From contig NIVC01000157.1 of assembly GCA_002269645.1 (NCBI GenBank), positions 248,001 to 312,000 on the forward strand: a DNA stretch of 64,000 nt. The letters run 5' to 3'. A model generated the notes under the pieces. The model had not been told where the DNA came from, made no database searches, and saw nothing but the letters and a program-made list of their open reading frames with translations. Positions within the stretch are counted from its first letter, which is position 1. The number at the start of each line of letters is the position of its first letter. The translations under genes and the position numbers were made by a program. This document shows, in pieces, positions 1 through 64,000 of the stretch. Origin of the DNA: Macrostomum lignano (lineage: Eukaryota).

Positions 1-1190
1 TTAGTATGGGTTCTGAGGATGGGATTAGTGTGTGGGTTCTGGGGATGGGATTAGTGTGTTGTTTCTGGGCATGGGATTAGTGTAGGTTTTGGGGATGGGA
101 TTAGTGTGGGTTCTGGGGATGGGATTAGTGTGGGTTCTGGGGATGGGATTAGTGTGGGTTCTGGGGATGGGATTAATGTGTGGGTTTTGGGTATGGGATT
201 AGTGTAGGTTCTGGGGATGGGATTAGTGTGGGTTCTGGGGATGGGATTAGTGTGGGTTCTGGGGATGGGATTAGTGTGGGTTCTGGGGATGGGATTAGTG
301 TGGGTTCTGGGGATGGGATTAGTGTGTAGGTTCTGGGGATGGGATTAGTGTGGGTTCTGGGGATGAGATTAGTGTGGGTTCTGGAGATGGGATTAGAGTG
401 GGTTCTGGGGATGGGATTAGTTTGTGGGTTCTGGGGATGGGATTAGTGTCTGGGTTTTGGGGATGGGATTAGTGTGTGGGTTCTGGGGATGGGATTAGTG
501 TTTGGGTTCTGGGGATGGGATTAGTGTGTAGGTTCTGGGGATGGGATTAGTGTGGGTTCTGGGGATGGGTATTAGTGTCGGCTTTGGGATTGGATTAGTG
601 TGTGGGTTTTGGGGATGGGATTAGTGTGTGGGTTTTGGGGATGGGATTAGTGTAGGTTCTGGGGATTGGATTAGTGTGGGTTCTGGGGATGGGATTAGTG
701 TGTGGGTTCTGGGGATGGGATTAGTGTGTGGTTTCTGGGGATGGGATTAGTGTAGGTTCTGGGGATGGGGTTAGTGTGGGTTCTGGGGATGGGATTAGTG
801 TGGGTTCTGGGGATGGGATTAGTGTGGGTTCTGGGGATGGGATTAGTGTGGGTTCTGGGGATGGGATTAGTGTGGGTTCTGGGGATGGGATTAGTGTGGG
901 TTTTGGGTATGGGATTAGTGTGGGTTCTGGGGATGGGATTAGTGTGGTTTCTGGGGATGGGATTAGTGTGGGTTTTGGGGATGGGATTAGTGTGGGTTCT
1001 GGGGATGGGATTAGTGTAGGTTTTGGGGATGGGATTAGTGTGGGTTCTGGGGATGGGATTAGTGTGGGTTCTGGGGATGGGATTAGAGTGGATTCTGGGG
1101 ATGGGATTAGTGTGGGTTCCGGGGATGGGATTAGTGTGTAGGTTCTGGGGATGGGATTAGTGTCGGCTTTGGGATTGGATTAGTGTGTGT
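1..1190 (+). repeat. 24-bp G-rich minisatellite (GGGTTCTGGGGATGGGATTAGTGT)n in a ferlin intron
   Basis: Unit read directly; explains ORFs 728..1141 and 765..1019. Confidence 0.95.
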
Positions 1191-1207
1191 TGAGGGGTCA
1201 TCTCAGC

Positions 1208-1400
1208 AATTCCCCTATGAGCCATGACACCTCCGCGATTCCCCTATGAGCCATGACACCTCCGCGATTCCCCTATGAGCCATGACACCTCCGCGATTCC
1301 CCTATGAGCCATGACACCTCCGCAATTCCCCTATGAGCCATGACACCTCCGCAATTCCCCTTTGAGCCATGACACCTCCGCAATTCCCCCATGAGCCTTG
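1208..1400 (+). repeat. 29-bp tandem repeat (GCGATTCCCCTATGAGCCATGACACCTCC), about 6 copies, intronic
   Basis: Unit read directly. Confidence 0.9.
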
Positions 1401-1457
1401 ATATCTCAGTAATCTCCCTAGTAATCAGAGCTCAACATCCCCTTCCACATCCCCCAG

Positions 1458-4400
1458 GGCTGGCTGGCGGGCCTTGACGAGAAGCAGGAGACAGATGTGC
1501 ACTACCGCAGCCTTGACGGGGTCGGCAACTTCAACTGGCGCTTCAAATTCCCCATGGACTACCTGCCCGCCGAGAACGTCATGGTGGTGAAGAAGAAGGA
1601 GCACTTCTGGTCTCTTGACGCCACTGAGCAGTGCATCCCGCCGAACCTGGTCGTGCAGATCTGGGACAATGACAAGTTCTCGGCTGACGACTTCCTTGGC
1701 ACCTTGGAGCTCAACTTGTCCAGCATGCCGGCGCCGAAGAAGAAGTCGCGACAGTGCGGAGTTGAGCAGCTGCCCGCCTACGGCAAGAGCGTCAAGATGA
1801 TCAACCTGTTCGACTGCAAGCGCGCCTACGGCTACTGGCCCTGCATCAACGATGAGAAGCCCGATGGCGAGAGACTGACCGTGAGATCCATGAAGCTGTG
1901 GGAATGGGGAGGTTGAAACGTAGGGTTGAGATTAGGTGAGAAGTAGGGTTGAGATTTATTGAGAAGTAGGGTTGAGATTAGGAGAGAGTTAGGGATGAGA
2001 TTGGGTGAGAAGTAGGGTTGAGATTGGAAGAGAAGTAGGGTTGAGATTGGGAGAGAAGTAGGGTTGAAATTGGGTGAGAAGTAGGGTTGAGATTTGGTGA
2101 GAAGAAGGGTTGAGATTGGGTGAGAAGTAGGGTTGATACTGGATGAGAAGAAGTAGGGTTAGGATTGGGTGAGAGACAGGTTCGAGTCAAATGAGAAGTA
2201 GATAAAGATCGGGCAGCCTTGCTGAGAGGCTGGTTGGTTCTGCAGACCGACACATTAATACTGAAATCCCGCATCGGCAGGGCAAGGTGGAGATGGAGCT
2301 GGAGCTGCTGACGGTCGAAGAGGCGCAGCTTCGTCCCGCCGGTTTCGGCCAAGACGAGCCCAACGAGAACCCGCATCTGGAGCCGCCCAAGTGAGCTGCG
2401 GGGTCTTTCTCGTTTTATTCATAGCCTACTTGCACTACTGACTAAATGCTAATAAGTAGTTTCTCCCTAAATATTCGCAAATCTATCTCAAATCTCCCCC
2501 ATCTTTCAAGTCTCTCAAATCTCCCCAATCTTTCAAGTCACTCAAATCTCCCCAATCTCTCAAGTCTCTCAAATCTCCCCAATCTCTCAAGTATCTCAAA
2601 TCTCTCAAATCTCCCCAATCTCTCAAGTCTCTCAAATCTCTCAAATCTCCCCAATCTCTCAAGTCTCTCAAGTCTCTCGAATCTCCCCAATCTCTCAAGT
2701 CTCTCAAATCTCTCAAATCTCTCGAATCTTCCCAATCTCTCAAGTCTCTCAAATCTCCCCCAAGTCCCTTAAATCTCCTTAAATCTCCCTAAAATCCCTC
2801 AAATCCCCTAAATCCCGAAACCGTCCCAAATCCCAAATCTTTACAATACCTTCCACACATGGCAGTATTTCTACACAGCAAACCTCTTCACCTCGCCCAG
2901 GCGCCCGGAGACCTCCTTCCTGTGGTTCACGTCTCCGTGGAAGACCTTCAAGCACATCGTTTGGAAGAACTACAAGTGGTACATCCTCGGCGCCTTTTTG
3001 GTGGTCATTTTCGGCTTGTTGCTGGCCATGTTCATCTACGCTGTGCCTGTGAGTTCAAGCCGCATGAGTGTCAGATAGTAGCATATTGAGTGTCAGATAG
3101 TAGCATATTGAGTGTCAGATAGTAGCATATTGAGTGTCAGATAGTAGCATATTGAGTGTCAGATAGTAGCATATTGAGTGTCAGATAGTAGCATATTGAG
3201 TGTCAGATAGTAGCATATTGAGTGTCAGATAGTAGCATATTGAGTGTCAGATAGTAGCATATTGAGTGTCAGATAGTAGCATATTGAGTGTCAGATAGTA
3301 GCATATTAAGTGTCAGATAGTAGCATATCGAGTGTCAGATAGTAGCATATTGAGTGTCAGATAGTAGCATATTGAGTGTCAGATAGTAGCATATTGAGTG
3401 TCAGATAGTAGCATATTGAGTGTCAGATAGTAGCATATTGAGTGTCAGATAGTAGCATATTGAGTGTCAGATAGTAGCATATTGAGTGTCAGATAGTAGC
3501 ATATTAAGTGTCAGATAGTAGCATATCGAGTGTCAGATAGTAGCATATTGAGTGTCAGATAGTAGCATATTGAGTGTCAGATAGTAGCATATTGAGTGTC
3601 AGATAGTAGCATATTGAGTGTCAGATAGTAGCATATTGAGTGTCAGATAGTAGCATATTGAGTGTCAGATAGTAGCATATTGAGTGTCAGATAGTAGCAT
3701 ATTGAGTGTCAGATAGTAGCATATTGAGTGTCAGATAGTAGCATATTGAGTGTCAGATAGTAGCATATTAAGTGTTAGATAGTAGCATATCGAGTGTCAG
3801 ATAGTAGCATATTGAGTGTCAGATAGTAGCATATTGAGTGTCAGATAGTAGCATATTGAGTGTCAGATAGTAGCATATTGAGTGTCAGATAGTAGCATAT
3901 TGAGTGTCAGATAGTAGCATATTGAGCTTCAGGTAGTAGCATATTGAGCTTCAGGTAGTAGCATATTGAGTGTCAGATAGTAGCATATCGAGTGTCAGAT
4001 AGTAGCATATTGAGTGTCAGATAGTAGCATATTGAGTGTCAGATAGTAGCATATTGAGTGTCAGATAGTAGCATATTGAGTGTCAGATAGTAGCATATTG
4101 AGTGTCAGATAGTAGCATATTGAGTGTCAGATAGTAGCATATTGAGCTTTAGACAGTTGTGAACAGTGTCACAAGTTGCCGAAATAGAGTATCAGTTGGT
4201 GTCAAGTCAGCTGCCAGAAAGGTGTCGAGTTTAGTGTCAGGAAAAGCGTCAAGTTTACGGTCAGGAAAAGCGTAAGTTTAGTGTCAGGACAGCGCCAAAT
4301 TTAGTGTCAGAAAAGCGTCAGATTAAGTGTCAGGAAAGTGCCAAATTTAGTGTAAGGAAAGGCGCTCAGTTTAGTGTCAGGAAAAGCGTCAAGTTTAGTG

Positions 4401-4491
4401 TCAGGAAAAGCGTCAAATTTAGTGATCCATCAAAAATGATTCTTTGTAAATTTTGCAGGGCCTCGCCGCTCGCAAAGTGATGGGAGTTTGA
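1458..4491 (+). CDS. Ferlin-family protein (otoferlin/myoferlin/dysferlin-like), last four coding exons: 1458-1880, 2281-2390, 2901-3048, 4459-4491
   Basis: Translation [29 protein letters not shown]...[15 protein letters not shown] (last C2 domain), [10 protein letters not shown]...[24 protein letters not shown]...[23 protein letters not shown] (tail-anchor TM), [10 protein letters not shown]. All introns are GT-AG with compatible phases (0,2,0); AATAAA at 4578. Upstream exons lie left of the window. Confidence 0.93.
1915..2180 (+). repeat. ~23-bp purine-rich intronic repeat (GAGAAGTAGGGTTGAGATTGGGT)
   Basis: Read directly; explains ORF 1978..2376. Confidence 0.85.
2480..2835 (+). repeat. 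Pyrimidine-rich intronic repeat built from TCTCTCAAA / TCTCCCCAA / TCTCTCAAG units
   Basis: Read directly; explains ORFs 2446..2772, 2483..2752 and 2538..2735. Confidence 0.85.
3066..4150 (+). repeat. 22-bp minisatellite (GAGTGTCAGATAGTAGCATATT), about 49 copies, in the last ferlin intron
   Basis: Near-perfect tandem unit read directly. Confidence 0.95.
4200..4425 (+). repeat. Degenerate ~24-bp repeat (AGTTTAGTGTCAGGAAAAGCGTCA)
   Basis: Read directly, about 8 divergent copies. Confidence 0.7.
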
Positions 4492-5074
4492 AATTTGGTC
4501 AGTTCAGCTTGACATTCTGAAACTTTTGCCGCAGTCCAAAGCGCGAAACTGACAGATTTTTCGTTACGATTTATGTTAATAAATATTATTAATCTCTGTG
4601 CTAAGAGATTTACATGCAATAGTATTACCATTTACATATAGACAATGTTAAAAGTCAATTTTTGAATAGCTACATAGAATGTATCTCGCAATAGTCTTAT
4701 TTATTCGACGTTATTCGTTTTGTTAATCGCATAGTAATGGCTCAATTTTAACAAATCAAAAATTCGAAACCAAACTTATTGCTCTTTAGTTTTTTTGTTT
4801 AACCCGAATTACAAATTTTATAATTTCGCTTACAAACCGACTCTCTTCAATACTGAAGTTTTTTGGTTACGTTTTTTCGAAGGTTTCAATGAAAAAAGTA
4901 AAAATAATTCAATAAATGAATTTCAACGTTTTAATCGGGTTTTTGACTTTGAATTTTGATTTTGCAGTTTTTTCTTGCACTTCTGCGCACTCTGCTATTG
5001 TCTCAAAAATATTTAATTGGCTTTTCCTTGTCAGTGCTCAATTGTAACTGTTTTCAGAATCCTGAGATTGCTAC

Positions 5075-6255
5075 TGAAATCCCCTCTGGGATTATCCTTG
5101 AGACTCCCCTCTGGGATTATCCTTGAGATTCCCCTCTGGAATTATTCTTGAGATTCCCCTCTGGAATTATTCTTGAGATTCCCCTCTGGAATTCTTCTTG
5201 AGATTCCCCTCTGTGATTATCCTTGAGATTCCCCTCTGTGATTATCCTTGAGATTCCCCTCTGTGATTATCCTTGAGATTCCCCTCTGTGATTATCCTTG
5301 AGATTCCCCTCTGTGATTATCCTTGAGATTCCCCTCTGGGATTATCCTTGAGATTCCCCTCTGTGATTATCCTTGAGATTCCCTTCTGGGATTATCCTTG
5401 AGATTCCCTTCTGTGATTATCCTTGAGATTCCCCTCTGGGATTATCCTTGAGATTCCCCTCTGGGATTATCCTTGAGATTCCCCTCTGGGATTATCCTTG
5501 AGATTCCCCTCTGTGATTATCCTTGAGATTCCCCTCTGGGATTATCCTTGAGATTCCCTTCTGGGATTATCCTTGAGATTCCCCTCTGGAATTATTCTTG
5601 AGATTCCCCTCTGGAATTATTCTTGAGATTCCCCTCTGGAATTCTTCTTGAGATTCCCCTCTGGAATTATTCTTGAGATTCCCCTCTGGAATTCTTCTTG
5701 AGATTCCCCTCTGGAATTCTTCTTGAGATTCCCCTCTGTGATTATCCTTGAGATTCCCCTCTGTGATTATCCTTGAGATTCCCCTCTGTGATTATCCTTG
5801 AGATTCCCCTCTGTGATTATCCTTGAGATTCCCCTCTGTGATTATCCTTGAGATTCCCCTCTGGGATTATCCTTGAGATTCCCCTCTGGGATTATCCTTG
5901 AGATTCCCCTCTGTGATTATCCTTGAGATTCCCCTCTGGGATTATCCTTGAGATTCCCTTCTGGGATTATCCTTGAGATTCCCCTCTGGAATTATTCTTG
6001 AGATTCCCCTCTGGAATTATTCTTGAGATTCCCCTCTGGAATTCTTCTTGAGATTCCCCTCTGGAATTATTCTTGAGATTCCCCTCTGGAATTCTTCTTG
6101 AGATTCCCCTCTGGAATTATTCTTGAGATTCCCCTCTGGAATTCTCCTGGAGATTCTTCTCTGGAATTCTCCGGCAGATTCTCCTCACGAATTCTCCTGA
6201 AGATTCCCCTCTGGAATTCTCCTGAAGATTCCCCTCTGAAATTATTCTTGAGATT
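5075..6255 (+). repeat. 25-bp minisatellite (CCTTGAGATTCCCCTCTGGGATTAT and variants) downstream of ferlin
   Basis: Read directly; a paralogous array lies at 21285-21915. Confidence 0.95.
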
Positions 6256-6264
6256 CTTCTCAAG

Positions 6265-6400
6265 CTGGCTGTGTCTAGCTGTGTCCAGGTGTGTAGATGT
6301 GTCCAGGTGTATCTAGATGTGTCCAATTTGTATAGATGTGTCCAGGTGTGTCTAGATGTGTCCAGGTGTATCTAGATGTGTCCAAGTCCAAGTGTGTCTA
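6265..6400 (+). repeat. ~20-bp repeat (ATGTGTCCAGGTGTATCTAG)
   Basis: About 6 copies read directly. Confidence 0.8.
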
Positions 6401-6405
6401 GATTG

Positions 6406-6586
6406 TTATGATAAATGCCAAGTCATGTTTGCGAGCGAGCGAGAAAACTCTTAGACCCAGACACTGGGTAAACACCGATATATGCTGTTGAGAACTTCAC
6501 TGTACATAGAAAGGGTGGGGGCAGTGTACAGAGATGTACACGAAACTACGAGAGTAAATATTAGTGCACACAAGCCACACACAACA
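6406..6586 (-). mobile_element. Possible 3' LTR of the Gypsy element
   Basis: TGTT...AACA termini followed by CCTCCC (short PPT-like tract on the minus strand). There is no partner LTR to confirm it. Confidence 0.3.
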
Positions 6587-9500
6587 CCTCCCAACAATAG
6601 TTAACGATAATCCTAGAGTTCGGAGAGTAAAAGTAACGGAACATTAAAATAAAATATTAGTTCTTGCATTGCAAAGTCGCACAAGATAACATTTAAATAT
6701 TTGTAGCAAAGCAGGAATCAAACAAGGAATATACCAACAATAAAGTTTCTCGCATTTATCGTACAGGGGCCAATACGCCATTACAGTCAATACAGTCAAT
6801 CGCAATCAATTATCAGTTCACTGGGTTGGTTCACCACGAGGCCTGGTACCGCTTTGGCTGTTGTACGAGTCGACCTCGTCTGGTGCGGAATCCAGGCTGC
6901 TCCGAACCGGAGCACTCCGTCTGGTCAGGCTGCACAGGTGCCGGCTGCACAGGTGCCCTCTGCTCAGGTGCCGGCTGCACAAGTGCCGGCTGCACATCCG
7001 CTTCCATCTCGCCATCCTCGCCGACCTCCGGGTAGCTCTCATGGAACGGAACGCCAATCTGACGAGGCCGGATGAACCGCCGATTGCGCCGGAGCAGCTG
7101 TCCCGACTCGGTGCGAAGCCAGTAGGACCTTGGACTGCCGTCAACTTCGTTGTCTACCTCGGCAGCCGCCCAATCGTGCCGTGCTGGTAATCGAGCGCAG
7201 TCGGGTGACGCTCATCCAGTGGCTGTAGGCGTCCACGTACACCAGATAGGTTGCACCGTGGTACTCGAACAGGTCGGTAGAGCAAACTTGAAACGGGAAC
7301 TCAGACATTTTAAAGGGCATCAGAGTCTCCTTCGACTGCGCCTTCATGTTCCGCTGACAGGCCTCGCACTGGCTGACTGGATGCAGTTGCGCATTCCTGG
7401 CCAGTAGAAGTAGTCTTTGGCTTTAAGGTCCATCTTGACGATACCAGGGTGTCCAGCGTGCAGGATGCTGAGGATGGAGCTTCTCGCACTGCCAGCTGGA
7501 ACGTAGATGCGGTCTTTCAAACACAGCAGTCCTGATACGAGAGTCAGATCGTGCCGAAGGTCCCAAAAGGCCTTCAAATCTTCAGGCAACCGCGCTCTTT
7601 GCTCTGGCCAGCCGGCTAGAATGACGCTCTGTAGACGCTGACTTGTCTGATCTGCTGTAGTAGCCTTCTTGATCATGTCCAGGATCTCACGGTCACCACT
7701 GAAGCACCACTCTACAGCCAACACTTGTCCGTCTAAAGCTTCCTCCAGCAAAAGTGTCAAGTTGTCTGTCCGTCCATGAGCTCGGCTCAGCGTATCGGCA
7801 ACGTACAACTCCTTTCCTGGGGTGTACCTCACCCGGATGTCGTACGGCTGCAGCTGAAGCAATAGACGCTGGATCCGCGGCGTGGTGTCACAGAGCTGCT
7901 TCTTAAAGATGGCCTCTAGCGGATTGTGGTCGCTTTGAACATGGACAGTGCGGCCCCAGAGGTAGCGGTGAAATTTCTTATAGCCTTAGACAATAGCTAG
8001 GAGCTCCTTCTCAATTTGGGCATAAGACTGTTGAGCACTTGTCATTGCCGACGACGCAAACTCAACCGGACGATCCTCTTGGAGCAGCACAGCCCCAATG
8101 CCGCTCTTACTGACATCTACAGACACAGTGACTGGCTTGGTGACATCGAATGTGACCAACACTCTGTCTGAGCAGAGCTCAGTGATGATTGCATCGTACG
8201 CCTCATCATGCTGATGCGTCCAACTCCAGATAACTTCCTTCTTTAGCAGATGTCTAAGCGGCTCTGCAGTGGAGGACAGATGTGGACAAAACTTAGCCAG
8301 ATACGTGACGCAGCCGAGAAATCTGCGAAGCTGCTCCTTCTCTGACGTGAGGCCTTCGATGTCATTTGGCCTCGTCATCTCCTTGATCGCTTTGACTTTC
8401 ATCGGGTCTGCACGCAATCCTTCAGAGCTCAGCACATCTCCCAGGTAGTTGAGTTCTTGGACGCCAACTCGCATCTTCTGTGGATTCAGCGTCACCTTGG
8501 CTCGCTTGCACTGCTCAAGGAGCTCTCGCACTGCCTGATCATGCTCCTCGATAGTCTTGCCCCAAACGATGATGTCGTCAAAGAAATTCTTGGTGTTCTT
8601 CACGTGGTTGGTGACGTTCTCTTCCATTCTTTTCTGGAAGACCTCCGGGATAGACGAGAGACCGTACGGCACGCGCTTCCAGCGATATCGGCCAAATGGA
8701 GTGTGGAATGTTGTCAGGAAAGAACTTTCGTCCTCGAGTTTCAGCTGATGAAAGCTCTCGTTCGCGTGGAATGAGCTGTACAGGATGGCTCTAGCAGTCA
8801 CAGCTCGCACCTCCTCGGCAGTCGGAATTGGATGGTACTCACGAACGATGAACCTATTCAGGTACGTCGGATCCAGGCACAGCCGCATGGATCCGTCCTT
8901 CTTCCAGACGATGGCCACATTAGAGACCCATTGTGTCGGCTCATCAACTGGCACAATGGTGCCTTCTTTCTCCAGTGTTTCGAGCTCACATTTGAGTGGT
9001 TGATACGCAGCGAACGGCACCTTGCGAGGAGGCTGCACTTTTGGCGCGGCGCTGTCAGCAAGCCGGATGGTGTACGGTTGCTCCATGCAGCCAACGCTGT
9101 TGAATACTTCAGGGTATGCGGCTTTCACCTGAGAGGCTGTGAGTTATGACACCTGCTGTTTTTGCACTTTTCTGATGCTGCTGTTCTGGCTCTGCACAGC
9201 AAATAGTTTCTTGACTAACTGCAGCTCTTCAATTGCTGATTTCCAGCCGATAATCGGTGTAGAGCTCTCGCCGATTACTACAAACTGAAGTCTGACATTC
9301 TTACGGCAGGGCGATGACACTGTCAAGTACGTGGTTTCGACCACGTCCAACAGCTGCTTATCGTAGGTGGTCAGTGTCCAGGACGTAGGCTCAATTGCTG
9401 ATGCTGAGGCGAGCTGGATCAGCTGTCTCAGAGGAATCACATTAACATCCGCCCCAGTGTCTACCTTGAAGTGCAGCTTTCTTCCGGAGTCCGTGACTGA

Positions 9501-9666
9501 CAGGCAGACCATCATCGACGAGGCATCTGTTTGCAACTTGGGCTGGCGAGCATTCGGCTTCTCCACCGTCATGAAAGCTGCTGCCGGAGCATCGCCGGCA
9601 CAGTCAGCCTTGGAGTCCTCCACCAGCTCGTTGACCTTCCCTGAGTGGCACACGGACGAAAAATGT
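6406..9666 (-). mobile_element. Decayed Ty3/Gypsy LTR retrotransposon (gag remnant, protease, RT, RNase H, deleted integrase)
   Basis: Minus-strand pol motifs in Gypsy order: half zinc knuckle HFSSVC (~9650), protease FKVDTGADVNVI, RT MRLCLDP...TPFGRYRWKRVPYG...NFFDDIIVWG, RNase H VSVDVSKSGIGAVL...EKELLAIV, integrase HAGHPGIVKM...STDLFEY...LVYVDAY, C-terminal PRSYW...LRRNRRF and RTRRGRLVQQPKRY. In-frame stops at 9144 and 7986, a frameshift near 7380, and most of the integrase core deleted near 7195. Confidence 0.93.
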
Positions 9667-10040
9667 CAGGGGATTCTTCGCTCGAGAAGAAAAAGTATCT
9701 GTCAGGGGATTCTTCGCTCGAGAAGAAAAATTATCTGTCAGGGGATTCTTCGCTCGAGAAGAAAAAGTATCTGTCAGGGGATTCTTCGCTCGAGAAGAAA
9801 AAGTATCTGTCAGGGGATTCTTCGCTCGAGAAGAAAAATTATCTGTCAGGGGATTCTTCGCTCAAGAAGAAAAAGTATCTGTCAGGGGATTCTTCGCTCG
9901 AGAAGAAAAAGTATCTGTCAGGGGATTCTTCGCTCGAGAAGAAAAAGTATCTGTCAGGGGATTCTTCGCTCGAGAAGAAAAAGTATCTGTCAGGGGATTC
10001 TTCGCTCGAGAAGAAAAAGTATCTGTCAGGGGATTCTTCA
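9662..10040 (+). repeat. 36-bp minisatellite (TCTGTCAGGGGATTCTTCGCTCGAGAAGAAAAAGTA), about 10 copies, truncating the Gypsy gag
   Basis: Read directly; each unit has the internal inverted repeat TTCTTC/GAAGAA; explains ORFs 9367..10161 and 9645..10055. Confidence 0.93.
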
Positions 10041-10669
10041 CGCGAGCAGAGATAACTGCGACCGTCCCCAGCTAAATCGCGCCGCCAAGAAGCCGCCAAG
10101 AAATCTAAAAAAAACTGATGAGACAAACTCTGACGCAAATTCAATTTTATGTAGTTTATAATCTTAGCTAAAATATATTTTAATTAAAAATTCCCTTGCT
10201 CAGCATCAGTTTTAGCTACTCGTAGTTTTGCTTTTTTCTCTATTAGTACACGTAGATTTCAATAAAATAATCCATGCACTTCATCCTTTTTATCAGCTTA
10301 AACAATTATGAGAAACTTTTAAATTTACTACAAAAATACTTATTAAAAAATCAGTTACACATCAGTTAACATCTCCAGAATATTTCTCTTGTCCTGCTGG
10401 CTGCCTATCAATTATTTTGTTTTATCAGAAAACAATTCACTGCAAATATTTACTACTCGTAGTTGAGCACCTAAATTTGGCATTGAGTTCGGTAAGTTAG
10501 TCACTAACAGAGTTCAAGCTTAAAGTGGAATGGTGCTTGTTCACTGTCACAGGCTTACGTGTATTTCATGTATAATTTGTGTTGTCTTTGATTGTTGTGC
10601 CTTGTATGTACTCATTTTTATTTTAAATTTCTCAAGCATATTTCTAAAGAATTCTGCAATGTCTCAGAT

Positions 10670-11685
10670 TCTACTGAGTCACTCAGCATCCCAGATTCAC
10701 TGAGTCTGTCAGTCACTCAGCATCCCAGATTCACTGAGTCTGTCAGTCACTCAGCATCCCAGATTCACTGAGTCTGTCAGTCACTCAGCATCCCAGATTC
10801 ACTGAGTCTGTCAGTCACTCAGCATCCCAGATTCACTGAGTCTGTCAGTCACTCAGCATCCCAGATTCACTGAGTCTCTTAGTCACTCAGCATCCCAGAT
10901 TCACTGAGTCTGTCAGTCACTCAGCATCCCAGATTCACTGAGTCTGTCAGTCACTCAGCATTCCAGATTCACTGAGTCTCTCAGTCACTCAGCATCCCAG
11001 ATTCACTGAGTCTCTCAGTCACTCAGCATCCCAGATTCACTGAGTCTCTCAGAGTCACTCAGCATCCCAGATTCACTGAGTCTGTCAGTTACTCAGCATC
11101 CCAGATTCACTGAGTCTCTCAGAGTCCCTCAGCATCCCAGTTTCACTGAGACTCTCAGTCACTCAGCATCCCAGATTCACTGAGTCTCTCAGAGTCCCTC
11201 AGCATCCCAGATTCACTGAGTCTATCAGTCACTCAGCATCCCAGAGTCACTGAGTCTCTCAGCCACTCAGCATCCCAGATTCACTGAGTCTATCAGTCAG
11301 TCAGCATCCCAGAGTCACTGAGTCTCTCAGCCACTCAGCATCCCAGATTCACTGAGTCTCTCAGCCACTCAGCATCCCAGAGTCACTGAGTCTCTCAGCC
11401 ACTCAGCATCCCAGATTCACTGAGTCTATCAGTCACTCAGCATCCCAGAGTCACTGAGTCTCTCAGCCACTCAGCATCCCAGATTCACTGAGTCTCTCAG
11501 TCACTCAGCATTCCAGTTTCACTGAGTGTCTCAGTCACTCAGCATCCCAGATTCACTGAGTCTCTCAGTCACTCAGCATCCCAGATTCACTGAGTCTCTC
11601 AGTCACTCAGCATCCCAGATTCACTGAGTCTCTCAGTCACTCAGCATCCCAGATTCACTGAGTCTACCAGTCAGTCAGCATCCCT
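10670..11685 (+). repeat. 34-bp minisatellite (CACTCAGCATCCCAGATTCACTGAGTCTGTCAGT), about 30 copies
   Basis: Read directly; internal ACTCAG/CTGAGT stem in each unit. Confidence 0.93.
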
Positions 11686-11779
11686 TGCGAGTCAGGAATT
11701 CGGCGAGTCGGGAATCGGCGAATCGGGAATCGGCAAATCGGGGGTAAACCTTTTGATTGGGTGGGGGGGGCGTGAGTTA

Positions 11780-12066
11780 GGGGGCGCCAGTTTCTTTATA
11801 GGGGGGGGGAGGGCTGCCGCAGTTTCTTTATAGGGGGGAGGGCTGCCGCAGTTTCTTTATAGGGGGGCGGCGCCATGAGTTTCTTTATAGGGGGGGAGGC
11901 AGTTTTTTATAGGGGAGGGGGCAGTTTCTTTATGGGGGCGCCAGGAAAGCGGCAGCATTTCCAAAGGGGCGGCAAAGCGCAGTTCTGGGGGGGGCGCTAA
12001 GGCCAGAGTTGGTGATTGGGGGGGGGGGGCCGCGGCCCCCCTTGCCCCCCTCTGGCTACGCCCCTG
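11780..12066 (-). mobile_element. G-rich non-autonomous DNA transposon/MITE-like remnant
   Basis: Minus strand begins CAGGGGCGTAGCCAGAGGGGGGCAAGGGGGG, a terminus style common in invertebrate MITEs; internal GCAGTTTCTTTATAGGGGGG repeats; the second end was not identified. Confidence 0.35.
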
Positions 12067-13839
12067 CCGCAGACGAATTGCCCGCCGAGAATTGCCCGCG
12101 GAGATTTGCCCGCAGTTTGCCGGCGAGCGAGTTGCCCGCGAAATTTTCTCTCGTGAAGGTTTGCCCGCAATACGTCAGTTTGAGGCAGGGATCTGACTCT
12201 AACTGGTTTTAACCCCCCCCCCTGCGCCGGCCTGGCCTCGCTTTGGTGGGTTGGTGGGGTGCTGGTGCTCTGCGTGCGTGCAGGGCTAGGGCAGCCTCCC
12301 CCTCCGCTCTGTGCTTTTTAGTCACGCGTCGCGGCCGCTGAGTCGGCGTAATTTTGGCAAAATATTTTTGGCATTGCCTTCCCAATGCTTAGTGTAAATA
12401 TAACATGTAAATCTTAATAAAGAGATTAAAAAAAACGTTTTGATAGTAACTGCATATCAAATGCATATTTTTTTTTGGGGGGGGGGCAATTCAGACAGAA
12501 TCTAGCTGCCAAATGCGCTGCAGTAAAGAAGCATTGCGGGCGGGTAAATCTCATGGACCCCTGCAACCCGGTTGTGGATCCAGAAAATTTTAAAGACGGG
12601 GCGCAGACTACTATAAGGTGCATGTTCATGCATACCATGTACATTCATGTGTGCATGATAATGTGTATTTTTCATATAAAAAATAAGAAATCAAACTCAA
12701 CGGAGGGCTGCCTCTTCCCTCCTCTGGAAGCATTCAGACCTGCATGCAGCCCAACACAGGAGAGGGATGAGAAAGATGAGAGCGAGAGGGAAGGAGTTAG
12801 GGGCCGGATGCAATGCCAGATCATCAAGAGCCTTTGGGACCGGATCTGGCCCTGAAGTGCACTGTACAGTCACTATTGTTAGTAATCCTTAGAAAAATTA
12901 TGTTCAAAGCAAAAACCATCGGCCTGTAATCTTAGGGCTTAGCTCTGATTCTCCCTTTGCTTATTCAAATTTAGTGCATGTGCCCTTGCCTGTTTTGGTA
13001 GGCTGGATGCTGCAGTGCATGGGGCAAGGTCTGGGCCTTTGTGAGTGCCTCTCACCTGCCCTGCCCTGTGCTCTGAGTTGGTCAGGGTGCCTCCCCGGGT
13101 GCTGCACCCTCTTCCCCAGGCGGTGTTTTGATTAGCTTATCCGGTGGGGTCGTCTGCCCCCCCCCCAGGCCTGTGCTGGTATCGATCGTGTTGCGCCCTT
13201 TCTCGCACTGCGCCTTCTTGCTTCACTATTATTCTCCTCGCGTCCGCTTTTCTTGTGTGACAGCGGTCTGGAGTAACTCTCCAAGTCAGTTTCAGTTAAA
13301 GTTAAAAGCAGAAGATAGACTTACAGTAAATAGACATCACCTGTTGAAGCCAGAGAAGCCAAAGCCAGTTAAGCACCTCTCTGCAGACCAGCGAGCAAAA
13401 TCAAATAAGAAGTCCAATAAACGCGCGTCCGGTAACTAGGCCACTGGTAAGCCGCCTGCTTCCTGGGGAGGCTTGTAAGTTGGCTACAGTGAATTCTTGC
13501 CAGAGCGTCATAACGCTGGAAGAGCATATACCAAACTTTACTTATACTTATACTGTACCACTGAATAAGCACAAGAGAGTGTCGCAACACCTCTGGGAGC
13601 AACTTGGTACTCAGAGCATCTTAGCGCCTGTCAGCAGTAATACCGCATTGGCAGAGCATCACAACGCCTGCTGGTACAGCCTTAGGGTACTTGGGCTGGG
13701 CACCCGAACCGACCCGGGTCCACTATACAAAAACTTCTGTACGGGGGGCGCTGATTGCTGGCCAGGAATTTCGATTGGGGGCGGGCAGGTTGGCTTGGCT
13801 GGCCAAGCCTCATGCAATTGTCACTTTTGGCGACGCAGG

Positions 13840-15016
13840 CACTCATTTTAGCGCCACAGGCACTCATTTTAGCGCCACAGGCACTCATTTTAGCGCCGCA
13901 GGCACTCTTTTTGGCGCCGCAGGCACTCATTTTAGCGCCGCAGGCACTCATTTTAGCGTCACAGGCACTCATTTTAGCGCCGCAGGCACTCATTTTAGCG
14001 CCGCAGGCACTCATTTTAGCGTCACAGGCACTCATTTTAGCACCGCAGGCACTCATTTTAGCGCCGCAGGCACTCATTTTAGCGTCACAGGCACTCATTT
14101 TAGCACCGCAGGCACTCATTTTAGCGTCACAGGCACTCATTTTAGCGCCGCAGGCATTCATTTTAGCGTCACAGGCACTCATTTTAGCACCACAGGCACT
14201 CATTTTAGCGTCACAGGCACTCATTTTAGCAGGCATTCATTTTAGCGCCGCAGGCACTCATTTTAGCAGGCATTCATTTTAGCGCCGCAGGCACTCATTT
14301 TAGCAGGCACTCATTTTAGCGCCACAGGCACTCATTTTAGCGTCACAGGCACTCATTTTAGCGCCGCAGGCATTCATTTTAGCGCCGCAGGCACTCATTT
14401 TAGCGCCGCAGGCACTCATTTTAGCAGGCACTCATTTTAGCGCCACAGGCACTCATTTTAGCGTCACAGGCACTCATTTTAGCGCCGCAGGCATTCATTT
14501 TAGCGCCGCAGGCACTCATTTTAGCGCCGCAGGCACTCATTTTAGCAGGCACTCATTTTAGCGCCACAGGCACTCATTTTAGCGTCACAGGCACTCATTT
14601 TAGCGCCGCAGGCACTCATTTTAGCGCCACAGGCACTCATTTTAGCGCCGCGGGCACTCATTTTAGCGTCGCAGGCACTCATTTTAGCACTTCAGGCACA
14701 CATTTTAGCGCCGCAGGCACTCATTTTAGCGCCACAGGCACTCATTTTAGCGTCACAGGCACTCATTTTAGCGCCGCAGGCACTCATTTTAGCGCCACAG
14801 GCACTCATTTTAGCGTCACAGCCACTCATTTTAGCGCCGCAGGCACTCATTTAAGCGCCGCAGGCACTCATTTTAGCGCCGCAGGCACTCATTTTAGCGC
14901 CGCAGGCACTCATTTTAGCACCGCAGGCACTCATTTTAGCGTCACAGGCACTCATTTAAGCGCCGCAGGCACTCATTTTAGCGCCGCAGGCACTCATTTT
15001 AGCGCCGCAGGCACTC
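13840..15016 (+). repeat. 21-bp minisatellite (GGCACTCATTTTAGCGCCGCA), about 55 copies
   Basis: Read directly; explains ORFs 13682..14282. The GC-rich flanks resemble MITE ends. Confidence 0.95.
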
Positions 15017-15811
15017 AATTGCCTCATGGTTTTGGGTACCCGCCGCGCCCAACCCCACTCCCAGGCGATTAGAGGGGGGCGGCCCCCCTTGGCTAAGCCA
15101 CTGCTATTCTGTGCTATTAACCATGAGTCTGACTCAGTCCTACCTAATTGCTATTCACTGACAGGTGCGACACCGATTCAAAGAAATGCGTTGTGGATTC
15201 CTGGAAAACCAGTGGCCAATGCCGGAAGTCGAGAGAAACAGAAATTTGAAATCTACTATAAAAAATATAGCGGAATATATTATACAGCTGGAGCAAAGTG
15301 CTGGCTTTGCTAAAATAATAAATTATGTAAAAAACACGCTGCACATGTGTCTCGTTCACTATGAGAATCAGAACTTCGTTCATGTAAATCTCAACAGAAA
15401 ATACAGAATGATTTTGAGACCCATAGAAATGAACGACTGCAGCCCCTACGTGTGCATGCAGGTGTATGAACGCTCACACGAACGCGGACCGACGCTCAAG
15501 AAGCACAAACGTTTTCTAAACTTATCAGGGACGCCAAGAAAAATTGAAAAAAATTTTAAGGAAATATCTACCGGTTATCCGCAAGAAAAAGCAACAGTCA
15601 ACTGGTTCTTCAAACGAGCAGAGAAAGCGACCGTCCCCGGCTAAATCGTGGCACCAAAAAGACTAAAAACAATTGATGAACCAAACTCTGACATGAATTT
15701 ATTTTTATTAGTTTTTCATTTCAATTTCTATAAACTCATTTATAGTTAAATCGTACAGCAAGGAGTTCTTTGATGGCATCTATTATTGTTCTCGTTAGTT
15801 TTGCTTTTTTG

Positions 15812-16260
15812 GGAAAACGTTTAGCAAATTAGCAAATGGCTTAAGTGCACCGTTAGGATTGTGTTTCGCACCGTAAAGATTGGTCGCTATGCTAGCAGGC
15901 TTAAGTCAGCTGTTCCACCTGCTCTAAGGGCTGGTGCTGTTTACCAATTTCGCTGCTCTGAGGATCAGAGCGTTTCCTACATTGGAAAAACGAAGCTACA
16001 CCTGCACACTAGAGCAAGGGAACATTGGCTAAAAAGCTCTGCGATTAATGACCATCTGCTTGTTTGTAAAAAAATGTTGTGACGGTGAACCGATTCAGCT
16101 CTTTAAAGTGCTGGATGGGTGCAAATTTGACCATAAGCTTAAGATTATTGAAGCTTTGTATAATATGATCAGAATGCACAAACCCAACTTGAATTTGCAG
16201 CTATAGCTGGCAATGGGGTGGAGCGTCAGCTACATGTAAGAGTGCTATGAGCGGTTCCGT
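15812..16260 (+). mobile_element. 5'-truncated Penelope-like element (Penelope/Poseidon type), GIY-YIG endonuclease end
   Basis: VRIVFRTVKIG...LKSAVP...AVYQFRC...SYIGKTKLHLHTRAREH...SAINDHL, then (frameshifted) FKVLD...LKIIEAL...KPNLNLQL, the typical C-terminal PLE endonuclease motif series. Confidence 0.85.
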
Positions 16261-16510
16261 GCCTATTCTCTCTCTCTCTCTCTTAGGGATTCCAAACTCC
16301 CTGACAATTGACAATCCCTGGTTTAAAAAATCCCGAAATCTCGTGGCTCTGAAATCCCGGGATTATAAATCCCGAAAAATCCGCTTAAAACTTTAGGAAA
16401 ATCCCGGGATCCCGATTATCCAAAATAACAACTCGTAACTGTCTCGCAACATGCAGACGCAACGCAAGAAACAAAAGGTATTTAATATTGACTTTCAAAT
16501 TCAAGAAACT

Positions 16511-17410
16511 TCAACAATTGGGCTTCCAATTTGACACCACATTGATATCCAGCTCACTGGCCCCAGAATCGCTTGGTCCTACGTGTCCGGCCTGGTCAAC
16601 TTTAACATCTTCTTCTTTAGTTTGCAGTGCCAATGCCGACGTCACAGAATAGCTGCTCGCTTGCAGAGATCGGTCCTGACGTTTTGTAAGGTACCTGCGT
16701 GCCGTTCGTTCAGATGTCTGGCCGGTGATGGACATAATGTCGGCCATGCTATGTCCCGCGGCCTCTAGATCCGTAATCCTGGTGACCCTAAGAAAATATG
16801 ATCAAAGATGATTACATTACTAACGCATGTAGTTTACAATGTTCTCGCAGATAAATTAAAGATCTAAGATCTGTTATTTTCGAGATCAAAAAATTAGTCG
16901 TACTACCTGATGCAATGGTTGGAATACATCTTCGATAGCCCAGCCGTCTCGCTCAAGTTATGCATGAATCGAACAAGATAGTTGACACCGCGATTCTGCT
17001 TCGTTGAATACGTAGGACTTCCGTTCGCAGAGTTTGCCAGTGGCCGTGGAACTAGATGGTTATCCTTGGTTTCAACTGGTAGAAGGTCTAGATACCGTCG
17101 TACCTTTTCAATATCGTAAATCCTTGCCTGCTGGTTGTCGGGTTGTGCTTTACTTCTCACTGGATCCGCGGACTTATTCTTAGACGGAAGAGGCGGCAGA
17201 CAGTAGAACTCCTTACCATCAGAGTCGATGTGCAGCTCCAATGCAGCTCGTCATGTCAGATGCTGCAGGTGCTCTTTGGCCTCTTTCGCCCAAGTAATAA
17301 TTAAAGGACATAAAACAGAAATAAATTTGTCCTGCTCTGCTACTGCCGTACCTCCCTCAAAGTAGCATGCAAGCTTTTGCATATCACGGCCAGTCTCCAA
17401 TTTCGATGTC
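16511..17410 (-). mobile_element. Degenerate Crypton-type tyrosine recombinase (DUF3504/CryptonA-V-like) with one spliceosomal intron (16906-16788)
   Basis: Reconstructed DMQKLACYF...YYLGERGQEHL...LHIDSDGKEFY...GVNYLVRFMHNLSETAGLSKMYSNHCIR|VTRITDLEAAGHSMADIMSITGQTSERTARRYL. The R...HxxR...(H>Q)...Y catalytic set is recognisable; a GT-AG phase-2 intron restores the frame; frameshifts and a stop occur at 17250-17320. Confidence 0.8.
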
Positions 17411-17525
17411 TATGGCCTCCAATTTCGGCCATAGACAACTGATTCACCAATGTTATCTGCGGTACTGTCCATTGACATGAAGTGTACGCATCGATATTTT
17501 CTTTCCCGCCTTTTCACCCATAGAC

Positions 17526-17767
17526 AATTCAATCAATGCAGCTAATATGAAGCACGAATTCAAGTTAATGGCCAAATTTTCGCTTCGCTTCGCTCGCATT
17601 TTTTCCTATGCTACTTACTTTTGCGAAATCGTCCCTGATAAGATGTAGCAACGGTGTCACATAGGAAAATGACGTTTTTCAAATTTTAAACGCTGTTAAT
17701 AAAAAACGGTAGCCCTTGGCCATTAACTTGAATTCGTGCTTCATATTAACCTACCATTGATTGAATT
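17526..17767. mobile_element. MITE with ~50-bp terminal inverted repeats
   Basis: AATTCAATCAATG..TAATATGAAGCACGAATTCAAGTTAATGGCCAA at the left end is the reverse complement of TTGGCCATTAACTTGAATTCGTGCTTCATATTA..CATTGATTGAATT at the right end (33 bp perfect); no ORF. Confidence 0.8.
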
Positions 17768-17783
17768 AAGGTGAATTAGTGAA

Positions 17784-17834
17784 TTGGCCCTGACGACGTC
17801 TTTGACTCAATGTTTGACGAAACGCGTTGGCTAA
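17784..17834 (+). ncRNA. Minimal type-I hammerhead ribozyme (PLE-associated)
   Basis: TTGGCC-CTGACGA-C-GTC(15-nt loop)GAC-GAAA-CGCG-T-T-GGCTAA: stem I 6 bp (one G:U), core CUGACGA/GAAA, palindromic stem III ACGCGT; predicted cleavage after 17828. Confidence 0.65.
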
Positions 17835-18069
17835 GAAGAAAAATTGTACTATACATTTTCGTTGACGTTTATTTTTCTACTACTTTTTATTAGTACACGT
17901 ATATTTCAATACAATTTTCCATGCAATTCTTCTTTTTATCAGCTCAAATAATTATGAGAAAATTTTAAATTTACTACAGAAGAAATACTCGCTTATCAAA
18001 AAAGCAGTTAGACATCAAGGTAAAATCTCCAGAATACTCGTTTTTCTCTTGTTCTGTTGCCTACTTGTT

Positions 18070-18955
18070 TCTCAAATCTGATCCTCAAATCCCTGATCCT
18101 CAAATCCCTGATCCTCAAATCCCTGATCCTCAAATCCCTGATCCTCAAATCCCTTGATCCTCAACTCCCTGATCCTCAAATCCCTGATCCTCAAATCCCT
18201 GACCCGAAAGTCCTTGGGATCCTCAAATCCCTGATCCTCAAATCCCTGATCCTCAAATCCCTGATCCTCAAATCCCTGATCCCCAAATCCCTGATCCTCA
18301 AATCCCTGATCCCCAAATCCCTGATCCTCAAATCCCTTGATCCTCAAATCCCTGACCCGAAAGTCCTTGGGACCCTCAAATCCCTGATCCTCAAATCCCT
18401 GATCCTCAAATCCCTGATCCTCAAATCCCTGATCCTCAAATCCCTGATCCTCAAATCCCTGATCCTCAAATCCCTGATCCCCAAATCCCTGATCCTCGCA
18501 TCCCTGATCCTCAAATCCCTGATCCCCAAATCCCTGATCCTCGCATCCCTGATCCTCAAATCCCTGATCCTCAAATCCCTTGATCCTCAAATCCCTGACC
18601 CGAAAGTCCTTGGGATCCTCAAATCCCTGATCCTCAAATCCCTGATCCTCAAATCCCTGATCCTCAAATCCCTGATCCCCAAATCCCTGATCCTCGCATC
18701 CCTGATCCTCAAATCCCTGATCCTCAAATCCCTTGATCCTCAAATCCCTGACCCGAAAGTCCTTGGGATCCTCAAATCCCTGATCCTCAAATCCCTGATC
18801 CTCAAATCCCTGATCCTCAAATCCCTGATCCTCAAATCCCTGATCCTCAAATCCCTGATCCCCAAATCCCTGATCCTCGCATCCCTGATTCTTAAATCCC
18901 TGATCCTCAAATTCCTGACCCGAAAGTCCTTGATCCTCAAATTCCTAATCCTTAA
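18070..18955 (+). repeat. 15-bp minisatellite (CCTCAAATCCCTGAT) with higher-order interruptions
   Basis: Read directly; explains ORFs 18057..19070 and 18072..18743. Confidence 0.95.
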
Positions 18956-18986
18956 AGCCAGCGCCGCTCATCCCCCACATTCGCAG

Positions 18987-20729
18987 GATATTCGAGCTGA
19001 AGTGCATCCTGCCAATCGACAAAGACCTGTACATCCGCGTCAAGGACTACGACTTCCTCAGCTCCGATGACGTGATTGGGGAGACGGTGATCAACTTGGA
19101 AGTAGAGCTGAAATTTGATTAGAAATATAAGAAGTCAAATGAGAAGTTGAAGATCGGGCAGTCTTTGATGTGTTCCTTATTACCAGTCCTCAGCTGTAAT
19201 CAAGGAACAATCACTTCTAGCTCTGTAGCTAGGCAACCCAGTGAGTCAACAGAAGGTATTTAATTACCTTTAATCCGGATTCGTAAATCTCGTCCTTGAG
19301 ATGTCCTCAACCGTAGATCTCTCAGTAGATCTCGTAGACGTCTAGTTGACTTCAGGCGTAGACCTGGTCCGAGTTTCCTTCTTCTTCGTAGAAGTAGTTC
19401 CGGCCGGAATCTGTCGTTCGGACCAATAGGAAGCTTCCAAATTAACAATGGGTACCCTGCGCCAAACTGCGGTCTTAATTAAGCCTCCTTCTTCTAGCAG
19501 TGCCTCTATACACTCTAGGAATAGCTCCGGAAACCACTGATAGTCTTCTAAGATCTATCAGGGGCAGTCCTTCTGGAGACTGCAACCAGTGGAGTCTAAA
19601 CAGACTCAAACTAAACTCAAGTCACACTGGACTTGAGCGAGACGTCTCTAACAACAACGGGCGCAAATAAGGAAGGCTTACCGCAACAACCGACCGAGTC
19701 TTGGTCCAGGAAGTCCGACTGTGGCTTCCTCTTCGGAGCTCTTCTCCTTCCGGAGGAATTGTGGCTCCGGGTCCGTTCCGGACCACTTGTATTTATAGGC
19801 AAATGGACCCCCATGAGGTCACGTGGGTCCAACTCTTCAGCTGTCAAAAAGGTCACGGTTTGGTTGCTGTCAAACTTGGCAGGGTAGAAAGTTACTCCAT
19901 TGGTTCAGTGTAAAAGCGCGTGATTGGTCATCGCATTCGAGTTATTTTTAGTTACATTTGATTGGGTCACGTGCGTACGGTTGAATGATGCATCTTTCCT
20001 GGGGTTTGCGTTCGACACGTACAGGTTACACGTGATTGGGTGATTTCTAAATTTAGCATGCTCGAGGTCTCTCTTTTCCTATTGGTTAGTCAGAATCTAC
20101 GCATAGTTCAAAGCATACCTTTATTCATGCTCTTCAATTTACTACTAAATAAAATGTGTGAGTAGTACATTAACACTTTTATGTCTTCTTACGGGAGATA
20201 GAACACTCTACATCTTGCTGAGATGCTGGTTGGTCCCGACACCTTAATACTGAAATCCCGCATCGGCAGGGCAAGGTGGAGATGGAGCTGGAGCTGCTGA
20301 CGGTCGAAGAGGCGCAGCTTCGTCCCGCCGGTTTCGGCCAAGACGAGCCCAACGAGAACCCGCATCTGGAGCCGCCCAAGTGAGCTGCAGGTCCTCTTTG
20401 TCTTGTTGTATTCATAGCCTACTTACACTACTGACTAAATGCCAATGAGTAGTTTCTTCTGAATCCCTCATCTTCTAAATCTCCCCAAATCCCCAAATCT
20501 CTAAATCTCCTCAAATGTCCCCGAATTCATCAAATCTCCCCAAATCCCAAAATCTCCCAAAATCCTTCAATCTCCCGAAATCCCCTAAATCTCCCCAAAT
20601 CCCCTAAATCTCCCAAAATCTACCCAAATCCACAAATCCCCGAATAATTTATTAAAAATTAATTTATCAGAAATTATTTTTTTGTAAGTTTTGCAGGGCC
20701 TCGCCGCTCGCAAAGTGATGGGAGTCTGA
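18987..20729 (+). pseudogene. Partial ferlin duplicate: exon relics 18987-19101, 20270-20379 and 20697-20729; TM exon and intervening exons absent
   Basis: 18987 exon reads IFELKCILPIDKDLYIRVKDYDFLSSDDVIGETVINLE (ferlin C2 domain). 20270-20379 is identical by eye to 2281-2390; 20697-20729 matches 4459-4491 with one synonymous change. The 3' UTR and downstream array are also duplicated (about 20680-21920 vs 4440-6250). Confidence 0.85.
19166..20212. mobile_element. Solo LTR (1047 bp) in the ferlin duplicate intron
   Basis: TG...CA ends with imperfect inverted termini (TGATGTGTTC / GAACACTCTACA) and a 4-bp TSD TCTT (19162-19165, 20213-20216). The empty site is visible in the paralog near 2215-2225 (CAGCCTTGCTG). 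A 4-bp TSD fits Ty3/Gypsy. Confidence 0.82.
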
Positions 20730-21284
20730 GCTTTGGTCATGCAGTTCAGCTAAAGCGCAAAACTGACAGATTTTTCGTTACGATTTATGTTAATAAATAT
20801 TATTAATCTCTGTGCTAAGAGATTTATTTGCAATAGTATTACGAGTACCATATACTCGTAGATATCTTGAAAAATAATTTTTGAATAGCTACATAGAATG
20901 TATCTTGCAACAATCTTATTCATTCGTTATTTGTTTTGTTAATCGCATAATAATGGCCCAATTTTTAATTAACCGAAAATTGAAAATTTAGCTCTTTAGT
21001 TGTTTGTTTAACCCGAATTACATATTTTATAATCTCGCTTACAAACCGACTCTCTGCAATACTGAAGTTTTTTGTTACGTTTTTTCGAAAGTTTCAATGA
21101 AAAAAGTAAAAATAATTCAATAAATGAAGTTCAACTTTCTAATCGGGTTTTTGACTTTGAATTTTGATTTTGCAATTTTTTTCTTGCACTTCTGCGCACT
21201 CTGCTATTGTCTCAAAAATATTTAATTGGATTTTCCTTGTTAGTGCTCAATTTTAACTGTCTTCAGAATCCTGAGATTTCTACT

Positions 21285-21915
21285 GAAATTCCCTCTGGGA
21301 TTATCCTTGAGATTCCCCTCTGGAATTCTCCTGGAGATTCCCCCCTGGAATTATCCTTGAGATTCCCCTCTGGAATTCTCTTTAGATTCCCTTCTGGTAT
21401 TCTTTAAATTTTCCTCTGGAGTTCTTCTTAAGATTCCCCTCTGGAACTCTTGAGATTCCCCTCTGGAATTATTCTTGAGATTCCCCTCTGGAACTCTTGA
21501 GATTACCCTCTGGAACTCTTGAGATTACCCTCTGGAACTCTTGAGATTACCCTCTGGAACTCTTGAGATTCCCCTCTGGAACTCTTGAGATTCCCCTCTG
21601 GAACTCTTGAGATTCCCCTCTGGAGCTCTTGAGATTCCCCTCTGGAGCTCTTGAGATTCCCTTCTGGAGCTCTTGAGATTCCCCTCTGGAACTCTTGAGA
21701 TTCCCTTCTGGAGCTCTTGAGATTCCCCTCTGGAACTCTTGAGATTCCCCTCTGGAACTCTTGAGATTCTCCTCTGGAACTCTTGAGATTCTCCTCTGGA
21801 ACTCTTGAGATTCTCCTCTGGAACTCTTGAGATTCCCCTCTGGAACTCTTGAGATTCCCCTCTGGAGCTCTTGAGATTCTCCCTGGAACTCTTGAGATTC
21901 CCCTCTGGAATTCCC
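21285..21915 (+). repeat. 22-bp minisatellite (CTTGAGATTCCCCTCTGGAACT), paralog of the 25-bp array at 5075
   Basis: Read directly. Confidence 0.93.
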
Positions 21916-22689
21916 CTCAAAAATTAATCTATTCATGCTCAAATTCTCCTCAAAAACTCCGGAATCAGAACTCCATCGGGTTTACTATTGAATCCCAAAT
22001 TAAATTCACTCATTAAAAATCCAACAATAAAATTTAGTCAGATCTTCAAATTTCAGGAAAATATTTATTTAAGCTTTTATCATCCCGATAGTTTCCCAAG
22101 AACACCAACTGACTCCAGCATTCCCTCTGGATTCACTGCACTTTTTCATCCCAACGCGCTTTCATCGCTCAAACGCAGAAGGATCGGAAATTAAAAGAAG
22201 ATCGCCTGGCGCAAATAAGCAGAGAGATTGATGGTGGACCTCCCGACTCCAGTAGACATGGCCCCCGGGTCCCCCGCACTTACCGGTTATTGACCTGTCA
22301 ATTTACCAGGGTATTGGAGCGGGCAGTGCTAAACTGGCACGCACCAGATGTTTGTCTATTTATATTCCACTCTGGGTAAGTTGGCCATCTGCCTTTATCT
22401 TAATTCAATATTACCTGGGAGGCTGCGCGATGATGGAGAGTCCTACGAGTGGCTGATGATGTCGGCTATATGGTTTTTTGTGTAATCTATACTCCATTCT
22501 GGGCAACCAGATAACGCCTTGTTGTAGCGGCAGTGGAGTCTGTTTTGACTGGGAGAGGGAAAAACAAGTTCCTCTTTTGACTGAGAGCGAAACAGATTGA
22601 CATGAAGGTTAAGCATGCATGGCTGCGGTTAGTCGTCAATAGTTATATTATTAGGCTGATAAGAGCGAGAGTAGACTGGGGTAAGAGGG

Positions 22690-22757
22690 AGAGAGACGGG
22701 ATGAGAAGGAGAGAGACGAGGGTGAGATGGAGAGATGAGGATGAGGGAGAGAGACGA

Positions 22758-22823
<66 letters not shown>

Positions 22824-24030
22824 CGAGAGAGAGGGAGAGAGACGAGGGAGAGAGACAGGATGAGAGAGGAAGAGAGACAGTGTGAGAGGGAGAGAGAGGG
22901 TGAGAGGGAGAGAGACAGGGTGAGAGGGAAAGAGAAGAGGGTGAGAGGGAGAGAGACAGGATGAGAGAGGGAGAGAGACAGGGTGAGAGAGAGACAGGGT
23001 GAGAGACAGACAGGGTGAGAGAGAGACTAAGTGAGAGAGAGAGACAGGGTGAGAGACAGACAGGGTGAGAGAGAGAGAGACAGGGTGAGAGAGAGAGACA
23101 GGGTGAGAGGGAGAGAGAGGGTGAGAGGGAGAGAGACAGGGTGAGAGGGAAAGAGAATAGGGTGAGAGGGAGAGAGACAGGATGAGAGAGGGAGAGAGAC
23201 AGGGTGAGAGAGAGACAAGGTGAGAGACAGACAGGGTGAGAGAGAGAGACTAAGTGAGAGAGAGAGAGACAGGGTGAGAGAGAGAGACAGGGTGAGAGAG
23301 AGAGACAGGGTGAGAGAGAGAGAGACAGGGTGAGAGAGAGACAGGGTGAGAGAGAGACAGGGTGAGAGAGAGAGACAGGGTGAGAGAGAGACAGGGTGAG
23401 AGAGAGAGACAGGGTGAGAGAGACAGACAGGGTGAGAGAGAGAGAGACAGGGTGAGAGAGAGAGACAGGGTGAGAGGGAGAGAGAGGGTGAGAGGGAGAG
23501 AGACAGGGTGAGAGGGAAAGAGAATAGGGTGAGAGGGAGAGAGACAGGATGAGAGAGGGAGAGAGACAGGGTGAGAGAGAGACAAGGTGAGAGACAGACA
23601 GGGTGAGAGAGAGAGACTAAGTGAGAGAGAGAGAGACAGGGTGAGAGAGAGAGACAGGGTGAGAGAGAGAGACAGGGTGAGAGAGAGAGACAGGGTGAGA
23701 GAGAGAGAGAGAGACAGGGTGAGAGAGAGAGACTAAGTGAGAGAGAGAGACAGGGTGAGAGAGAGACAGGGTGAGAGAGAGAGACAGGGTGAGAGAGAGA
23801 GACAGGGTGAGAGAGAGAGACAGGGTGAGAGAGAGAGAGACAGGGTGAGAGAGAGACAGGGTGAGAGAGAGACAGGGTGAGAGAGAGAGACAGGGTGAGA
23901 GAGAGAGACAGGGTGAGAGACAGGGTGAGAGAGAGAGACAGGGTGAGAGAGAGAGACAGGGTGAGAGAGAGAGACAGGGTGAGAGAGAGAGACAGGGTGA
24001 GAGAGAGACAGGGTGAGAGAGAGACAGGGT

Positions 24031-24061
<31 letters not shown>

Positions 24062-25310
24062 TGAGAGAGAGACAGGGTGAGAGAGAGAGACAGGGTGAGA
24101 GAGAGAGAGAGACAGGGTGAGGGAGAGAGACAGGGTGAGAGAGAGACAGGGTGAGAGAGAGACAGGGTGAGAGAGAGAGACAGGGTGAGAGAGAGAGACA
24201 GGGTGGGTGAGAGAGAGAGACAGGGTGAGAGAGACAGGGTGAGAGGGAGAGAGACAGGGTGAGAGAGAGAGAGAGAGAGAGACAGGGTGAGAGAGAGACA
24301 GGGTGAGAGAGAGAGACAGGGTGAGAGAGAGAGACTGGGTGAGAGAGATACAGGGTGAGAGAGAGACAGGGTGAGAGAGACAGGGTGAGAGAGAGACAGG
24401 GTGAGAGAGAGACAGGGTGAGAGAGAGAGACAGGGTGAGAGAGAGAGACAGGGTGAGAGAGAGAGAGACAGGGTGAGAGAGAGACAGGGTGAGAGAGAGA
24501 CAGGGTGAGAGAGAGAGACAGGGTGAGAGAGAGAGACAGGGTGAGAGACAGGGTGAGAGAGAGAGACAGGGTGGGAGAGAGAGACAGGGTGAGAGAGAGA
24601 GACAGGGTGAGAGAGAGAGACAGGGTGAGAGAGAGAGAGACAGGGTGAGAGAGAGAGACAGGGTGAGAGAGAGAGACAGGGTGAGAGAGAGAGACAGGGT
24701 GAGAGAGATAGAGACAGGGTGAGAGAGAGACAGGGTGAGAGAGAGAGACAGGGTGAGAGAGAGAGAGACTGGGTGAGAGAGATACAGGGTGAGAGAGAGA
24801 CAGGGTGAGAGAGAGAGACAGGGTGAGAGAGAGACAGGGTGAGAGAGAGACAGGGTGAGAGAGAGAGACAGGGTGAGAGAGAGAGACAGGGTGAGAGAGA
24901 GAGACAGGGTGAGAGAGAGAGAGACAGGGTGAGAGAGAGAGACAGGGTGAGAGAGAGAGACAGGGTGAGAGAGAGAGACAGGGTGAGAGAGAGAGACAGG
25001 GTGAGAGAGATAGAGACAGGGTGAGAGAGAGAGACAGGGTGAGAGAGAGACAGGGTGAGAGAGAGAGACAGGGTGAGAGAGAGACAGGGTGAGAGGGAGA
25101 GAGACAGGGTGAGAGAGAGACAGGGTGAGAGAGAGACAGGGTGAGAGAGAGAGACAGGGTGAGAGAGAGAGAGAATGGGTGAGAGAGAGACAGGGTGAGA
25201 GGGAGAGAGACGGGATGAGAAGGAGAAAGACGAGGGTGAGATGGAGAGATGAGGATGAGGGAGAGAGACGAGGGAGAGAGAGAGAGAGAGGGAGAGAGAG
25301 AGAGAGAGGA
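22690..25310 (+). repeat. GA-rich compound satellite ((GA)nCAGGGT)
   Basis: Read directly; explains the SLSHPV-type ORFs. Confidence 0.95.
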
Positions 25311-26832
25311 GGGCGCCTCCAATCTCAGGCACGGACGCGGTACATGTAAAAAGGACAAACAAGTCAAGTTGATTTGAGTTGCCGATATTTCGAATTAGGT
25401 AAATTCTTCGTCAGGGCAAATGAAAAGTAGCGACAAGTGGTGTTGTAAAAGTTATTAAATAGGCGGGTTAGAGGGGAGAGAGAGTAGGCAGGTAGATAGA
25501 GAGCGTACGGTATGTACACTTGGTGTGAGTCGATAAAACACTATTAGAGTTGAAAATGCAAAATAAAAAACAGTGCACAAATAAAGTGAACCGCACGTGG
25601 GCTGCAGCGATCCTACACACGAAATAAATAATGGAATAGTGCGACTGCACCGGTGTCTAAAAAGGGGAAAGAGTTCTAAGCACTTTACAAAATTGACCTC
25701 AATAAATAAAAAAGGTGAAAAGGCCCTCAAAAACTAAAAAGAGCAATTGTACGATAAGCAAAAGAGTAAAAGTAAAAAGTGTAATAAAAAGTACAGGGTG
25801 TCAAGAAACAATAGAAATGTTGATGCAGAATAAATGCTGAGAATATAAAAAAGCTGTGCTTGGGCTAGCGATGAGAATAAAAAAATTTCTAAGAAAGGAG
25901 CAATAAAAGGCTTGGAAGGTACCGGCACGGTCTGACAAAGGTAAGTAGTAGGGAAAGTGAAGTAAAAAATCAAAGGAAAAAATAAAAAAATTCAATCAGT
26001 GGTGGACTCCAGTCGACTGGGACAGAGCAGCTGCCGGAGGTTCCGCCCTTTGGTGTAGGCGGGCAGCACCGGGGCCTCGCAGCACCGGGCCACGCGGTCC
26101 TTCACCGCGGCCACCAGGGCGTCCGACCTCGCACAATGGGGCAGGATCAGCGGGATGGCCGGGTTGTGCAGCGTGCCGGCAAGCTCGTTGACGCCGTGCG
26201 GGTTTGAGTCTTTAACACCTCGATGAGCTTGGCCTCGTGGCGCTGCCGCCGCTCGTTCGCTCTGGGTCCCGTGCCGTCACGAGACCAGATGCCGGTGAAG
26301 GCGAAGTCCGCCAGACTGTGGCCATCACTGGTGAAATGGCGGGCCACCGGAGTGTCACGGGCGTGCCGGATGTCGCCGATGTACGCCAGCATGCGGCCGC
26401 GGATGCTGTTGGCGGTCTCGCCTACGTAGACCGTGTGGTCGCACCGGCGGCAGAACACGGCGTAGACGGCGTTGGTGGCGTTGCAGTCGATCCGCTGACT
26501 GATGATGAGCTGGACTGTCGTGGCTGCTGATCCGGGGCAGACGGAGGCGAACCTGGCGTGCGCCTGGCAACACCTGCACAGCCGGGTCGGGTTTCACGGC
26601 AGAAAGCCGAATTCCCACCGTCTCGTCGGGTAGAAGCCCAGCTCCGTCAGCATCTCGTACTTGATCGTGCGCAGGAACCGCCGATTGTAGCCCTGGTGTT
26701 GCACCAGACTTGAAAACAGCCCGGTGCACGCTGCGTCGAAATCGGCCATCAGGGAACACCGCCGGGCGTATTTGAGGAGCTGGGACTTCACCACGCCCCG
26801 GAACGTCCGCTTCGGGTGGAAAGAGTGGCTTT
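25311..26832 (-). mobile_element. 5'-truncated Penelope-like element (Neptune-like): RT thumb, Cys-rich linker, GIY-YIG endonuclease, 3' UTR with hammerhead
   Basis: SFHPKRTFRGVVKSQLLKYARRCS...QGYNRRFL (thumb); GFLP*NPTRLCRCC...IDCNATNAVYAVFCRRCDHTVYVGETANSIRGR...PVARHF...HSLADF...HEAKLIEVL..PHGVN (endonuclease). One stop at 26594, one frameshift near 26205, final stop at 25992. Inserted in a GA satellite. Confidence 0.88.
25379..25419 (-). ncRNA. Minimal type-I hammerhead ribozyme (PLE-associated)
   Basis: Minus strand TTGCC-CTGACGA-A-GAATT(TACCT)AATTC-GAAA-TA-T-C-GGCAA: perfect 5-bp stems I and II, core CUGACGA/GAAA, AUC cleavage triplet (cut between 25384 and 25383). Confidence 0.8.
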
Positions 26833-27449
26833 TAGTGAGAGAGAGACAGGGTGAGAGAGAGAGACAGGGTGAGAGAGAGAGAGAATGGGTGAGAGAGAGA
26901 CAGGGTGAGAGGGAGAGAGACGGGATGAGAAGGAGAAAGACGAGGGTGAGATGGAGAGATGAGGATGAGGGAGAGAGACGAGGGAGAGAGAGAGAGAGAG
27001 AGACGAGGGAGAGAGACAGGATGAGAGAGGAAGAGAGACAGGGTGAGAGGGAGAGAGAGGGTGAGAGGGAGAGAGAGAGAGACAGGGTGAGAGACAGGGT
27101 GAGAGAGAGAGAGAGAGAGACAGGGTGAGAGGGAGAGAGAGGGTGAGAGGGAGAGAGACAGGATGAGAGAGAGAGAGAGACAGGGTGAGAGAGAGAGAGA
27201 CAGGGTGAGGGACAGGGTGAGAGGGAGAGAGAGGGTGAGAGGGAGAGAGACAGGGTGAGAGGGAAAGAGAATAGGGTGAGAGGGAGAGAGACAGGATGAG
27301 AGAGGGAGAGAGACAGGGTGAGAGAGAGACAGGGTGAGAGAGAGACAGGGTGAGAGAGAGACAGGGTGAGAGAGAGACAGGGTGAGAGAGAGAGAGACAG
27401 GGTGAGAGAGAGACAGGGTGAGAGAGAGAGACAGGGTGAGAGAGAGAAA

Positions 27450-27490
<41 letters not shown>

Positions 27491-28512
27491 TGAGAGAGAG
27501 ACAGGGTGAGAGAGAGAGACAGGGTGAGAGAGAGAGAGAGAGACAGGGTGAGAGGGAGAGAGAGGGTGAGAGGGAGAGAGACAGGGTGAGAGGGAAAGAG
27601 AATAGGGTGAGAGGGAGAGAGACAGGATGAGAGAGGGAGAGAGACAGGGTGAGAGAGAGACAGGGTGAGAGAGAGAGACAGGGTGAGAGAGAGAGACAGG
27701 GTGAGAGAGAGAGACAGGGTGAGAGAGAGAGAGAGAGACAGGGTGAGAGAGAGAGAGAGAGAGACAGGGTGAGAGAGAGACAGGGTGAGAGAGAGAGAGA
27801 GAGACAGGGTGAGAGAGTGAGACAGGGTGAGAGAGAGACAGGGTGAGAGAGAGACAGGGTGAGAGAGAGAGAGAGAGAGAGAGACAGGGTGAGAGAGAGA
27901 CAGGGTGAGAGAGAGAGACAGGGTGAGAGAGAGAGACAGGGTGAGAGAGAGAGACAGGGTGAGAGAGAGACAGGGTGAGAGAGAGACAGGGTGAGAGAGA
28001 GAGAGAGAGAGACAGGGTGAGAGAGAGACAGGGTGAGAGAGAGAGACAGGGTGAGAGAGAGAGAGAGAGACAGGGTGAGGGAGAGAGACAGGGTGAGAGA
28101 GAGACAGGGTGAGAGAGAGACAGGGTGAGAGAGAGAGAGAGAGAGACAGGGTGAGAGAGAGACAGGGTGAGAGAGAGACAGGGTGAGAGAGAGACAGGGT
28201 GAGAGAGAGAGACAGGGTGAGAGAGAGAGACAGGGTGAGAGAGAGAGACAGGGTGAGAGAGAGAGAGAGAGAGAGACAGGGTGAGAGAGAGACAGGGTGA
28301 GAGAGAGACAGGGTGAGAGAGAGAGACAGGGTGAGAGAGTGAGACAGGGTGAGAGAGAGACAGGGTGAGAGAGAGACAGGGTGAGAGAGAGAGAGAGAGA
28401 GAGACAGGGTGAGAGAGAGACAGGGTGAGAGAGAGAGACAGGGTGAGAGAGAGAGACAGGGTGAGAGAGAGAGACAGGGTGAGAGAGAGACAGGGTGAGA
28501 GAGAGACAGGGT

Positions 28513-28543
<31 letters not shown>

Positions 28544-29068
28544 TGAGAGAGAGACAGGGTGAGAGAGAGAGACAGGGTGAGAGAGAGAGAGAGACAGGGT
28601 GAGGAGAGAGACAGGGTGAGAGAGAGACAGGGTGAGAGAGAGACAGGGTGAGAGAGAGAGAGAGAGAGAGACAGGGTGAGAGAGAGACAGGGTGAGAGAG
28701 AGACAGGGTGAGAGAGAGACAGGGTGAGAGAGAGAGACAGGGTGAGAGAGAGAGACAGGGTGAGAGAGAGAGACAGGGTGAGAGAGACAGGGTGAGAGAG
28801 AGAGACAGTGTGAGAGAGACAGGGTGAGAGAGAGAGACAGGGTGAGAGAGAGACAGGGTGAGAGAGAGAGACAGTGTGAGAGAGAGAGACAGGGTGAGAG
28901 GGAGAGAGACAGTGTGAGAGAGAGAGACAGTGTGAGAGAGACAGGGTGAGAGAGAGAGACAGGGTGAGAGAGAGAGACAGGGTGAGAGAGAGAGACAGTG
29001 TGAGAGAGACAGGGTGAGAGAGAGAGACAGGGTGAGAGAGAGACAGTGAGAGAGAGATGAGAGAGACT
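26833..29068 (+). repeat. GA-rich compound satellite ((GA)nCAGGGT), second block
   Basis: Read directly. Confidence 0.95.
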
Positions 29069-29524
29069 GTGTCAATAAAGTGGCCCAGAACCAGTCACTG
29101 TATCAGGCGGCCGGATCCTATTTCCCAAATAGTCAAAAATAGCTAAGAAAAAAGTTTCCTTTGAGCATTCGAGACTAAATTTCCTACCATGGACATTGTT
29201 GGGATGTGACTGTCTGTCTCCCTCCCTGCCTGCCTCCGCCTCTTGCTTGTTCAAATATTTGAACCTGCTTCCACACCCCCAGCCCCGTGTCTTGCAGAAT
29301 CCTTCGGATTGCAAGCTGAGAGAGCCGGCTGCCTGAAGTATTAATTCTAACCCAAGCTATTCAGCACGTTTTGTGGAAACCTGCAGCATTGTTTCCGTTT
29401 TTTATTAGCCATGATATCGCTATTTATAGACAGGTATATAGAGAGCTGCATCGATTCAGTGGGAGATAAGGTTTTGCCTCCTTGAGATTAAACATTTCCC
29501 AACCTCAGAGGTTGAAACATCTCC

Positions 29525-29915
29525 CACCGAGATTAGAGGCTTACCGACTCCACAGAGGTTAGAGAATCTCCCCATGAGATCAGAGGCTTACCGACTCCGC
29601 AGAGGTTAGAGAATCTCCCCATGAGATTAGAGGCTTACCGACTCCGCAGAGATCAGAGAATCTCCCCATGAGATTCAAGAGGCTTACCGACTCCGCAGAG
29701 ATTAGAGAATCTCCCCCTGAGATTAGGACTTACTGACTCCGCAGAGATTAGAGAATCTCCCCATGAGATTAGAGACTTACCGACTCCGCAGAGATTAGAG
29801 AATCTCCCTGATGAGATCAGAGACTTACCGACTCCGCAGAGATTAGAGAATCTCCCCGATGAGATCAGAGACTTACCGACCCCAAAGAGATTAGAGAATC
29901 TCCCCCCTGAGATTA
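29525..29915 (+). repeat. ~47-bp tandem repeat (GAGATTAGAGAATCTCCCCATGAGATTAGAGGCTTACCGACTCCGCA), about 8 copies
   Basis: Read directly. Confidence 0.85.
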
Positions 29916-30368
29916 GAATACCCTATAGAGTCTCCATAGACTTACAGTTTTTACGTAAAGCTATGATGAACTAAAAGTGGCTTTTAGTGCACTGCACAGC
30001 CGAACCGCACAAGGCATTCCTTGCGCAAAAGCAGCTGGCTCAGAAATGAAACAGTGTTGGCTCGCCTCCGTTGCCAAGCAAAATTACCAACTCAATTCAA
30101 AAATTTATTAACGGCTGTAATTCAAATTCAGCTCCTGCTTGCTCACTTTCGTGTTACCGGATCCGCCATCGCGGAGGCGGCCAGAGTCGGGTCGTGGGGT
30201 TTTATTTGCGCTTCCGGAATGCCGCGCTCGTAAAAAGCTTGCAGTTCAATCAGTTTTATAGACTGGATTAGCATAATTAGCATTGAGATGGGGCTGAGAG
30301 TCTGCGAGCGCCTCAGCATTGCCTTCTTATTTATGACTGCCTGGCACCATCCGCTGCGACTGCTGATT

Positions 30369-31225
<857 letters not shown>

Positions 31226-31619
31226 CATCTTTTCTATTAAATCTTGTGACAAAAATGTATCTCTTTAAATCATTTTTAGCTTCTTCATTTTTTTTTCGTT
31301 AGTCCAGTTTGAGTGGGGAAACAGGATTTTAATGAGATCCATGTAATGCGTGACAACCACGCTTCATTAGCCTCGACTTTCGACAGGTCGTCAGCCTCGT
31401 CAAAAAGCTGATTTCAAAATTTTTCTATTAGATTGTAAAATTCTGAACCTGTTTGCGCGTGAAGCTTTCTAGACAAGCTCGGCACAGCGGGAGTTGACGC
31501 CAGGGCATTCTTGAACATTTTTGAGCTGGTTCTGCCCTGCTGGGAGGGGCATCGTGGAATTGAAAAAAAGTAAGCTGGGCGTTTTATTCAAATTATTTTC
31601 GGAGTGTGCACGTTAGACA

Positions 31620-34010
31620 AGAGTGTACATATTAGATAGGATTGTACATGTTAGATAAGTGTATTTGTTAGATAGGAGTGTACATGTTAGATAGGAGTGT
31701 ACATGTTAGATAAGAGTGTACATGTTAGATCAAAGTGTACATGTTAAAGAGTGTACTTGTTAGACAGGAGTGTACATGTTAGATAGGAGTGTACATGTCA
31801 GATAGGAGTGTACATGTCAGATAGGAGTGTACATGTTAGATAGAAGTGTACATTGAGATAAGAGTGCACATGTCAGATTGGACTGTACATGTTAGATAAA
31901 GTGTACATGTTAGATAGGAGTGTACATGTTAGATAGGAGTGTACATGTTAGATAGGAGTGTACATGTTAGATAGGAGTGTACATGTTAGATAGGAGTGTA
32001 CATGTTAAAGAGTGTACTTGTTAGACAGGAGTGTACATGTTAGATAGGAGTGTACATATTAGATAGGAGTGTACATGTTAGATAGGAGTGTACATTGAGA
32101 TAGGAGTGTACATGTTAGATAGGAGTGTTCATGTTAGATAGGAGTGTTCATGTTAGATAAGAGTGCACATGTCAGATTGGACTGTACATGTTAGATAAAG
32201 TGTACATGTTAGATAGGAGTGTACATGTTAGATAGGAGTGTACATGTTAGATAGGAGTGTACATGTTAGATAGGATTGTACATGTTAAAGAGTGTACTTG
32301 TTAGACAGGAGTGTACATGTTAGATAGGAGTGTTCATGTTAGATAAGAGTGCACATGTCAGATTGGACTGTACATGTTAGATAAAGTGTACATGTTAGAT
32401 AAGAGTGTACATGTTAGATAGGAGTGTACATATTAGATAGGAGTGTACATGTGAGATAGGAGTGTACATTGAGATAGGAGTGTACATGTTAGATAGGAGT
32501 GTTCATGTTAGATAAGAGTGTTCATGTTAGATAAGAGTGTACATGTTAGATAAGAGTTTACATGTTAGATAGGAGTGTTCATGCTAGATAGGAGTGTACA
32601 TGTTAGATAGGAGTGTAAATGTTAGATAGGAGTGTACATTGAGATAGGAGTGTACATGTTAGATAGGAGTGTATATGTTAGATAGGAGTGTACATGTTAG
32701 ATAGGAGTGTACATGTTAGATAGGAGTGTACATGTTAGATAGGAGTGTACATTGAGATAGGAGTGTAAATGTTAGATAGGAGTGTACATGTTAGATAAGA
32801 GTTTACATGTTAGATAGGAGTGTTCATGTTAGATAAGAGTGTACATGTTAGATAAGAGTGCACATGTCAGATTGGACTATACATGTTAGATAAAGTGTAC
32901 ATGTTAGATAGGAGTGTACATGTTAGATAGGAGTGTACATGTTAAAGAGTGTACTTGTTAGACAGGAGTGTACATGTTAGATAGGAGTGTTCATGTTAGA
33001 TAAGAGTGCACATGTCAGATTGGACTGTACATGTTAGATAAAGTGTACATGTTAGATAGAAGTGTACATGTCAGATTGGACTGTACATATTAGATAGGAG
33101 TGTACATGTGAGATAGGAGTGTACATTGAGATAGGAGTGTACATGTTAGATAGGAGTGTTCATGTTAGATAAGAGTGTTCATGTTAGATAGGAGTGTACA
33201 TGTTAGATAGGAGTGTACATGTTAGATAGGAGTGTACATGTTAGATAAGAGTTTACATGTTAGATAGGAGTGTTCATGTTAGATAAGAGTGTACATGTTA
33301 GATAAGAGTGCACATGTCAGATTGGACTATGCATGTTAGATAAAGTGTACATGATAGATAAGAGTGTGCATGTTAGATATGAGTGTATATGTTAGAGAGG
33401 AGTGTACATGTTAGATAAAGTGTACATGTTAGATCAAAGTGTACATGTTAGATAGGAGTGTACATATTAGATAGGAGTGTACATGTGAGATAGGAGTGTA
33501 CATTGAGATAGGAGTGTACATGTTAGATAGGAGTGTTCATGTTAGATAAGAGTGTTCATGTTAGATAAGAGTGTACATGTTAGATAAGAGTTTACATGTT
33601 AGATAGGAGTGTTCATGTTAGATAGGAGTGTACATATTAGATAGGAGTGTACATGTGAGATAGGAGTGTACATTGAGATAGGAGTGTACATGTTAGATAG
33701 GAGTGTTCATGTTAGATAAGAGTGTTCATGTTAGATAGGAGTGTACATGTTAGATAGGAGTGTACATGTTAGATAGGAGTGTACATGTTAGATAAGAGTT
33801 TACATGTTAGATAGGAGTGTTCATGTTAGATAAGAGTGTACATGTTAGATAAGAGTGCACATGTCAGATTGGACTATACATGTTAGATAAAGTGTACATG
33901 ATAGATAAGAGTGTGCATGTTAGATATGAGTGTATATGTTAGAGAGGAGTGTACATGTTAGATAGGAGTGTACATGTTGGACAAAAGTGTACATGTTAGA
34001 AACGATTTTG
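31620..34010 (+). repeat. 19-bp minisatellite (GTTAGATAGGAGTGTACAT) with higher-order variant blocks
   Basis: Read directly. Confidence 0.95.
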
Positions 34011-34477
34011 CATGTTAGACAGAATTTTTGACACATAAGAAACTCCTACGAAGGTTGTTTTTATATATATTTTTCTTAAGATGCAAATGCTATAATTATT
34101 TAAAACGATGAGAAACCTCATGAGTCATTTTACAATGTCAAAAACATTGCAGTCGGATATTTTGCCCTGCCGTCCTGTATCGAGGCAAGTCTGTTGACTT
34201 TTAGACTCAAATCTGTGCCGAGAGTCGAGAAGGCGTCTCTGCAGCCAAGATTTTTTATTGCTGTTTCCTCATCTTTCAAGGCTAATTTTAGAATTTTGGA
34301 ATAATATCCCATATCCTGTCAGGAACCAGCCCGTGGAGGAACGGGTCAGGACACGTGTAGGCGGCCACCACCAGATCCATATTTGGCCATCAGATCAAAC
34401 CAGACCTAGATCGGCAGATCCTTGATGAGGCGATTCTAAATATCCTATCGATTGCGCATTGCTGGCAAGGAGGTTCT

Positions 34478-34503
34478 GATTGGCTGGCCGAATGCTCTAT
34501 AAA
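34478..34503 (+). promoter_or_regulatory. Putative core promoter of the YWPGMW prohormone gene (inverted CCAAT ATTGG near 34478; TATAAA 34498-34503)
   Basis: Motifs lie about 100 bp upstream of the ATG at 34604. Confidence 0.5.
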
Positions 34504-34603
34504 TTATCCCAGTTCCCTCCTGCTGGGAGGAACCGCTGGACTTCGAGTTGCTGCAACTTTTGAGGCTCTGAGCTGACTGCTGTTTAACTCTACCGCGTCC
34601 GGA

Positions 34604-35645
34604 ATGACAACTCTTGGAAAGTAAGCTGGCTTTTATTTTTTACTTTTTCACTTCGTTTTGCTCAGTTTCACCAGATTCTGCTAACCGATTTTTCACTCGG
34701 CTCTCATAAATGAGCGTTTTTGTTCGGACCTGTAGGCCCCATGACCAAGAGAAACTGTTTGCGGCATCGCTGCATTAGGGCAGCCATTCAAGAATGCCAT
34801 TGCGCTGAGTTGCCATGCAGTTTCTGTGTGGTTGCTATGCGGTTTCCATGCAGTTGCTATGCTGTTGCTATGCGGTTTCCATGCAGTTGCTATGCAGTTG
34901 CTGTGCGGTTGCTGTACCGTTACTATTCAGTTGCTATTCAGTTGCTATTCTGTTGCTATGCGGTTTCCATGCAGTTGCTATGCTGTTGCTATGCGCTTTC
35001 CATGGGGTTGCTATGTAGTTGCTATGCTTTTCCCATGCCGATGCTATATGCCATTACCATGCAATTTCTACGCGGTTAATATACAGTTACTTTTCAGTTG
35101 TAATGCGGTTGCTATGCGGTTTCCATGCTATTTCAAACTTAATCTCGAACGCATCGGTTCGCCACTCTACCCTGCTCAGGCCGCAGACAGTCCGCCTGGC
35201 CGCTCCGCTGGCTCTGCTCCTGCTGTACACCATCTGCTTCTGCGCCAAACCAACGGCCGGTCTGCCAGCTTCCGCCAGCCTGATGGAGCGCCGAGCCAGC
35301 TACTGGCCGGGCATGTGGCAGTTCGACCGAAGCGACGGCGGCGGCTACGGGGAGCGCTACTACGACTACTACGGCGGGGCCAGGTACGCCAAGCGAGGCT
35401 ACTACTGGCCGGGCATGTGGAACTTCGATCGCTACTACGACGAGAGCTCGCCACTGGAGGGCAAGCGCGCCTACTACTGGCCTGGCATGTGGCGTTACCA
35501 GCAGCGCCGGCCGTCCAAGCGGTCCTACGGCTACGGCAACGACCATCCGTACTGGCTGGGCAAAGCCTGCGGCGAGACTGGCGACCCCGCCGCCTGCAGC
35601 ATCCTGAACGGCCTGCACAACAACTATTATTACTACTATGATTGA
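34604..35645 (+). CDS. Secreted prohormone-like protein, 160 aa, with three YWPGMW repeats and a C-terminal Cys-pair peptide; exons 34604-34620 and 35180-35645
   Basis: ATG ACA ACT CTT GGA AA|GTAAGC ... CTCAG|G joins in frame to give MTTLGKPQTVRLAAPLALLLLYTICFCAKPTAG (signal-like), then RR-ASYWPGMWQFDR, KR-GYYWPGMWNFDR...G-KR-AYYWPGMWRYQQ-RR, KR-SYGYGNDHPYWLGKACGETGDPAACSIL...YYYYYD*. Codon usage is GC-rich like the other exons. Confidence 0.85.
34810..35130 (+). repeat. Degenerate GTTGCTAT-based repeat in the prohormone intron, also present at 35845-36050
   Basis: Read directly; explains the Cys/Tyr-rich ORFs 34720..35079, 34815..35018 and 35972..36157. Confidence 0.8.
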
Positions 35646-36384
35646 GCAGTTCTTGCTATCTTGGTTGGTTTCATCTTATAGACAAACCTTTTGGAGGCCG
35701 ACAAGTTCTACGTATTGTATCGTGTGTCGTTTTCTCCGAATGTCATCAACCCCACCAACACCAAACGGTTTTGTGCGTCTCTGAGCTTGGCGTTTCTATT
35801 TTAACGGCATGTTGCGGTAACAGCGAACTGTATCTGTACTGTCCCTATGCTGTTGCTATGCCGTTGCTAGGCTATTGCCACCTAGATACTATAATTAATG
35901 TATTTGTCTTACAATTTTGGCTTTTGTCACTTAGCTATTGCAGTATGTAGTAGCAGCACATACTCATACAATTGCTATGCTGTTGCTGTGCAGTTGCTAT
36001 GCAGTTGCTATGCCGTTGCTATGCTATTGCTATGCTGTTGCTATGCAGTCGATATATATCGTTTCAGTCCATCTCAGCTGTTATTTTCCCATGTTTCTTT
36101 GAAGTCAGTGCGTTATTCCCCTGCAGGTATCGAAGCGATCAGGAAGATCCGGATTGATCAGTGATCAGGAAAATTTGATCAGGACAGACTGTTTTGTTAA
36201 TCCTTAATCCTAACATTCGCGCATATTATCCTATATCACACCCTGCGAGACTGCACTACCCATGTAGACTCCTGTAATAACTGTTGAGTGTCTCATTATT
36301 CGGAAAAATATATATACCACTCCATAAAATTTGAATTGTCAAAATCCATTCATTTATTTATTTATTTATTATAAATTTAGAGCG

Positions 36385-36770
36385 AAATGTCGGAGATATG
36401 AAGTGTCGGAGATATGAAGTGTCGGAGATGTGAAGTGTCGGAGATGTGAAGTGTCGGAGATATGAAGTGTCGGAGATGTGAAGTGTCGGAGATATGAAGT
36501 GTCGGAGATGTGAAGTGTCGGAGATATGAAGTGTCGGAGATGTGAAGTGTCGGAGATATGAAGTGTCGGAGATATGAAGTGTCGGAGATGTGAAGTGTCG
36601 GAGATGTGAAGTGTCGGAGATATGAAGTATCGGAGATATGAAGTGTCGGAGATATGAAGTGTCGGAGATGTGAAGTGTCGGAGATATGAAGTGTCGGAGA
36701 TATGAAGTATCGGAGATATGAAGTGTCGGAGATATGAAGTGTCGGAGATGTGAAGTGTCGGAGATATGAA
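36385..36770 (+). repeat. 16-bp minisatellite (GAAGTGTCGGAGATAT/GT), ending in a hairpin (GATATGAAGT..ACTTCATATC, 36763-36790)
   Basis: Read directly. Confidence 0.93.
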
Positions 36771-37595
36771 GTCGCTTCTCACTTCATATCTTCGATGAGG
36801 ATAGAAAAGATGAGACCCAGACTTCAAACCTCAGTATTTTCTCAGCAATTGTGCACTGGCTGTTATGTTTATTCTGTCGTCAAAAAATAAACCTGAAGAC
36901 GCAGTTCAGAGTGAGAGACGCATGCAAACCTTGGTGTTGATAGTCAGTTGTCTATTTTTACTCATTGGGAGGCGGGGGACTGTACCCGATCGGTCGTGTA
37001 CTGATGTTTTTACAGTCGGTCTGAGAATTTTTGCCTCAAAACAAGCGCTTTTATAAGGCACCACCTGATGTCGTTTGAGACAGCAGAAAAACACAGGGAA
37101 TTCGCGTTTCAGCTTCTATTCAAAACGATGTTGACGATTTGTTTTTGCACCTGCGACCCAGCACGGGATGAAAGGCAATTATTTTGGAGTAAAAAATACC
37201 CCGGCTATCTCTGGTCCAGAAAAGTCGCACAGAGGTTGCTCAGCAGCCCTGACTTTCTCTCAATGACATGACACACATGATCTTCATCATCATGGATAGT
37301 CACGAACTCAGCGCTAAACGCCTACGACTGGAACAGTGAGAATCAGAACCCTTGAGCACGGAGGACAGCTGCTAAAACGACTCGAGTACCTCTAATGGCA
37401 GATGTTTGCAGAAAGGATTATATGCTCCTCTGGAAAGCATTTCCTTACTAATTAAGTCTAGCTGTTTCGATTGAGAGTGCCAGATGGTATTGCAGTGTTT
37501 TTGTATGTTTTTATAGCAGCCACTACGAGTATAAGCTGGCATGTAGTTGCATTGTGAATTTGACTGAATAATTTGGTTAACTTAATACTTAGGAG

Positions 37596-38333
37596 CTACA
37601 GAGGGGTGACAGCTACAGAGGGGTGACAGCTACAGAGGGGTGACAGCTACAGAGGGGTGACAGCTACAGAGGGGTGACAGCTACAGAGGGGTGACAGCTA
37701 CAGAGGGGTGACAGCTACAGAGGGGTGACAGCTACAGAGGGGTGACAGCTACAGAGGGGTGACAGCTACAGAGGGGTGACAGCTACAGAGAGGTGACAGC
37801 TACAGAGGGGTGACAGCTACAGAGGGGTGACAGCTACAGAGGGGTGACAGCTACAGAGGGGTGACAGCTACAGAGGGGTGACAGCTACAGAGGGGTGACA
37901 GCTACAGAGGGGTGACAGCTACAGAGGGATGCCAGCTACAGAGGGGTGACAGCTACAGAGGGGTGACAGCTACGGAGGGGTGACAGCTACAGAAGGACGC
38001 CAGCTACAGAGGGGTGACAGCTACAGAGGGGTGACAGCTACAGAGGGGTGACAGCTACAGAGGGGTGACAGCTGCAGAGGGGTGACAGCTACAGAGGGGT
38101 GACAGCTACAGAGGGGTGACAGCTACAGAGGGGTGACAGCTACAGAGGGGTGACAGCTACAGAGGGATGCCAGCTACAGAGGGGTGACAGCTACAGAGGG
38201 GTGACAGCTACGGAGGGGTGACAGCTACAGAAGGACGCCAGCTACAGAGGGGTGACAGCTACAGAGGGGTGACAGCTACAGAGGGGTGACAGCTGCAGAG
38301 GGGTGACAGCTGCAGAGGGGTGACAGCTACAGA
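37596..38333 (+). repeat. 17-bp minisatellite (GCTACAGAGGGGTGACA)
   Basis: Read directly. Confidence 0.95.
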
Positions 38334-38934
38334 GCAGTATGTGTAGTCATTGGTTTTGTGGCAGCGCACAGCTCATTCAATCCCAAAAAACATGTTCCAC
38401 AAGTTTGATTTTCATATCGGTCCCAACCATGCAGAGGGTCTCTCGTTCTCCGCAATCGGCCCGAGAGAAATATTTCCAATCAAACTCGCCGCAGATATTG
38501 GATGAAGCTACCAGCATTTACTACCAGCACCTCTAAAGCCGCTGCCAGTGCCTAAACCCCAGGAGGCTGCGAAGTCAGTGAATCGAAACAATCTCGTGAT
38601 GAAGACACGATTTCCTGGAATTGAGTGGCACTGGCGTGCTGCCAATCTGCTTTCAAATTCCATCATTAATGCTGACTGCTACTCCCCTCTAATCTCCATT
38701 TCTTCCCCATCTCTATAGTTTTCCCACGCGGACTTCTCCCAGAACGAACTAAAATTCCCAGAAGTTCAGAAATATTCTAAGAAAAGGATTTTCCGGTTCT
38801 GATTCTAAAATTTTCTTTTCAAGCGAAACTTCCTACTAAAAGTAGAAGCTTAGAATTGATTTTTCATTATTTTGAATCAGATAGCTCCTCGGCTGGGTCC
38901 ATTAAAGATTTTTTAAAGCAGAATGACTGACATA

Positions 38935-39215
38935 AAACTACGGGATTGCAACAATAGGACAACACAATTGCAACAATATGACAACACAATTGCAGCAATA
39001 TGACAACACGATTGCAACAGTTTGACAACACAATTGCAACAATATGACAACACAATTGCAACAATAGGACAACACAATTGCAGCAATATGACAACACGAT
39101 TGCAACAATATGACAACACAATTGCAGCAATATGACAACACGATTGCAACGATATGACAACACAGTTGCAGAAATATGACAACACAATTGCAACAATAAG
39201 ACAACACAATTGCAA
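38935..39215 (+). repeat. 22-bp repeat (ACAACACAATTGCAACAATATG)
   Basis: Read directly; explains the Cys-rich minus-strand ORFs 38867..39233. Confidence 0.9.
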
Positions 39216-39756
39216 CAATTCTGCGACTGACATTTTAGGTACTATTTAGATTGGATAAAATATTATAGATGATATTATGTAGAGATCGAGACTACATTAT
39301 TCTTTATGAATGGTTGAAGATATGTATACATGTTGCTTTGTAGAATTATCAGTCTTTGTTTTAATAATTTGAGCGTCACCAGTTCTAAGCATCGCTGACC
39401 ATTTTGGATTATGCCTGATTTTAAAGGGTTTTACCTAACGTACTAATATATATTGGATAGTAGTATAAAGTGAATGTACTCACCGAGAGTATTAACAGAC
39501 CGAAGCTTAGATAATATATAGTACATTGGATTAGCAGATCTATAGGCTTGATAGATCTATACATCGATAAGCACTAATTTTTGTACGCATCCAATTGATA
39601 ATTTCTCAAAGGAGCTAATATGAAATCCGGGTGCACCAGTTGATAACTCCACCAATTCTGGTGGATAAATTGAGTGAAAATTATTGAGTAAATAAAAACA
39701 AGTCTGATTAGAGTTTGAGAGAGTATTGAAGTTAGCATGGTTAAAATGGTCAGACT

Positions 39757-42115
39757 TCACCAGAAGTGACACTTGTCATTATCAGTCAGGTACATTGGAT
39801 CTCCCGGCTTGCATTTGAACACCCTGGCGAAGTCCTTCGACTGCATCACCTGACCGTTCACTCTGGGATGCGGAGGCGAGTGACGCTTACCCTTGAATAC
39901 AGAGATCAGGGTGTTCTTTTCCGCCTTTGTGCAGAGCAGCTGAGCATTGTGGATGAAGAACAGCTGATCCGGTGTCAGCCCCGCCAGCTTCTCTCCTGGA
40001 ATCAGCCGAGACCGCCTCCCAGACTTTGCCGCACTGCTTCTGTAGGCTCGGAATGCGGAATTGATGCCAACAATATCGGCAAAATTTTCGTCAAACTTCC
40101 GCACTCCTGCATTCATTGAATTGTCCCAAATGTCAGATTTTGCAAACTCAGGATCGATGATCTGGTTGTAGAAATCTGCCAGACATTGAGATTGCTTGTC
40201 ATACCGCAGCGCTGTGACATTGTCAAATACACCTATCTGTTCCTCTCCAACGCTAATTTTTTTATTGCCTAATTTGTCAAAGGCGTGCCCGACCTCGTGG
40301 CCGACTGTGCCGCCGATGCCTCCGTACAGCAGGCAGTCGGGGTAGCCCTTCATGTAGACTTTGGTGAGCAGCAGGCCCAGGTAGATGAAGAGCGAATTCA
40401 GGTGTAGCGAGTAATGAGCGTTGACAGTAAACATTCTTGAAAAAATGTCACTCGGCATTAAGTCCTGTTTGTCAGCTGTCAAAATCCAAAGTCGATTCTG
40501 AAGCTGAGTGCTTTTAAACTGCAAAACAACATCGCCAAATGTTCTGCTTTGGTTAACTTGAGCAGCAACGTTTGAGTAGCCTTCGGTGAACTCGGACATG
40601 TTGAACTGGGGGTAGCCGACGGTGCTCCGAATGGCGTCGAGCTTCTTCTTAATTGCTGCCTTACTCGGCTGCTCAATCCACGCCTCGCTGTCCACATTCT
40701 CCCACATGGCCTCCTTGATGTCGCCGATTACCACTTTCACTGAGTTGAAGTCGTCTGTGACGAAGGCGCTGCTGAACATCTGCAAAGCCACTGGCGGCAT
40801 GGAGCCCAGCATCATGTCCATGCACAGTCTTGAGCTGTTCCGGCCTTCTTTCTCATGAATGAGATACTTTTGTTGCCCGAAAAGGTTTTTAAAGAATTTG
40901 AACGATTCGTCTGGAAGAAAATTGACTGCCGACAGTGCAGAGTCCAGGAGAATAAAGTCGTAGTACGGTCCCTGTCTGTGCTCCAGCTCCGTTGTGAGCT
41001 GCTCGAGTACAAAAAATAATAGCGGGTACCTAATAATCTTGACTCTCATTGAGGGAGGTAACTTATTGGCTGAATACTTGCTCACAGCGCTGTAAAACTC
41101 CGTCCAGTTAAAGTTGAGATTTTCTGCCTCAAACTGAGTAAAATTCTGCAGCTGTTCCAGATGGTAAGGACCAACTTTCAAATACGATTCGCCTTTGTTT
41201 AACATTTGCTGAACTGCAGGCTTTATCTGATTTATACTAACAGTCAAATTCAGGTCTATGAGATCACTGAAATCTTCTAATGCAGAAATTCCGTCATTGA
41301 AAACCTTATTCCAGGATTTCAGGGTAAATAGGTAGTATGGTGACGAGTGCAATCTCAGACTCCGCTCCACCGAGCCTGGCGACAATCTGAACAGATCCGA
41401 TGTACCGGATATCACCAGTCTCGCTAGGAAGTCTTCGATGCCTGAGTAGCCCTCTAGAAAGTCCAACAAAGGTCTCACTAATGATTTCATGTCGAAAGGT
41501 CGTTCTCCAGTCTGCCAGCTGTTCGGGAGAAATTCCTCTTTCTTAGAATTCAGAACGCTGGAGCCGCGCCAATCCATGCAGGTCCCGTAGATGGATCGCA
41601 GAGTCTGGAACAGCTGCGCTTCGCTTGCGTCTCTGGGCTTGGACAAGTTCTTGAAGTACATCATCTCAAATAGATTTCCTTGAATGGAGTTGTCCTCCTG
41701 TAGTACTGAGCCCACGGTCTCGGCGGTGAAGGGGTGGCTTTTATGGAAACCGCCGCAGGCGAAGCTGTAGAAGTCTTGGCATGGGTCCGCAGATCGGTCG
41801 ATGTGGCTCTGCAGCAGTGCGCTTGCACTTATGCAGGCCTCGCTGGTGCACAGGCTGGGATGCTTGGGAGTGGCTGCTCCAGGTGGTAACCGAGCTGTGC
41901 TGAGAGCGTAGAGCAGAACGAAAACTAGAAGCAGAATTGACAGAACCGCAATCAGCAAGAGCATAAGCAGGCGTCTTGCTCGATCCAGTCGAGTTGAAAA
42001 CTCAACTCTGCCGCCATCGAGAATGCTCTGTTGGCAATGCAGCGATTTGAGGGTGGGGTTAATCCAGTTTGACTGTCTGACAGATGGAATTTCCCAATGA
42101 AAATGTTCTTACCAT
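39757..42115 (-). CDS. M13 (neprilysin/ECE-like) zinc metallopeptidase, type II membrane protein, about 757 aa; exons 42115-42113 (ATG only) and 42027-39757
   Basis: 735-aa ORF with TM anchor LLLIAVLSILLLVFVLLYAL, C-x4-C and DPCQDFYSFACG, VNAHY, GHEVGHAFD (HExxH), DENFADIVG (third Zn ligand), HSPPHPRVNG and terminal F.C.PGDPM...KCHFW. ATG|GTAAGA at 42115 and CAACAG| at 42028 give an 85-bp phase-0 intron adding the cytoplasmic tail MSILDGGRVEFSTRLDRARRLL. Confidence 0.93.
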
Positions 42116-42769
42116 TGAAGTTGCCGCACTGCTACCAGCAGACATCATTGCGAGATGAAGTTATTGTAGGCTATTTTTGTTAAACCAACTGCTCTCTTCT
42201 CTACAAACGTTGATAAGCTAATCCGAATTTATAGGCAATCCGTAACTCAAAACACTTTGTAGCAAAGACTTTATATGCTTTATAAATCTTGCTTTAGATT
42301 AAATTACAATTCTCTTTTGCGCAGAAAATGCAGAGGTGCAAAATTTCTTATTCTAACATGCATTAGTCGGCATTCAACCATTTTATAAGCTAGGTTGCAT
42401 TTTTATACCGCTATAGGGACCAATTCAGCATTACTGAATGTATTGAAGATTTAAATTTAAGGTTTAAATTTGCTTTTTGCGCAGATGAGAAGTTTTAAGC
42501 TGCAAAGAGCAGCAGCTCAAAAGTTCCAGATTCTTTTGAAAGTCATTTATTAGTGATTTTTTTCTATCGAGACCCGAAATTGGAAAAATAATTTTGTGAA
42601 GGATGAAAATTCTTGTTACTGTAATTTTTACATTAATTCCCTAAAAATTTACTGGATTTATTGCACCACATTCACATATGAGAGTTTCTGAAGATGTGAG
42701 AATCGATTCTTGTCAGTTTTGTATCAATACTACTTAAATATTACAATGCACACTTCAACAACTAGAGCC

Positions 42770-43378
42770 ACCTCCCCTGTCCCTGCCCTCTCTTTCTCTC
42801 TCCATCTCACTCCCCCTCTCTCCCTCTCACTCCCCCTCTCTCCCTCTCACTCCCCCTCCCTCCCTCTCACTCCCCCTCTCTCCCTCTCACTCCCCCTCTC
42901 TCCCTCTCACTCCCCCTCTCTCCCTCTCACTCCCCTCTCTCCATCTCACTCCCCCTCTCTCCCTCTCACTCCCCTCTCTCCCTCTCACTCCCCCCCTCCC
43001 TCTCACTCCCCTCTCTCCCTCTCTCTCCCCCTCTCTCCCTCTCACTCCCCCTCTCTCCCTCTCACTCCCTCTCACTCCCTCTCACTCCCCCTCTCTCCCT
43101 CTCACTCCCTCTCACTCCCTCTCACTCCCTCTCACTCCCTCTCACTCCTCTCACTCCCTCTCTCCCTCTCGCTTTCCCTCTCTCCCTCTCACTCCCCCTC
43201 TCTCCCTCTCACTCCCTTCCACTCTCCCTCTCTCCCTCTCACTCCCTCTCACTCCCTCTCACTCCCTCTCACTCCCCTCTCTCCCTCTCACTCCCCCTCT
43301 CTCCCTCTCACTCCCTTCCACTCTCCCTCTCTCCCTCTCACTCCCTCTCACTCCCTCTCTCTCCCCTCTCTCCCTCTC
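42770..43378 (+). repeat. CT-rich compound satellite (CTCCCTCTCACTCCCCTCT)
   Basis: Read directly. Confidence 0.93.
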
Positions 43379-43690
43379 ATGCGGAGCACTTCATATGTGA
43401 ATGCCCCGCCCTTGCTCACCTACCTCGGCCCAAACCCGGACCTCTCCGACGTTTTCAGGCCCCAGAATCTCTGCCAGCTCGTCCGCTACCTAAGGGCTAC
43501 CGGGAGAGCGACCATCCACCGGATCTCCCTGCTGGACACCGCAGCACCACCTGCCCGTGGTCGCTAGGGGTTAGCGAAATGGGCGGCAACGCCTCCTCGA
43601 TCCATCCGGATGCACGGAGTCCCCTGCAGTTGAGTCAAACAAGTCAACAAGCGCCACGGGTCAGTCCGCATCCAGCGACGATTTGCGACC
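43378..43690 (+). mobile_element. 3' end of a non-LTR retrotransposon ORF2 (I/R1/Loa-like) plus 3' UTR, severely 5'-truncated
   Basis: [11 protein letters not shown] (end of the C-terminal CCHC knuckle), then (frameshift) [12 protein letters not shown]...[10 protein letters not shown], the characteristic terminal motif of these ORF2s. Confidence 0.65.
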
Positions 43691-45685
43691 TAGATCTTGG
43701 GATAGTTTACTAGAGTGGAAGAATCCTGTTCAGCCTTCAGTCTCCTTCAGCTCAACCGATTTCAATTGAAGCTGAAACCCAACCTGTCCAATGCCCCGCC
43801 GTCAACGCAGCCCACGGCAACCTGCTCAGCAGACTCAACGTTCCACCTGTACCACTATCTTCATCCTCCAGTTCCGAGCCGCAAGCGCCTCTCCTCCTCG
43901 TTGCAGCGACAACCGTCTTCTCCCCAAGCCAGTCTTCTGAGTTCTACACTAAGGGATTAAAAAAGGGTTTTATTAGAAAATTTTGAGGCCCCTCACCAAC
44001 TCCGAATTCGTCATCACATGAAGCTAATTGTCACGCACAATTTGTGATCCTAACTCCATTCTCTAAGAGCGCGTACGAAAAATCACCCCATAAACTTGTA
44101 CGGCCTAACAACCTTGTTATTCCGAAATTAGGCTTAAAAAGGACTCCTATAAGTTTCTAACCGCTTCAACTCATCTAGACGACCGCAAAAATCGCAAAAT
44201 TGAATTTGTCTCAGATTCCCTTCCACTTTATCATGCATCGTCATTCTTACTAGGAGTAGAGATACGGTAGATATAGATTGTCGAATTCATTTTTCACCCG
44301 GATTTGCACCGATTTTTGGTTGCGTACCGGAAAGCAGCATCGATCAGTTTTAAAAAATCAAGTCAAGTTAGAATTACTTTTGTAAGGAATAATCATAAAT
44401 GATTTTGAATCAAATAGGACTGGCAAAAGGGTAAGATTTGCCGAAAGTTTCGAAAGGTCCTCTTAGGTATAAGAATTGTCAACTAGCTTTTAATTAATCT
44501 TCATTTTTGTTTAAATTTATTGGCACTCTGACCATTCTCGTGCCACTATAGAAGTTTACACCAAATTGAATCCTTAATGGGATATCAGCAAAGGCTGTGC
44601 GTCACTCGTTTTTCACCTTTTAAAGTACGTCCTTGTCCTCGCACGAGTTTTGATGAGCATCTTTTGAATAACATATAGTAATCACCCTTTCCTTTTATGG
44701 GTTTGTTCTTTAATTTAGCAAAGTGTTTTTCATTACTTTTATTAAGCAAAATTGCACAGGATTACACAGCGGGCGACTACACAGACCGTCCGTCGGTAAT
44801 CCGCTCGAATCTTCTTGGATTAAAAGAAAAAAATCCAGCCTATTAGGATTATTAATTTTTCTAGACACTTTACTCGCGCGCTTGGCTACAAAGGTGGGTA
44901 GCATTTCATAACATTTTTTCCAAGCTCTTTGTCGTTTCGTGTTTAAATTCGATATCGAAATAGCTAAAGAATAGCCAACGAACAATGCGAACCATAAACT
45001 CAGATGGATAGATGAATACACCAGGCGAATACTTCAAATGAATGAGCAGGCCGATGCAACAGTCGGTAACATCATGAACCGCGGAGTGTACAGCGGTCCT
45101 GACTTTCTAATCGTCAGGCATGTACACTCTGTGTGCCTCGGGGGTTTGGACCTATGGGGCGTGAATCGTACGACAACCCATTTTCCTGCACACAAGCCGC
45201 AAATGATTGTAAAATTAAATTAAAAAAATACACAAGCGGACAGTTACATCGGAAAAGTCGAGTTCACTACACGAATCAAACCAGAGTAATAAGATCGAAT
45301 GCACAAAACAGAAAAAGCGGACGAAGATACACGAACTTAATTATCTTGAACATATAATACACAAAAATATTACTTGATTACAAATAAATATGCAATGTCA
45401 AAAAATTGAAAATACAACAAATTGCAATCGGTTTTAGCTCGTACTATTATTAACATATTGATAAAACTTCGCTGTCGCATATCCGCTCAGTTACAGAAAA
45501 ATCACATGCAGGGTCTGCACATGCAGTCTGCACATCAATTCAAGTTTGATGAGAGCTGGGTGCGTACGACCGAAGATCCATCGAACAAGAAGTTAAACAC
45601 AGGGAAAAATTGGATATTTCCTTACTAAACTGTGGCATAAACAGGTACTAAATTCAACAGACAAGAGGCTTAGGGAAGTCACGTT

Positions 45686-45760
45686 GGGGCCGTAACCCAG
45701 TGGTCTGGCGCGGCGATCTGATGTTCCAGCGGCCCAGGCTCGATTCCAAGTGCAGTCACA
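45686..45760 (+). mobile_element. tRNA-derived SINE head or tRNA pseudogene
   Basis: A-box-like TAACCCAGTGG (45693-45703) and B-box-like GGCTCGATTCC (45737-45747) at tRNA spacing; no intact cloverleaf. Confidence 0.4.
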
Positions 45761-46006
45761 TTAATTCGGGGCTGAATCGGAATCTCAGCCTGGCTCTGCT
45801 CGTGCAGTTATCGCCCTTGAGGGCCAACCCCCAAGGGTCAATGTCGCTTTAAGTGACCCTGACTTCAGGACACTTGCCTGCGACATGCAACTCATTAAGA
45901 TCCTTGTTGGAATATCGTGAACAATGGATACAACAGCCATATTATTGAAGTAAATTTTGGAAATATAGTTCCTCTCCAACACGTGGAACGATGGTCTTGA
46001 CAATGT

Positions 46007-47496
46007 TCACCGCATCCGGCAGTTCAGACAGCAGCGCCGCAGCTGCGACTTGAAATGAGGAATCGATAGCGAATAGATGACGAAATTCGCTACAGAATCG
46101 GCCGTGGTCAGCACGTTGGCGACGCCCATGAACATGTTGATGCCCGGCCATTCTAGATCTTTAATCGCCCCAGCAACCAGCAGAGGCAGCTCACAGATGA
46201 CAAAGGCCGAGCAGAGTACCAGGACCGTGCGGTTCACCGACCTGACGAAAAGCAGACAGCGGTTTCAAAATTCTTAACTACGTCAGATGAGTAACAGAAT
46301 GAAAGTGAATTTTAGAGTGTTGGTTTCTCTGTCAAATGTCAAATGTCAGATGTCAGATGTCAGATGTCAGATGTCAGATGTCAGAGAGTGTACATCCATG
46401 ACGATTGGAAAGTCAGGGTCGCTGTACACCCTATGTGAGCGTGTGTACAGTGTGTATTCAGGAGTTAGCGAAAAGGACAGAAGTGTCGTCAACCAGCCAG
46501 ATTTTACACCTACTTCTGGCCCAACAACGGAGAATAGTAGTCGACAGGTAAACCGCCAGTTCTGAAAAGTCGTTTCAATCTTATAACCAAATTTTGCGCT
46601 TACCCAGCCTGCGCCTCTCGCTGCCGTCTCAGTCTGACGAAGAACGGAGCCGGGACATTCCTTAACAGCTGGCGGTCCGCCCGCTTCAGCTGGTACAGGG
46701 TGAGGCAGCTGACTACGAGAAGACAGAACACTGGGAGCAGCGAGTGCAGCGCAAAGAAGCACCTGGGGTAGATCCAGTAGGCAGCGGATGTGGCAAATGG
46801 GGCGGCCTTGATCGCTACAATCTTCTGAGTAGCCGGGCACATGGTGTACCTCACCTCCAGCGCCCGGGGCAGAGTCACCAGCAGCGACAGCCCAGCCAGA
46901 AGGCCGGATGCCTGGTTCACCGACCGGCTCGGCGGCGGGGACGTCATGAGGGTGCGTCCGCTGACGGCGCGCCACCTTCGCCAGGCGATGTGCACGATGA
47001 GCCAGTTGCGGGTCAGCGAGCTGGCCTTGTACACCAGCCAGAGCGGGTAGAGCATCAGCTTAGACAGCCAGCCGGGACCCGACGGGAGCCGGTGGCCGGC
47101 AGGCGGCGCGGTCAGCAGGTAGTACAGCTCGAACAGCAGCGCCGACAGACTGAGGACCACCTCGCAACCGGTGAGGTGCAGCAGCATCTGGGACAGGGCG
47201 CTGCAGGTGCATAAGTTACCTGTAGTTTCGTTACTAATCGAGTGGTTTAAGCTGCTGTTGCTGTGCCGGACATTTCTCTGGCGGTAGTGCCGATACCAGA
47301 ACACGTAGAAGGACGCAGCGGAGACGACCAAAGCCAGCAGTGCCAGCCCTGCTTTGAACAGGTACAGCACGTCCGTGGCAGTCTGTTCGGGATTGGATCC
47401 GAACCAAAACACCATCCTTGATGGCAATTCAAGATTTGAGCAGTTCTCAGCGAACCACAAGTCGCTGTCAGCTTCTACTTCCGTTGGAGTAGTCAT
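46007..47496 (-). CDS. Rhodopsin-family (class A) GPCR, FMRFamide/peptide-receptor-like orphan, 375 aa; exons 47496-46604 and 46241-46007
   Basis: Seven hydrophobic segments; TM3 YP...RNWLIVHIAWRRWRAV (DRY variant), TM4 LPRALE, TM5 SLLP, TM6 FVICELP, TM7 SVANFVIY, helix 8 FKSQLRRCC. GG|GTAAGC...TTTCGTCAG|G phase-2 intron keeps the frame. Confidence 0.9.
46331..46385 (+). repeat. 7-bp repeat (GTCAGAT/GTCAAAT) in the GPCR intron
   Basis: Read directly. Confidence 0.85.
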
Positions 47497-47879
47497 GTTG
47501 CCTGTGTTAGGTGAAGATTGGTTTTGGTCTGTGCCGAAAACACTCCTTCTGACGGTGGTTTCATGTTTCTAGGATTTCTATGCTAGTTAAGTCATTTCCC
47601 CAAAAAGCTGATTGGGTAGCGATAAGACACCCAATCTCCTAGGAAGCTGCTTTTGAAAGCTTTTCAACATTTTTTCAAACCCCTTCGATGGTAAAATGTT
47701 TTGCTAATGTATCGAGAAAACATTGACCTTCATTAACTAGCCGGAAAAAATTCACAAAATTTACTTGATTGCACACTCGGAAGTAATTACTCGTACTAAG
47801 GATTAAGACTAATGGGTTTCCTGCTGCATCTGTAACATGAAGACATTCCCATTTAACACACAGGTGACACTCATGGCTA

Positions 47880-48475
47880 ACACACATATGACACTGCTGT
47901 CTAACAGGTGACACTCCTGTCTAACAGGTAAGACTCCTGTCTAACAGGTGACACTCCTGTCTAACAGGTAAGACTCCTGTCTAACAGGTGACACTCCTGT
48001 CTAACAGGTGACACTCCTGTATAACAGGCGACACTCCTGTCTAACAGATGACACTCCTGTCTAACAGGTGACACTCCTGTCTAACAGGTGACACTCATGT
48101 CTAACACACAGGTGACACTCATGTCTAACACACATGTGATATTCATGTCTAACACACAGGTGACACTGCTGTCTAACAGGTGACACTCCTGTCTAACAGG
48201 TGACACTCCTGTCTAACAGGTGACACTCCTGTCTAACAGGTGACACTCCTGTCTAACAGGTGACACTCCTGTCTAACAGGTGACACTCCTGTCTAACAGG
48301 TGACACTCCTGTCTAACAGGTGACACTCCTGTCTAACAGGTGACACTCCTGTCTAACACACAGGTGACACTCATGTCTAACAGGTGACACTCCTGTCTAA
48401 CAGGTGACACTCCTGTCTAACACACAGGTGACACTCATGTCTAACAGGTGACACTCCTGTCTAACAGGTGACATC
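47880..48475 (+). repeat. 20-bp minisatellite (GACACTCCTGTCTAACAGGT)
   Basis: Read directly; its reverse complement resembles the 19-bp array at 31620. Confidence 0.93.
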
Positions 48476-49069
48476 CCTAGCAGGCACAGCAAAGCGAAGC
48501 AAAGACCTAATTTGAGCTCAGAGCATTTCACAATTTACTTATTTCTAATCTTGAACTCCCTCTAGCTGTGGGATTAAAGCTGAAACTGCACTAATTACTG
48601 CCAGCACTGTCATTGTCTTGACACAATTCGCTAATTGCAACATTTTCTTGTCCAATTTGAAAGTAAAGTCCATAAAAAGAAGGCATGCAAAGGCAGTTAC
48701 AACAGTGATCTACATTATTGGATAGATCGAATTCTATTCCCTAAATTTTCCCTAAGTAGCCAAAATTTCGATAATTCATCTGGAGAGTTCATGCTGGGAA
48801 TTTTATAACCTCGATATCGCTAACTGATATTCCAGAAGTATTCTTGGGTGAGAAATTTTGGTCAGGGAAATAATTTTACATCTTTTATTTCTAATTACTA
48901 GCAGTGAGCGGATGGCTCGCTTAGGTATTAATAAGTCCCGTACAATGTCACTAATTTCGATAGTAATTAGGGTATACTATAGTAGACATGTCCTGTCAAT
49001 GTTCATCAAGTCTAAAATTTCGACTCCTGTCGAATTTAAATCTTGTCGTGCGACGCCAGCAAAAAGTCA

Positions 49070-49215
49070 CTGTACTGTGGAAGCGCCATAGTGAAGGCGC
49101 CATCCAGGGGCGCCATACTGGAGGCGCCATCGTAAAATTGCCATTGTGGAGGCGCCATCAAAAAGCGCCATTGTGGAGGCGCCATAGTGAAGGTGCCATC
49201 CTGGGGCGCCATTGT
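49070..49215 (+). repeat. Short array of GGCGCCAT cores with variable 4-8-nt linkers
   Basis: About 10 cores read directly. Confidence 0.7.
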
Positions 49216-49574
49216 GAAAGCTTTGGTTATATCCGGTTGCAAGTTCGCAGGAGTGAGGCAGAATTAAAGTGGGAGACTGGGAGAGGTTTGGGGCTATCAG
49301 GGTTCAAATGCGCAATGCATCAGAATGAAGTTATGGCTGCAGAACAAGCCGACCCCAACAGTGTGTGTGCCAGCTTCCATACGCCTATAGTTAAACAATA
49401 TCTTCTGTTTATGGCCCAGCGTCAGAACTTCATCCCATGCGGAATCGAAGCTTCAGTTGCCTTTCTAAACTCTGTGCAGCTATCGGTGCACTGTTTTCCT
49501 AACTGTTATTTAGCGTTGTTAGGGCTTTGGGATGCACTGCACTACTCTGCATTGAACAGATGCAGAGACAGGAT

Positions 49575-50732
49575 CTTGTCAGTGTCACACAGGGTCAATT
49601 CTTAGTGTCACACTGGGATCTTGTCATGTCACACTGGGATCTTGTCATGTCACACTGGGATCTTGTTAGTGTCACACTGGGAACTTGTCATGTCACACTG
49701 GGATCTTGTCATGTCACACTGGGATCTTGTTAGTGTCACACTGGGTCATTAGTGTCACACTGGGTCATTAGTGTCACACTGGGTCAATTCTTAGTGTCAC
49801 ACTGGGAACTTGTCAGTGTCACACTGGGAACTTGTCAGTGTCACACTGGGAACTTGTCAGTGTCACACTGGGTCATTAGTGTCACACTGGGTCATTAGTG
49901 TCACACTGGGTCATTAGTGTCACACTGGGTCATTAGTGTCACACTGGGTCATTAGTGTCACACTGGGTCATTAGTGTCACACTGGGTCATTAGTGTCACA
50001 CTGGGTCATTAGTGTCACACTGGGTCATTAGTGTCACACTGGGTCATTAGTGTCACACAGGGTCAATTCTTAGTGTCACACTGGGAACTTGTCAGTGTCA
50101 CACTGGGTCATTAGTGTCACACTGGGTCATTAGTGTCACACTGGGTCATTAGTGTCACACTGGGTCATTAGTGTCACACTGGGTCATTAGTGTCACACTG
50201 GGTCATTAGTATCACACTGGGTCATTAGTGTCACACTGGGTCATTAGTGTCACACTGGGTCATTAGTGTCACACTGGGTCATTAGTGTCACACTGGGTCA
50301 TTAGTGTCACACTGGATCATTAGTGTCACACTGGGTCATTAGTGTCACACTGGGTCATTAGTGTCACACTGGGTCATTAGTGTCACACTGGGTCATTAGT
50401 GTCACACTGGGTCATTAGTGTCACACTGGGTCATTAGTGTCACACTGGGTCATTAGTGTCACACTGGGATCTTGTCAGTGTCACACTGGGATCTTGTCAC
50501 TGCCTCACTGGGATCTTATCAGTGTCACACTGGGATCTTGTCAGTGTCACACTGGGATCTTGTCAGTGTCACACTGGGATCTTGTCAGTGTCACACTGGG
50601 ATCTTGTCAGTGTCACACTGGGATCTTGTCAGTGTCACACTGGGATCTTGTCAGTGTCACACTGGGATCTTGTCACTGCCTCACTGGGATCTTGTCAGTG
50701 CCTCACTGGGATCTTGTCAGTGTCACACTGGC
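49575..50732 (+). repeat. 19/22-bp compound minisatellite (GTGTCACACTGGGTCATTA / CAGTGTCACACTGGGATCTTGT)
   Basis: Read directly. Confidence 0.95.
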
Positions 50733-51139
50733 TCACTGAACTGTATCTTGTCAATTCCCATCTACGTATCTGGTGAATATTTCAGGAGTTTCATTATTGG
50801 GAAAATAATGATAGCCTAATGAAAAATAATTATCTTTTGATGAAACTTTCATTTAGATTAGCTGGCGTGCGACATGCAGGTAAACAAGTCGAGACCTGAC
50901 TTAAGGCTTGAATTATTCATTTTTTGACGCATTGATTGAACTCCTGCAGGTAAGGGTATTCGATGCTTGAGCAGAATCATAGATTCAAAGCTGAGTTCTC
51001 TTGGGACACTTGAAACAGCATAATTCATATTGATTCCGCCAGCTTGTAAGCTTGAGCTTCTTTGTCAGACTACTGATATAGCCTACTACTAGTAGTGCGC
51101 AAGGATTCACATTCAAGTTGTTTGTACTGTCCTGCCTGC

Positions 51140-52065
51140 ATGCTTATCACTCATTCCGCATCACTCTTATCTGTCACTCAATCATTCCGCCACTCTATCC
51201 TTGTGTCACTCTATCATTGTGTCACTATCATTGTGTCACTCTATCATTGTGTCACTCTATCATAGTGTCACTCTATCATTGTGTCACTCTATCCTTGTGT
51301 CACTCTATCATTGTGTCACTCTATCATTGTGTCACTCTATCCTTGTGTCACTCTATCATTGTGTCACTCTATCATAGTGTCACTCTATCATTGTGTCACT
51401 ATCATTGTGTCACTCTATCATTGTGTCACTTTATCATGCTGTTACTCTATCATTGTGTCACTCTATCATGCTGTCACTCTATCATTCTGTCACTCAATCA
51501 TTCTGTCACTCTGTCATTCCGTCACTCTATCCTTGTGTCACTCTATCATTGTGTCACTCTATCATTGTGTCACTATCATTGTGTCACTTTATCATGCTGT
51601 CACTCTATCATTGTGTCACTCTATCATTGTGTCACTCTATCATTGTGTCACTATCATTGTGTCACTTTATCATGCTGTCACTCTATCATTGTGTCACTCT
51701 ATCATTGTGTCACTTTATCATGCTGTCACTCTATCATTGTGTCACTCTATCATTGTGTCACTCTATCCTTGTGTCACTTTATCATGCTGTCACTCTATCA
51801 TTCCGTCACTCTATCATTCCGTCACTCTATCCTTGTGTCACTCTATCATTGTGTCACTATCATTGTGTCACTCTATCATTGTGTCAATCTGTCATTGTGT
51901 CACTCTATCATTGTGTCAATCTGTCATTGTGTCACTCTATCATTCTGTCACTCAATCATTGTGTCACTTTATCATGCTGTCACTCTATCATTGTGTCACT
52001 TTATCATGCTGTCACTCTATCATTGTGTCACTCTATCATTTTGTCACTCTGTCATTCTGTCACTG
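51140..52065 (+). repeat. 16-bp minisatellite (GTCACTCTATCATTGT)
   Basis: Read directly; explains ORFs 51118..52124. Confidence 0.93.
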
Positions 52066-52319
52066 GGAATTTTCATTCCAGTGAGCTGAGGTGGGCCTGT
52101 GTGATTTCTCACATTCCAAAGTGATCCGCCGTCAGGAAATCCGATATGCTGCTGAGGCCTCGGCTATCTTTGGTCTCGACTAACCAAAGCAGATTTTAGG
52201 ACAGTGAGTCGATGGACTGAGCTATATTATAGGACGGAATGACCTGAGAATGGTGTAAACACATCCTGCTGTTGCTGCCTCTGTAGCATATTGATTTTGG
52301 AGGAAGCGCTTTGTCTAGT

Positions 52320-53272
52320 TGAGTCACTGGATGATGGAGTTACTGAATGATTGATTCACTGAATGATTGAGTCACTAAAAGATTGAATCACTATATGATT
52401 AGGTAACTGAATTATTGAGTCTCTAGATGATTGAGTCACTGAATGATTAAGTCACTGAATGATTGAGTCACTGAATGATTGAGTCACTTCATGATTGAGT
52501 CACTTCATGATTGAGTCACTGAATGATTAAGTCACTGAATGATTGATTCACTGAATGATTGATTCACTGAATGATTGAGTCACTGAATGATTGAGTCACT
52601 GAATGATTGGAATGATTGAGTCACTGAATGATTGGAATGATTGAGTCACTGAATGATTGATTCACTGATTTATTGAGTCACTGAATGATTAATTCACTGA
52701 ATGATTGATTCACTGAATGATTAAGTCACTGAATGATTAAGTCACTGAATGATTAAGTCACTGAATGATTAAGTCACTGAATGATTAGGTCACTGAATGA
52801 TTGATTCACTGAATGATTGAGTCACTGAATGATTGATTCACTGAATGATTGATTCACTGAATGATTGAGTCACTGAATGATTGATTCACTGAATGATTGA
52901 GTCACTGAATGATTGAGTCACTGAATGATTGATTCACTGAATGATTGAGTCACTGAATGATTGAGTCACTGAATGATTGAGTCACTGATTTATTGATTCA
53001 CTGAATGATTGAGTCACTGAATGATTGATTCACTGAATGATTAAGTCACTGAATGATTGAGTCACTGAATGATTGAGTCACTGAATGATTGATTCACTGA
53101 ATGATTGAGTCACTGAATGATTGATTCATTGATTGATTGAGTCACTGAATGATTGAGTCACTGAATGATTAATTCACTGAATGATTGAGTCACTGAATGA
53201 TTGATTTACTGAATGATTGAGTCTCTAGATAATTGAGTCACTAAATGATTGAGTCACTGAATGATTGAGTCA
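52320..53272 (+). repeat. 16-bp minisatellite (TGAGTCACTGAATGAT) upstream of the RFamide gene
   Basis: Read directly; many units contain TGAGTCA. Confidence 0.93.
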
Positions 53273-53615
53273 CAAGATGGTTTTGCGGCTGAGGAACTGT
53301 GTAACTGAGTAAGTGAATGAGCGACTGAGTGACTTCCGCGGACCGATCAAGAGACCACAATGCTGCATGAGACCTTCCTGCATGAGACCAGCAGCTGGAG
53401 GGCCTCCCCAGTAGAGTTGCTGGTGTCGCATTTTGATTCGCTGTCCCGTGCCTTCCTTAATCCGCTGTCATCATCAGATCCACTGCAAATTTTCGGAGGC
53501 TGAATCGTCTATTTAGGAGGCCGACCTGAGATGCAGCAGGTCTTCGCCCGCCGCGCTGAACCGAGAAAAATCGAAATCTACTTGAGAAACCTACAGATAA
53601 AGTACTGAAGCCGAC

Positions 53616-53666
53616 ATGACGCTACGAATCTTCTGCCTGCAGGTCAGTTATTTAGTTTGTTTGTTT

Positions 53667-53747
<81 letters not shown>

Positions 53748-54171
53748 CTAGCCAGTTAGTTAGTTAGGTTGGTCACTGTGTGCTGTTTCGCCCCTGCCGG
53801 GTCTTCAGGTACTTCTGGTGAGCCTGGTGGCACTGTCGATGATGGCTCCATCGCATTGCTCACGCGTCGACGAGCTGGAAGAAGACCAATCTGGAATCCG
53901 CCTGATCAGACCGCGGCATGCTTCGCTTGACAAGCTGGAGCGGAGTCTGTACCGCCTGCTGCTGACTTCGCCGGAGCATCGGAAACAAGGTGGAGCCGCC
54001 ACCGCCGCCGCCGCCAAGCAGCTCGCGGCCGCTCTGGCAGCTGAGGAGCCCGGAGAAGACGTGGTTCGAATTCGGTGAGGTTTTTATGACGAATTACAAG
54101 TATATTCGAGACGTTTGAAAAAACTAAATCACCAATTTATAACAAAACTGGTTACTTTCAGATTCGGCTGA
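53616..54171 (+). CDS. RFamide neuropeptide precursor (NPY/NPF- or sNPF/PrRP-superfamily-like), 100 aa; exons 53616-53642, 53809-54074 and 54162-54171
   Basis: Spliced product MTLRIFCLQ|VLLVSLVALSMMAPSHC-SRVDELEE...EHRK-QGGAATAAAAKQLAAALAAEEPGEDVVRIR|FG*: signal peptide, RK site, terminal RF-G amidation signal. Introns are GT-AG, phases 0 and 2; AATAAA at 54233. Confidence 0.85.
53660..53765 (+). repeat. (GTTA)n microsatellite in intron 1 of the RFamide gene
   Basis: Read directly. Confidence 0.9.
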
Positions 54172-55207
54172 ATCCAGTTCAAAGTTGGCTTGTTTCTAAG
54201 AAGTCTCTCGCACAATGTCACCAAGTTGAACTAATAAAGTACACGGCATGAACAGTTATTGTTCTGATGTAATATCTTTTTGCAATGTGATGAGCCCGCA
54301 ATTGTAAACAATTAATAAATAGTTGATCATTGGACTTTACCAGTCGGCGATCTTACTGTAGTGAGATCGATCGTTTCTGCACATCAATTGTGATTTTGCG
54401 AGGTGCCGTCAAAATTGGCTATTTTCAAGTTTTTTGTTTTAATGAAAGTTTCATTTTAAGATTTTATTATTTATTAATATTATTCAAATAATTTTGATTT
54501 AGTTAACACACAATACACGAGTCACGATAGAAGGTAGACTCATATTGAGAATTCAGAGCTATGTATTTGACAATTAATATTTGAGAATTAAAAGTTAAAT
54601 AACAATTAAAAATAAGAAGTTGATAATTATTTAAATTACGTATGTGGGATTCGTGATAAATACGCAGAATTACAATTTATAAAAATATCCTCAGAATAAC
54701 GATTAAACAAGCTGATACAGTTTGACACAGGCAGTAATTAAATATATAAATTTTCAATGTTCATTCTTTGTTTACTTCAGCTTCTAAAGAATATATTTTG
54801 AGCAACAAAGATATATAGGGTTAGGTAAAAAAAAATTTTTTGCCACTTTCGTGTCAGCAACTGCGGAATTAAATAAGTGCGTGCATGCAGCACATTGTTT
54901 TATAATGAACGTAAAATAGGAATTATAACAAACAAGCAAAATGGCGTCAAAATAGCTACTAAACGAGGAGACAAAGATCCAGAATATCTTTTTTTAAATC
55001 AAAAAATAAATGTTGCGTTTCTGTTACTTTTAATATATTATATGAGAAATACTTTTTATTTATAGGCAACTTCATTCATAAACAACATTTTTGGTTAGAG
55101 GCTTCAGTTAGTCGCAAAGTTTCTACATTAAAGTTGTCTTTGGGTAAAACTTTTTGATCATGTTGAACCTGAAACAGTTCAGCTGCTGCAGATAATCTCG
55201 GGTATAC

Positions 55208-58200
55208 TCAAATGTCCATCTTTTTCATTCGCTCCATCAGCAACTCTACAGCCCGGTCATTCTCCTCCTTGGACAGAACCGGCTGCCTCTCGCCGCGACC
55301 CCCTTGGTAGCTCTGTGGGATGGGAGCGAATCTTGCTGTTTCTACTTTTTCCCTATGAAAATGAAATGGGAACTTGAAAACAAATCAAAGAATAGTGTAC
55401 AAGTCAGCAAGAAGCAGTGCTGCGAGAAGACGTGGCTTTTAAATTTCTTGCTTTAACCATAGTGGTATATTAGCTTTGGCTGGTGAACTTTTTTTGACAG
55501 AAAGCTTTGCAATTTTAGAACACAGACATGAGGTTCTAGGATGGCTATTAGTGAGTCAAGATAACTCAGACTGAGATACAGATATTTACTCATGCAGCGA
55601 CAATGCTCTCAGGTGATGTGATCGTGAGTAGCCCTTTTATCTGAAACAGAGTTAAGAAAAAGTACATAATATCGCTTAAAACATGTTTTGCTTTGAGGCA
55701 GATGGCCTCTATTTTTAAAGACAAGACGCACATGTACTTTTAAAAGCACTTGTCGAGAATAAGATCGAATACTTGAAATCAAATTTTAATTTCTAGGATA
55801 GAGTAGTGGCACATAAAAGAATCTTAGATAGTAGCGGCACATCAAAGAATCTTAGATAGTAGCGGCACATCAAAGAATCTTAGATAGTAGCGGCACATCA
55901 AAGAATCTTAGATAGTAGCGGCACATCAAAGAATCTTAGATAGTAGCGGCACATCAAAGAACCTTAGATAAAAGCGGCACATCAAAGAATCTAGGATAGT
56001 AGCGGCACATCAAAGAATCTTAGATAGTAGCGGCACATCAAAGAATCTAGGATAGTAGCGGCACATCAAAGAATTTATCAAACTCACCACGCTGAAGGGC
56101 CTCGGGTTGAGACTCCGGGCGCTGGAACGAGCGCTGCTCATCCGTGACAAGGAGTGCTGGCCGTGCGCCTGTAGAATTCAGTTCGCACTTAATCATAAAT
56201 CATAATTACTCCGGAAAAATTTCGTAAAAAAATGATAATTGCGTATTACTCCTACCTCGGAATCCCATTCAAGATCCTCTTCATTCTCGCATTGGTTGAG
56301 AGCGGCCAGGTATTCTAAATGCGATAAATTAACGCATAATTTAGTAACAAATTGTTTGAGAACAATAATGTGTAAGGCAGGTGTCTTGACTCCCATTAGT
56401 TCAAGGACAACACTCGACACTAATGGATCGAGAGTCCCTGTAGCTATGCAAGTTCCGCGATCAACCATCCGTCTTTTCGAGTCTTTTCGAGTAGCTCTCT
56501 TAATATCCCAGCTTACGCCTAGTTCGAGACTTGACTCACAAAACTAGTTAAAAGACAGTTTTTACCTTTCTAGAACTGAGGTGTTGGATTCATGGGTTGC
56601 TGTGCCGCACCAGAGAGTCCCTCTTGCACGCACGCGACAGTGATGATATCAATCAAGATTAACTCAGCCTGAATAAATTGACATTTTACCCCCAAATAGA
56701 GCAATATGAAGTCCCTAATTCTCTTTTTCTACCTAATTCTAGTTCTCGATTAAATTCCATATCATAATCCCCAGTCTCACCCTTGCGCTTCTTGGGGTTG
56801 ATGATGCGAAAGATGCGAATCAGGCTGGCGCTGTCCTCCAGACCCGCGCCCCCGAAGATGTAGCACATGTGCCGGTGTATCCAGGCACCGTGGTGGATCA
56901 GGTTCTCCGGCTGCCCACCAGACGCTGGCAGAGCCGACGGCACCTTCCAAGTCCGCTTGTAGAGGCTGAACTTCATCAGCGGCTCCTGGACCGGGCCGCC
57001 ATCCGGGAACACGCAGTCGTTGTAACCCCCGAATAGGAACAGGTCCTTGAACTGGTGCGCGGTGAGGCTGTGCCCGGCTCGCGGCATCGGCAGCAGGTGA
57101 CCCTCGACTGGGACGCGCGACCACTGCAGGGTGGCTGCAGAAATCGGGAAATTATTCTGAATTGGCTACTGTAAGTAGAGGCCATTTGAACTTCAGCGCT
57201 TTCGATGCTTTATGAAGATTCAACTGACTGGAAAATATGGTATTTAGTTCAGCTGGAATCCATGCTAATGAAGCTGGAATCCATGCTAATGAAGCTGGAA
57301 TCCATGCTATTGAAGCTGGAATCCATGCTAATGAAGCTGGAATCCATGCTAATGAAGCTGGAATCCATGCTAATGAAGCTGGAATCCATGCTAATGAAGC
57401 TGGAATCCATGCTAATGAAGCTGGAATCCATGCTAATGAAGCTGGAATCCATGCTAATGAAGCTGGAATCCATGCTAATGAAGCTGGAATCCATGCTAAT
57501 GAAGCTGAAATCCATGCCATTTAAGCTGGTAACCATGCTAATGAAGCTGAAATCCATGCTAATGAAGCTGGAATCCATGCTAATGAAGCTGGAATCCATG
57601 CTAATGAAGCTGGAATCCATGCTAATGAAGCTGAAATCCATGCCATTTAAGCTGGTAACCATGCTAATGAAGCTGGAATTCATGCTAATGAAGCTGGAAT
57701 CCATGCTAATGAAGCTGGAATCCATGCTAATGAAGCTGGAATCCATGCTAATGAAGCTGGAATCCATGCTAATGAAGCTGGAATCCATGCTAATGAAGCT
57801 GGAATCCATGCTAATGAAGCTGGTAACCATGCTAATGAAGCTGGAATTCATGCTAATGAAGCTGGAATCCATGCTAATGAAGCTGGAATCCATGCTAATG
57901 AAGCTGGAATCCATGCTAATGAAGCTGGAATCCATGCTAATGAAGCTGGAATCCATGCTAATGAAGCTGGAATCCATGCTATTGAAGCTGGAATCCATGC
58001 TAATGAAGCTGGAATCCATGCTAATGAAGCTGGAATCCATGCTAATGAAGCTGGAATCCATGCTAATGAAGCTGGAATCCATGCTAATGAAGCTGGAATC
58101 CGCAATTTTGAACGTGCGGGGTCCATCTAGCTCAACCGTCAAGAACAGTTGACAAACACACATACATGCATCATCTCTGTGAGTCCCTGGCTATGAAACT

Positions 58201-60755
58201 ATTCATCCACTTTTTCCTTGTCTTTGAGTACCGGGGCCACTCACCAGTGTCCAGCTGGTGCAAGTCGTTGTAAAAGCAGCCCTGACCTCCGGTGCCTCCG
58301 AACACGTACAGGCTCTGTCCCACCGCAGCGGCCGCGTGTTCGCATCTGGGCGACGGCGGCGCGCCGCTGACCGTTGCCCGGTGCCAGTGCTGCGCCATGA
58401 TATCGTACACAAACGTCGTATTGCTAAGGACGCCGTTGCTATGGCCGCCGAATACAACAAGCTGCGATTCGATCATGTTGCTGGTGTTGTACACCTGCTC
58501 GGGCTCCTCTCCGCTGGCCTTGACGTGGGTCCACTTGCGCACCACTGCAGAGTTTATTTGCAGATTTTTGGGCTTTTCAACTTCGGAATGAAAAATTTAA
58601 GGATATCAACTCGGCTTTTAATACCTTAGGGGCGTCGATACCAGAGGCGCCAGCACCAGAGGCGCCAGCACCAGAGGCGCCAGCACCAGAGGCGCCAGCA
58701 CCAGAGGCGCCAGCACCAGAGGCGCCAGCACCAGAGGCGCCAGCACCAGAGGCGCCAGCACCAGAGGCGCCAGCACCAGAGGCGCCAGCACCAGAGGCGC
58801 CAGCACCAGAGGCGCCAGCACCAGAGGCGCCAGCACCAGAGGCGCCAGCACCAGAGGCGCCAGCACCAGAGGCGCCAGCACCAGAGGCGCCAGCACCAGA
58901 GGCGCCAGCACCAGAGGCGCCAGCACCAGAGGCGCCAGCACCAGAGGCGCCAGCACCAGAGGCGCCAGCACCAGAGGCGCCAGCACCAGAGGCGCCAGCA
59001 CCAGAGGCGCCAGCACCAGAGGCGCCAGCACCAGAGGCGCCAGCACCAGAGGCGCCAGCACCAGAGGCGCCAGCACCAGAGGCGCCAGCACCAGAGGCGC
59101 CAGCACCAGAGGCGCCAGCACCAGAGGCGCCAGCACCAGAGGCGCCAGCACCAGAGGCGCCAGCACCAGAGGCGCCAGCACCAGAGGCGCCAGCACCAGA
59201 GGCGCCAGCACCAGAGGCGCCAGCACCAGAGGCGCCAGCACCAGAGGCGCCAGCACCAGAGGCGCCAGCACCAGAGGCGCCAGCACCAGAGGCGCCAGCA
59301 CCAGAGGCGCCAGCACCAGAGGCGCCAGCACCAGAGGCGCCAGCACCAGAGGCGCCAGCACCAGAGGCGCCAGCACCAGAGGCGCCAGCACCAGAGGCGC
59401 CAGCACCAGAGGCGCCAGCACCAGAGGCGCCAGCACCAGAGGCGCCAGCACCAGAGGCGCCAGCACCAGAGGCGCCAGCACCAGAGGCGCCAGCACCAGA
59501 GGCGCCAGCACCAGAGGCGCCAGCACCAGAGGCGCCAGCACCAGAGGCGCCAGCACCAGAGGCGCCAGCACCAGAGGCGCCAGCACCAGAGGCGCCAGCA
59601 CCAGAGGCGCTAGCACCAGAGGCGCCAGCACCAGAGGCGCCAGCACCAGAGGCGCCAGCACCAGAGGCGCCAGCACCAGAGGCGCCAGCACCAGAGGCGC
59701 CAGCACCAGAGGCGCCAGCACCAGAGGCGCTAGCACCAGAGGCGCTAGCACCAGAGGCGCTAGCACCAGAGGCGCCAGCACCAGAGGCGCCAGCACCAGA
59801 GGCGCCAGCACCAGAGGCGCCAGCACCAGAGGCGCCAAAAACAAAATAATCACGCATTAGGAAACTGAAAAAATGGGAACAGAGGCGCCTCAACTGCTGC
59901 ATGGGTCGATAAATCAGCTGTCAGAAGAGCGCCATAATTTAAGCCAGCCAATTGAGAGGGGCCGTGACCCCCTTGCGGCTAGGCTACGTCTCTGCATGGC
60001 CTTATATTAGTCCTTGACATTGTACGGTAAGTGTAGCGCTTATGAGGGTCATACTGCATACAATTTCATATCATTGAAATGCAACACTAGAATTGCTTAC
60101 AAACGTCGAACTGGTAGGTTCCGGGAATGCAGGAGGCCTCATTAAGATTGCTCTTGCCGCCAAACAGGATTAATAAATTCTCGAATAGGCTGGAATTAAA
60201 AAAATACATTGTTAAAAATATATTTTTTTTCGTTCTGTCAATGACAGTTCTTAAGTTCAGATTTGTATTTTTCTGGTTGATAAAGTTGTGATAAAGTTAG
60301 CAAATTTACTACTACAAATAGTGCAAAAGGGGGCACTTACTGCAAGTGGTGATAGGCCCTGGCCTCAGGCACGTCTCCATGCCCTGACGAAATTTTCACA
60401 CATTTTAATCTTTGACTATCCTGAACTGAAAAAATGAATTTTATGATGCCAGCTGATAAGGAAGGTTATGTATAAATTCTTTTAAGATATTTGTCCATCT
60501 TTGAAAGCATTACTGCACAGAAATTTAATAATCAATTTAGTCCAATGTACCTGAGATTTTCCAGATGTCGTTGTAGAATGTGATTTTCTTTCCAGACTGG
60601 AAAATTGCAAAAACCAGATCAAAGTAAGGAATTTCCGCAGGAATGCATTAAGCAAGAAATTCTATCTTCAAAAATGTATTCTTACCTTCGAAAGCTTGAA
60701 CCCTCCGTGCAAATACAAATCATTATTCCTAGTCTCCGTTATAGCTGTGTTGTGT
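55208..60755 (-). CDS. Kelch-repeat beta-propeller protein (RABEPK/KLHDC-like), 5'-partial; exons 60755-60686, 60596-60551, 60425-60341, 60189-60101, 58544-58245, 57134-56781, 56168-56088, 55311-55208
   Basis: Phase-compatible GT-AG joins give HNTAI...LYLHGGF..FYNDIWKI...GDVPEARAYH...LILFGG..YQFDVLVRKW...LVVFGG...PSPRCEHAAAAVGQSLYVFGG...YNDLHQLDTATLQW...PMPRAGHSL...LFLFGG...CYIFGG...AVELLMERMKKMDI*: six kelch repeats plus a tail. The start exon was not located. Confidence 0.88.
55795..56075 (+). repeat. 28-bp tandem repeat (GATAGTAGCGGCACATCAAAGAATCTTA), intronic
   Basis: About 10 copies read directly. Confidence 0.9.
57250..58100 (+). repeat. 21-bp minisatellite (AAGCTGGAATCCATGCTAATG), intronic
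   Basis: Read directly; explains ORFs 57152..58163. Confidence 0.95.
58638..59836 (+). repeat. 15-bp minisatellite (CCAGAGGCGCCAGCA), about 80 nearly identical copies, intronic
   Basis: Read directly; explains ORFs 58577..59902 and 58618..59853. Confidence 0.97.
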
Positions 60756-63700
60756 CTGAAATAATGGGTTTAATGAGTGCACGAACCCTGATTATTGTTG
60801 TATCTGAGCCCTTGTCAGAGTTCTTAAAAAGAATACATGCTGATTCAAAATTTTTTAAATGAGATCAATATGGATATCGCGGCTTCTATGAGTTGGATAA
60901 AGGAATTGCGTCGAGGAAAAGAAAGAACCTAGAGCATTGAGACTAATTACATTACAAGGGAGCAGTTGTTGGCTGAAAGAAATACATTTCTTACAAAACG
61001 CCATTGACCCAATTTTTCGCTAGCCCTTTATATTAATACTTTACTTGTTATATTAGAAATTTATATTGTTTAATAATTATTTATAGAAATACAAAATATA
61101 ATATTTTTTTGTAAAACTCATGAGCGAAAGCAAATTAACTCTTGTTCAGAAGTTAAAAATACCTTTTAAGCTGTTCAACAGAGTCTTCTGCGATAGAAGA
61201 CAACCAATGAATTGAGGGCAAAGCCATTTATCATTGGCAACAAACTAACTACAAAGGAATCAGGAGAGTCAAATCAAGCCAGGCCAGAAGGAATCGAGTA
61301 ATTTACAGCAGGTTGTCGTGTTAAAAGCATATTATTTACCCTCGAAATAGAAATTATGTCTTCTAGTCTTCTACTTTTTGTAACAAATTTTGTAGTACAG
61401 CATAAGCTCTATTAGCCTAGAAACAAAATTTTTAGTTACTTGGAATAAAAATAAACTAGCTTTGTTATAACGAACAATAGTTCACAGAAAGTTTTTTAAA
61501 TTAAGCCGCAATGTGCTTGCAACTGATCGAGTTTAGACATAGTTTACAGTTTACAAGCTGGCTCGCTCAAGCTGTTCAGTGTTCAAGATAATGCAAAAAA
61601 CGAGAATACTTCTATGACGAGCAATTTTAGTAATGCGGCTTATAAATTAGACCAAATTAAAGGTTGAATTTTCGTCTTTGTGCAATGTGCATAAATATGG
61701 TCCAAGACCAATTCTACTGTCCCGTGTCCTCAAGTCCAAGGGCAAGGCCCAGGGGAGGGGCGAGAGCCGATATAAAAAAGTTTGAATTATTTCATTCACA
61801 ACAGTTATTACGACTTAGTCAATACCAACATCTTTTCTACTGGTTAAAAACAATGTTTTGACTAGTTGTACTTGTCTTTTTTTAAGAAGCCAAATTGTTT
61901 CATTGATTTTTCATTTCTAATATTTGAGGGCAGAGGCTAGGACCTAGCCAGTAGTGCAACCAGAAATTTGTTGCGGAGGATGGATTCTGAAGGGTAAGGA
62001 CCCAAGAGGGCAGAGGAGGTGCAGCTTTCTGGGCTTTGTATTTTGGCAAAAATTCACTTGGTCCCCCTTTGGCCTTTTCCATAGGCCTAGTTTACAATTA
62101 CAACATCCTGAATGTATGCCAGACTAAAATCTCCCACAATTTTTTTTGTATGCCAGTATATGGCAATTTTTTTCCAACCCAAAATTAAAATCCCAGATTT
62201 AAAGAAAAAATAAGCCTCATTACGAGCCTTATTTCTTATATTGCGCCATTGTGGCGCATTGAATGACATATTTTGCTCTTTTATTTCACTTTTTTGCTTA
62301 TTCACGGATACTCCTTATTGGCAGGATGTCAATACATGCCAAGATTTCTTTCATTCTTTCAAAATAAGTACTTTCTATAATTCCATTTAAATTTATTTTT
62401 ATTTTACTATTTGATTTTGCAATTGCAGGAACATATATCATGATGTATGCCACTTTTTCACCATCCATTTTTTATACCAAATAGGTTGCCAAATTTAAAA
62501 AAATAAAAAAAATTATATGTCAAAAGTTGTGAGTATAGGCCTATGCTAGAATTATCTGGTATACTACCCCTCTTCCAGACTAAGGCTAGGGCCGCCTCAA
62601 CAATGCTTTGATTTTCAACAACTGCCCCCTGCCCCTATCCCACCCCCCCCCCCCCCCTAGTTAGGCCATTGGATCTAGGTCCTAGGTAGGTGGCAAGCCT
62701 ATTATGATTTGGGATTATTATATTATAGGTCTAACGTCTAATTATATAATAGGCCTAGTACTTAATTATTCAATAAGAATAAATAGACCAATGAAAAAAA
62801 ATAATTTTCAACCATCTTCTAAACACTAGGCCTAGGCCTTATAGTAAATTTTAATTAAAAACTAATTAGTGATATACTTTACTTTTTAGTTTAACCTTAA
62901 CTAATTTTAGTCTTTAGTTAAACAATATATTTTGTTTTATTTGTCCATTATTTAATAAATAGATGATTGAAAAATTGGTTATTAAAATATGAATGAAAAA
63001 CTACTATTTAAAGAGTATAGCAGATTTTGATTTTTATATGTAGAGATGTATGTCACTTCTATCCTTTAAAACAATCTTATCAATTAGTCTGTTAGTCACT
63101 AGCTATAACAGGCTTCTTGTTTTTCTATATTATAAACTCTATTGATGGTCTGATGCTACCAGCTGTGATAGGTGTATCTTCCTCTGTCTTTTAAATATTC
63201 TATAGGCTGCCATCAAAGTTGTCCTATTTATATCTCTAATTATTTCTTAGAATCAGTTAATGATTTCTCTTTAGTATACTTCTAGATAGCCTCTTATATA
63301 TTAGTCTGGTACTTGTAGCATCTAATGTATTATTCTAGTAGCATCTAATGTATGGCATGAGCAGTCTAGTACTAATACATGAGTTAGTCTAATTGGGAAT
63401 TACCAAGACTAAAAGGTCATGGCAAAACTCTAATATATCTCTGCAAATTAGTCTCCAATGAGTAGCTCATTTTTGCTCAGGGCTATCTGACTTCATTTGG
63501 CAACAAGGCAATGATGATGCCTGCAGTGATGTCCTTAGCCATTTGTTGCTTATGCCGGGTACTTTCAATTGCATTGGGCAATGAAGTGATGCCTTTTTTG
63601 TCAATGTTGGGCATTAGTGGTGGCTCCATATCTTCTGATGGATTGCCAATTAGATCTTGTAGGAAGTCAATAGAGTTGTCCATTTAATTCTCTTAAAATA

Positions 63701-64000
63701 AAGAGGAATAGAAGTGGTAAGCTATGGGGTCTGTGGGGCCTGCAAGGGGTTCGTATTTATAGGCTGCAGGCCAAAAAACTGGACCTTTTTGAAGCACTCC
63801 CCTCGTACCTGGGGCAGGGTATGCCAGATTTGACAGATTTGACTAAACTAATAGTTGCAAAAGTTAATTACTATAAAGATTGTTGGTAGTTTTAAATCTA
63901 CTTTGTTATTGAAGTGGCTTTTATTGAAGTGAATTATATTCACAAAAAGACTATATACCATAGTTTTTCTAACAAAACTATTTTGACTTTGTAAGCTTGT

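Follow-up and report, generated by a model that had tools for sequence, protein, structure and literature searches.

The window that we analyzed, a 64,000-nucleotide stretch of contig NIVC01000157.1 of the flatworm Macrostomum lignano, includes four genes spread over about 20 kb: a secreted precursor of YWPGMW peptides (G1), an M13 ectopeptidase (G2), an orphan class-A GPCR (G3), and a secreted precursor that ends in RIRF-Gly (G4). A sequence-only reading had listed the four genes in this order and suggested that they may form a linked ligand/receptor/terminator unit. Spliced models with canonical GT-AG introns throughout bear out the order, and the biochemical classes assigned to the genes are correct, so that the components for such a unit are present. 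The locations stand for all four genes, while some of the exon boundaries had to be slightly corrected.

G1 and G4 are encoded on the forward strand, G2 and G3 on the reverse strand, and the genes are separated by gaps of 4-6 kb of satellite DNA, mostly minisatellite arrays, between which we found no further convincing gene. Given the mixed orientations (+, -, -, +) and these satellite gaps, the four genes are not one transcription unit. G3 and G4 are divergently oriented, and the two could have regulatory DNA in common. The four-gene order is repeated on contigs NIVC01000471.1 and NIVC01000513.1. The genome of M. lignano has undergone a recent whole-genome duplication (PMC5704211), and the repeated order represents copies from that duplication.

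Two secreted precursors

The G1 gene has two exons on the forward strand. The short first exon (34604..34620) carries the start codon and the first part of the signal peptide. The second (35180..35645) completes the signal peptide and encodes the three YWPGMW peptides as well as a Tyr-rich tail that contains two Cys. The 160-aa product of the joined exons is a 100% match to the annotated protein P0002 (BOX15_Mlig013514g1), and sequence L004 is the same as the window across this region. Splitting the translation at the dibasic RR and KR sites gives the peptides ASYWPGMWQF...RYA, GYYWPGMWNFDRYYDESSPLEG, and AYYWPGMWRYQQ, in each of which the YWPGMW core starts two residues past the dibasic site. 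In a paralogue, P0003, the unit KR-GYYWPGMWNFRNAD occurs at least four times without change, as 14-mers with KR between them, and both proteins begin the unit with the same 10 residues, GYYWPGMWNF.

This is the layout of multi-copy neuropeptide precursors such as those of the pedal-peptide/orcokinin type or the FMRFamide type: a signal peptide followed by related peptides flanked by dibasic convertase sites, and, in the paralogue, identical tandem copies. Unlike in those precursors, the Gly that serves as amide donor is mostly missing. G1 is a secreted precursor, and its YWPGMW peptides form a family so far seen in M. lignano only; no homologues were detected outside this species. To our knowledge, the YWPGMW core matches no known peptide family. 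Prohormone convertases would cut the precursor at RR/KR to release three peptides, either non-amidated or Glu-amidated.

G4 is encoded in three exons on the forward strand. Exon 1 (53616..53642) encodes MTLRIFCLQ, the first part of the signal peptide, and matches the annotated P0001. Exon 2 (53809..54074) continues from the signal peptide through the propeptide into the C-terminal peptide, most of which it encodes, and it ends with the CG of the last Arg codon. Exon 3 (54162..54171) reads A TTC GGC TGA, which provides the last base of that Arg, the Phe, the Gly amide donor, and the stop codon. The 100-aa product ends in VVRIRFG-stop, and it has 98% identity with the annotated BOX15_Mlig021140g2.

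An RXRF(Y)amide C-terminus is what defines the NPY/NPF peptides (PMC6389622), and G4 has an R-X-R-[F/Y] end followed by the Gly donor. Moreover, NPY/NPF genes carry an intron after the second base of the codon for the Arg in front of the final aromatic residue (PMC7314547; PMC2953531), and the second G4 intron interrupts the Arg codon at exactly that position (ATT CG / gtgagg...tttcag / A TTC GGC TGA). As this position within the Arg codon is a signature of NPY/NPF genes, we take G4 to be NPF-like and set aside an FMRFamide-like identity. G4 shares its signal peptide, R-X-R-F, Gly donor, and intron position with genes such as npy-1 to npy-11 of Schmidtea mediterranea and npf of Moniezia expansa.

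The layout of the peptide departs from that family. NPY/NPF peptides usually start directly behind the signal peptide and are about 36-40 residues long; they have conserved Pro/Tyr positions, and those of flatworms end in GRPRF/Y. In G4, the distance from the signal peptide to the Gly is about 73 residues, and the stop codon comes right behind the Gly. Compared to Smed-NPY-1, -8, -10, and -11, G4 lacks GRPR, has no Tyr among its last 31 residues, and does not show the conserved Tyr/Pro pattern of planarian NPYs. Its sole dibasic site is RK, and this is RQ in both other genome copies. G4 is a secreted precursor with a RIRF-Gly-stop end and an NPY/NPF-type intron, from which a C-terminally amidated ...VVRIRFamide of the NPF kind may be produced. 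As an NPF-like gene it is highly divergent, recognizable solely by its intron position.

A membrane-anchored peptidase and a divergent receptor

The M13 gene, on the reverse strand, had been placed at 39757-42115. The gene and its class stand, but the start codon is at 42148 and not at 42115, due to a first exon at 42113..42148 (MMSAGSSAATSM) that encodes the beginning of the cytoplasmic tail. The main exon (39757..42027) encodes the membrane anchor and an ectodomain with HEVGH, ENFAD, VNAHY, HSPPHPR, and a C-terminal CHFW. The spliced coding sequence of 2307 nt gives 768 aa, the same length as the product annotated on contig 471. On NIVC01000157.1 itself, the annotation missed this gene.

Two Pfam domains are found in G2, Peptidase_M13 (8.8e-39, 133.7 bits, cut-off 24.5) and Peptidase_M13_N (1.6e-21, 77.7 bits, cut-off 32). 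In the PDB, G2 matches ECE-1 (1.3e-42) and neprilysin (7e-42); the two score equally (1e-40 to 1e-42), so no single M13 subfamily can be assigned. The translation has HEVGH, ENFADIVG, and CHFW-stop where the HExxH, ENxADxxG, and C-terminal CxxW motifs are expected. In neprilysin, HExxH and ExxxD are the zinc-binding and catalytic motifs. By eye, the topology is type II, with a 33-residue tail followed by the hydrophobic stretch LLLIAVLSILLLVFVLLYAL. G2 therefore resembles neprilysin and ECE (MEROPS M13) in its type-II anchor, both M13 domains, HExxH, ENxAD, NAxY, H...R, and CxxW, and its pN/pS relative to the other genome copies is 0.25-0.27. Judged by these motifs, G2 is an intact, catalytically complete membrane-anchored M13 ectopeptidase.

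The GPCR gene has two exons on the reverse strand, one from the N-terminus to intracellular loop 3 with TM1-TM5 (46604..47496), and the other with TM6 (CELP), TM7 (NFVIY), and helix 8 (46007..46241). They are separated by a single intron (46242-46603), and the product has 375 aa. Searched alone, this protein matches nothing in Pfam (E<=0.1), PDB, or word-indexed databases. An exhaustive HMMER search collects 33 relatives, and all those with a species name are from flatworms (Protopolystoma, Cichlidogyrus, and M. lignano). In the family alignment, 28 of the 33 sequences match Pfam 7tm_1 and 9 of the 33 match Srw (best E-value 1e-18), while G3 itself matches neither.

With the 33-sequence alignment as input, AlphaFold predicts a 7TM fold with confidence (pLDDT 85.4, pTM 0.87). 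The model includes helix 8 and a beta-hairpin in ECL2, and it superposes on solved class-A receptors. A Foldseek search with this model reports 920 PDB matches at E<=0.001, the top ones being orexin, somatostatin, neurotensin, and galanin receptors. A peptide ligand for G3 is plausible since the best structural neighbors of the model are peptide receptors, and the ligand is probably a peptide. The class-A micro-switches, on the other hand, are replaced: N1.50 by Ser, D2.50 by Glu, DRY by RRW, CWxP by CELP, and NPxxY by NFVIY. The variants at D2.50, DRY, CWxP, and NPxxY are family-wide, and C-E-x-P and N-F-x-I-Y are conserved in the family alignment (A2).

We considered whether G3 could be a PROF1 (Srfb) receptor, a group recognized by TM2 [LI][AS]..[DE], TM3 D[RK][CM], TM7 [NS][FG]..[YF], and intronless genes. 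The TM7 NFVIY fits and the TM2 LTGCE nearly does (LS..E in relatives), so that G3 is like PROF1-I in its NF..Y and L[ST]..E. But TM3 of the G3 family ends in W-R-R-[YW] and not in D[RK][CM], and because of this RRW or RRY and of its one intron, G3 is not filed as PROF1. Some S. mediterranea rhodopsins are similar to G3 in having RNW(I/L) in TM3, ELP in TM6, and NFVIY in TM7. G3 also resembles the flatworm orphan rhodopsin GPCRs (PROF1/Srfb, Srfa/c, Srw-like, Rho-L/R) in that its named relatives are restricted to flatworms and that it does not match known receptors directly with any significance. G3 is thus a divergent class-A GPCR with named relatives all from flatworms, and it may be one member of a large flatworm orphan rhodopsin expansion.

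Neighborhood or dedicated unit

Are all four genes what they appear to be? G1 could instead be a structural or glandular secretion rich in Tyr and Gly, such as eggshell, adhesive, or cross-linking material. Tyr makes up 14% and Gly 12% of G1, which also has a YYYYYD tail and stretches of GYG/YGYG, matches no Pfam family, carries a motif with no mention in the literature searched, and has a paralogue that one source labels 'Salivary secreted protein'. In that case, the peptide-signaling theme would be left with three genes. We find this unlikely: each core keeps its place two residues after a dibasic site, the identical KR-separated 14-mers of P0003 are a classic multi-copy prohormone layout, and the unit opens with the same 10 residues in both paralogues. 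Moreover, 2 codons of G1 are changed in one of the other genome copies and 3 in the other, every one synonymously, which makes 0 amino-acid changes across the three copies when about 15 would be expected under neutrality. That G3 is a silent or decaying copy instead of a working receptor seems improbable to us. It has no transcript-based gene model in any of the three genome copies, none of the protein sets searched contains it, and it has lost the usual N1.50, DRY, CWxP, and NPxxY; its exons are conserved no better than the intron and the 5′ flank, so recent constraint cannot be demonstrated. But the two exons are open with canonical splice sites in 3/3 copies, the fold is predicted with confidence, and the unusual motifs RNW, IAW-R-R, PR-x-FE, CE-x-P, and NF-x-IY are family traits that recur in relatives of 21-41% identity and so imply constraint over a long time.

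The four genes are real, and their linkage is unproven. On balance, we lean toward an ordinary stretch of genome in which the adjacency is a neighborhood and not a dedicated ligand/receptor/terminator unit. The four would be toolkit genes of peptide signaling acting independently, on a gene island of 20 kb with minisatellite arrays on either side. Set against this plain reading are the naive rarity of the combination, the ECL2 hairpin and the peptide-receptor neighbors of the G3 model, and the divergent G3/G4 pair. Under naive independence, four consecutive genes of these kinds would be expected less than 1e-3 times genome-wide, a rough estimate for a theme chosen post hoc, in which prohormones are assumed to be about 0.2-0.3%, GPCRs about 2%, and M13 peptidases <0.1% of genes. 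A GPCR beside peptide genes is less remarkable, however, because flatworm orphan rhodopsin families are very large; in planarians, the Srf/w orphan family makes up 199 of 566 GPCRs (PMC4862687).

In a true linked module, G3 would be the receptor for the RIRFamide or YWPGMW peptides, the M13 enzyme would end the signal, and selection or shared regulation would keep the genes linked. We regard this as quite unlikely, even though every required component class is there and intact, the combination is improbable on the naive estimate, G3 and G4 diverge, and the solved structures closest to G3 are peptide receptors. The Srw matches in the G3 family point the same way, as the C. elegans srw chemoreceptor subfamily has recognizable similarity to FMRFamide receptors (PMC4862687). 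The gene order is the same in 3/3 genome copies, but the copies are only 4-5% diverged at synonymous sites (pS of the M13 gene), so its retention is uninformative on selection. Near the locus of the nearest G3 paralogue (P0004 at L006, 43% identity) we found no M13, YWPGMW, or RxRFG genes, and none near the loci of three distant relatives (L007-L009). The missing transcript-based model for G3 also weighs against a module. As a rule, M13 enzymes have a broad specificity, and G2 would act as such a peptidase at the cell surface.

The NPF-type structure of G4, finally, points toward a receptor of the NPYR type. Only one planarian NPY receptor is deorphanized, NPYR-1, which NPY-8 activates; it came from a search of the vertebrate-like Rho-C cluster, a choice based on the conservation of NPY receptors across animals (PMC4862687). 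G3, in contrast, is divergent, its named relatives come from flatworms only, and a direct comparison detects no similarity to any solved receptor; when family profiles are used for G3, the 60 best matches include no NPY receptor. An NPF-type G4, together with a canonical NPYR-1 and a divergent G3, is mild evidence against pairing G3 with G4, and the G4 peptide may act on an NPY/NPF-type receptor encoded elsewhere. We hold as very improbable a selected cluster in which the annotation-invisible, flatworm-specific G3 is the receptor for one of two lineage-specific peptides encoded on its flanks, the NPF-like RIRFamide or the YWPGMW peptide, and the interposed G2 is the dedicated inactivator.

If true, such a selected cluster would be one of the rare cases in animals where the genes for ligand, receptor, and terminator are physically linked, and a receptor clade restricted to flatworms would be deorphanized. 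Flatworm-specific GPCR clades are of interest as anthelmintic targets, and a functional linkage would offer a shortcut to deorphanizing a large one. What is gained from the locus is an intact unannotated GPCR gene in three copies, an M13 gene overlooked on NIVC01000157.1, a highly divergent NPF-like gene, and a YWPGMW precursor family. The interest comes mainly from this so far unreported peptide family and from the unannotated GPCR.

Four genes in a satellite-rich interval

Macrostomum lignano is a free-living flatworm whose entire genome was recently duplicated (PMC5704211, PMC10733133). Window 24604-45645 matches NIVC01000157.1:272604-293645 of assembly GCA_002269645.1 at 100% identity; we refer to this stretch of the window's own contig as L004. 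All four genes that the sequence-only reading had placed at 34604-54171 are present, as splice models, family matches and annotated counterparts confirm, and their classes (a prohormone, an M13 peptidase, a GPCR and an RFamide precursor) had been correctly named. The interval is poor in genes and rich in satellites: the 30-56 kb region holds twelve tandem arrays, for the most part minisatellites of 10-22-bp period, which occupy most of the intergenic space, and the long "ORFs" inside such arrays are repeat artefacts. Because the window is eukaryotic and has short introns, a bacterial-style ORF listing can be used only as a guide. Rfam reports no RNA families in the window.

The tandem-array load is very heavy at 22000-34100 and in the intergenic spacers up to 53300, and includes a TCTA microsatellite of 216 copies, a 19-bp array of 129 copies, and GA-rich arrays at 23-29 kb; array lengths vary between homeologous copies. 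Remnants of an LTR-retrotransposon pol (reverse transcriptase, RNase H, integrase zinc-binding domain) extend over several ORFs at 7344-9653 on the minus strand. At 1497-1916, on the plus strand, there is a C2-domain exon (Pfam C2, 5e-05) of a gene that extends past the left end of the window, and which by eye we take to be ferlin-like. At the other side, a Kelch-repeat gene (KLHDC2/KLHL20-like; ~56600-61000, minus strand), for which the other copies have an annotated protein of 417 aa, has introns filled with 21-bp-type minisatellites and, at 58.6-59.9 kb, with a long GCTCCA-type array. The minus-strand ORF at 26147-26458, which contains VYVGETANSIRGRMLAYIGDIRH and has no Pfam match at E<=0.001, presumably resembles the GIY-YIG-type endonuclease motif of Penelope-like elements.

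Two peptide precursors and an M13 peptidase

The YWPGMW precursor, G1, lies on the plus strand (34604-34620 and 35180-35645, with canonical GT-AG splicing), and its 160-aa product is the annotated hypothetical protein BOX15_Mlig013514g1 (P0002). An N-terminal signal peptide is followed by three YWPGMW peptides (ASYWPGMWQF...RYA, GYYWPGMWNFDRYYDESSPLEG and AYYWPGMWRYQQ) and by a Tyr-rich tail with two Cys. The peptides come directly after RR or KR, each starting one or two residues ahead of the YWPGMW core, and the predicted mature forms are GYYWPGMWNFDRYYDESSPLE(-amide), AYYWPGMWRYQQ and ASYWPGMWQF...RYA. G1 has no Pfam family. Only one other homologue turned up, a paralogue in M. lignano (P0003, 39% identity) whose signal peptide is followed by four or more identical copies of KR-GYYWPGMWNFRNAD, the classic layout of multi-copy prohormones. 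G1 differs from the other two genome copies at 2 and 3 codons, in each case synonymously, when 4-5% neutral divergence (a rate measured on the M13 gene) predicts about 15 replacement changes; thus, the G1 protein is constrained. With 14% Tyr and 12% Gly in its composition, a structural or gland-secretion product is a live alternative for G1, if a weaker one. The WPGMW motif is absent from the searchable literature, which does not mention the two annotated gene identifiers either, and planarian prohormone tables list no PGMW, YWPG or RIRFG peptide.

The second precursor, G4, is encoded on the plus strand in three exons (53616-53642, 53809-54074 and 54162-54171), and its 100 aa are 98% identical to the annotated BOX15_Mlig021140g2. 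It ends in VVRIRFG-stop. The last intron splits the Arg codon before the Phe between bases 2 and 3 (CG/gtgagg...cag/A TTC GGC TGA), and an intron of exactly this position and phase is the mark of NPY/NPF genes, conserved from vertebrates to flatworms (PMC7314547, PMC2953531). NPF peptides have R-X-R-F-amide at the C-terminus (PMC6389622). By our own estimate, with two introns and ~300 coding positions, the probability of this intron coincidence is <1%. Based on the intron position and phase, the R-X-R-F-Gly end, and the low probability of coincidence, we read the RFamide precursor of the sequence-only reading as a divergent NPF-type gene, rather than as an FMRFamide-like one. Unlike the planarian NPYs, it has neither GRPRF nor their conserved Tyr residues. 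There are ~73 residues from the signal peptide to the Gly. The single dibasic site, RK (...EHRKQGG..., in 53809-54074), is RQ in both other copies, so that mature peptides of more than one length are conceivable. The C-terminal 31 residues are invariant, and the other replacement among the copies, Ser to Arg, lies outside them as well.

The M13 peptidase, G2, is on the minus strand (39757-42027 and 42113-42148, or L004 15124-17545). A 735-aa ORF, 21 in-frame codons 5' of it in the same exon, and a first exon of 12 codons make 768 aa, which is also how long the annotated product is on NIVC01000471.1, one of two contigs with other genome copies of these genes. The protein is well over the Pfam cut-offs for Peptidase_M13 and Peptidase_M13_N, matches ECE-1 and neprilysin (1e-42 to 1e-40), and retains HEVGH, ENFADIVG, VNAHY, HSPPHPR and the terminal CHFW. 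Its pN/pS of 0.25-0.27 against the other copies indicates purifying selection. The intact gene is uncalled on the window's own contig, and is annotated both on NIVC01000471.1 (768 aa) and, truncated, on NIVC01000513.1 (597 aa). The truncation arises where a CCCC run just upstream of HExxH has lost 1 nt (in L005, the M13 copy on that contig, at the equivalent of window ~40342), and this probably reflects a homopolymer error of long reads, not a pseudogene.

An orphan receptor without a gene model

G3 is a class-A GPCR of 375 aa with two exons on the minus strand (46604-47496 and 46007-46241). Intact in all three genome copies (window 46007-47496, L001 1122-2669 and L002 2622-4171, the last two being the GPCR loci of the other copies), it has no public gene model in any of them, and no protein collection searched contains a self-match. 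On its own, the sequence has no match in Pfam, none in PDB even at E<=10, and none in a word-indexed database of 5.8 billion proteins. With an exhaustive HMMER search at E<=0.001, 33 relatives emerge, headed by an M. lignano paralogue (P0004, 43% identity). Ten relatives were looked up, and the four with a species name are all from flatworms (the monogeneans Protopolystoma and Cichlidogyrus, and M. lignano). In the family alignment, Pfam 7tm_1 is found in 28 of the 33 sequences and Srw in 9.

For the fold, a single-sequence AlphaFold model is useless (pLDDT 46), while the model using the family alignment is confident (pLDDT 85.4, pTM 0.87), with seven helices, helix 8, and a beta-hairpin in extracellular loop 2. 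Its top Foldseek matches are orexin, somatostatin, neurotensin, galanin, opioid and neuromedin-U receptors, and peptide receptors also rank first with family profiles. A narrower profile, however, mixes histamine H2, rhodopsin, adenosine A2a and beta-1 adrenergic receptors in with them, and so the "peptide-receptor-like" label of the sequence-only reading survives as a lean, not as a demonstration. The family has motifs of its own: DRY is replaced by RNW and IAW-R-R-[YW], CWxP by CE-x-P, and NPxxY by NF-x-IY, while PR-x-FE precedes the ECL2 Cys. It resembles flatworm orphan GPCR families, and some planarian rhodopsins have RNW, ELP and NFVIY in common with it. We rejected an assignment to PROF1, since the TM3 motif fails and PROF1 genes are intronless whereas G3 has an intron.

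The exons, intron and 5' flank of G3 (window ~46000-47850 vs. L001 and L002) are 99.4-100% identical among copies; by contrast, divergence is 4-5% at M13 synonymous sites and 4-18% in other flanks. Such identity points to a local gene-conversion tract or to very recent homogenisation. It also makes dN/dS between copies uninformative, with only 1-3 differences and an intron and 5' flank that are equally identical. It is the long-term retention of the family motifs that argues for G3 being a real gene.

Neighbourhood or module

Do the four genes form a linked ligand/receptor/terminator module? Four such neighbours would be rare under independence, according to a back-of-envelope estimate from the planarian complement of 51 prohormone genes and 566 GPCRs, for a theme picked after the genes were seen. 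The same four-gene order recurs on NIVC01000471.1 and NIVC01000513.1, but both are copies from the duplication, with a synonymous divergence of only 4-5%. M13, YWPGMW and RxR[FY]G genes are absent both around the GPCR paralogue (43% identity) and from three loci of more distant relatives (short contigs or non-orthologues). NPYR-1, a planarian NPY receptor deorphanised in CHO/G-alpha-16/aequorin cells and activated by NPY-8, was found via the vertebrate-like Rho-C cluster, NPY receptors being conserved across animals (PMC4862687); G3 shows no such conservation. Moreover, orphan Srf/w-type receptors are 199 of the 566 planarian GPCRs, about a third (PMC4862687), and a neighbouring orphan GPCR is therefore less surprising.

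The genes are in mixed orientations and are separated by spacers with 4-6 kb of satellites, and on these grounds we reject an operon or single transcription unit. Neither the order in the copies nor the loci of the GPCR paralogue and relatives provided evidence tying the four genes together. We thus consider a true module improbable, and lean towards four real genes that act independently and are neighbours by coincidence. What the interval adds to flatworm biology is then in the genes themselves: a YWPGMW peptide family new to the searchable literature, an unannotated flatworm-restricted GPCR, and a divergent NPF-like gene, recognisable only through its intron.

Follow-up and report, generated by a model that had tools for sequence, protein, structure and literature searches.

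The Mlig013514 gene and its transcript-derived model

The 64,000-nt stretch of DNA analysed here (referred to below as the window; positions 248,001 to 312,000 of contig NIVC01000157.1) carries on its + strand a small gene with a 483-nt coding sequence (CDS) which is split between two exons and gives a protein of 160 residues. A check against the sequence found every element described below at the position given for it. Coding exon 1 (34604..34620, 17 nt; ATG ACA ACT CTT GGA AA, ATGACAACTCTTGGAAA) supplies residues 1–5 plus two bases of codon 6, and the ATG at 34604 is preceded by an in-frame stop nine codons upstream. A TATAAA element at 34498..34503 (+ strand), some 100 nt 5' of the start codon and invariant across the three genomic copies described below, is a putative core promoter. 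The intron (34621..35179, + strand; GTAAGC...CTCAG, of the GT..AG type) has its donor GTAAGC at 34621 and is made up mostly of an 11-bp tandem repeat, AGTTGCTATGC, between 34808 and 35121. Its acceptor reads ..CTGCTCAG (...CCCTGCTCAG) immediately before the G with which exon 2 begins (35180..35645, + strand, including the stop codon TGA at 35643–35645). With a GC content of 64.6%, exon 2 lies well above both the intron (45.4%) and the window as a whole (45.8%). The encoded protein has the layout MTTLGKPQTVRLAAPLALLLLYTICFCAKPTAGLPASASLMERR-ASYWPGMWQFDRSDGGGYGERYYDYYGGARYA-KR-GYYWPGMWNFDRYYDESSPLEG-KR-AYYWPGMWRYQQ-RR-PS-KR-SYGYGNDHPYWLGKACGETGDPAACSILNGLHNNYYYYYD. We note that the window surrounding the gene is rich in tandem arrays which give rise to long spurious ORFs.

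Macrostomum lignano belongs to the free-living macrostomid flatworms, and the lophotrochozoan origin implied when this locus was first read from the sequence alone (the initial annotation) is borne out, as the gene belongs to a flatworm. The spliced product is identical to the M. lignano protein of model BOX15_Mlig013514g1 (160 aa; 100% identity over 100% of the length), which is already in GenBank with the label "hypothetical protein" and is referred to here as Mlig013514. The annotation of assembly GCA_002269645.1 (Mlig_3_7) was built from RNA-seq only, by combining genome-guided StringTie/TACO transcripts with transcripts assembled de novo, and TransDecoder was used to call the ORFs (Wudarski et al. 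2017, PMC5730564). Because of this the junction between 34620 and 35180 has transcript support. The two-exon model with its 17-nt first coding exon had been proposed without this information and proves to be exact, matching the RNA-seq-derived model throughout. The lack of a transcript or splice junction, which the initial annotation had named as grounds for abandoning its reading, does not apply to a gene whose annotation is transcript-derived.

Three genomic copies and purifying selection

Three copies of the Mlig013514 locus are found in Mlig_3_7, one of which (L002) is an exact match to the window; this is the number we would presume for a hidden polyploid such as M. lignano. In an alignment of the three copies there are 25 substitutions in the 600 bp upstream and 18 substitutions plus 162 gap columns in the intron, and the gene span is 154 bp shorter in one of the copies. 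Exon 1 is invariant in all three (0 substitutions), and exon 2 has four substitutions, at 35240, 35312, 35411 and 35495, all of which fall at third codon positions in the + frame. The protein is therefore identical in 3/3 copies, with no amino acid changes and four third-position changes in 483 nt. By our own estimate, about 14 amino acid-changing differences would be expected at the flanking rate of ~4%, and none was observed. As the coding differences among the copies are confined to four third positions, we conclude that Mlig013514 is under purifying selection. An antisense ORF at 35139–35618 was also considered and rejected, since the four sites which are third positions in the + frame are first codon positions in this ORF.

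Architecture of the predicted precursor

The N-terminus of the protein is of a signal type by hydropathy and the (-3,-1) rule. Beyond the residues contributed by exon 1, this segment continues through residues 6–33 (35180..35261, + strand) and has a hydrophobic core, LALLLLYTICFC, with a mean Kyte-Doolittle value of 2.59 and K/R residues before it, while candidate signal cleavage points, between CFC and AKP or between TAG and LPA, come from matches to the (-3,-1) rule at residues 27 and 33. The signal-like segment of the initial annotation thus passes a heuristic test, and the same approach (hydropathy and the (-3,-1) rule) identifies comparable N-terminal segments in the relatives L004, P0003 and P0005 described in the next section.

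The remainder of the protein is divided by dibasic sites into three repeated units and a C-terminal peptide, all on the + strand. Unit 1, ASYWPGMWQFDR followed by a Tyr/Gly-rich spacer (35295..35390, residues 45–76), lies between RR43-44 and KR77-78, with its core YWPGMW at 35301–35318; unit 2, GYYWPGMWNFDR followed by YYDESSPLEG (35397..35462, residues 79–100), lies between KR77-78 and KR101-102; and unit 3, AYYWPGMWRYQQ (35469..35504, residues 103–114), lies between KR101-102 and RR115-116. The C-terminal peptide, SYGYGNDHPYWLGKACGETGDPAACSILNGLHNNYYYYYD (35523..35642, residues 121–160), follows KR119-120 and contains a C-x8-C pair, Cys136 and Cys145, which bounds the loop CGETGDPAAC (35568–35597) and would be expected to form a disulfide bond. 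Written with their flanking residues the units are ERR-ASYWPGMWQFD, KR-GYYWPGMWNFD and KR-AYYWPGMWRYQQ-RR, and the protein ends in the tail NNYYYYYD, so that the KR/RR-flanked xYWPGMW triplet, the C-x8-C peptide and the poly-Tyr tail first reported are all present in the sequence. The triple YWPGMW repeat is not a chance occurrence, since only 4 of 200,000 shuffles of the Mlig013514 protein had a 6-mer present three times (and in those four the triplication probably came from poly-Tyr runs).

The units follow the pattern YWPGMW-x-[FY]-x-R with a W-x3-W spacing. None of the cores carries a Gly ahead of the basic site that follows it, and from this we conclude that the cores are not amidated; amidated by-products might conceivably be produced via the GKR that follows ..SSPLE and the conserved GK of YWLGKAC, but this is speculation. 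The 11-residue repeats first described, ending in ..QFD and ..NFD, are present as sequences, whereas their ends are putative, as they presuppose that cleavage takes place at a single Arg. This Arg, at position 11–12, is conserved in nearly every Macrostomum-type unit, and it may be part of the peptide, as the complete KR-to-KR unit of the paralogue described below is GYYWPGMWNFRNAD. Tyr and Gly account for 17% and 13% of the mature protein, which contains 16 K+R residues against 13 D+E. The net charges of ASYWPGMWQFD, GYYWPGMWNFD and AYYWPGMWRYQQ are -1, -1 and +1, respectively, and the peptides are neither cationic nor amphipathic.

Relatives and the extent of the family

A word-indexed protein search returned a single relative, P0002 (E=2.4e-22), the coding sequence of which lies in a Logan contig of run SRR30276804 (locus L004) that is 926 nt long and has no intron. 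The L004 precursor is complete at 166 aa and reads MATSLSRTAACLVLAVLAVALSPCVASPTGWAVERR-ASYWPGMWHFNR..KR-GYFWPGMWHFSR..KR-GYFWPGMWQYRR..KR-ATFWPGMWRHRQ..RR-SSYMYERYWLGKACGETGDLYACSVLNGIFDY, with four units compared with three in M. lignano, and again with dibasic residues directly before each unit. Similarity between the two precursors is concentrated in four blocks totalling 65 codons; 32 of these codons are the same in both, 20 have synonymous differences and 13 encode another residue. Within these, the C-terminal block YWLGKACGETGD..ACS.LNG is identical at 18/22 residues including the C-x8-C pair, with five synonymous codon differences, and the 15-codon block of the unit 1 core has five identical codons, eight synonymous differences and two amino acid differences. 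The spacers differ in length and cannot be aligned. On this comparison of sequences, constraint acts on the protein rather than on the DNA, and exactly at the putative peptides and cleavage sites; such a combination of conserved cores and divergent spacers reads as the classic prohormone pattern. Outside the conserved blocks, the Tyr content is 24.2% in M. lignano but only 6.6% in L004, which also lacks the poly-Tyr tail. The Tyr-richness is accordingly a lineage-specific trait of the disposable parts of the precursor, as it is not conserved in L004.

We then ran HMMER exhaustively over 1.84 billion representative proteins, with a two-sequence profile (Mlig013514 and P0002) and a threshold of E<1e-3. 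This recovered five proteins, two of which were the queries, and the others were P0003, P0004 and P0005. P0003 (E=3.7e-10) is UniProt A0A1I8HFB1 and represents a second M. lignano gene, in which a signal-type segment, MAQPGMLISVSFAILVLMLVTNGTHG, is followed by at least 4.5 identical KR-GYYWPGMWNFRNAD units running up to the end of the sequence record. The first ten residues of unit 2 of Mlig013514 are identical to this repeated unit, and by its sequence A0A1I8HFB1 is a multi-copy paralogue of Mlig013514. It should be noted that the automatic UniProt name of this entry, "Salivary secreted protein", is a name only and is not used as evidence here. P0004 (809 aa, E=1e-5) was rejected as spurious, being an unrelated long repeat without dibasic-YYWPG units. 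P0005 (E=2e-4), an ORF of 312 aa the N-terminus of which is again of the signal type, comes from ENA assembly ERZ25070786, where it lies on a eukaryotic contig of 18 kb which has a GC content of 40% and contains retroelement fragments. A second contig in ERZ25070786 carries a paralogue of P0005, P0006.

These two loci from an AT-rich eukaryote each have seven units of the KR-[AG]YYW[PR]G type, for example KR-AYYWRGVKNHRW, KR-AYYWPGVKKYED and KR-AYFWPQVWRD, and at locus L015 the units are distributed across three reading frames. KR or RR stands directly before every core in all of the genes (three units in M. lignano, four in L004, at least 4.5 in P0003, and seven in both L005 and L015). Judged from these sequences, the family-wide core consists of a dibasic site followed by [AG]-x-[YF]-W-[PR]-G-[MVI] at the N-terminal end of each unit. 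The W-x3-W spacing which the initial annotation had taken as the motif of the family is not family-wide and is confined to the Macrostomum-type genes; in the AT-rich relatives the prevailing form is YYW[PR]G[VI]KNHRW, and the Trp spacing is mostly W-x7-W. In a local profile search with filters off, a profile of concatenated units scores every family member at E<1e-15.

The family is very small, with about five genes in three organisms, and for this reason the comparative support is thin. No further relatives beyond P0003 and P0005 were found among the 1.84 billion representative proteins (HMMER, E<1e-3). When JGI metagenomes were searched for two WPGMW-coding copies 33–63 nt apart, all nine matches were simple repeats or chance occurrences in GC-rich, prokaryote-like contigs.

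Comparison with named peptide families

Mlig013514 has no match in Pfam apart from a spurious one at E=9.3, and none in the PDB at E<=10. The unit motifs and the gene identifier retrieved nothing relevant from the searchable literature, and neither of the neuropeptidome papers of Thiel (2018 and 2021) has a match in its main text. Together with the outcome of the exhaustive HMMER search, this upholds the view that the gene matches no known family. The AlphaFold (AF2) model, built from two sequences only, has a mean pLDDT of 37.9 and offers weak evidence that the protein may be without a recognisable folded domain.

The features of Mlig013514 which are of a prohormone kind are the signal segment (identified by heuristics), the repeated peptides bounded by dibasic sites, and the conservation of peptides amid divergent spacers. 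The prohormone-like architecture proposed at the outset is reinforced by the conservation of the dibasic sites, the cores and the Cys-loop block in L004, and by the existence of a multi-copy paralogue. In being small, with a signal peptide, KR/RR-delimited repeats and divergent spacers, Mlig013514 resembles the multi-copy prohormones of flatworms and other spiralians such as the planarian npp and spp precursors (Collins et al. 2010, PMC2953531), and the likeness extends to the apparent lack of a folded domain and the presence of a PC2 homologue in M. lignano. However, the strings YWPG, FWPG, YYWP, YYWR and WPGM do not occur in the portion of the Collins et al. 2010 supplements (PMC2953531) which was covered, and the Mlig013514 cores also differ from those of the generic multi-copy prohormones in being non-amidated and in having their conservation at the N-terminal end of the units.

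The most specific architectural resemblance is to the luqin/RYamide precursors, in which N-terminal peptides are accompanied by a conserved C-terminal Cys pair, usually with a spacing of 10 residues, the luqin of C. elegans being the only one for which a spacing of 8 is given (Yanez-Guerra & Elphick 2020, PMC7041311). In Mlig013514 the spacing is 8 (CGETGDPAAC) and is conserved in L004, no core ends in R[FYW]-G-basic as would be needed for an RF-, RY- or RW-amide end, and the motif YWPGMW is not that of the luqin peptides (WRPQGRFamide); the searches detected no sequence similarity. MIP/allatostatin-B, APGWamide and RGWamide are likewise multi-copy short peptides with a conserved Trp, but MIP/AstB peptides have the form W-x6-W-amide rather than W-x3-W (Macrostomum-type) or mostly W-x7-W (AT-rich relatives), and in all three of these Wamide groups an amidation signal follows a C-terminal Trp, whereas Mlig013514 has no such signal and its Trp is not C-terminal. 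The Trp spacing and missing amidation signal confirm the mismatch to MIP/AstB, RGWamide and APGWamide that had been recognised in the initial annotation.

Orcokinin and pedal peptides are multi-copy, KR-flanked and non-amidated peptides of about 11–15 residues in which the N-terminal half is conserved. Mlig013514 is like their precursors in architecture only; it shares no sequence signature with them, and neither profile nor sequence searches gave a match. The eggshell precursors of flatworms are rich in Tyr and Gly, and the high Tyr and Gly content of the M. lignano protein is reminiscent of these and of DOPA adhesives, yet that composition is not conserved in L004, and eggshell or DOPA proteins are not known to have a Cys-loop peptide or conserved cores placed after dibasic sites. 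On these sequence comparisons we would file Mlig013514 under no named family.

Proposed role and alternative explanations

We consider that Mlig013514 probably, though by no means certainly, encodes a small secretory precursor of the prohormone type which would give rise to a new, narrowly distributed family of non-amidated peptides, with signalling as their most likely function. Under this proposal the N-terminal hydrophobic segment would direct the protein into the secretory pathway and be removed near residues 27–33, after which prohormone convertase-type cuts after RR44, KR78, KR102, RR116 and KR120, and trimming of the basic residues by a carboxypeptidase, would release three non-amidated peptides, each starting [AG]-x-Y-W-P-G-M-W. 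The predicted products are ASYWPGMWQFDR... (32 aa), GYYWPGMWNFDR... (22 aa), AYYWPGMWRYQQ (12 aa) and the dipeptide PS, and the released peptides may be shortened at the conserved Arg 11–12 residues into each unit. A C-terminal peptide of 40 residues with the Cys136–Cys145 loop would be co-released, and the N-terminal cores and this loop peptide would be the active parts, with the spacers being disposable. The most likely role for such products would be that of a neuropeptide or peptide hormone which signals between cells. A PC2 homologue is present in M. lignano, the in situ pattern of which suggests nervous system-specific expression and the knock-down of which is lethal in hatchlings (Arbore et al. 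2015, PMC4490696), and this counts for prohormone-type processing.

The initial annotation had suggested a new neuropeptide or pheromone family. The part which stands is an unrecognised gene family with a conserved, prohormone-like architecture and no named match, and the neuropeptide part is an inference only. Against a neuropeptide stand the lack of an amidation signal and the conservation of the N-terminal rather than the C-terminal end of the units, both of which are less usual for neuropeptides, as well as the fact that multi-copy dibasic-flanked precursors also yield pheromones, antimicrobial peptides and gland secretions. More tentatively, and at a level of confidence which falls short of an outright preference, the sequences would allow a fuller description in which a new non-amidated signalling family, with the core dibasic-[AG]-Y-[YF]-W-P-G-[MVI] and a co-released disulfide-loop peptide (YWLGKACGETGD..ACS.LNG) in the Macrostomum-type genes, occurs in macrostomids and at least one other invertebrate lineage and acts through an orphan receptor.

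The peptides might instead be an exocrine product of prostate, pharyngeal, epidermal or other glands, processed in the way described above and then discharged from the body or passed to a mate, serving as a pheromone, a seminal-fluid allohormone or a defensive secretion. A signal peptide and KR-flanked repeats would suit a gland peptide equally well as a neuropeptide, the narrow distribution and fast-evolving spacers also agree with this, and an in situ screen is reported to have identified putative seminal-fluid proteins in M. lignano (Weber 2018, PMC5977470). The cores and the C-terminal block, however, are strongly constrained, with many synonymous and few amino acid changes, and constraint of this kind would in our view fit receptor ligands better than reproductive proteins, with their rapid evolution; we regard an exocrine role as unlikely, but still as one that merits serious attention. 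With respect to expression, the Mlig013514 identifier was not found in the searched parts of the supplements to M. lignano expression papers, some of which use other ID schemes, and the supplements of the seminal-fluid screen contain no Mlig-format IDs.

Two further possibilities had been raised in the initial annotation, and both have lost ground. A structural protein acting intact and cross-linked through DOPA or dityrosine, as in eggshell granules or adhesives, would fit the Tyr (17%) and Gly (13%) content of the mature M. lignano protein and its YYYYY tail, but this idea is weakened because only M. lignano has the Tyr-rich spacers and tail (24% Tyr outside the conserved blocks, compared with 6.6% in L004). 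Conservation is seen in the cores that follow dibasic sites and in the Cys loop, the protein is a small one of no more than 3–4 units, and the paralogue consists of identical KR-flanked 14-mers, all of which make a structural role improbable. A precursor of Trp/Tyr-rich antimicrobial or host-defence peptides could be expected to have multi-copy KR-flanked units and an aromatic-rich composition like that seen here; since the predicted cores are short and near-neutral or acidic (charges of -1, -1 and +1) and not cationic or amphipathic, we think that this too has very little chance of being correct. The suspicion that the gene is non-functional, a chance ORF or repeat-derived artefact, arises from the tandem arrays and spurious ORFs which fill the window and from the intron, which is itself an 11-bp repeat. 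It is scarcely credible given the transcript-derived annotation, inter-copy coding changes which are synonymous only, and the full-length, intronless homologous transcript in another organism, plus paralogues.

Significance and genomic neighbourhood

M. lignano is a transgenic, RNAi-amenable flatworm model, and no inventory of its signalling peptides turned up in the literature that could be searched. A non-amidated, multi-gene family of the type we favour could escape motif searches which are centred on amidated peptides. If it is a signalling family, it would add ligands for receptor deorphanisation and provide a testable candidate for behaviour, reproduction or regeneration phenotypes, and if the peptides are exocrine or seminal, they would bear on sexual-conflict research in Macrostomum. 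In either case it represents one further orphan peptide precursor and not a new principle, as orphan, lineage-restricted peptide precursors are common. The small peptide family is what is new here, as the gene was already known as an annotated hypothetical protein and the prohormone kind is itself well known. Finally, we note that a gene for an M13 (neprilysin-like) peptidase lies ~4 kb downstream in convergent orientation and is retained as a neighbour at two of the three duplicated loci, and it is tempting to speculate that this enzyme might inactivate the peptides.

Genomic neighbourhood of the peptide gene

A protein of the Peptidase M13 (neprilysin/ECE-like) family is encoded on the minus strand at 39757–41964 of the window, approximately 4 kb downstream of the peptide gene and convergent with it, as a single 735-aa ORF with matches to two Pfam domains (PF01431, E = 8.8e-39; PF05649, E = 1.6e-21). 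A minus-strand M13 gene is also annotated downstream of the peptide gene at both other genomic copies of the locus, L001 and L003, and none is called in the annotation of the window's own contig (L002). Degradation of neuropeptides is a function of M13 enzymes elsewhere in the animal kingdom, but the two genes may lie side by side by coincidence, in an arrangement that the genome duplication carried along. We also note a retroelement fragment on the minus strand at 7986–9128, where a 380-aa ORF includes reverse transcriptase and RNase H domains (RVT_1 and RT_RNaseH_2).

Tandem repeats

Most of the peptide-gene intron is filled by an 11-bp tandem repeat (AGTTGCTATGC / TTGCTATGCAG; 34808–35121), and the same repeat reappears immediately beyond the gene's 3' end (35850–36100). 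The copy number of this repeat varies among the three genomic copies of the locus: the peptide-gene span of L003 is 154 bp shorter, and a large indel lies near 36004. Some two dozen different tandem arrays, each 0.3–2.6 kb long and with a repeat period between 4 and 47 bp, tile the whole window (examples lie at 1–1191, 3065–4146, 5080–6256, 13825–15017, 22685–25309, 26837–29062, 30368–31230, 31601–34019, 57251–58101 and 58640–59837), and these explain both the extreme GC/AT skews at 22–30 kb and most of the ORFs of at least 150 aa in the window without any Pfam match. This density fits the simple and tandem repeat content of 15% reported for the M. lignano genome.

Related precursor sequences

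Seven units of the type KR-[AG]YYW[PR]G[VI]KNHRW are found at each of two loci in ENA assembly ERZ25070786 (L005, 8752–9690, and L015, 9560–10663), both of which come from one AT-rich eukaryote. The L015 units are spread across three different reading frames, a scatter that could stem from frameshifts or errors in the assembly, from short introns, or from decay of this copy. The Logan transcript contig L004 (run SRR30276804), which encodes the related precursor, begins with CCGATCT at positions 1–7. This string resembles the end of an Illumina adapter, and the 5' end of the contig therefore probably reflects a library artefact and not the transcript's real terminus.

Follow-up and report, generated by a model that had tools for sequence, protein, structure and literature searches.

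The window analysed here, a 64,000-nt (64-kb) stretch of contig NIVC01000157.1 from assembly GCA_002269645.1 of the free-living flatworm Macrostomum lignano, contains many micro- and minisatellites, retroelement fragments and spliced genes. On its forward strand, positions 53616-54171 hold a small three-exon gene encoding a putative RFamide prepropeptide. Coding exon 1 (53616-53642) specifies Met1 to Gln9, the start of the predicted signal peptide, and ends at a phase-0 donor (CAG|gtcagt). The first intron (53643-53808; 166 nt, phase 0, 36% GC) is in its bulk an (AGTT)n microsatellite at 53646-53767. Coding exon 2 (53809-54074; 63% GC), bounded by the acceptor gtcttcag|GTA CTT and the donor CGA ATT CG|gtgagg, extends from Val10 into the Arg98 codon, of which it holds two bases; it carries the remainder of the signal peptide up to about Cys26 (53809-53859), followed by an acidic/basic spacer, an Arg67-Lys68 site (53980-53985) and an Ala-rich peptide that begins with Gln69 (53986). 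Intron 2 (54075-54161; 87 nt, phase 2, 30% GC) interrupts the Arg98 codon at an NPY/NPF-type position. The coding part of the terminal exon (54162-54171; ttactttcag|A TTC GGC TGA) supplies the third base of Arg98, Phe99, Gly100 and the stop codon. A probable 3′UTR at 54172-54260, whose 3′-end is approximate, contains an AATAAA polyadenylation signal at 54233-54238. The last exon, which the original prediction had put at 10 nt, thus has 10 coding nucleotides and continues into this 3′UTR.

The spliced coding sequence comprises 303 nt and, translated from the proposed exons, gives a 100-aa product, MTLRIFCLQVLLVSLVALSMMAPSHCSRVDELEEDQSGIRLIRPRHASLDKLERSLYRLLLTSPEHRKQGGAATAAAAKQLAAALAAEEPGEDVVRIRFG. 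It reads MTLRIFCLQ|VLLV...EDVVRIR|FG*, with the Arg98 codon divided as CG|A, and is identical over 100/100 residues to PAA89281.1 (BOX15_Mlig021140g1), a 'hypothetical protein' of Macrostomum lignano, whose CDS span of 556 nt on NIVC01000157.1 coincides with 53616-54171. Retranslation of the exons and the match to PAA89281.1 bear out the proposed splicing to ...EDVVRIR|FG-stop across a phase-2 intron in the Arg codon. The M. lignano annotation draws solely on RNA-seq assembled with genome guidance (StringTie/TACO), on a de novo transcriptome and on ORFs called by TransDecoder (PMC5730564); since it is purely transcript-based, both splice junctions are transcript-derived, if indirectly, by way of the annotation procedure. 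We conclude that Mlig021140.g1 is a real, transcribed three-exon gene that is already public but unnamed. It had been described as hidden and as missed by the ORF track; the protein, however, is in the public record, merely without a function, and exon 2 is in fact listed in the ORF track, where it appears at 53818-54078 as an open frame of 86 aa ending RIR*.

The RFG ending hinges on the choice of acceptor after 54074. Among 21 AG dinucleotides in the 390 nt 3′ of the donor, only the one preceding 54162 yields ...RFG-stop, and PAA89281.1 uses the same end. The pattern AG-N-TTY-GGN-stop occurs once over both strands of the window, at 54160, the expectation being about 0.5 per strand. These results speak against chance, as do the higher GC content of exon 2 relative to both introns and the AATAAA that follows. 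Were intron 2 retained, translation would run into CGG TGA and stop at ...VVRIR, so the RF-Gly terminus exists in spliced mRNA only. A tblastn comparison of the precursor with the 64-kb window revealed no paralogous exon, and an exact-sequence look-up of three adjacent ORFs gave no match.

Two further genomic copies (g2 and g3; loci L001 and L002) are each followed downstream by the same kelch-repeat gene. In 3/3 copies the exons and splice sites are intact. Intron 1 differs among them solely in the length of the (AGTT)n array; the gene span in L001 is 985 bp against 556 bp here, that is, about 430 bp longer. At the protein level the copies differ by R28S and K68Q, the latter turning the RK site into RQ in both other copies. 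Variable positions among the three copies amount to 3/303 in coding and 7/675 in non-coding sequence, about 1% in either case; with coding and non-coding divergence equal, selection does not show in this comparison. The copies are not old enough to reveal it, in agreement with a recently duplicated genome (PMC5730564). The segment 54172-54260 is conserved in all three copies, and the flanking DNA equally so.

The N-terminus of the precursor, with Arg4 ahead of a hydrophobic core (residues 5-22, where Kyte-Doolittle means over 9 residues reach 3.2), has the appearance of a signal peptide, and Ser(-3) and Cys(-1) ahead of Ser27 fit signal peptide cleavage by heuristic assessment. Cut after about Cys26, this signal peptide would route the precursor into the secretory pathway, where a prohormone convertase may cleave at Arg67-Lys68 in the present copy or alternatively at K51-x-x-R54, a site common to 3/3 genomic copies. 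Cleavage at Arg67-Lys68 would give a peptide of 31 aa (32 including Gly), cleavage at K51-x-x-R54 one of 45 aa. The mature N-terminus is uncertain because RK is replaced by RQ in 2/3 copies and the alternative site is present in all. The original prediction envisaged an RK-derived peptide of about 32 aa starting with Gln, a candidate for pyroglutamate. RK is indeed found here with 31 aa plus Gly behind it, and Gln69 may cyclise to pGlu; given RQ in the two other copies, the prediction is nevertheless unsafe.

The 31-aa peptide contains 11/31 Ala, no Tyr and a single Pro, at position -10. There is one RF-Gly site in the precursor, which ends ...V-V-R-I-R-F-G-stop, and no basic residue occurs between Lys79 and Arg96 (16 positions before Arg96). 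Peptidylglycine alpha-amidating monooxygenase would convert this end to Phe99-amide, with no carboxypeptidase trimming required, since Gly100 is the final residue; retention of intron 2 would instead yield a non-amidatable ...RIR terminus. In a single-sequence AlphaFold model of low confidence (mean pLDDT 57.6), helices are predicted at residues 49-62, 64-69 and 71-87 and the tail 88-100 is non-helical. Such a model is compatible with a helix followed by a flexible tail and discriminates between none of the readings considered below. The predicted product would be a long peptide, 31 or 45 residues in length, rich in Ala and for the most part helical, that ends in a flexible ...VVRIRF-NH2 tail; its R-x-R-F-amide end would engage an NPF-type or related RFamide GPCR. 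Monoisotopic masses calculate to 3050.626 for the 31-mer amide, 3033.600 for its pGlu form and 4744.589 for the 45-mer amide.

The position of intron 2 links the gene to a known family. NPY/NPF genes share a conserved intron that splits the Arg codon of the C-terminal RF/RY after its second nucleotide (PMC7314547; PMC2953531), a feature for which PMC7314547 cites Mair et al. 2000 (Moniezia expansa NPF) and which it shows across phyla; 10/11 planarian npy genes have this architecture (PMC2953531). The Macrostomum intron 2 matches it in exact position and phase. We inspected two neodermatan NPF genes on their genome contigs. The junction reads GGT CGA CCA AG|gtaagc...ttattgtag|G TTT GGT TGA in Sparganum proliferum and GGC AGA CCA CG|gtaagt...ttgcag|G TAC GGA TGA in Opisthorchis viverrini. 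Both genes therefore have a phase-2 Arg intron, 10 coding nt in the terminal exon, and a Gly-stop end. The claim that this intron is an NPY/NPF hallmark is thus supported by the literature as well as by these two genes. Ten coding nt in the last exon and a precursor terminating with the amide-donor Gly, with no CPON behind it, are features of a flatworm NPF subgroup, and both are present here; the flatworm-NPF 3′ architecture is identical in the Macrostomum gene. The original prediction had singled out the short last exon and had regarded the missing C-terminal extension as unusual. Set against flatworm genes neither is out of the ordinary: a coding tail of 10 nt is also present in the Sparganum and Opisthorchis NPF genes, and Gly-stop is found in these two and in planarian NPY-7.

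The resemblance extends to the layout of the precursor. Sparganum NPF, Opisthorchis NPF and planarian NPY-7 are alike in having a signal peptide, an acidic spacer, a basic site, one long peptide and an R-x-R-[FY]-G-stop end. In the former two the peptide follows a long acidic spacer rather than standing immediately behind the signal peptide, and NPY-7 likewise ends (...GRPRYG-stop) after a long spacer; NPY-10 ends at GKR. Unlike the two neodermatan genes, the Macrostomum gene has an additional phase-0 intron in the signal peptide. By our own estimate, for two introns and about 300 coding positions, the chance of an intron on this exact position is about 0.7%; this value of less than 1% constitutes the main argument for common descent with NPF.

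Peptide sequence gives a different picture. An alignment of 39 NPFs shows no variation in R-P-R-x-G and next to none in Gly(-4), Phe and the helix Tyr; in 10 planarian NPYs, R-P-R-x-G is again invariant and Gly(-4) near-invariant, and all ten keep the helix motif. The Macrostomum peptide has Ile at -2 and Val at -4, so that the (G)RPR[FY] motif is absent and what is present is R-x-R-[FY] with the Gly amide donor. The Y..L..LN.Y amphipathic helix motif and the N-terminal PP-fold prolines are absent too, and the near-invariant Tyr column has no counterpart. Flatworm NPFs possess an [LIY]-G-R-P-R-[FY] end and a Y..L..LN.Y helix and are mostly recognised by the Hormone_3 or NPF profile, while the Macrostomum peptide is Ala-rich, lacks Tyr, ends in V-V-R-I-R-F and goes unrecognised by profiles. 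The observation that RIRFamide stands in place of GRPRFamide and that the NPF tyrosines are missing (Ile(-2), Val(-4), zero Tyr in the peptide) was accurate. As to size, NPY/NPF precursors typically carry one long peptide of 36-40 residues.

Departures from the consensus are known within the family. Drosophila NPF retains a helix with Tyr (36 aa) and continues beyond GKR in a C-terminal extension. The peptide of Drosophila melanogaster ends in GDRARVRFamide (PMC3011914), with hydrophobic beta-branched Val replacing Pro at -2; RIRFamide differs from it by Val to Ile only and is thus one conservative change away from an accepted family member. In Schmidtea mediterranea the family is expanded to npy-1 to npy-11 and partly defined by the same intron (Collins et al. 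2010, PMC2953531); planarian NPY-11 was admitted on gene structure despite an atypical RPRLamide C-terminus (PMC2953531).

Sequence searches were uniformly negative with respect to family membership. A word-indexed search of 5.8 billion clusters matched the M. lignano copies alone, and phmmer, run against 1.84 billion representative proteins, turned up no orthologue from any source but M. lignano. One phmmer match, a 289-aa tandem-repeat protein, was rejected as spurious: six of its stretches aligned to the signal peptide end and its score was inflated by the repeats. The precursor did not match Pfam PF00159 (Hormone_3) at E<=10, and BLASTP against Sparganum NPF produced no alignment. In hhalign comparisons with the Macrostomum protein, the profile built on ten NPY prohormones of planarians (Table S5 of PMC2953531) gave a probability of 0.3%, and the 39-sequence NPF profile one of 1.6%, with the alignment over the signal peptide alone. 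The planarian profile retrieved NPFs from many phyla, those of Sparganum and Opisthorchis among them, but no match named M. lignano; the annotation probably lacks short precursors. A literature search turned up no neuropeptide-related mention of Mlig021140, RIRFamide or VRIRF. Alignment to the flatworm NPY family, suggested as a check in the original prediction, accordingly yields an identical intron position and no sequence similarity beyond R-x-R-F-G.

On balance, we are inclined to regard Mlig021140.g1 as a divergent NPY/NPF-superfamily prepropeptide gene yielding a long amidated RIRFamide peptide, with its ancestry visible in gene structure only. The assignment to the NPF superfamily made earlier stands as far as the structure of the gene, the layout of the precursor and the R-x-R-F-G end go, and these are its sole support; it fails in every sequence-based test of membership. 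A bolder version, which we hold to be doubtful, is that the macrostomid lineage has an NPF-derived gene that lost all PP-fold sequence hallmarks, kept nothing but the Arg-codon intron and the R-x-R-F-amide, and might encode a distinct ligand, or even the main one of the NPF receptor, in these early-branching flatworms.

Descent from NPF may also be lacking altogether. The gene might encode a lineage-specific orphan RFamide precursor of macrostomids, with the intron match coincidental or convergent. The search results speak for this possibility, as there is no similarity to any NPF profile and no homologue among the 1.84 billion representatives, and so do the loss from the peptide of an invariant Pro and of near-invariant Gly and Tyr and the extra signal-peptide intron, absent from the two neodermatan NPF genes. 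However, position and phase of the intron, the 10-nt coding tail and the Gly-stop would have to match jointly, for which we estimate a chance of roughly 1%, and the precursor layout equals that of flatworm NPFs. Neuropeptide precursors, moreover, frequently diverge past sequence recognition. We therefore judge an orphan origin unlikely.

Somewhat less probable still is that no signalling peptide is made, the locus encoding either a small secreted protein that evolves fast or a chance ORF on a transcript, with an RFG end that plays no role in processing. Neither the homologue search nor the comparison of copies provides evidence of conservation. The mature region is low-complexity and Ala-rich, and its structure model is of low confidence. 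The usual minimum ORF of TransDecoder is 100 aa, and the present ORF, of exactly 100 aa, barely qualifies. Yet a signal peptide, basic sites and a terminal Gly after R-x-R-F together make up the complete grammar of a neuropeptide precursor, and the NPF-type 3′ gene structure would otherwise be hard to account for. A further, weak point is that the gene ID is missing from the supplementary tables of two M. lignano papers, one on reproduction-related genes and the other a re-analysis of transcriptional signatures of neoblasts and germline, tables that are possibly incomplete.

Membership in another known RF/RYamide family, be it of the sNPF/PrRP type, the NKY/NKY-2 type or that of the short, YIRFamide-type flatworm FLPs, is very improbable. 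The original prediction had extended the intron hallmark to PrRP-related genes, which is incorrect: in PrRP genes a phase-1 intron falls within the peptide's N-terminal or central portion (PMC7314547). No such intron is found in the peptide-coding region here, the introns being of phase 0 (signal peptide) and phase 2 (Arg98), and a PrRP assignment was rejected on this ground.

For sNPF the likeness is confined to the ending. R-I-R-F resembles the RLRFamide of sNPF (PMC7314547), and sNPF and the short flatworm FLPs (YIRFamide, GYIRFamide, RYIRFamide) are alike in a C-terminal [RY]-[IL]-R-F-amide. But sNPF precursors typically encode several short peptides, xLRLRFamide or similar (PMC7314547), and the Macrostomum precursor has a single RFG site in place of several short peptides flanked by basic residues, with no basic residue from Lys79 to Arg96; an sNPF assignment was rejected. 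Of the sNPF affinity that had been suggested, the R-[IL]-R-F ending therefore remains and nothing else. The flatworm FLP ending YIRFamide likewise resembles R-I-R-F. Short flatworm FLPs are short peptides, usually several per precursor, with basic sites flanking each, and the single RF-Gly site and the absence of basic residues between Lys79 and Arg96 argue against them as well.

In layout, NKY/NKY-2 come closer. These precursors of nemerteans, phoronids and brachiopods, of about 110-150 aa, harbour an R[YF]amide peptide of great length at the C-terminus (Thiel et al. 2021, PMC8557429). They share with the Macrostomum protein a spacer and little or no C-flanking sequence, some of them having Ala- or Gly-rich middles (PMC8557429), and one NKY-2 also terminates in Gly-stop with its single long RY-amide peptide at the extreme C-terminus. 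An NKY profile search returned two matches, both nemertean NKY-2-like proteins, and in the alignment W, R, Y and G are invariant, the Trp being near the N-terminus of the peptide. The Macrostomum peptide lacks this Trp and the K-x-[FML]-R-Y-G-(K/R) end, and hhalign of the NKY/NKY-2 profile against the protein gave a probability of 1%, so that an NKY/NKY-2 assignment was rejected. The NKY-2 gene of the nemertean Tubulanus polymorphus, the one gene of this kind (NKY-2 type) that we inspected, has a single coding exon; an intronless gene of similar layout serves as a specificity control for the Arg-codon intron. Flatworm neuropeptide families, NKY included, are reportedly treated by Koziol et al. 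2016.

If the gene is indeed an NPF-superfamily member, M. lignano, a transgenic flatworm model, gains a candidate ligand of the NPF family, one that annotation by sequence would leave unnamed. The advance is incremental, given that flatworms are already known for expanded as well as atypical NPY families and that the gene model is public. The phase-2 Arg-codon intron together with the 10-nt coding tail can flag NPF-type genes once similarity is gone, and gene-structure 'fossils' of this kind might locate neuropeptide genes overlooked by profile searches. It would then have to be asked how a receptor of the NPF type copes with a ligand that has lost the helix motif. Most small prepropeptides in the M. 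lignano annotation are probably hidden by ORF-length cut-offs and missed micro-exons. The planarian npy-8, an NPF-family member, controls sexual maturation (PMC2953531), which makes divergent paralogues worth testing by RNAi.

Within the window, an ORF on the forward strand (35019-35645) resembles, by its sequence, a second, multi-copy prepropeptide. It carries the motif YWPGMW three times, each copy being preceded by a basic pair (RRAS-, KRGY- and KRAY-); a signal-like hydrophobic stretch, LAAPLALLLLYTICFCA, lies upstream of the copies, and the ORF ends with a Tyr-rich tail. No Pfam match was obtained for it, and one guessed full-length form was absent from the protein collection.

The RFamide peptide precursor (PAA89281.1) is exactly 100 aa long in the GCA_002269645.1 annotation, and TransDecoder usually calls no ORF shorter than 100 aa. 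A search with a profile built from ten planarian NPY prohormones returned no match named as M. lignano. Most of the species' short prepropeptides are probably missing from its public protein set.

Two further ORFs on the reverse strand were considered. The first (39757-41964) runs without interruption for 735 aa and encodes an M13 (neprilysin/ECE-like) metallopeptidase, with matches to both Peptidase_M13 (8.8e-39) and Peptidase_M13_N (1.6e-21); no recorded gene has a product exactly equal to it. Metallopeptidases of this class degrade or process neuropeptides. The second (46600-47496; 298 aa) contains about five hydrophobic helices, with an ...IAWRRW motif past the third, and could be exon 1 of a flatworm-specific GPCR. 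Its exact sequence was absent from the protein collection, and a Pfam search at E<=10 yielded nothing except a weak YtpI match.

The peptide gene itself is accompanied by short repeats. Its intron 1 is filled by an (AGTT)n microsatellite of 30.5 copies (53646-53767). In one of the two other genomic copies of the gene (L001, 6030-6620) this array has grown by ~430 bp with AGCTAGCC variants, an expansion that leaves the exons unaffected. Some 340 bp separate the start codon from a 16-bp tandem repeat, ACTGAATGATTGAGTC, which is present upstream in 17 copies at 53000-53273. Downstream, a kelch-repeat gene is a conserved neighbour in all three genomic copies; in the window its exons occupy 56686-58545 on the reverse strand, and the public annotation gives a 417-aa product.

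Very large simple-repeat arrays were found at 22000-30000, 30288-31268, 57152-58163 and 58577-59902. They show extreme strand skew (GC skew reaches 0.68 at 24-26 kb), and the one at 58-60 kb has a GC content of 64%; because of these arrays, long spurious ORFs appear in several frames. ORFs from the pol region of an LTR retrotransposon, with reverse transcriptase, RNase H and integrase zinc-binding domains, lie at 7344-9653 (reverse strand). Finally, a C2 domain (E 5e-05) was recognised in a fragmentary ORF at 1497-1916 on the forward strand, which is probably one exon within a larger gene.
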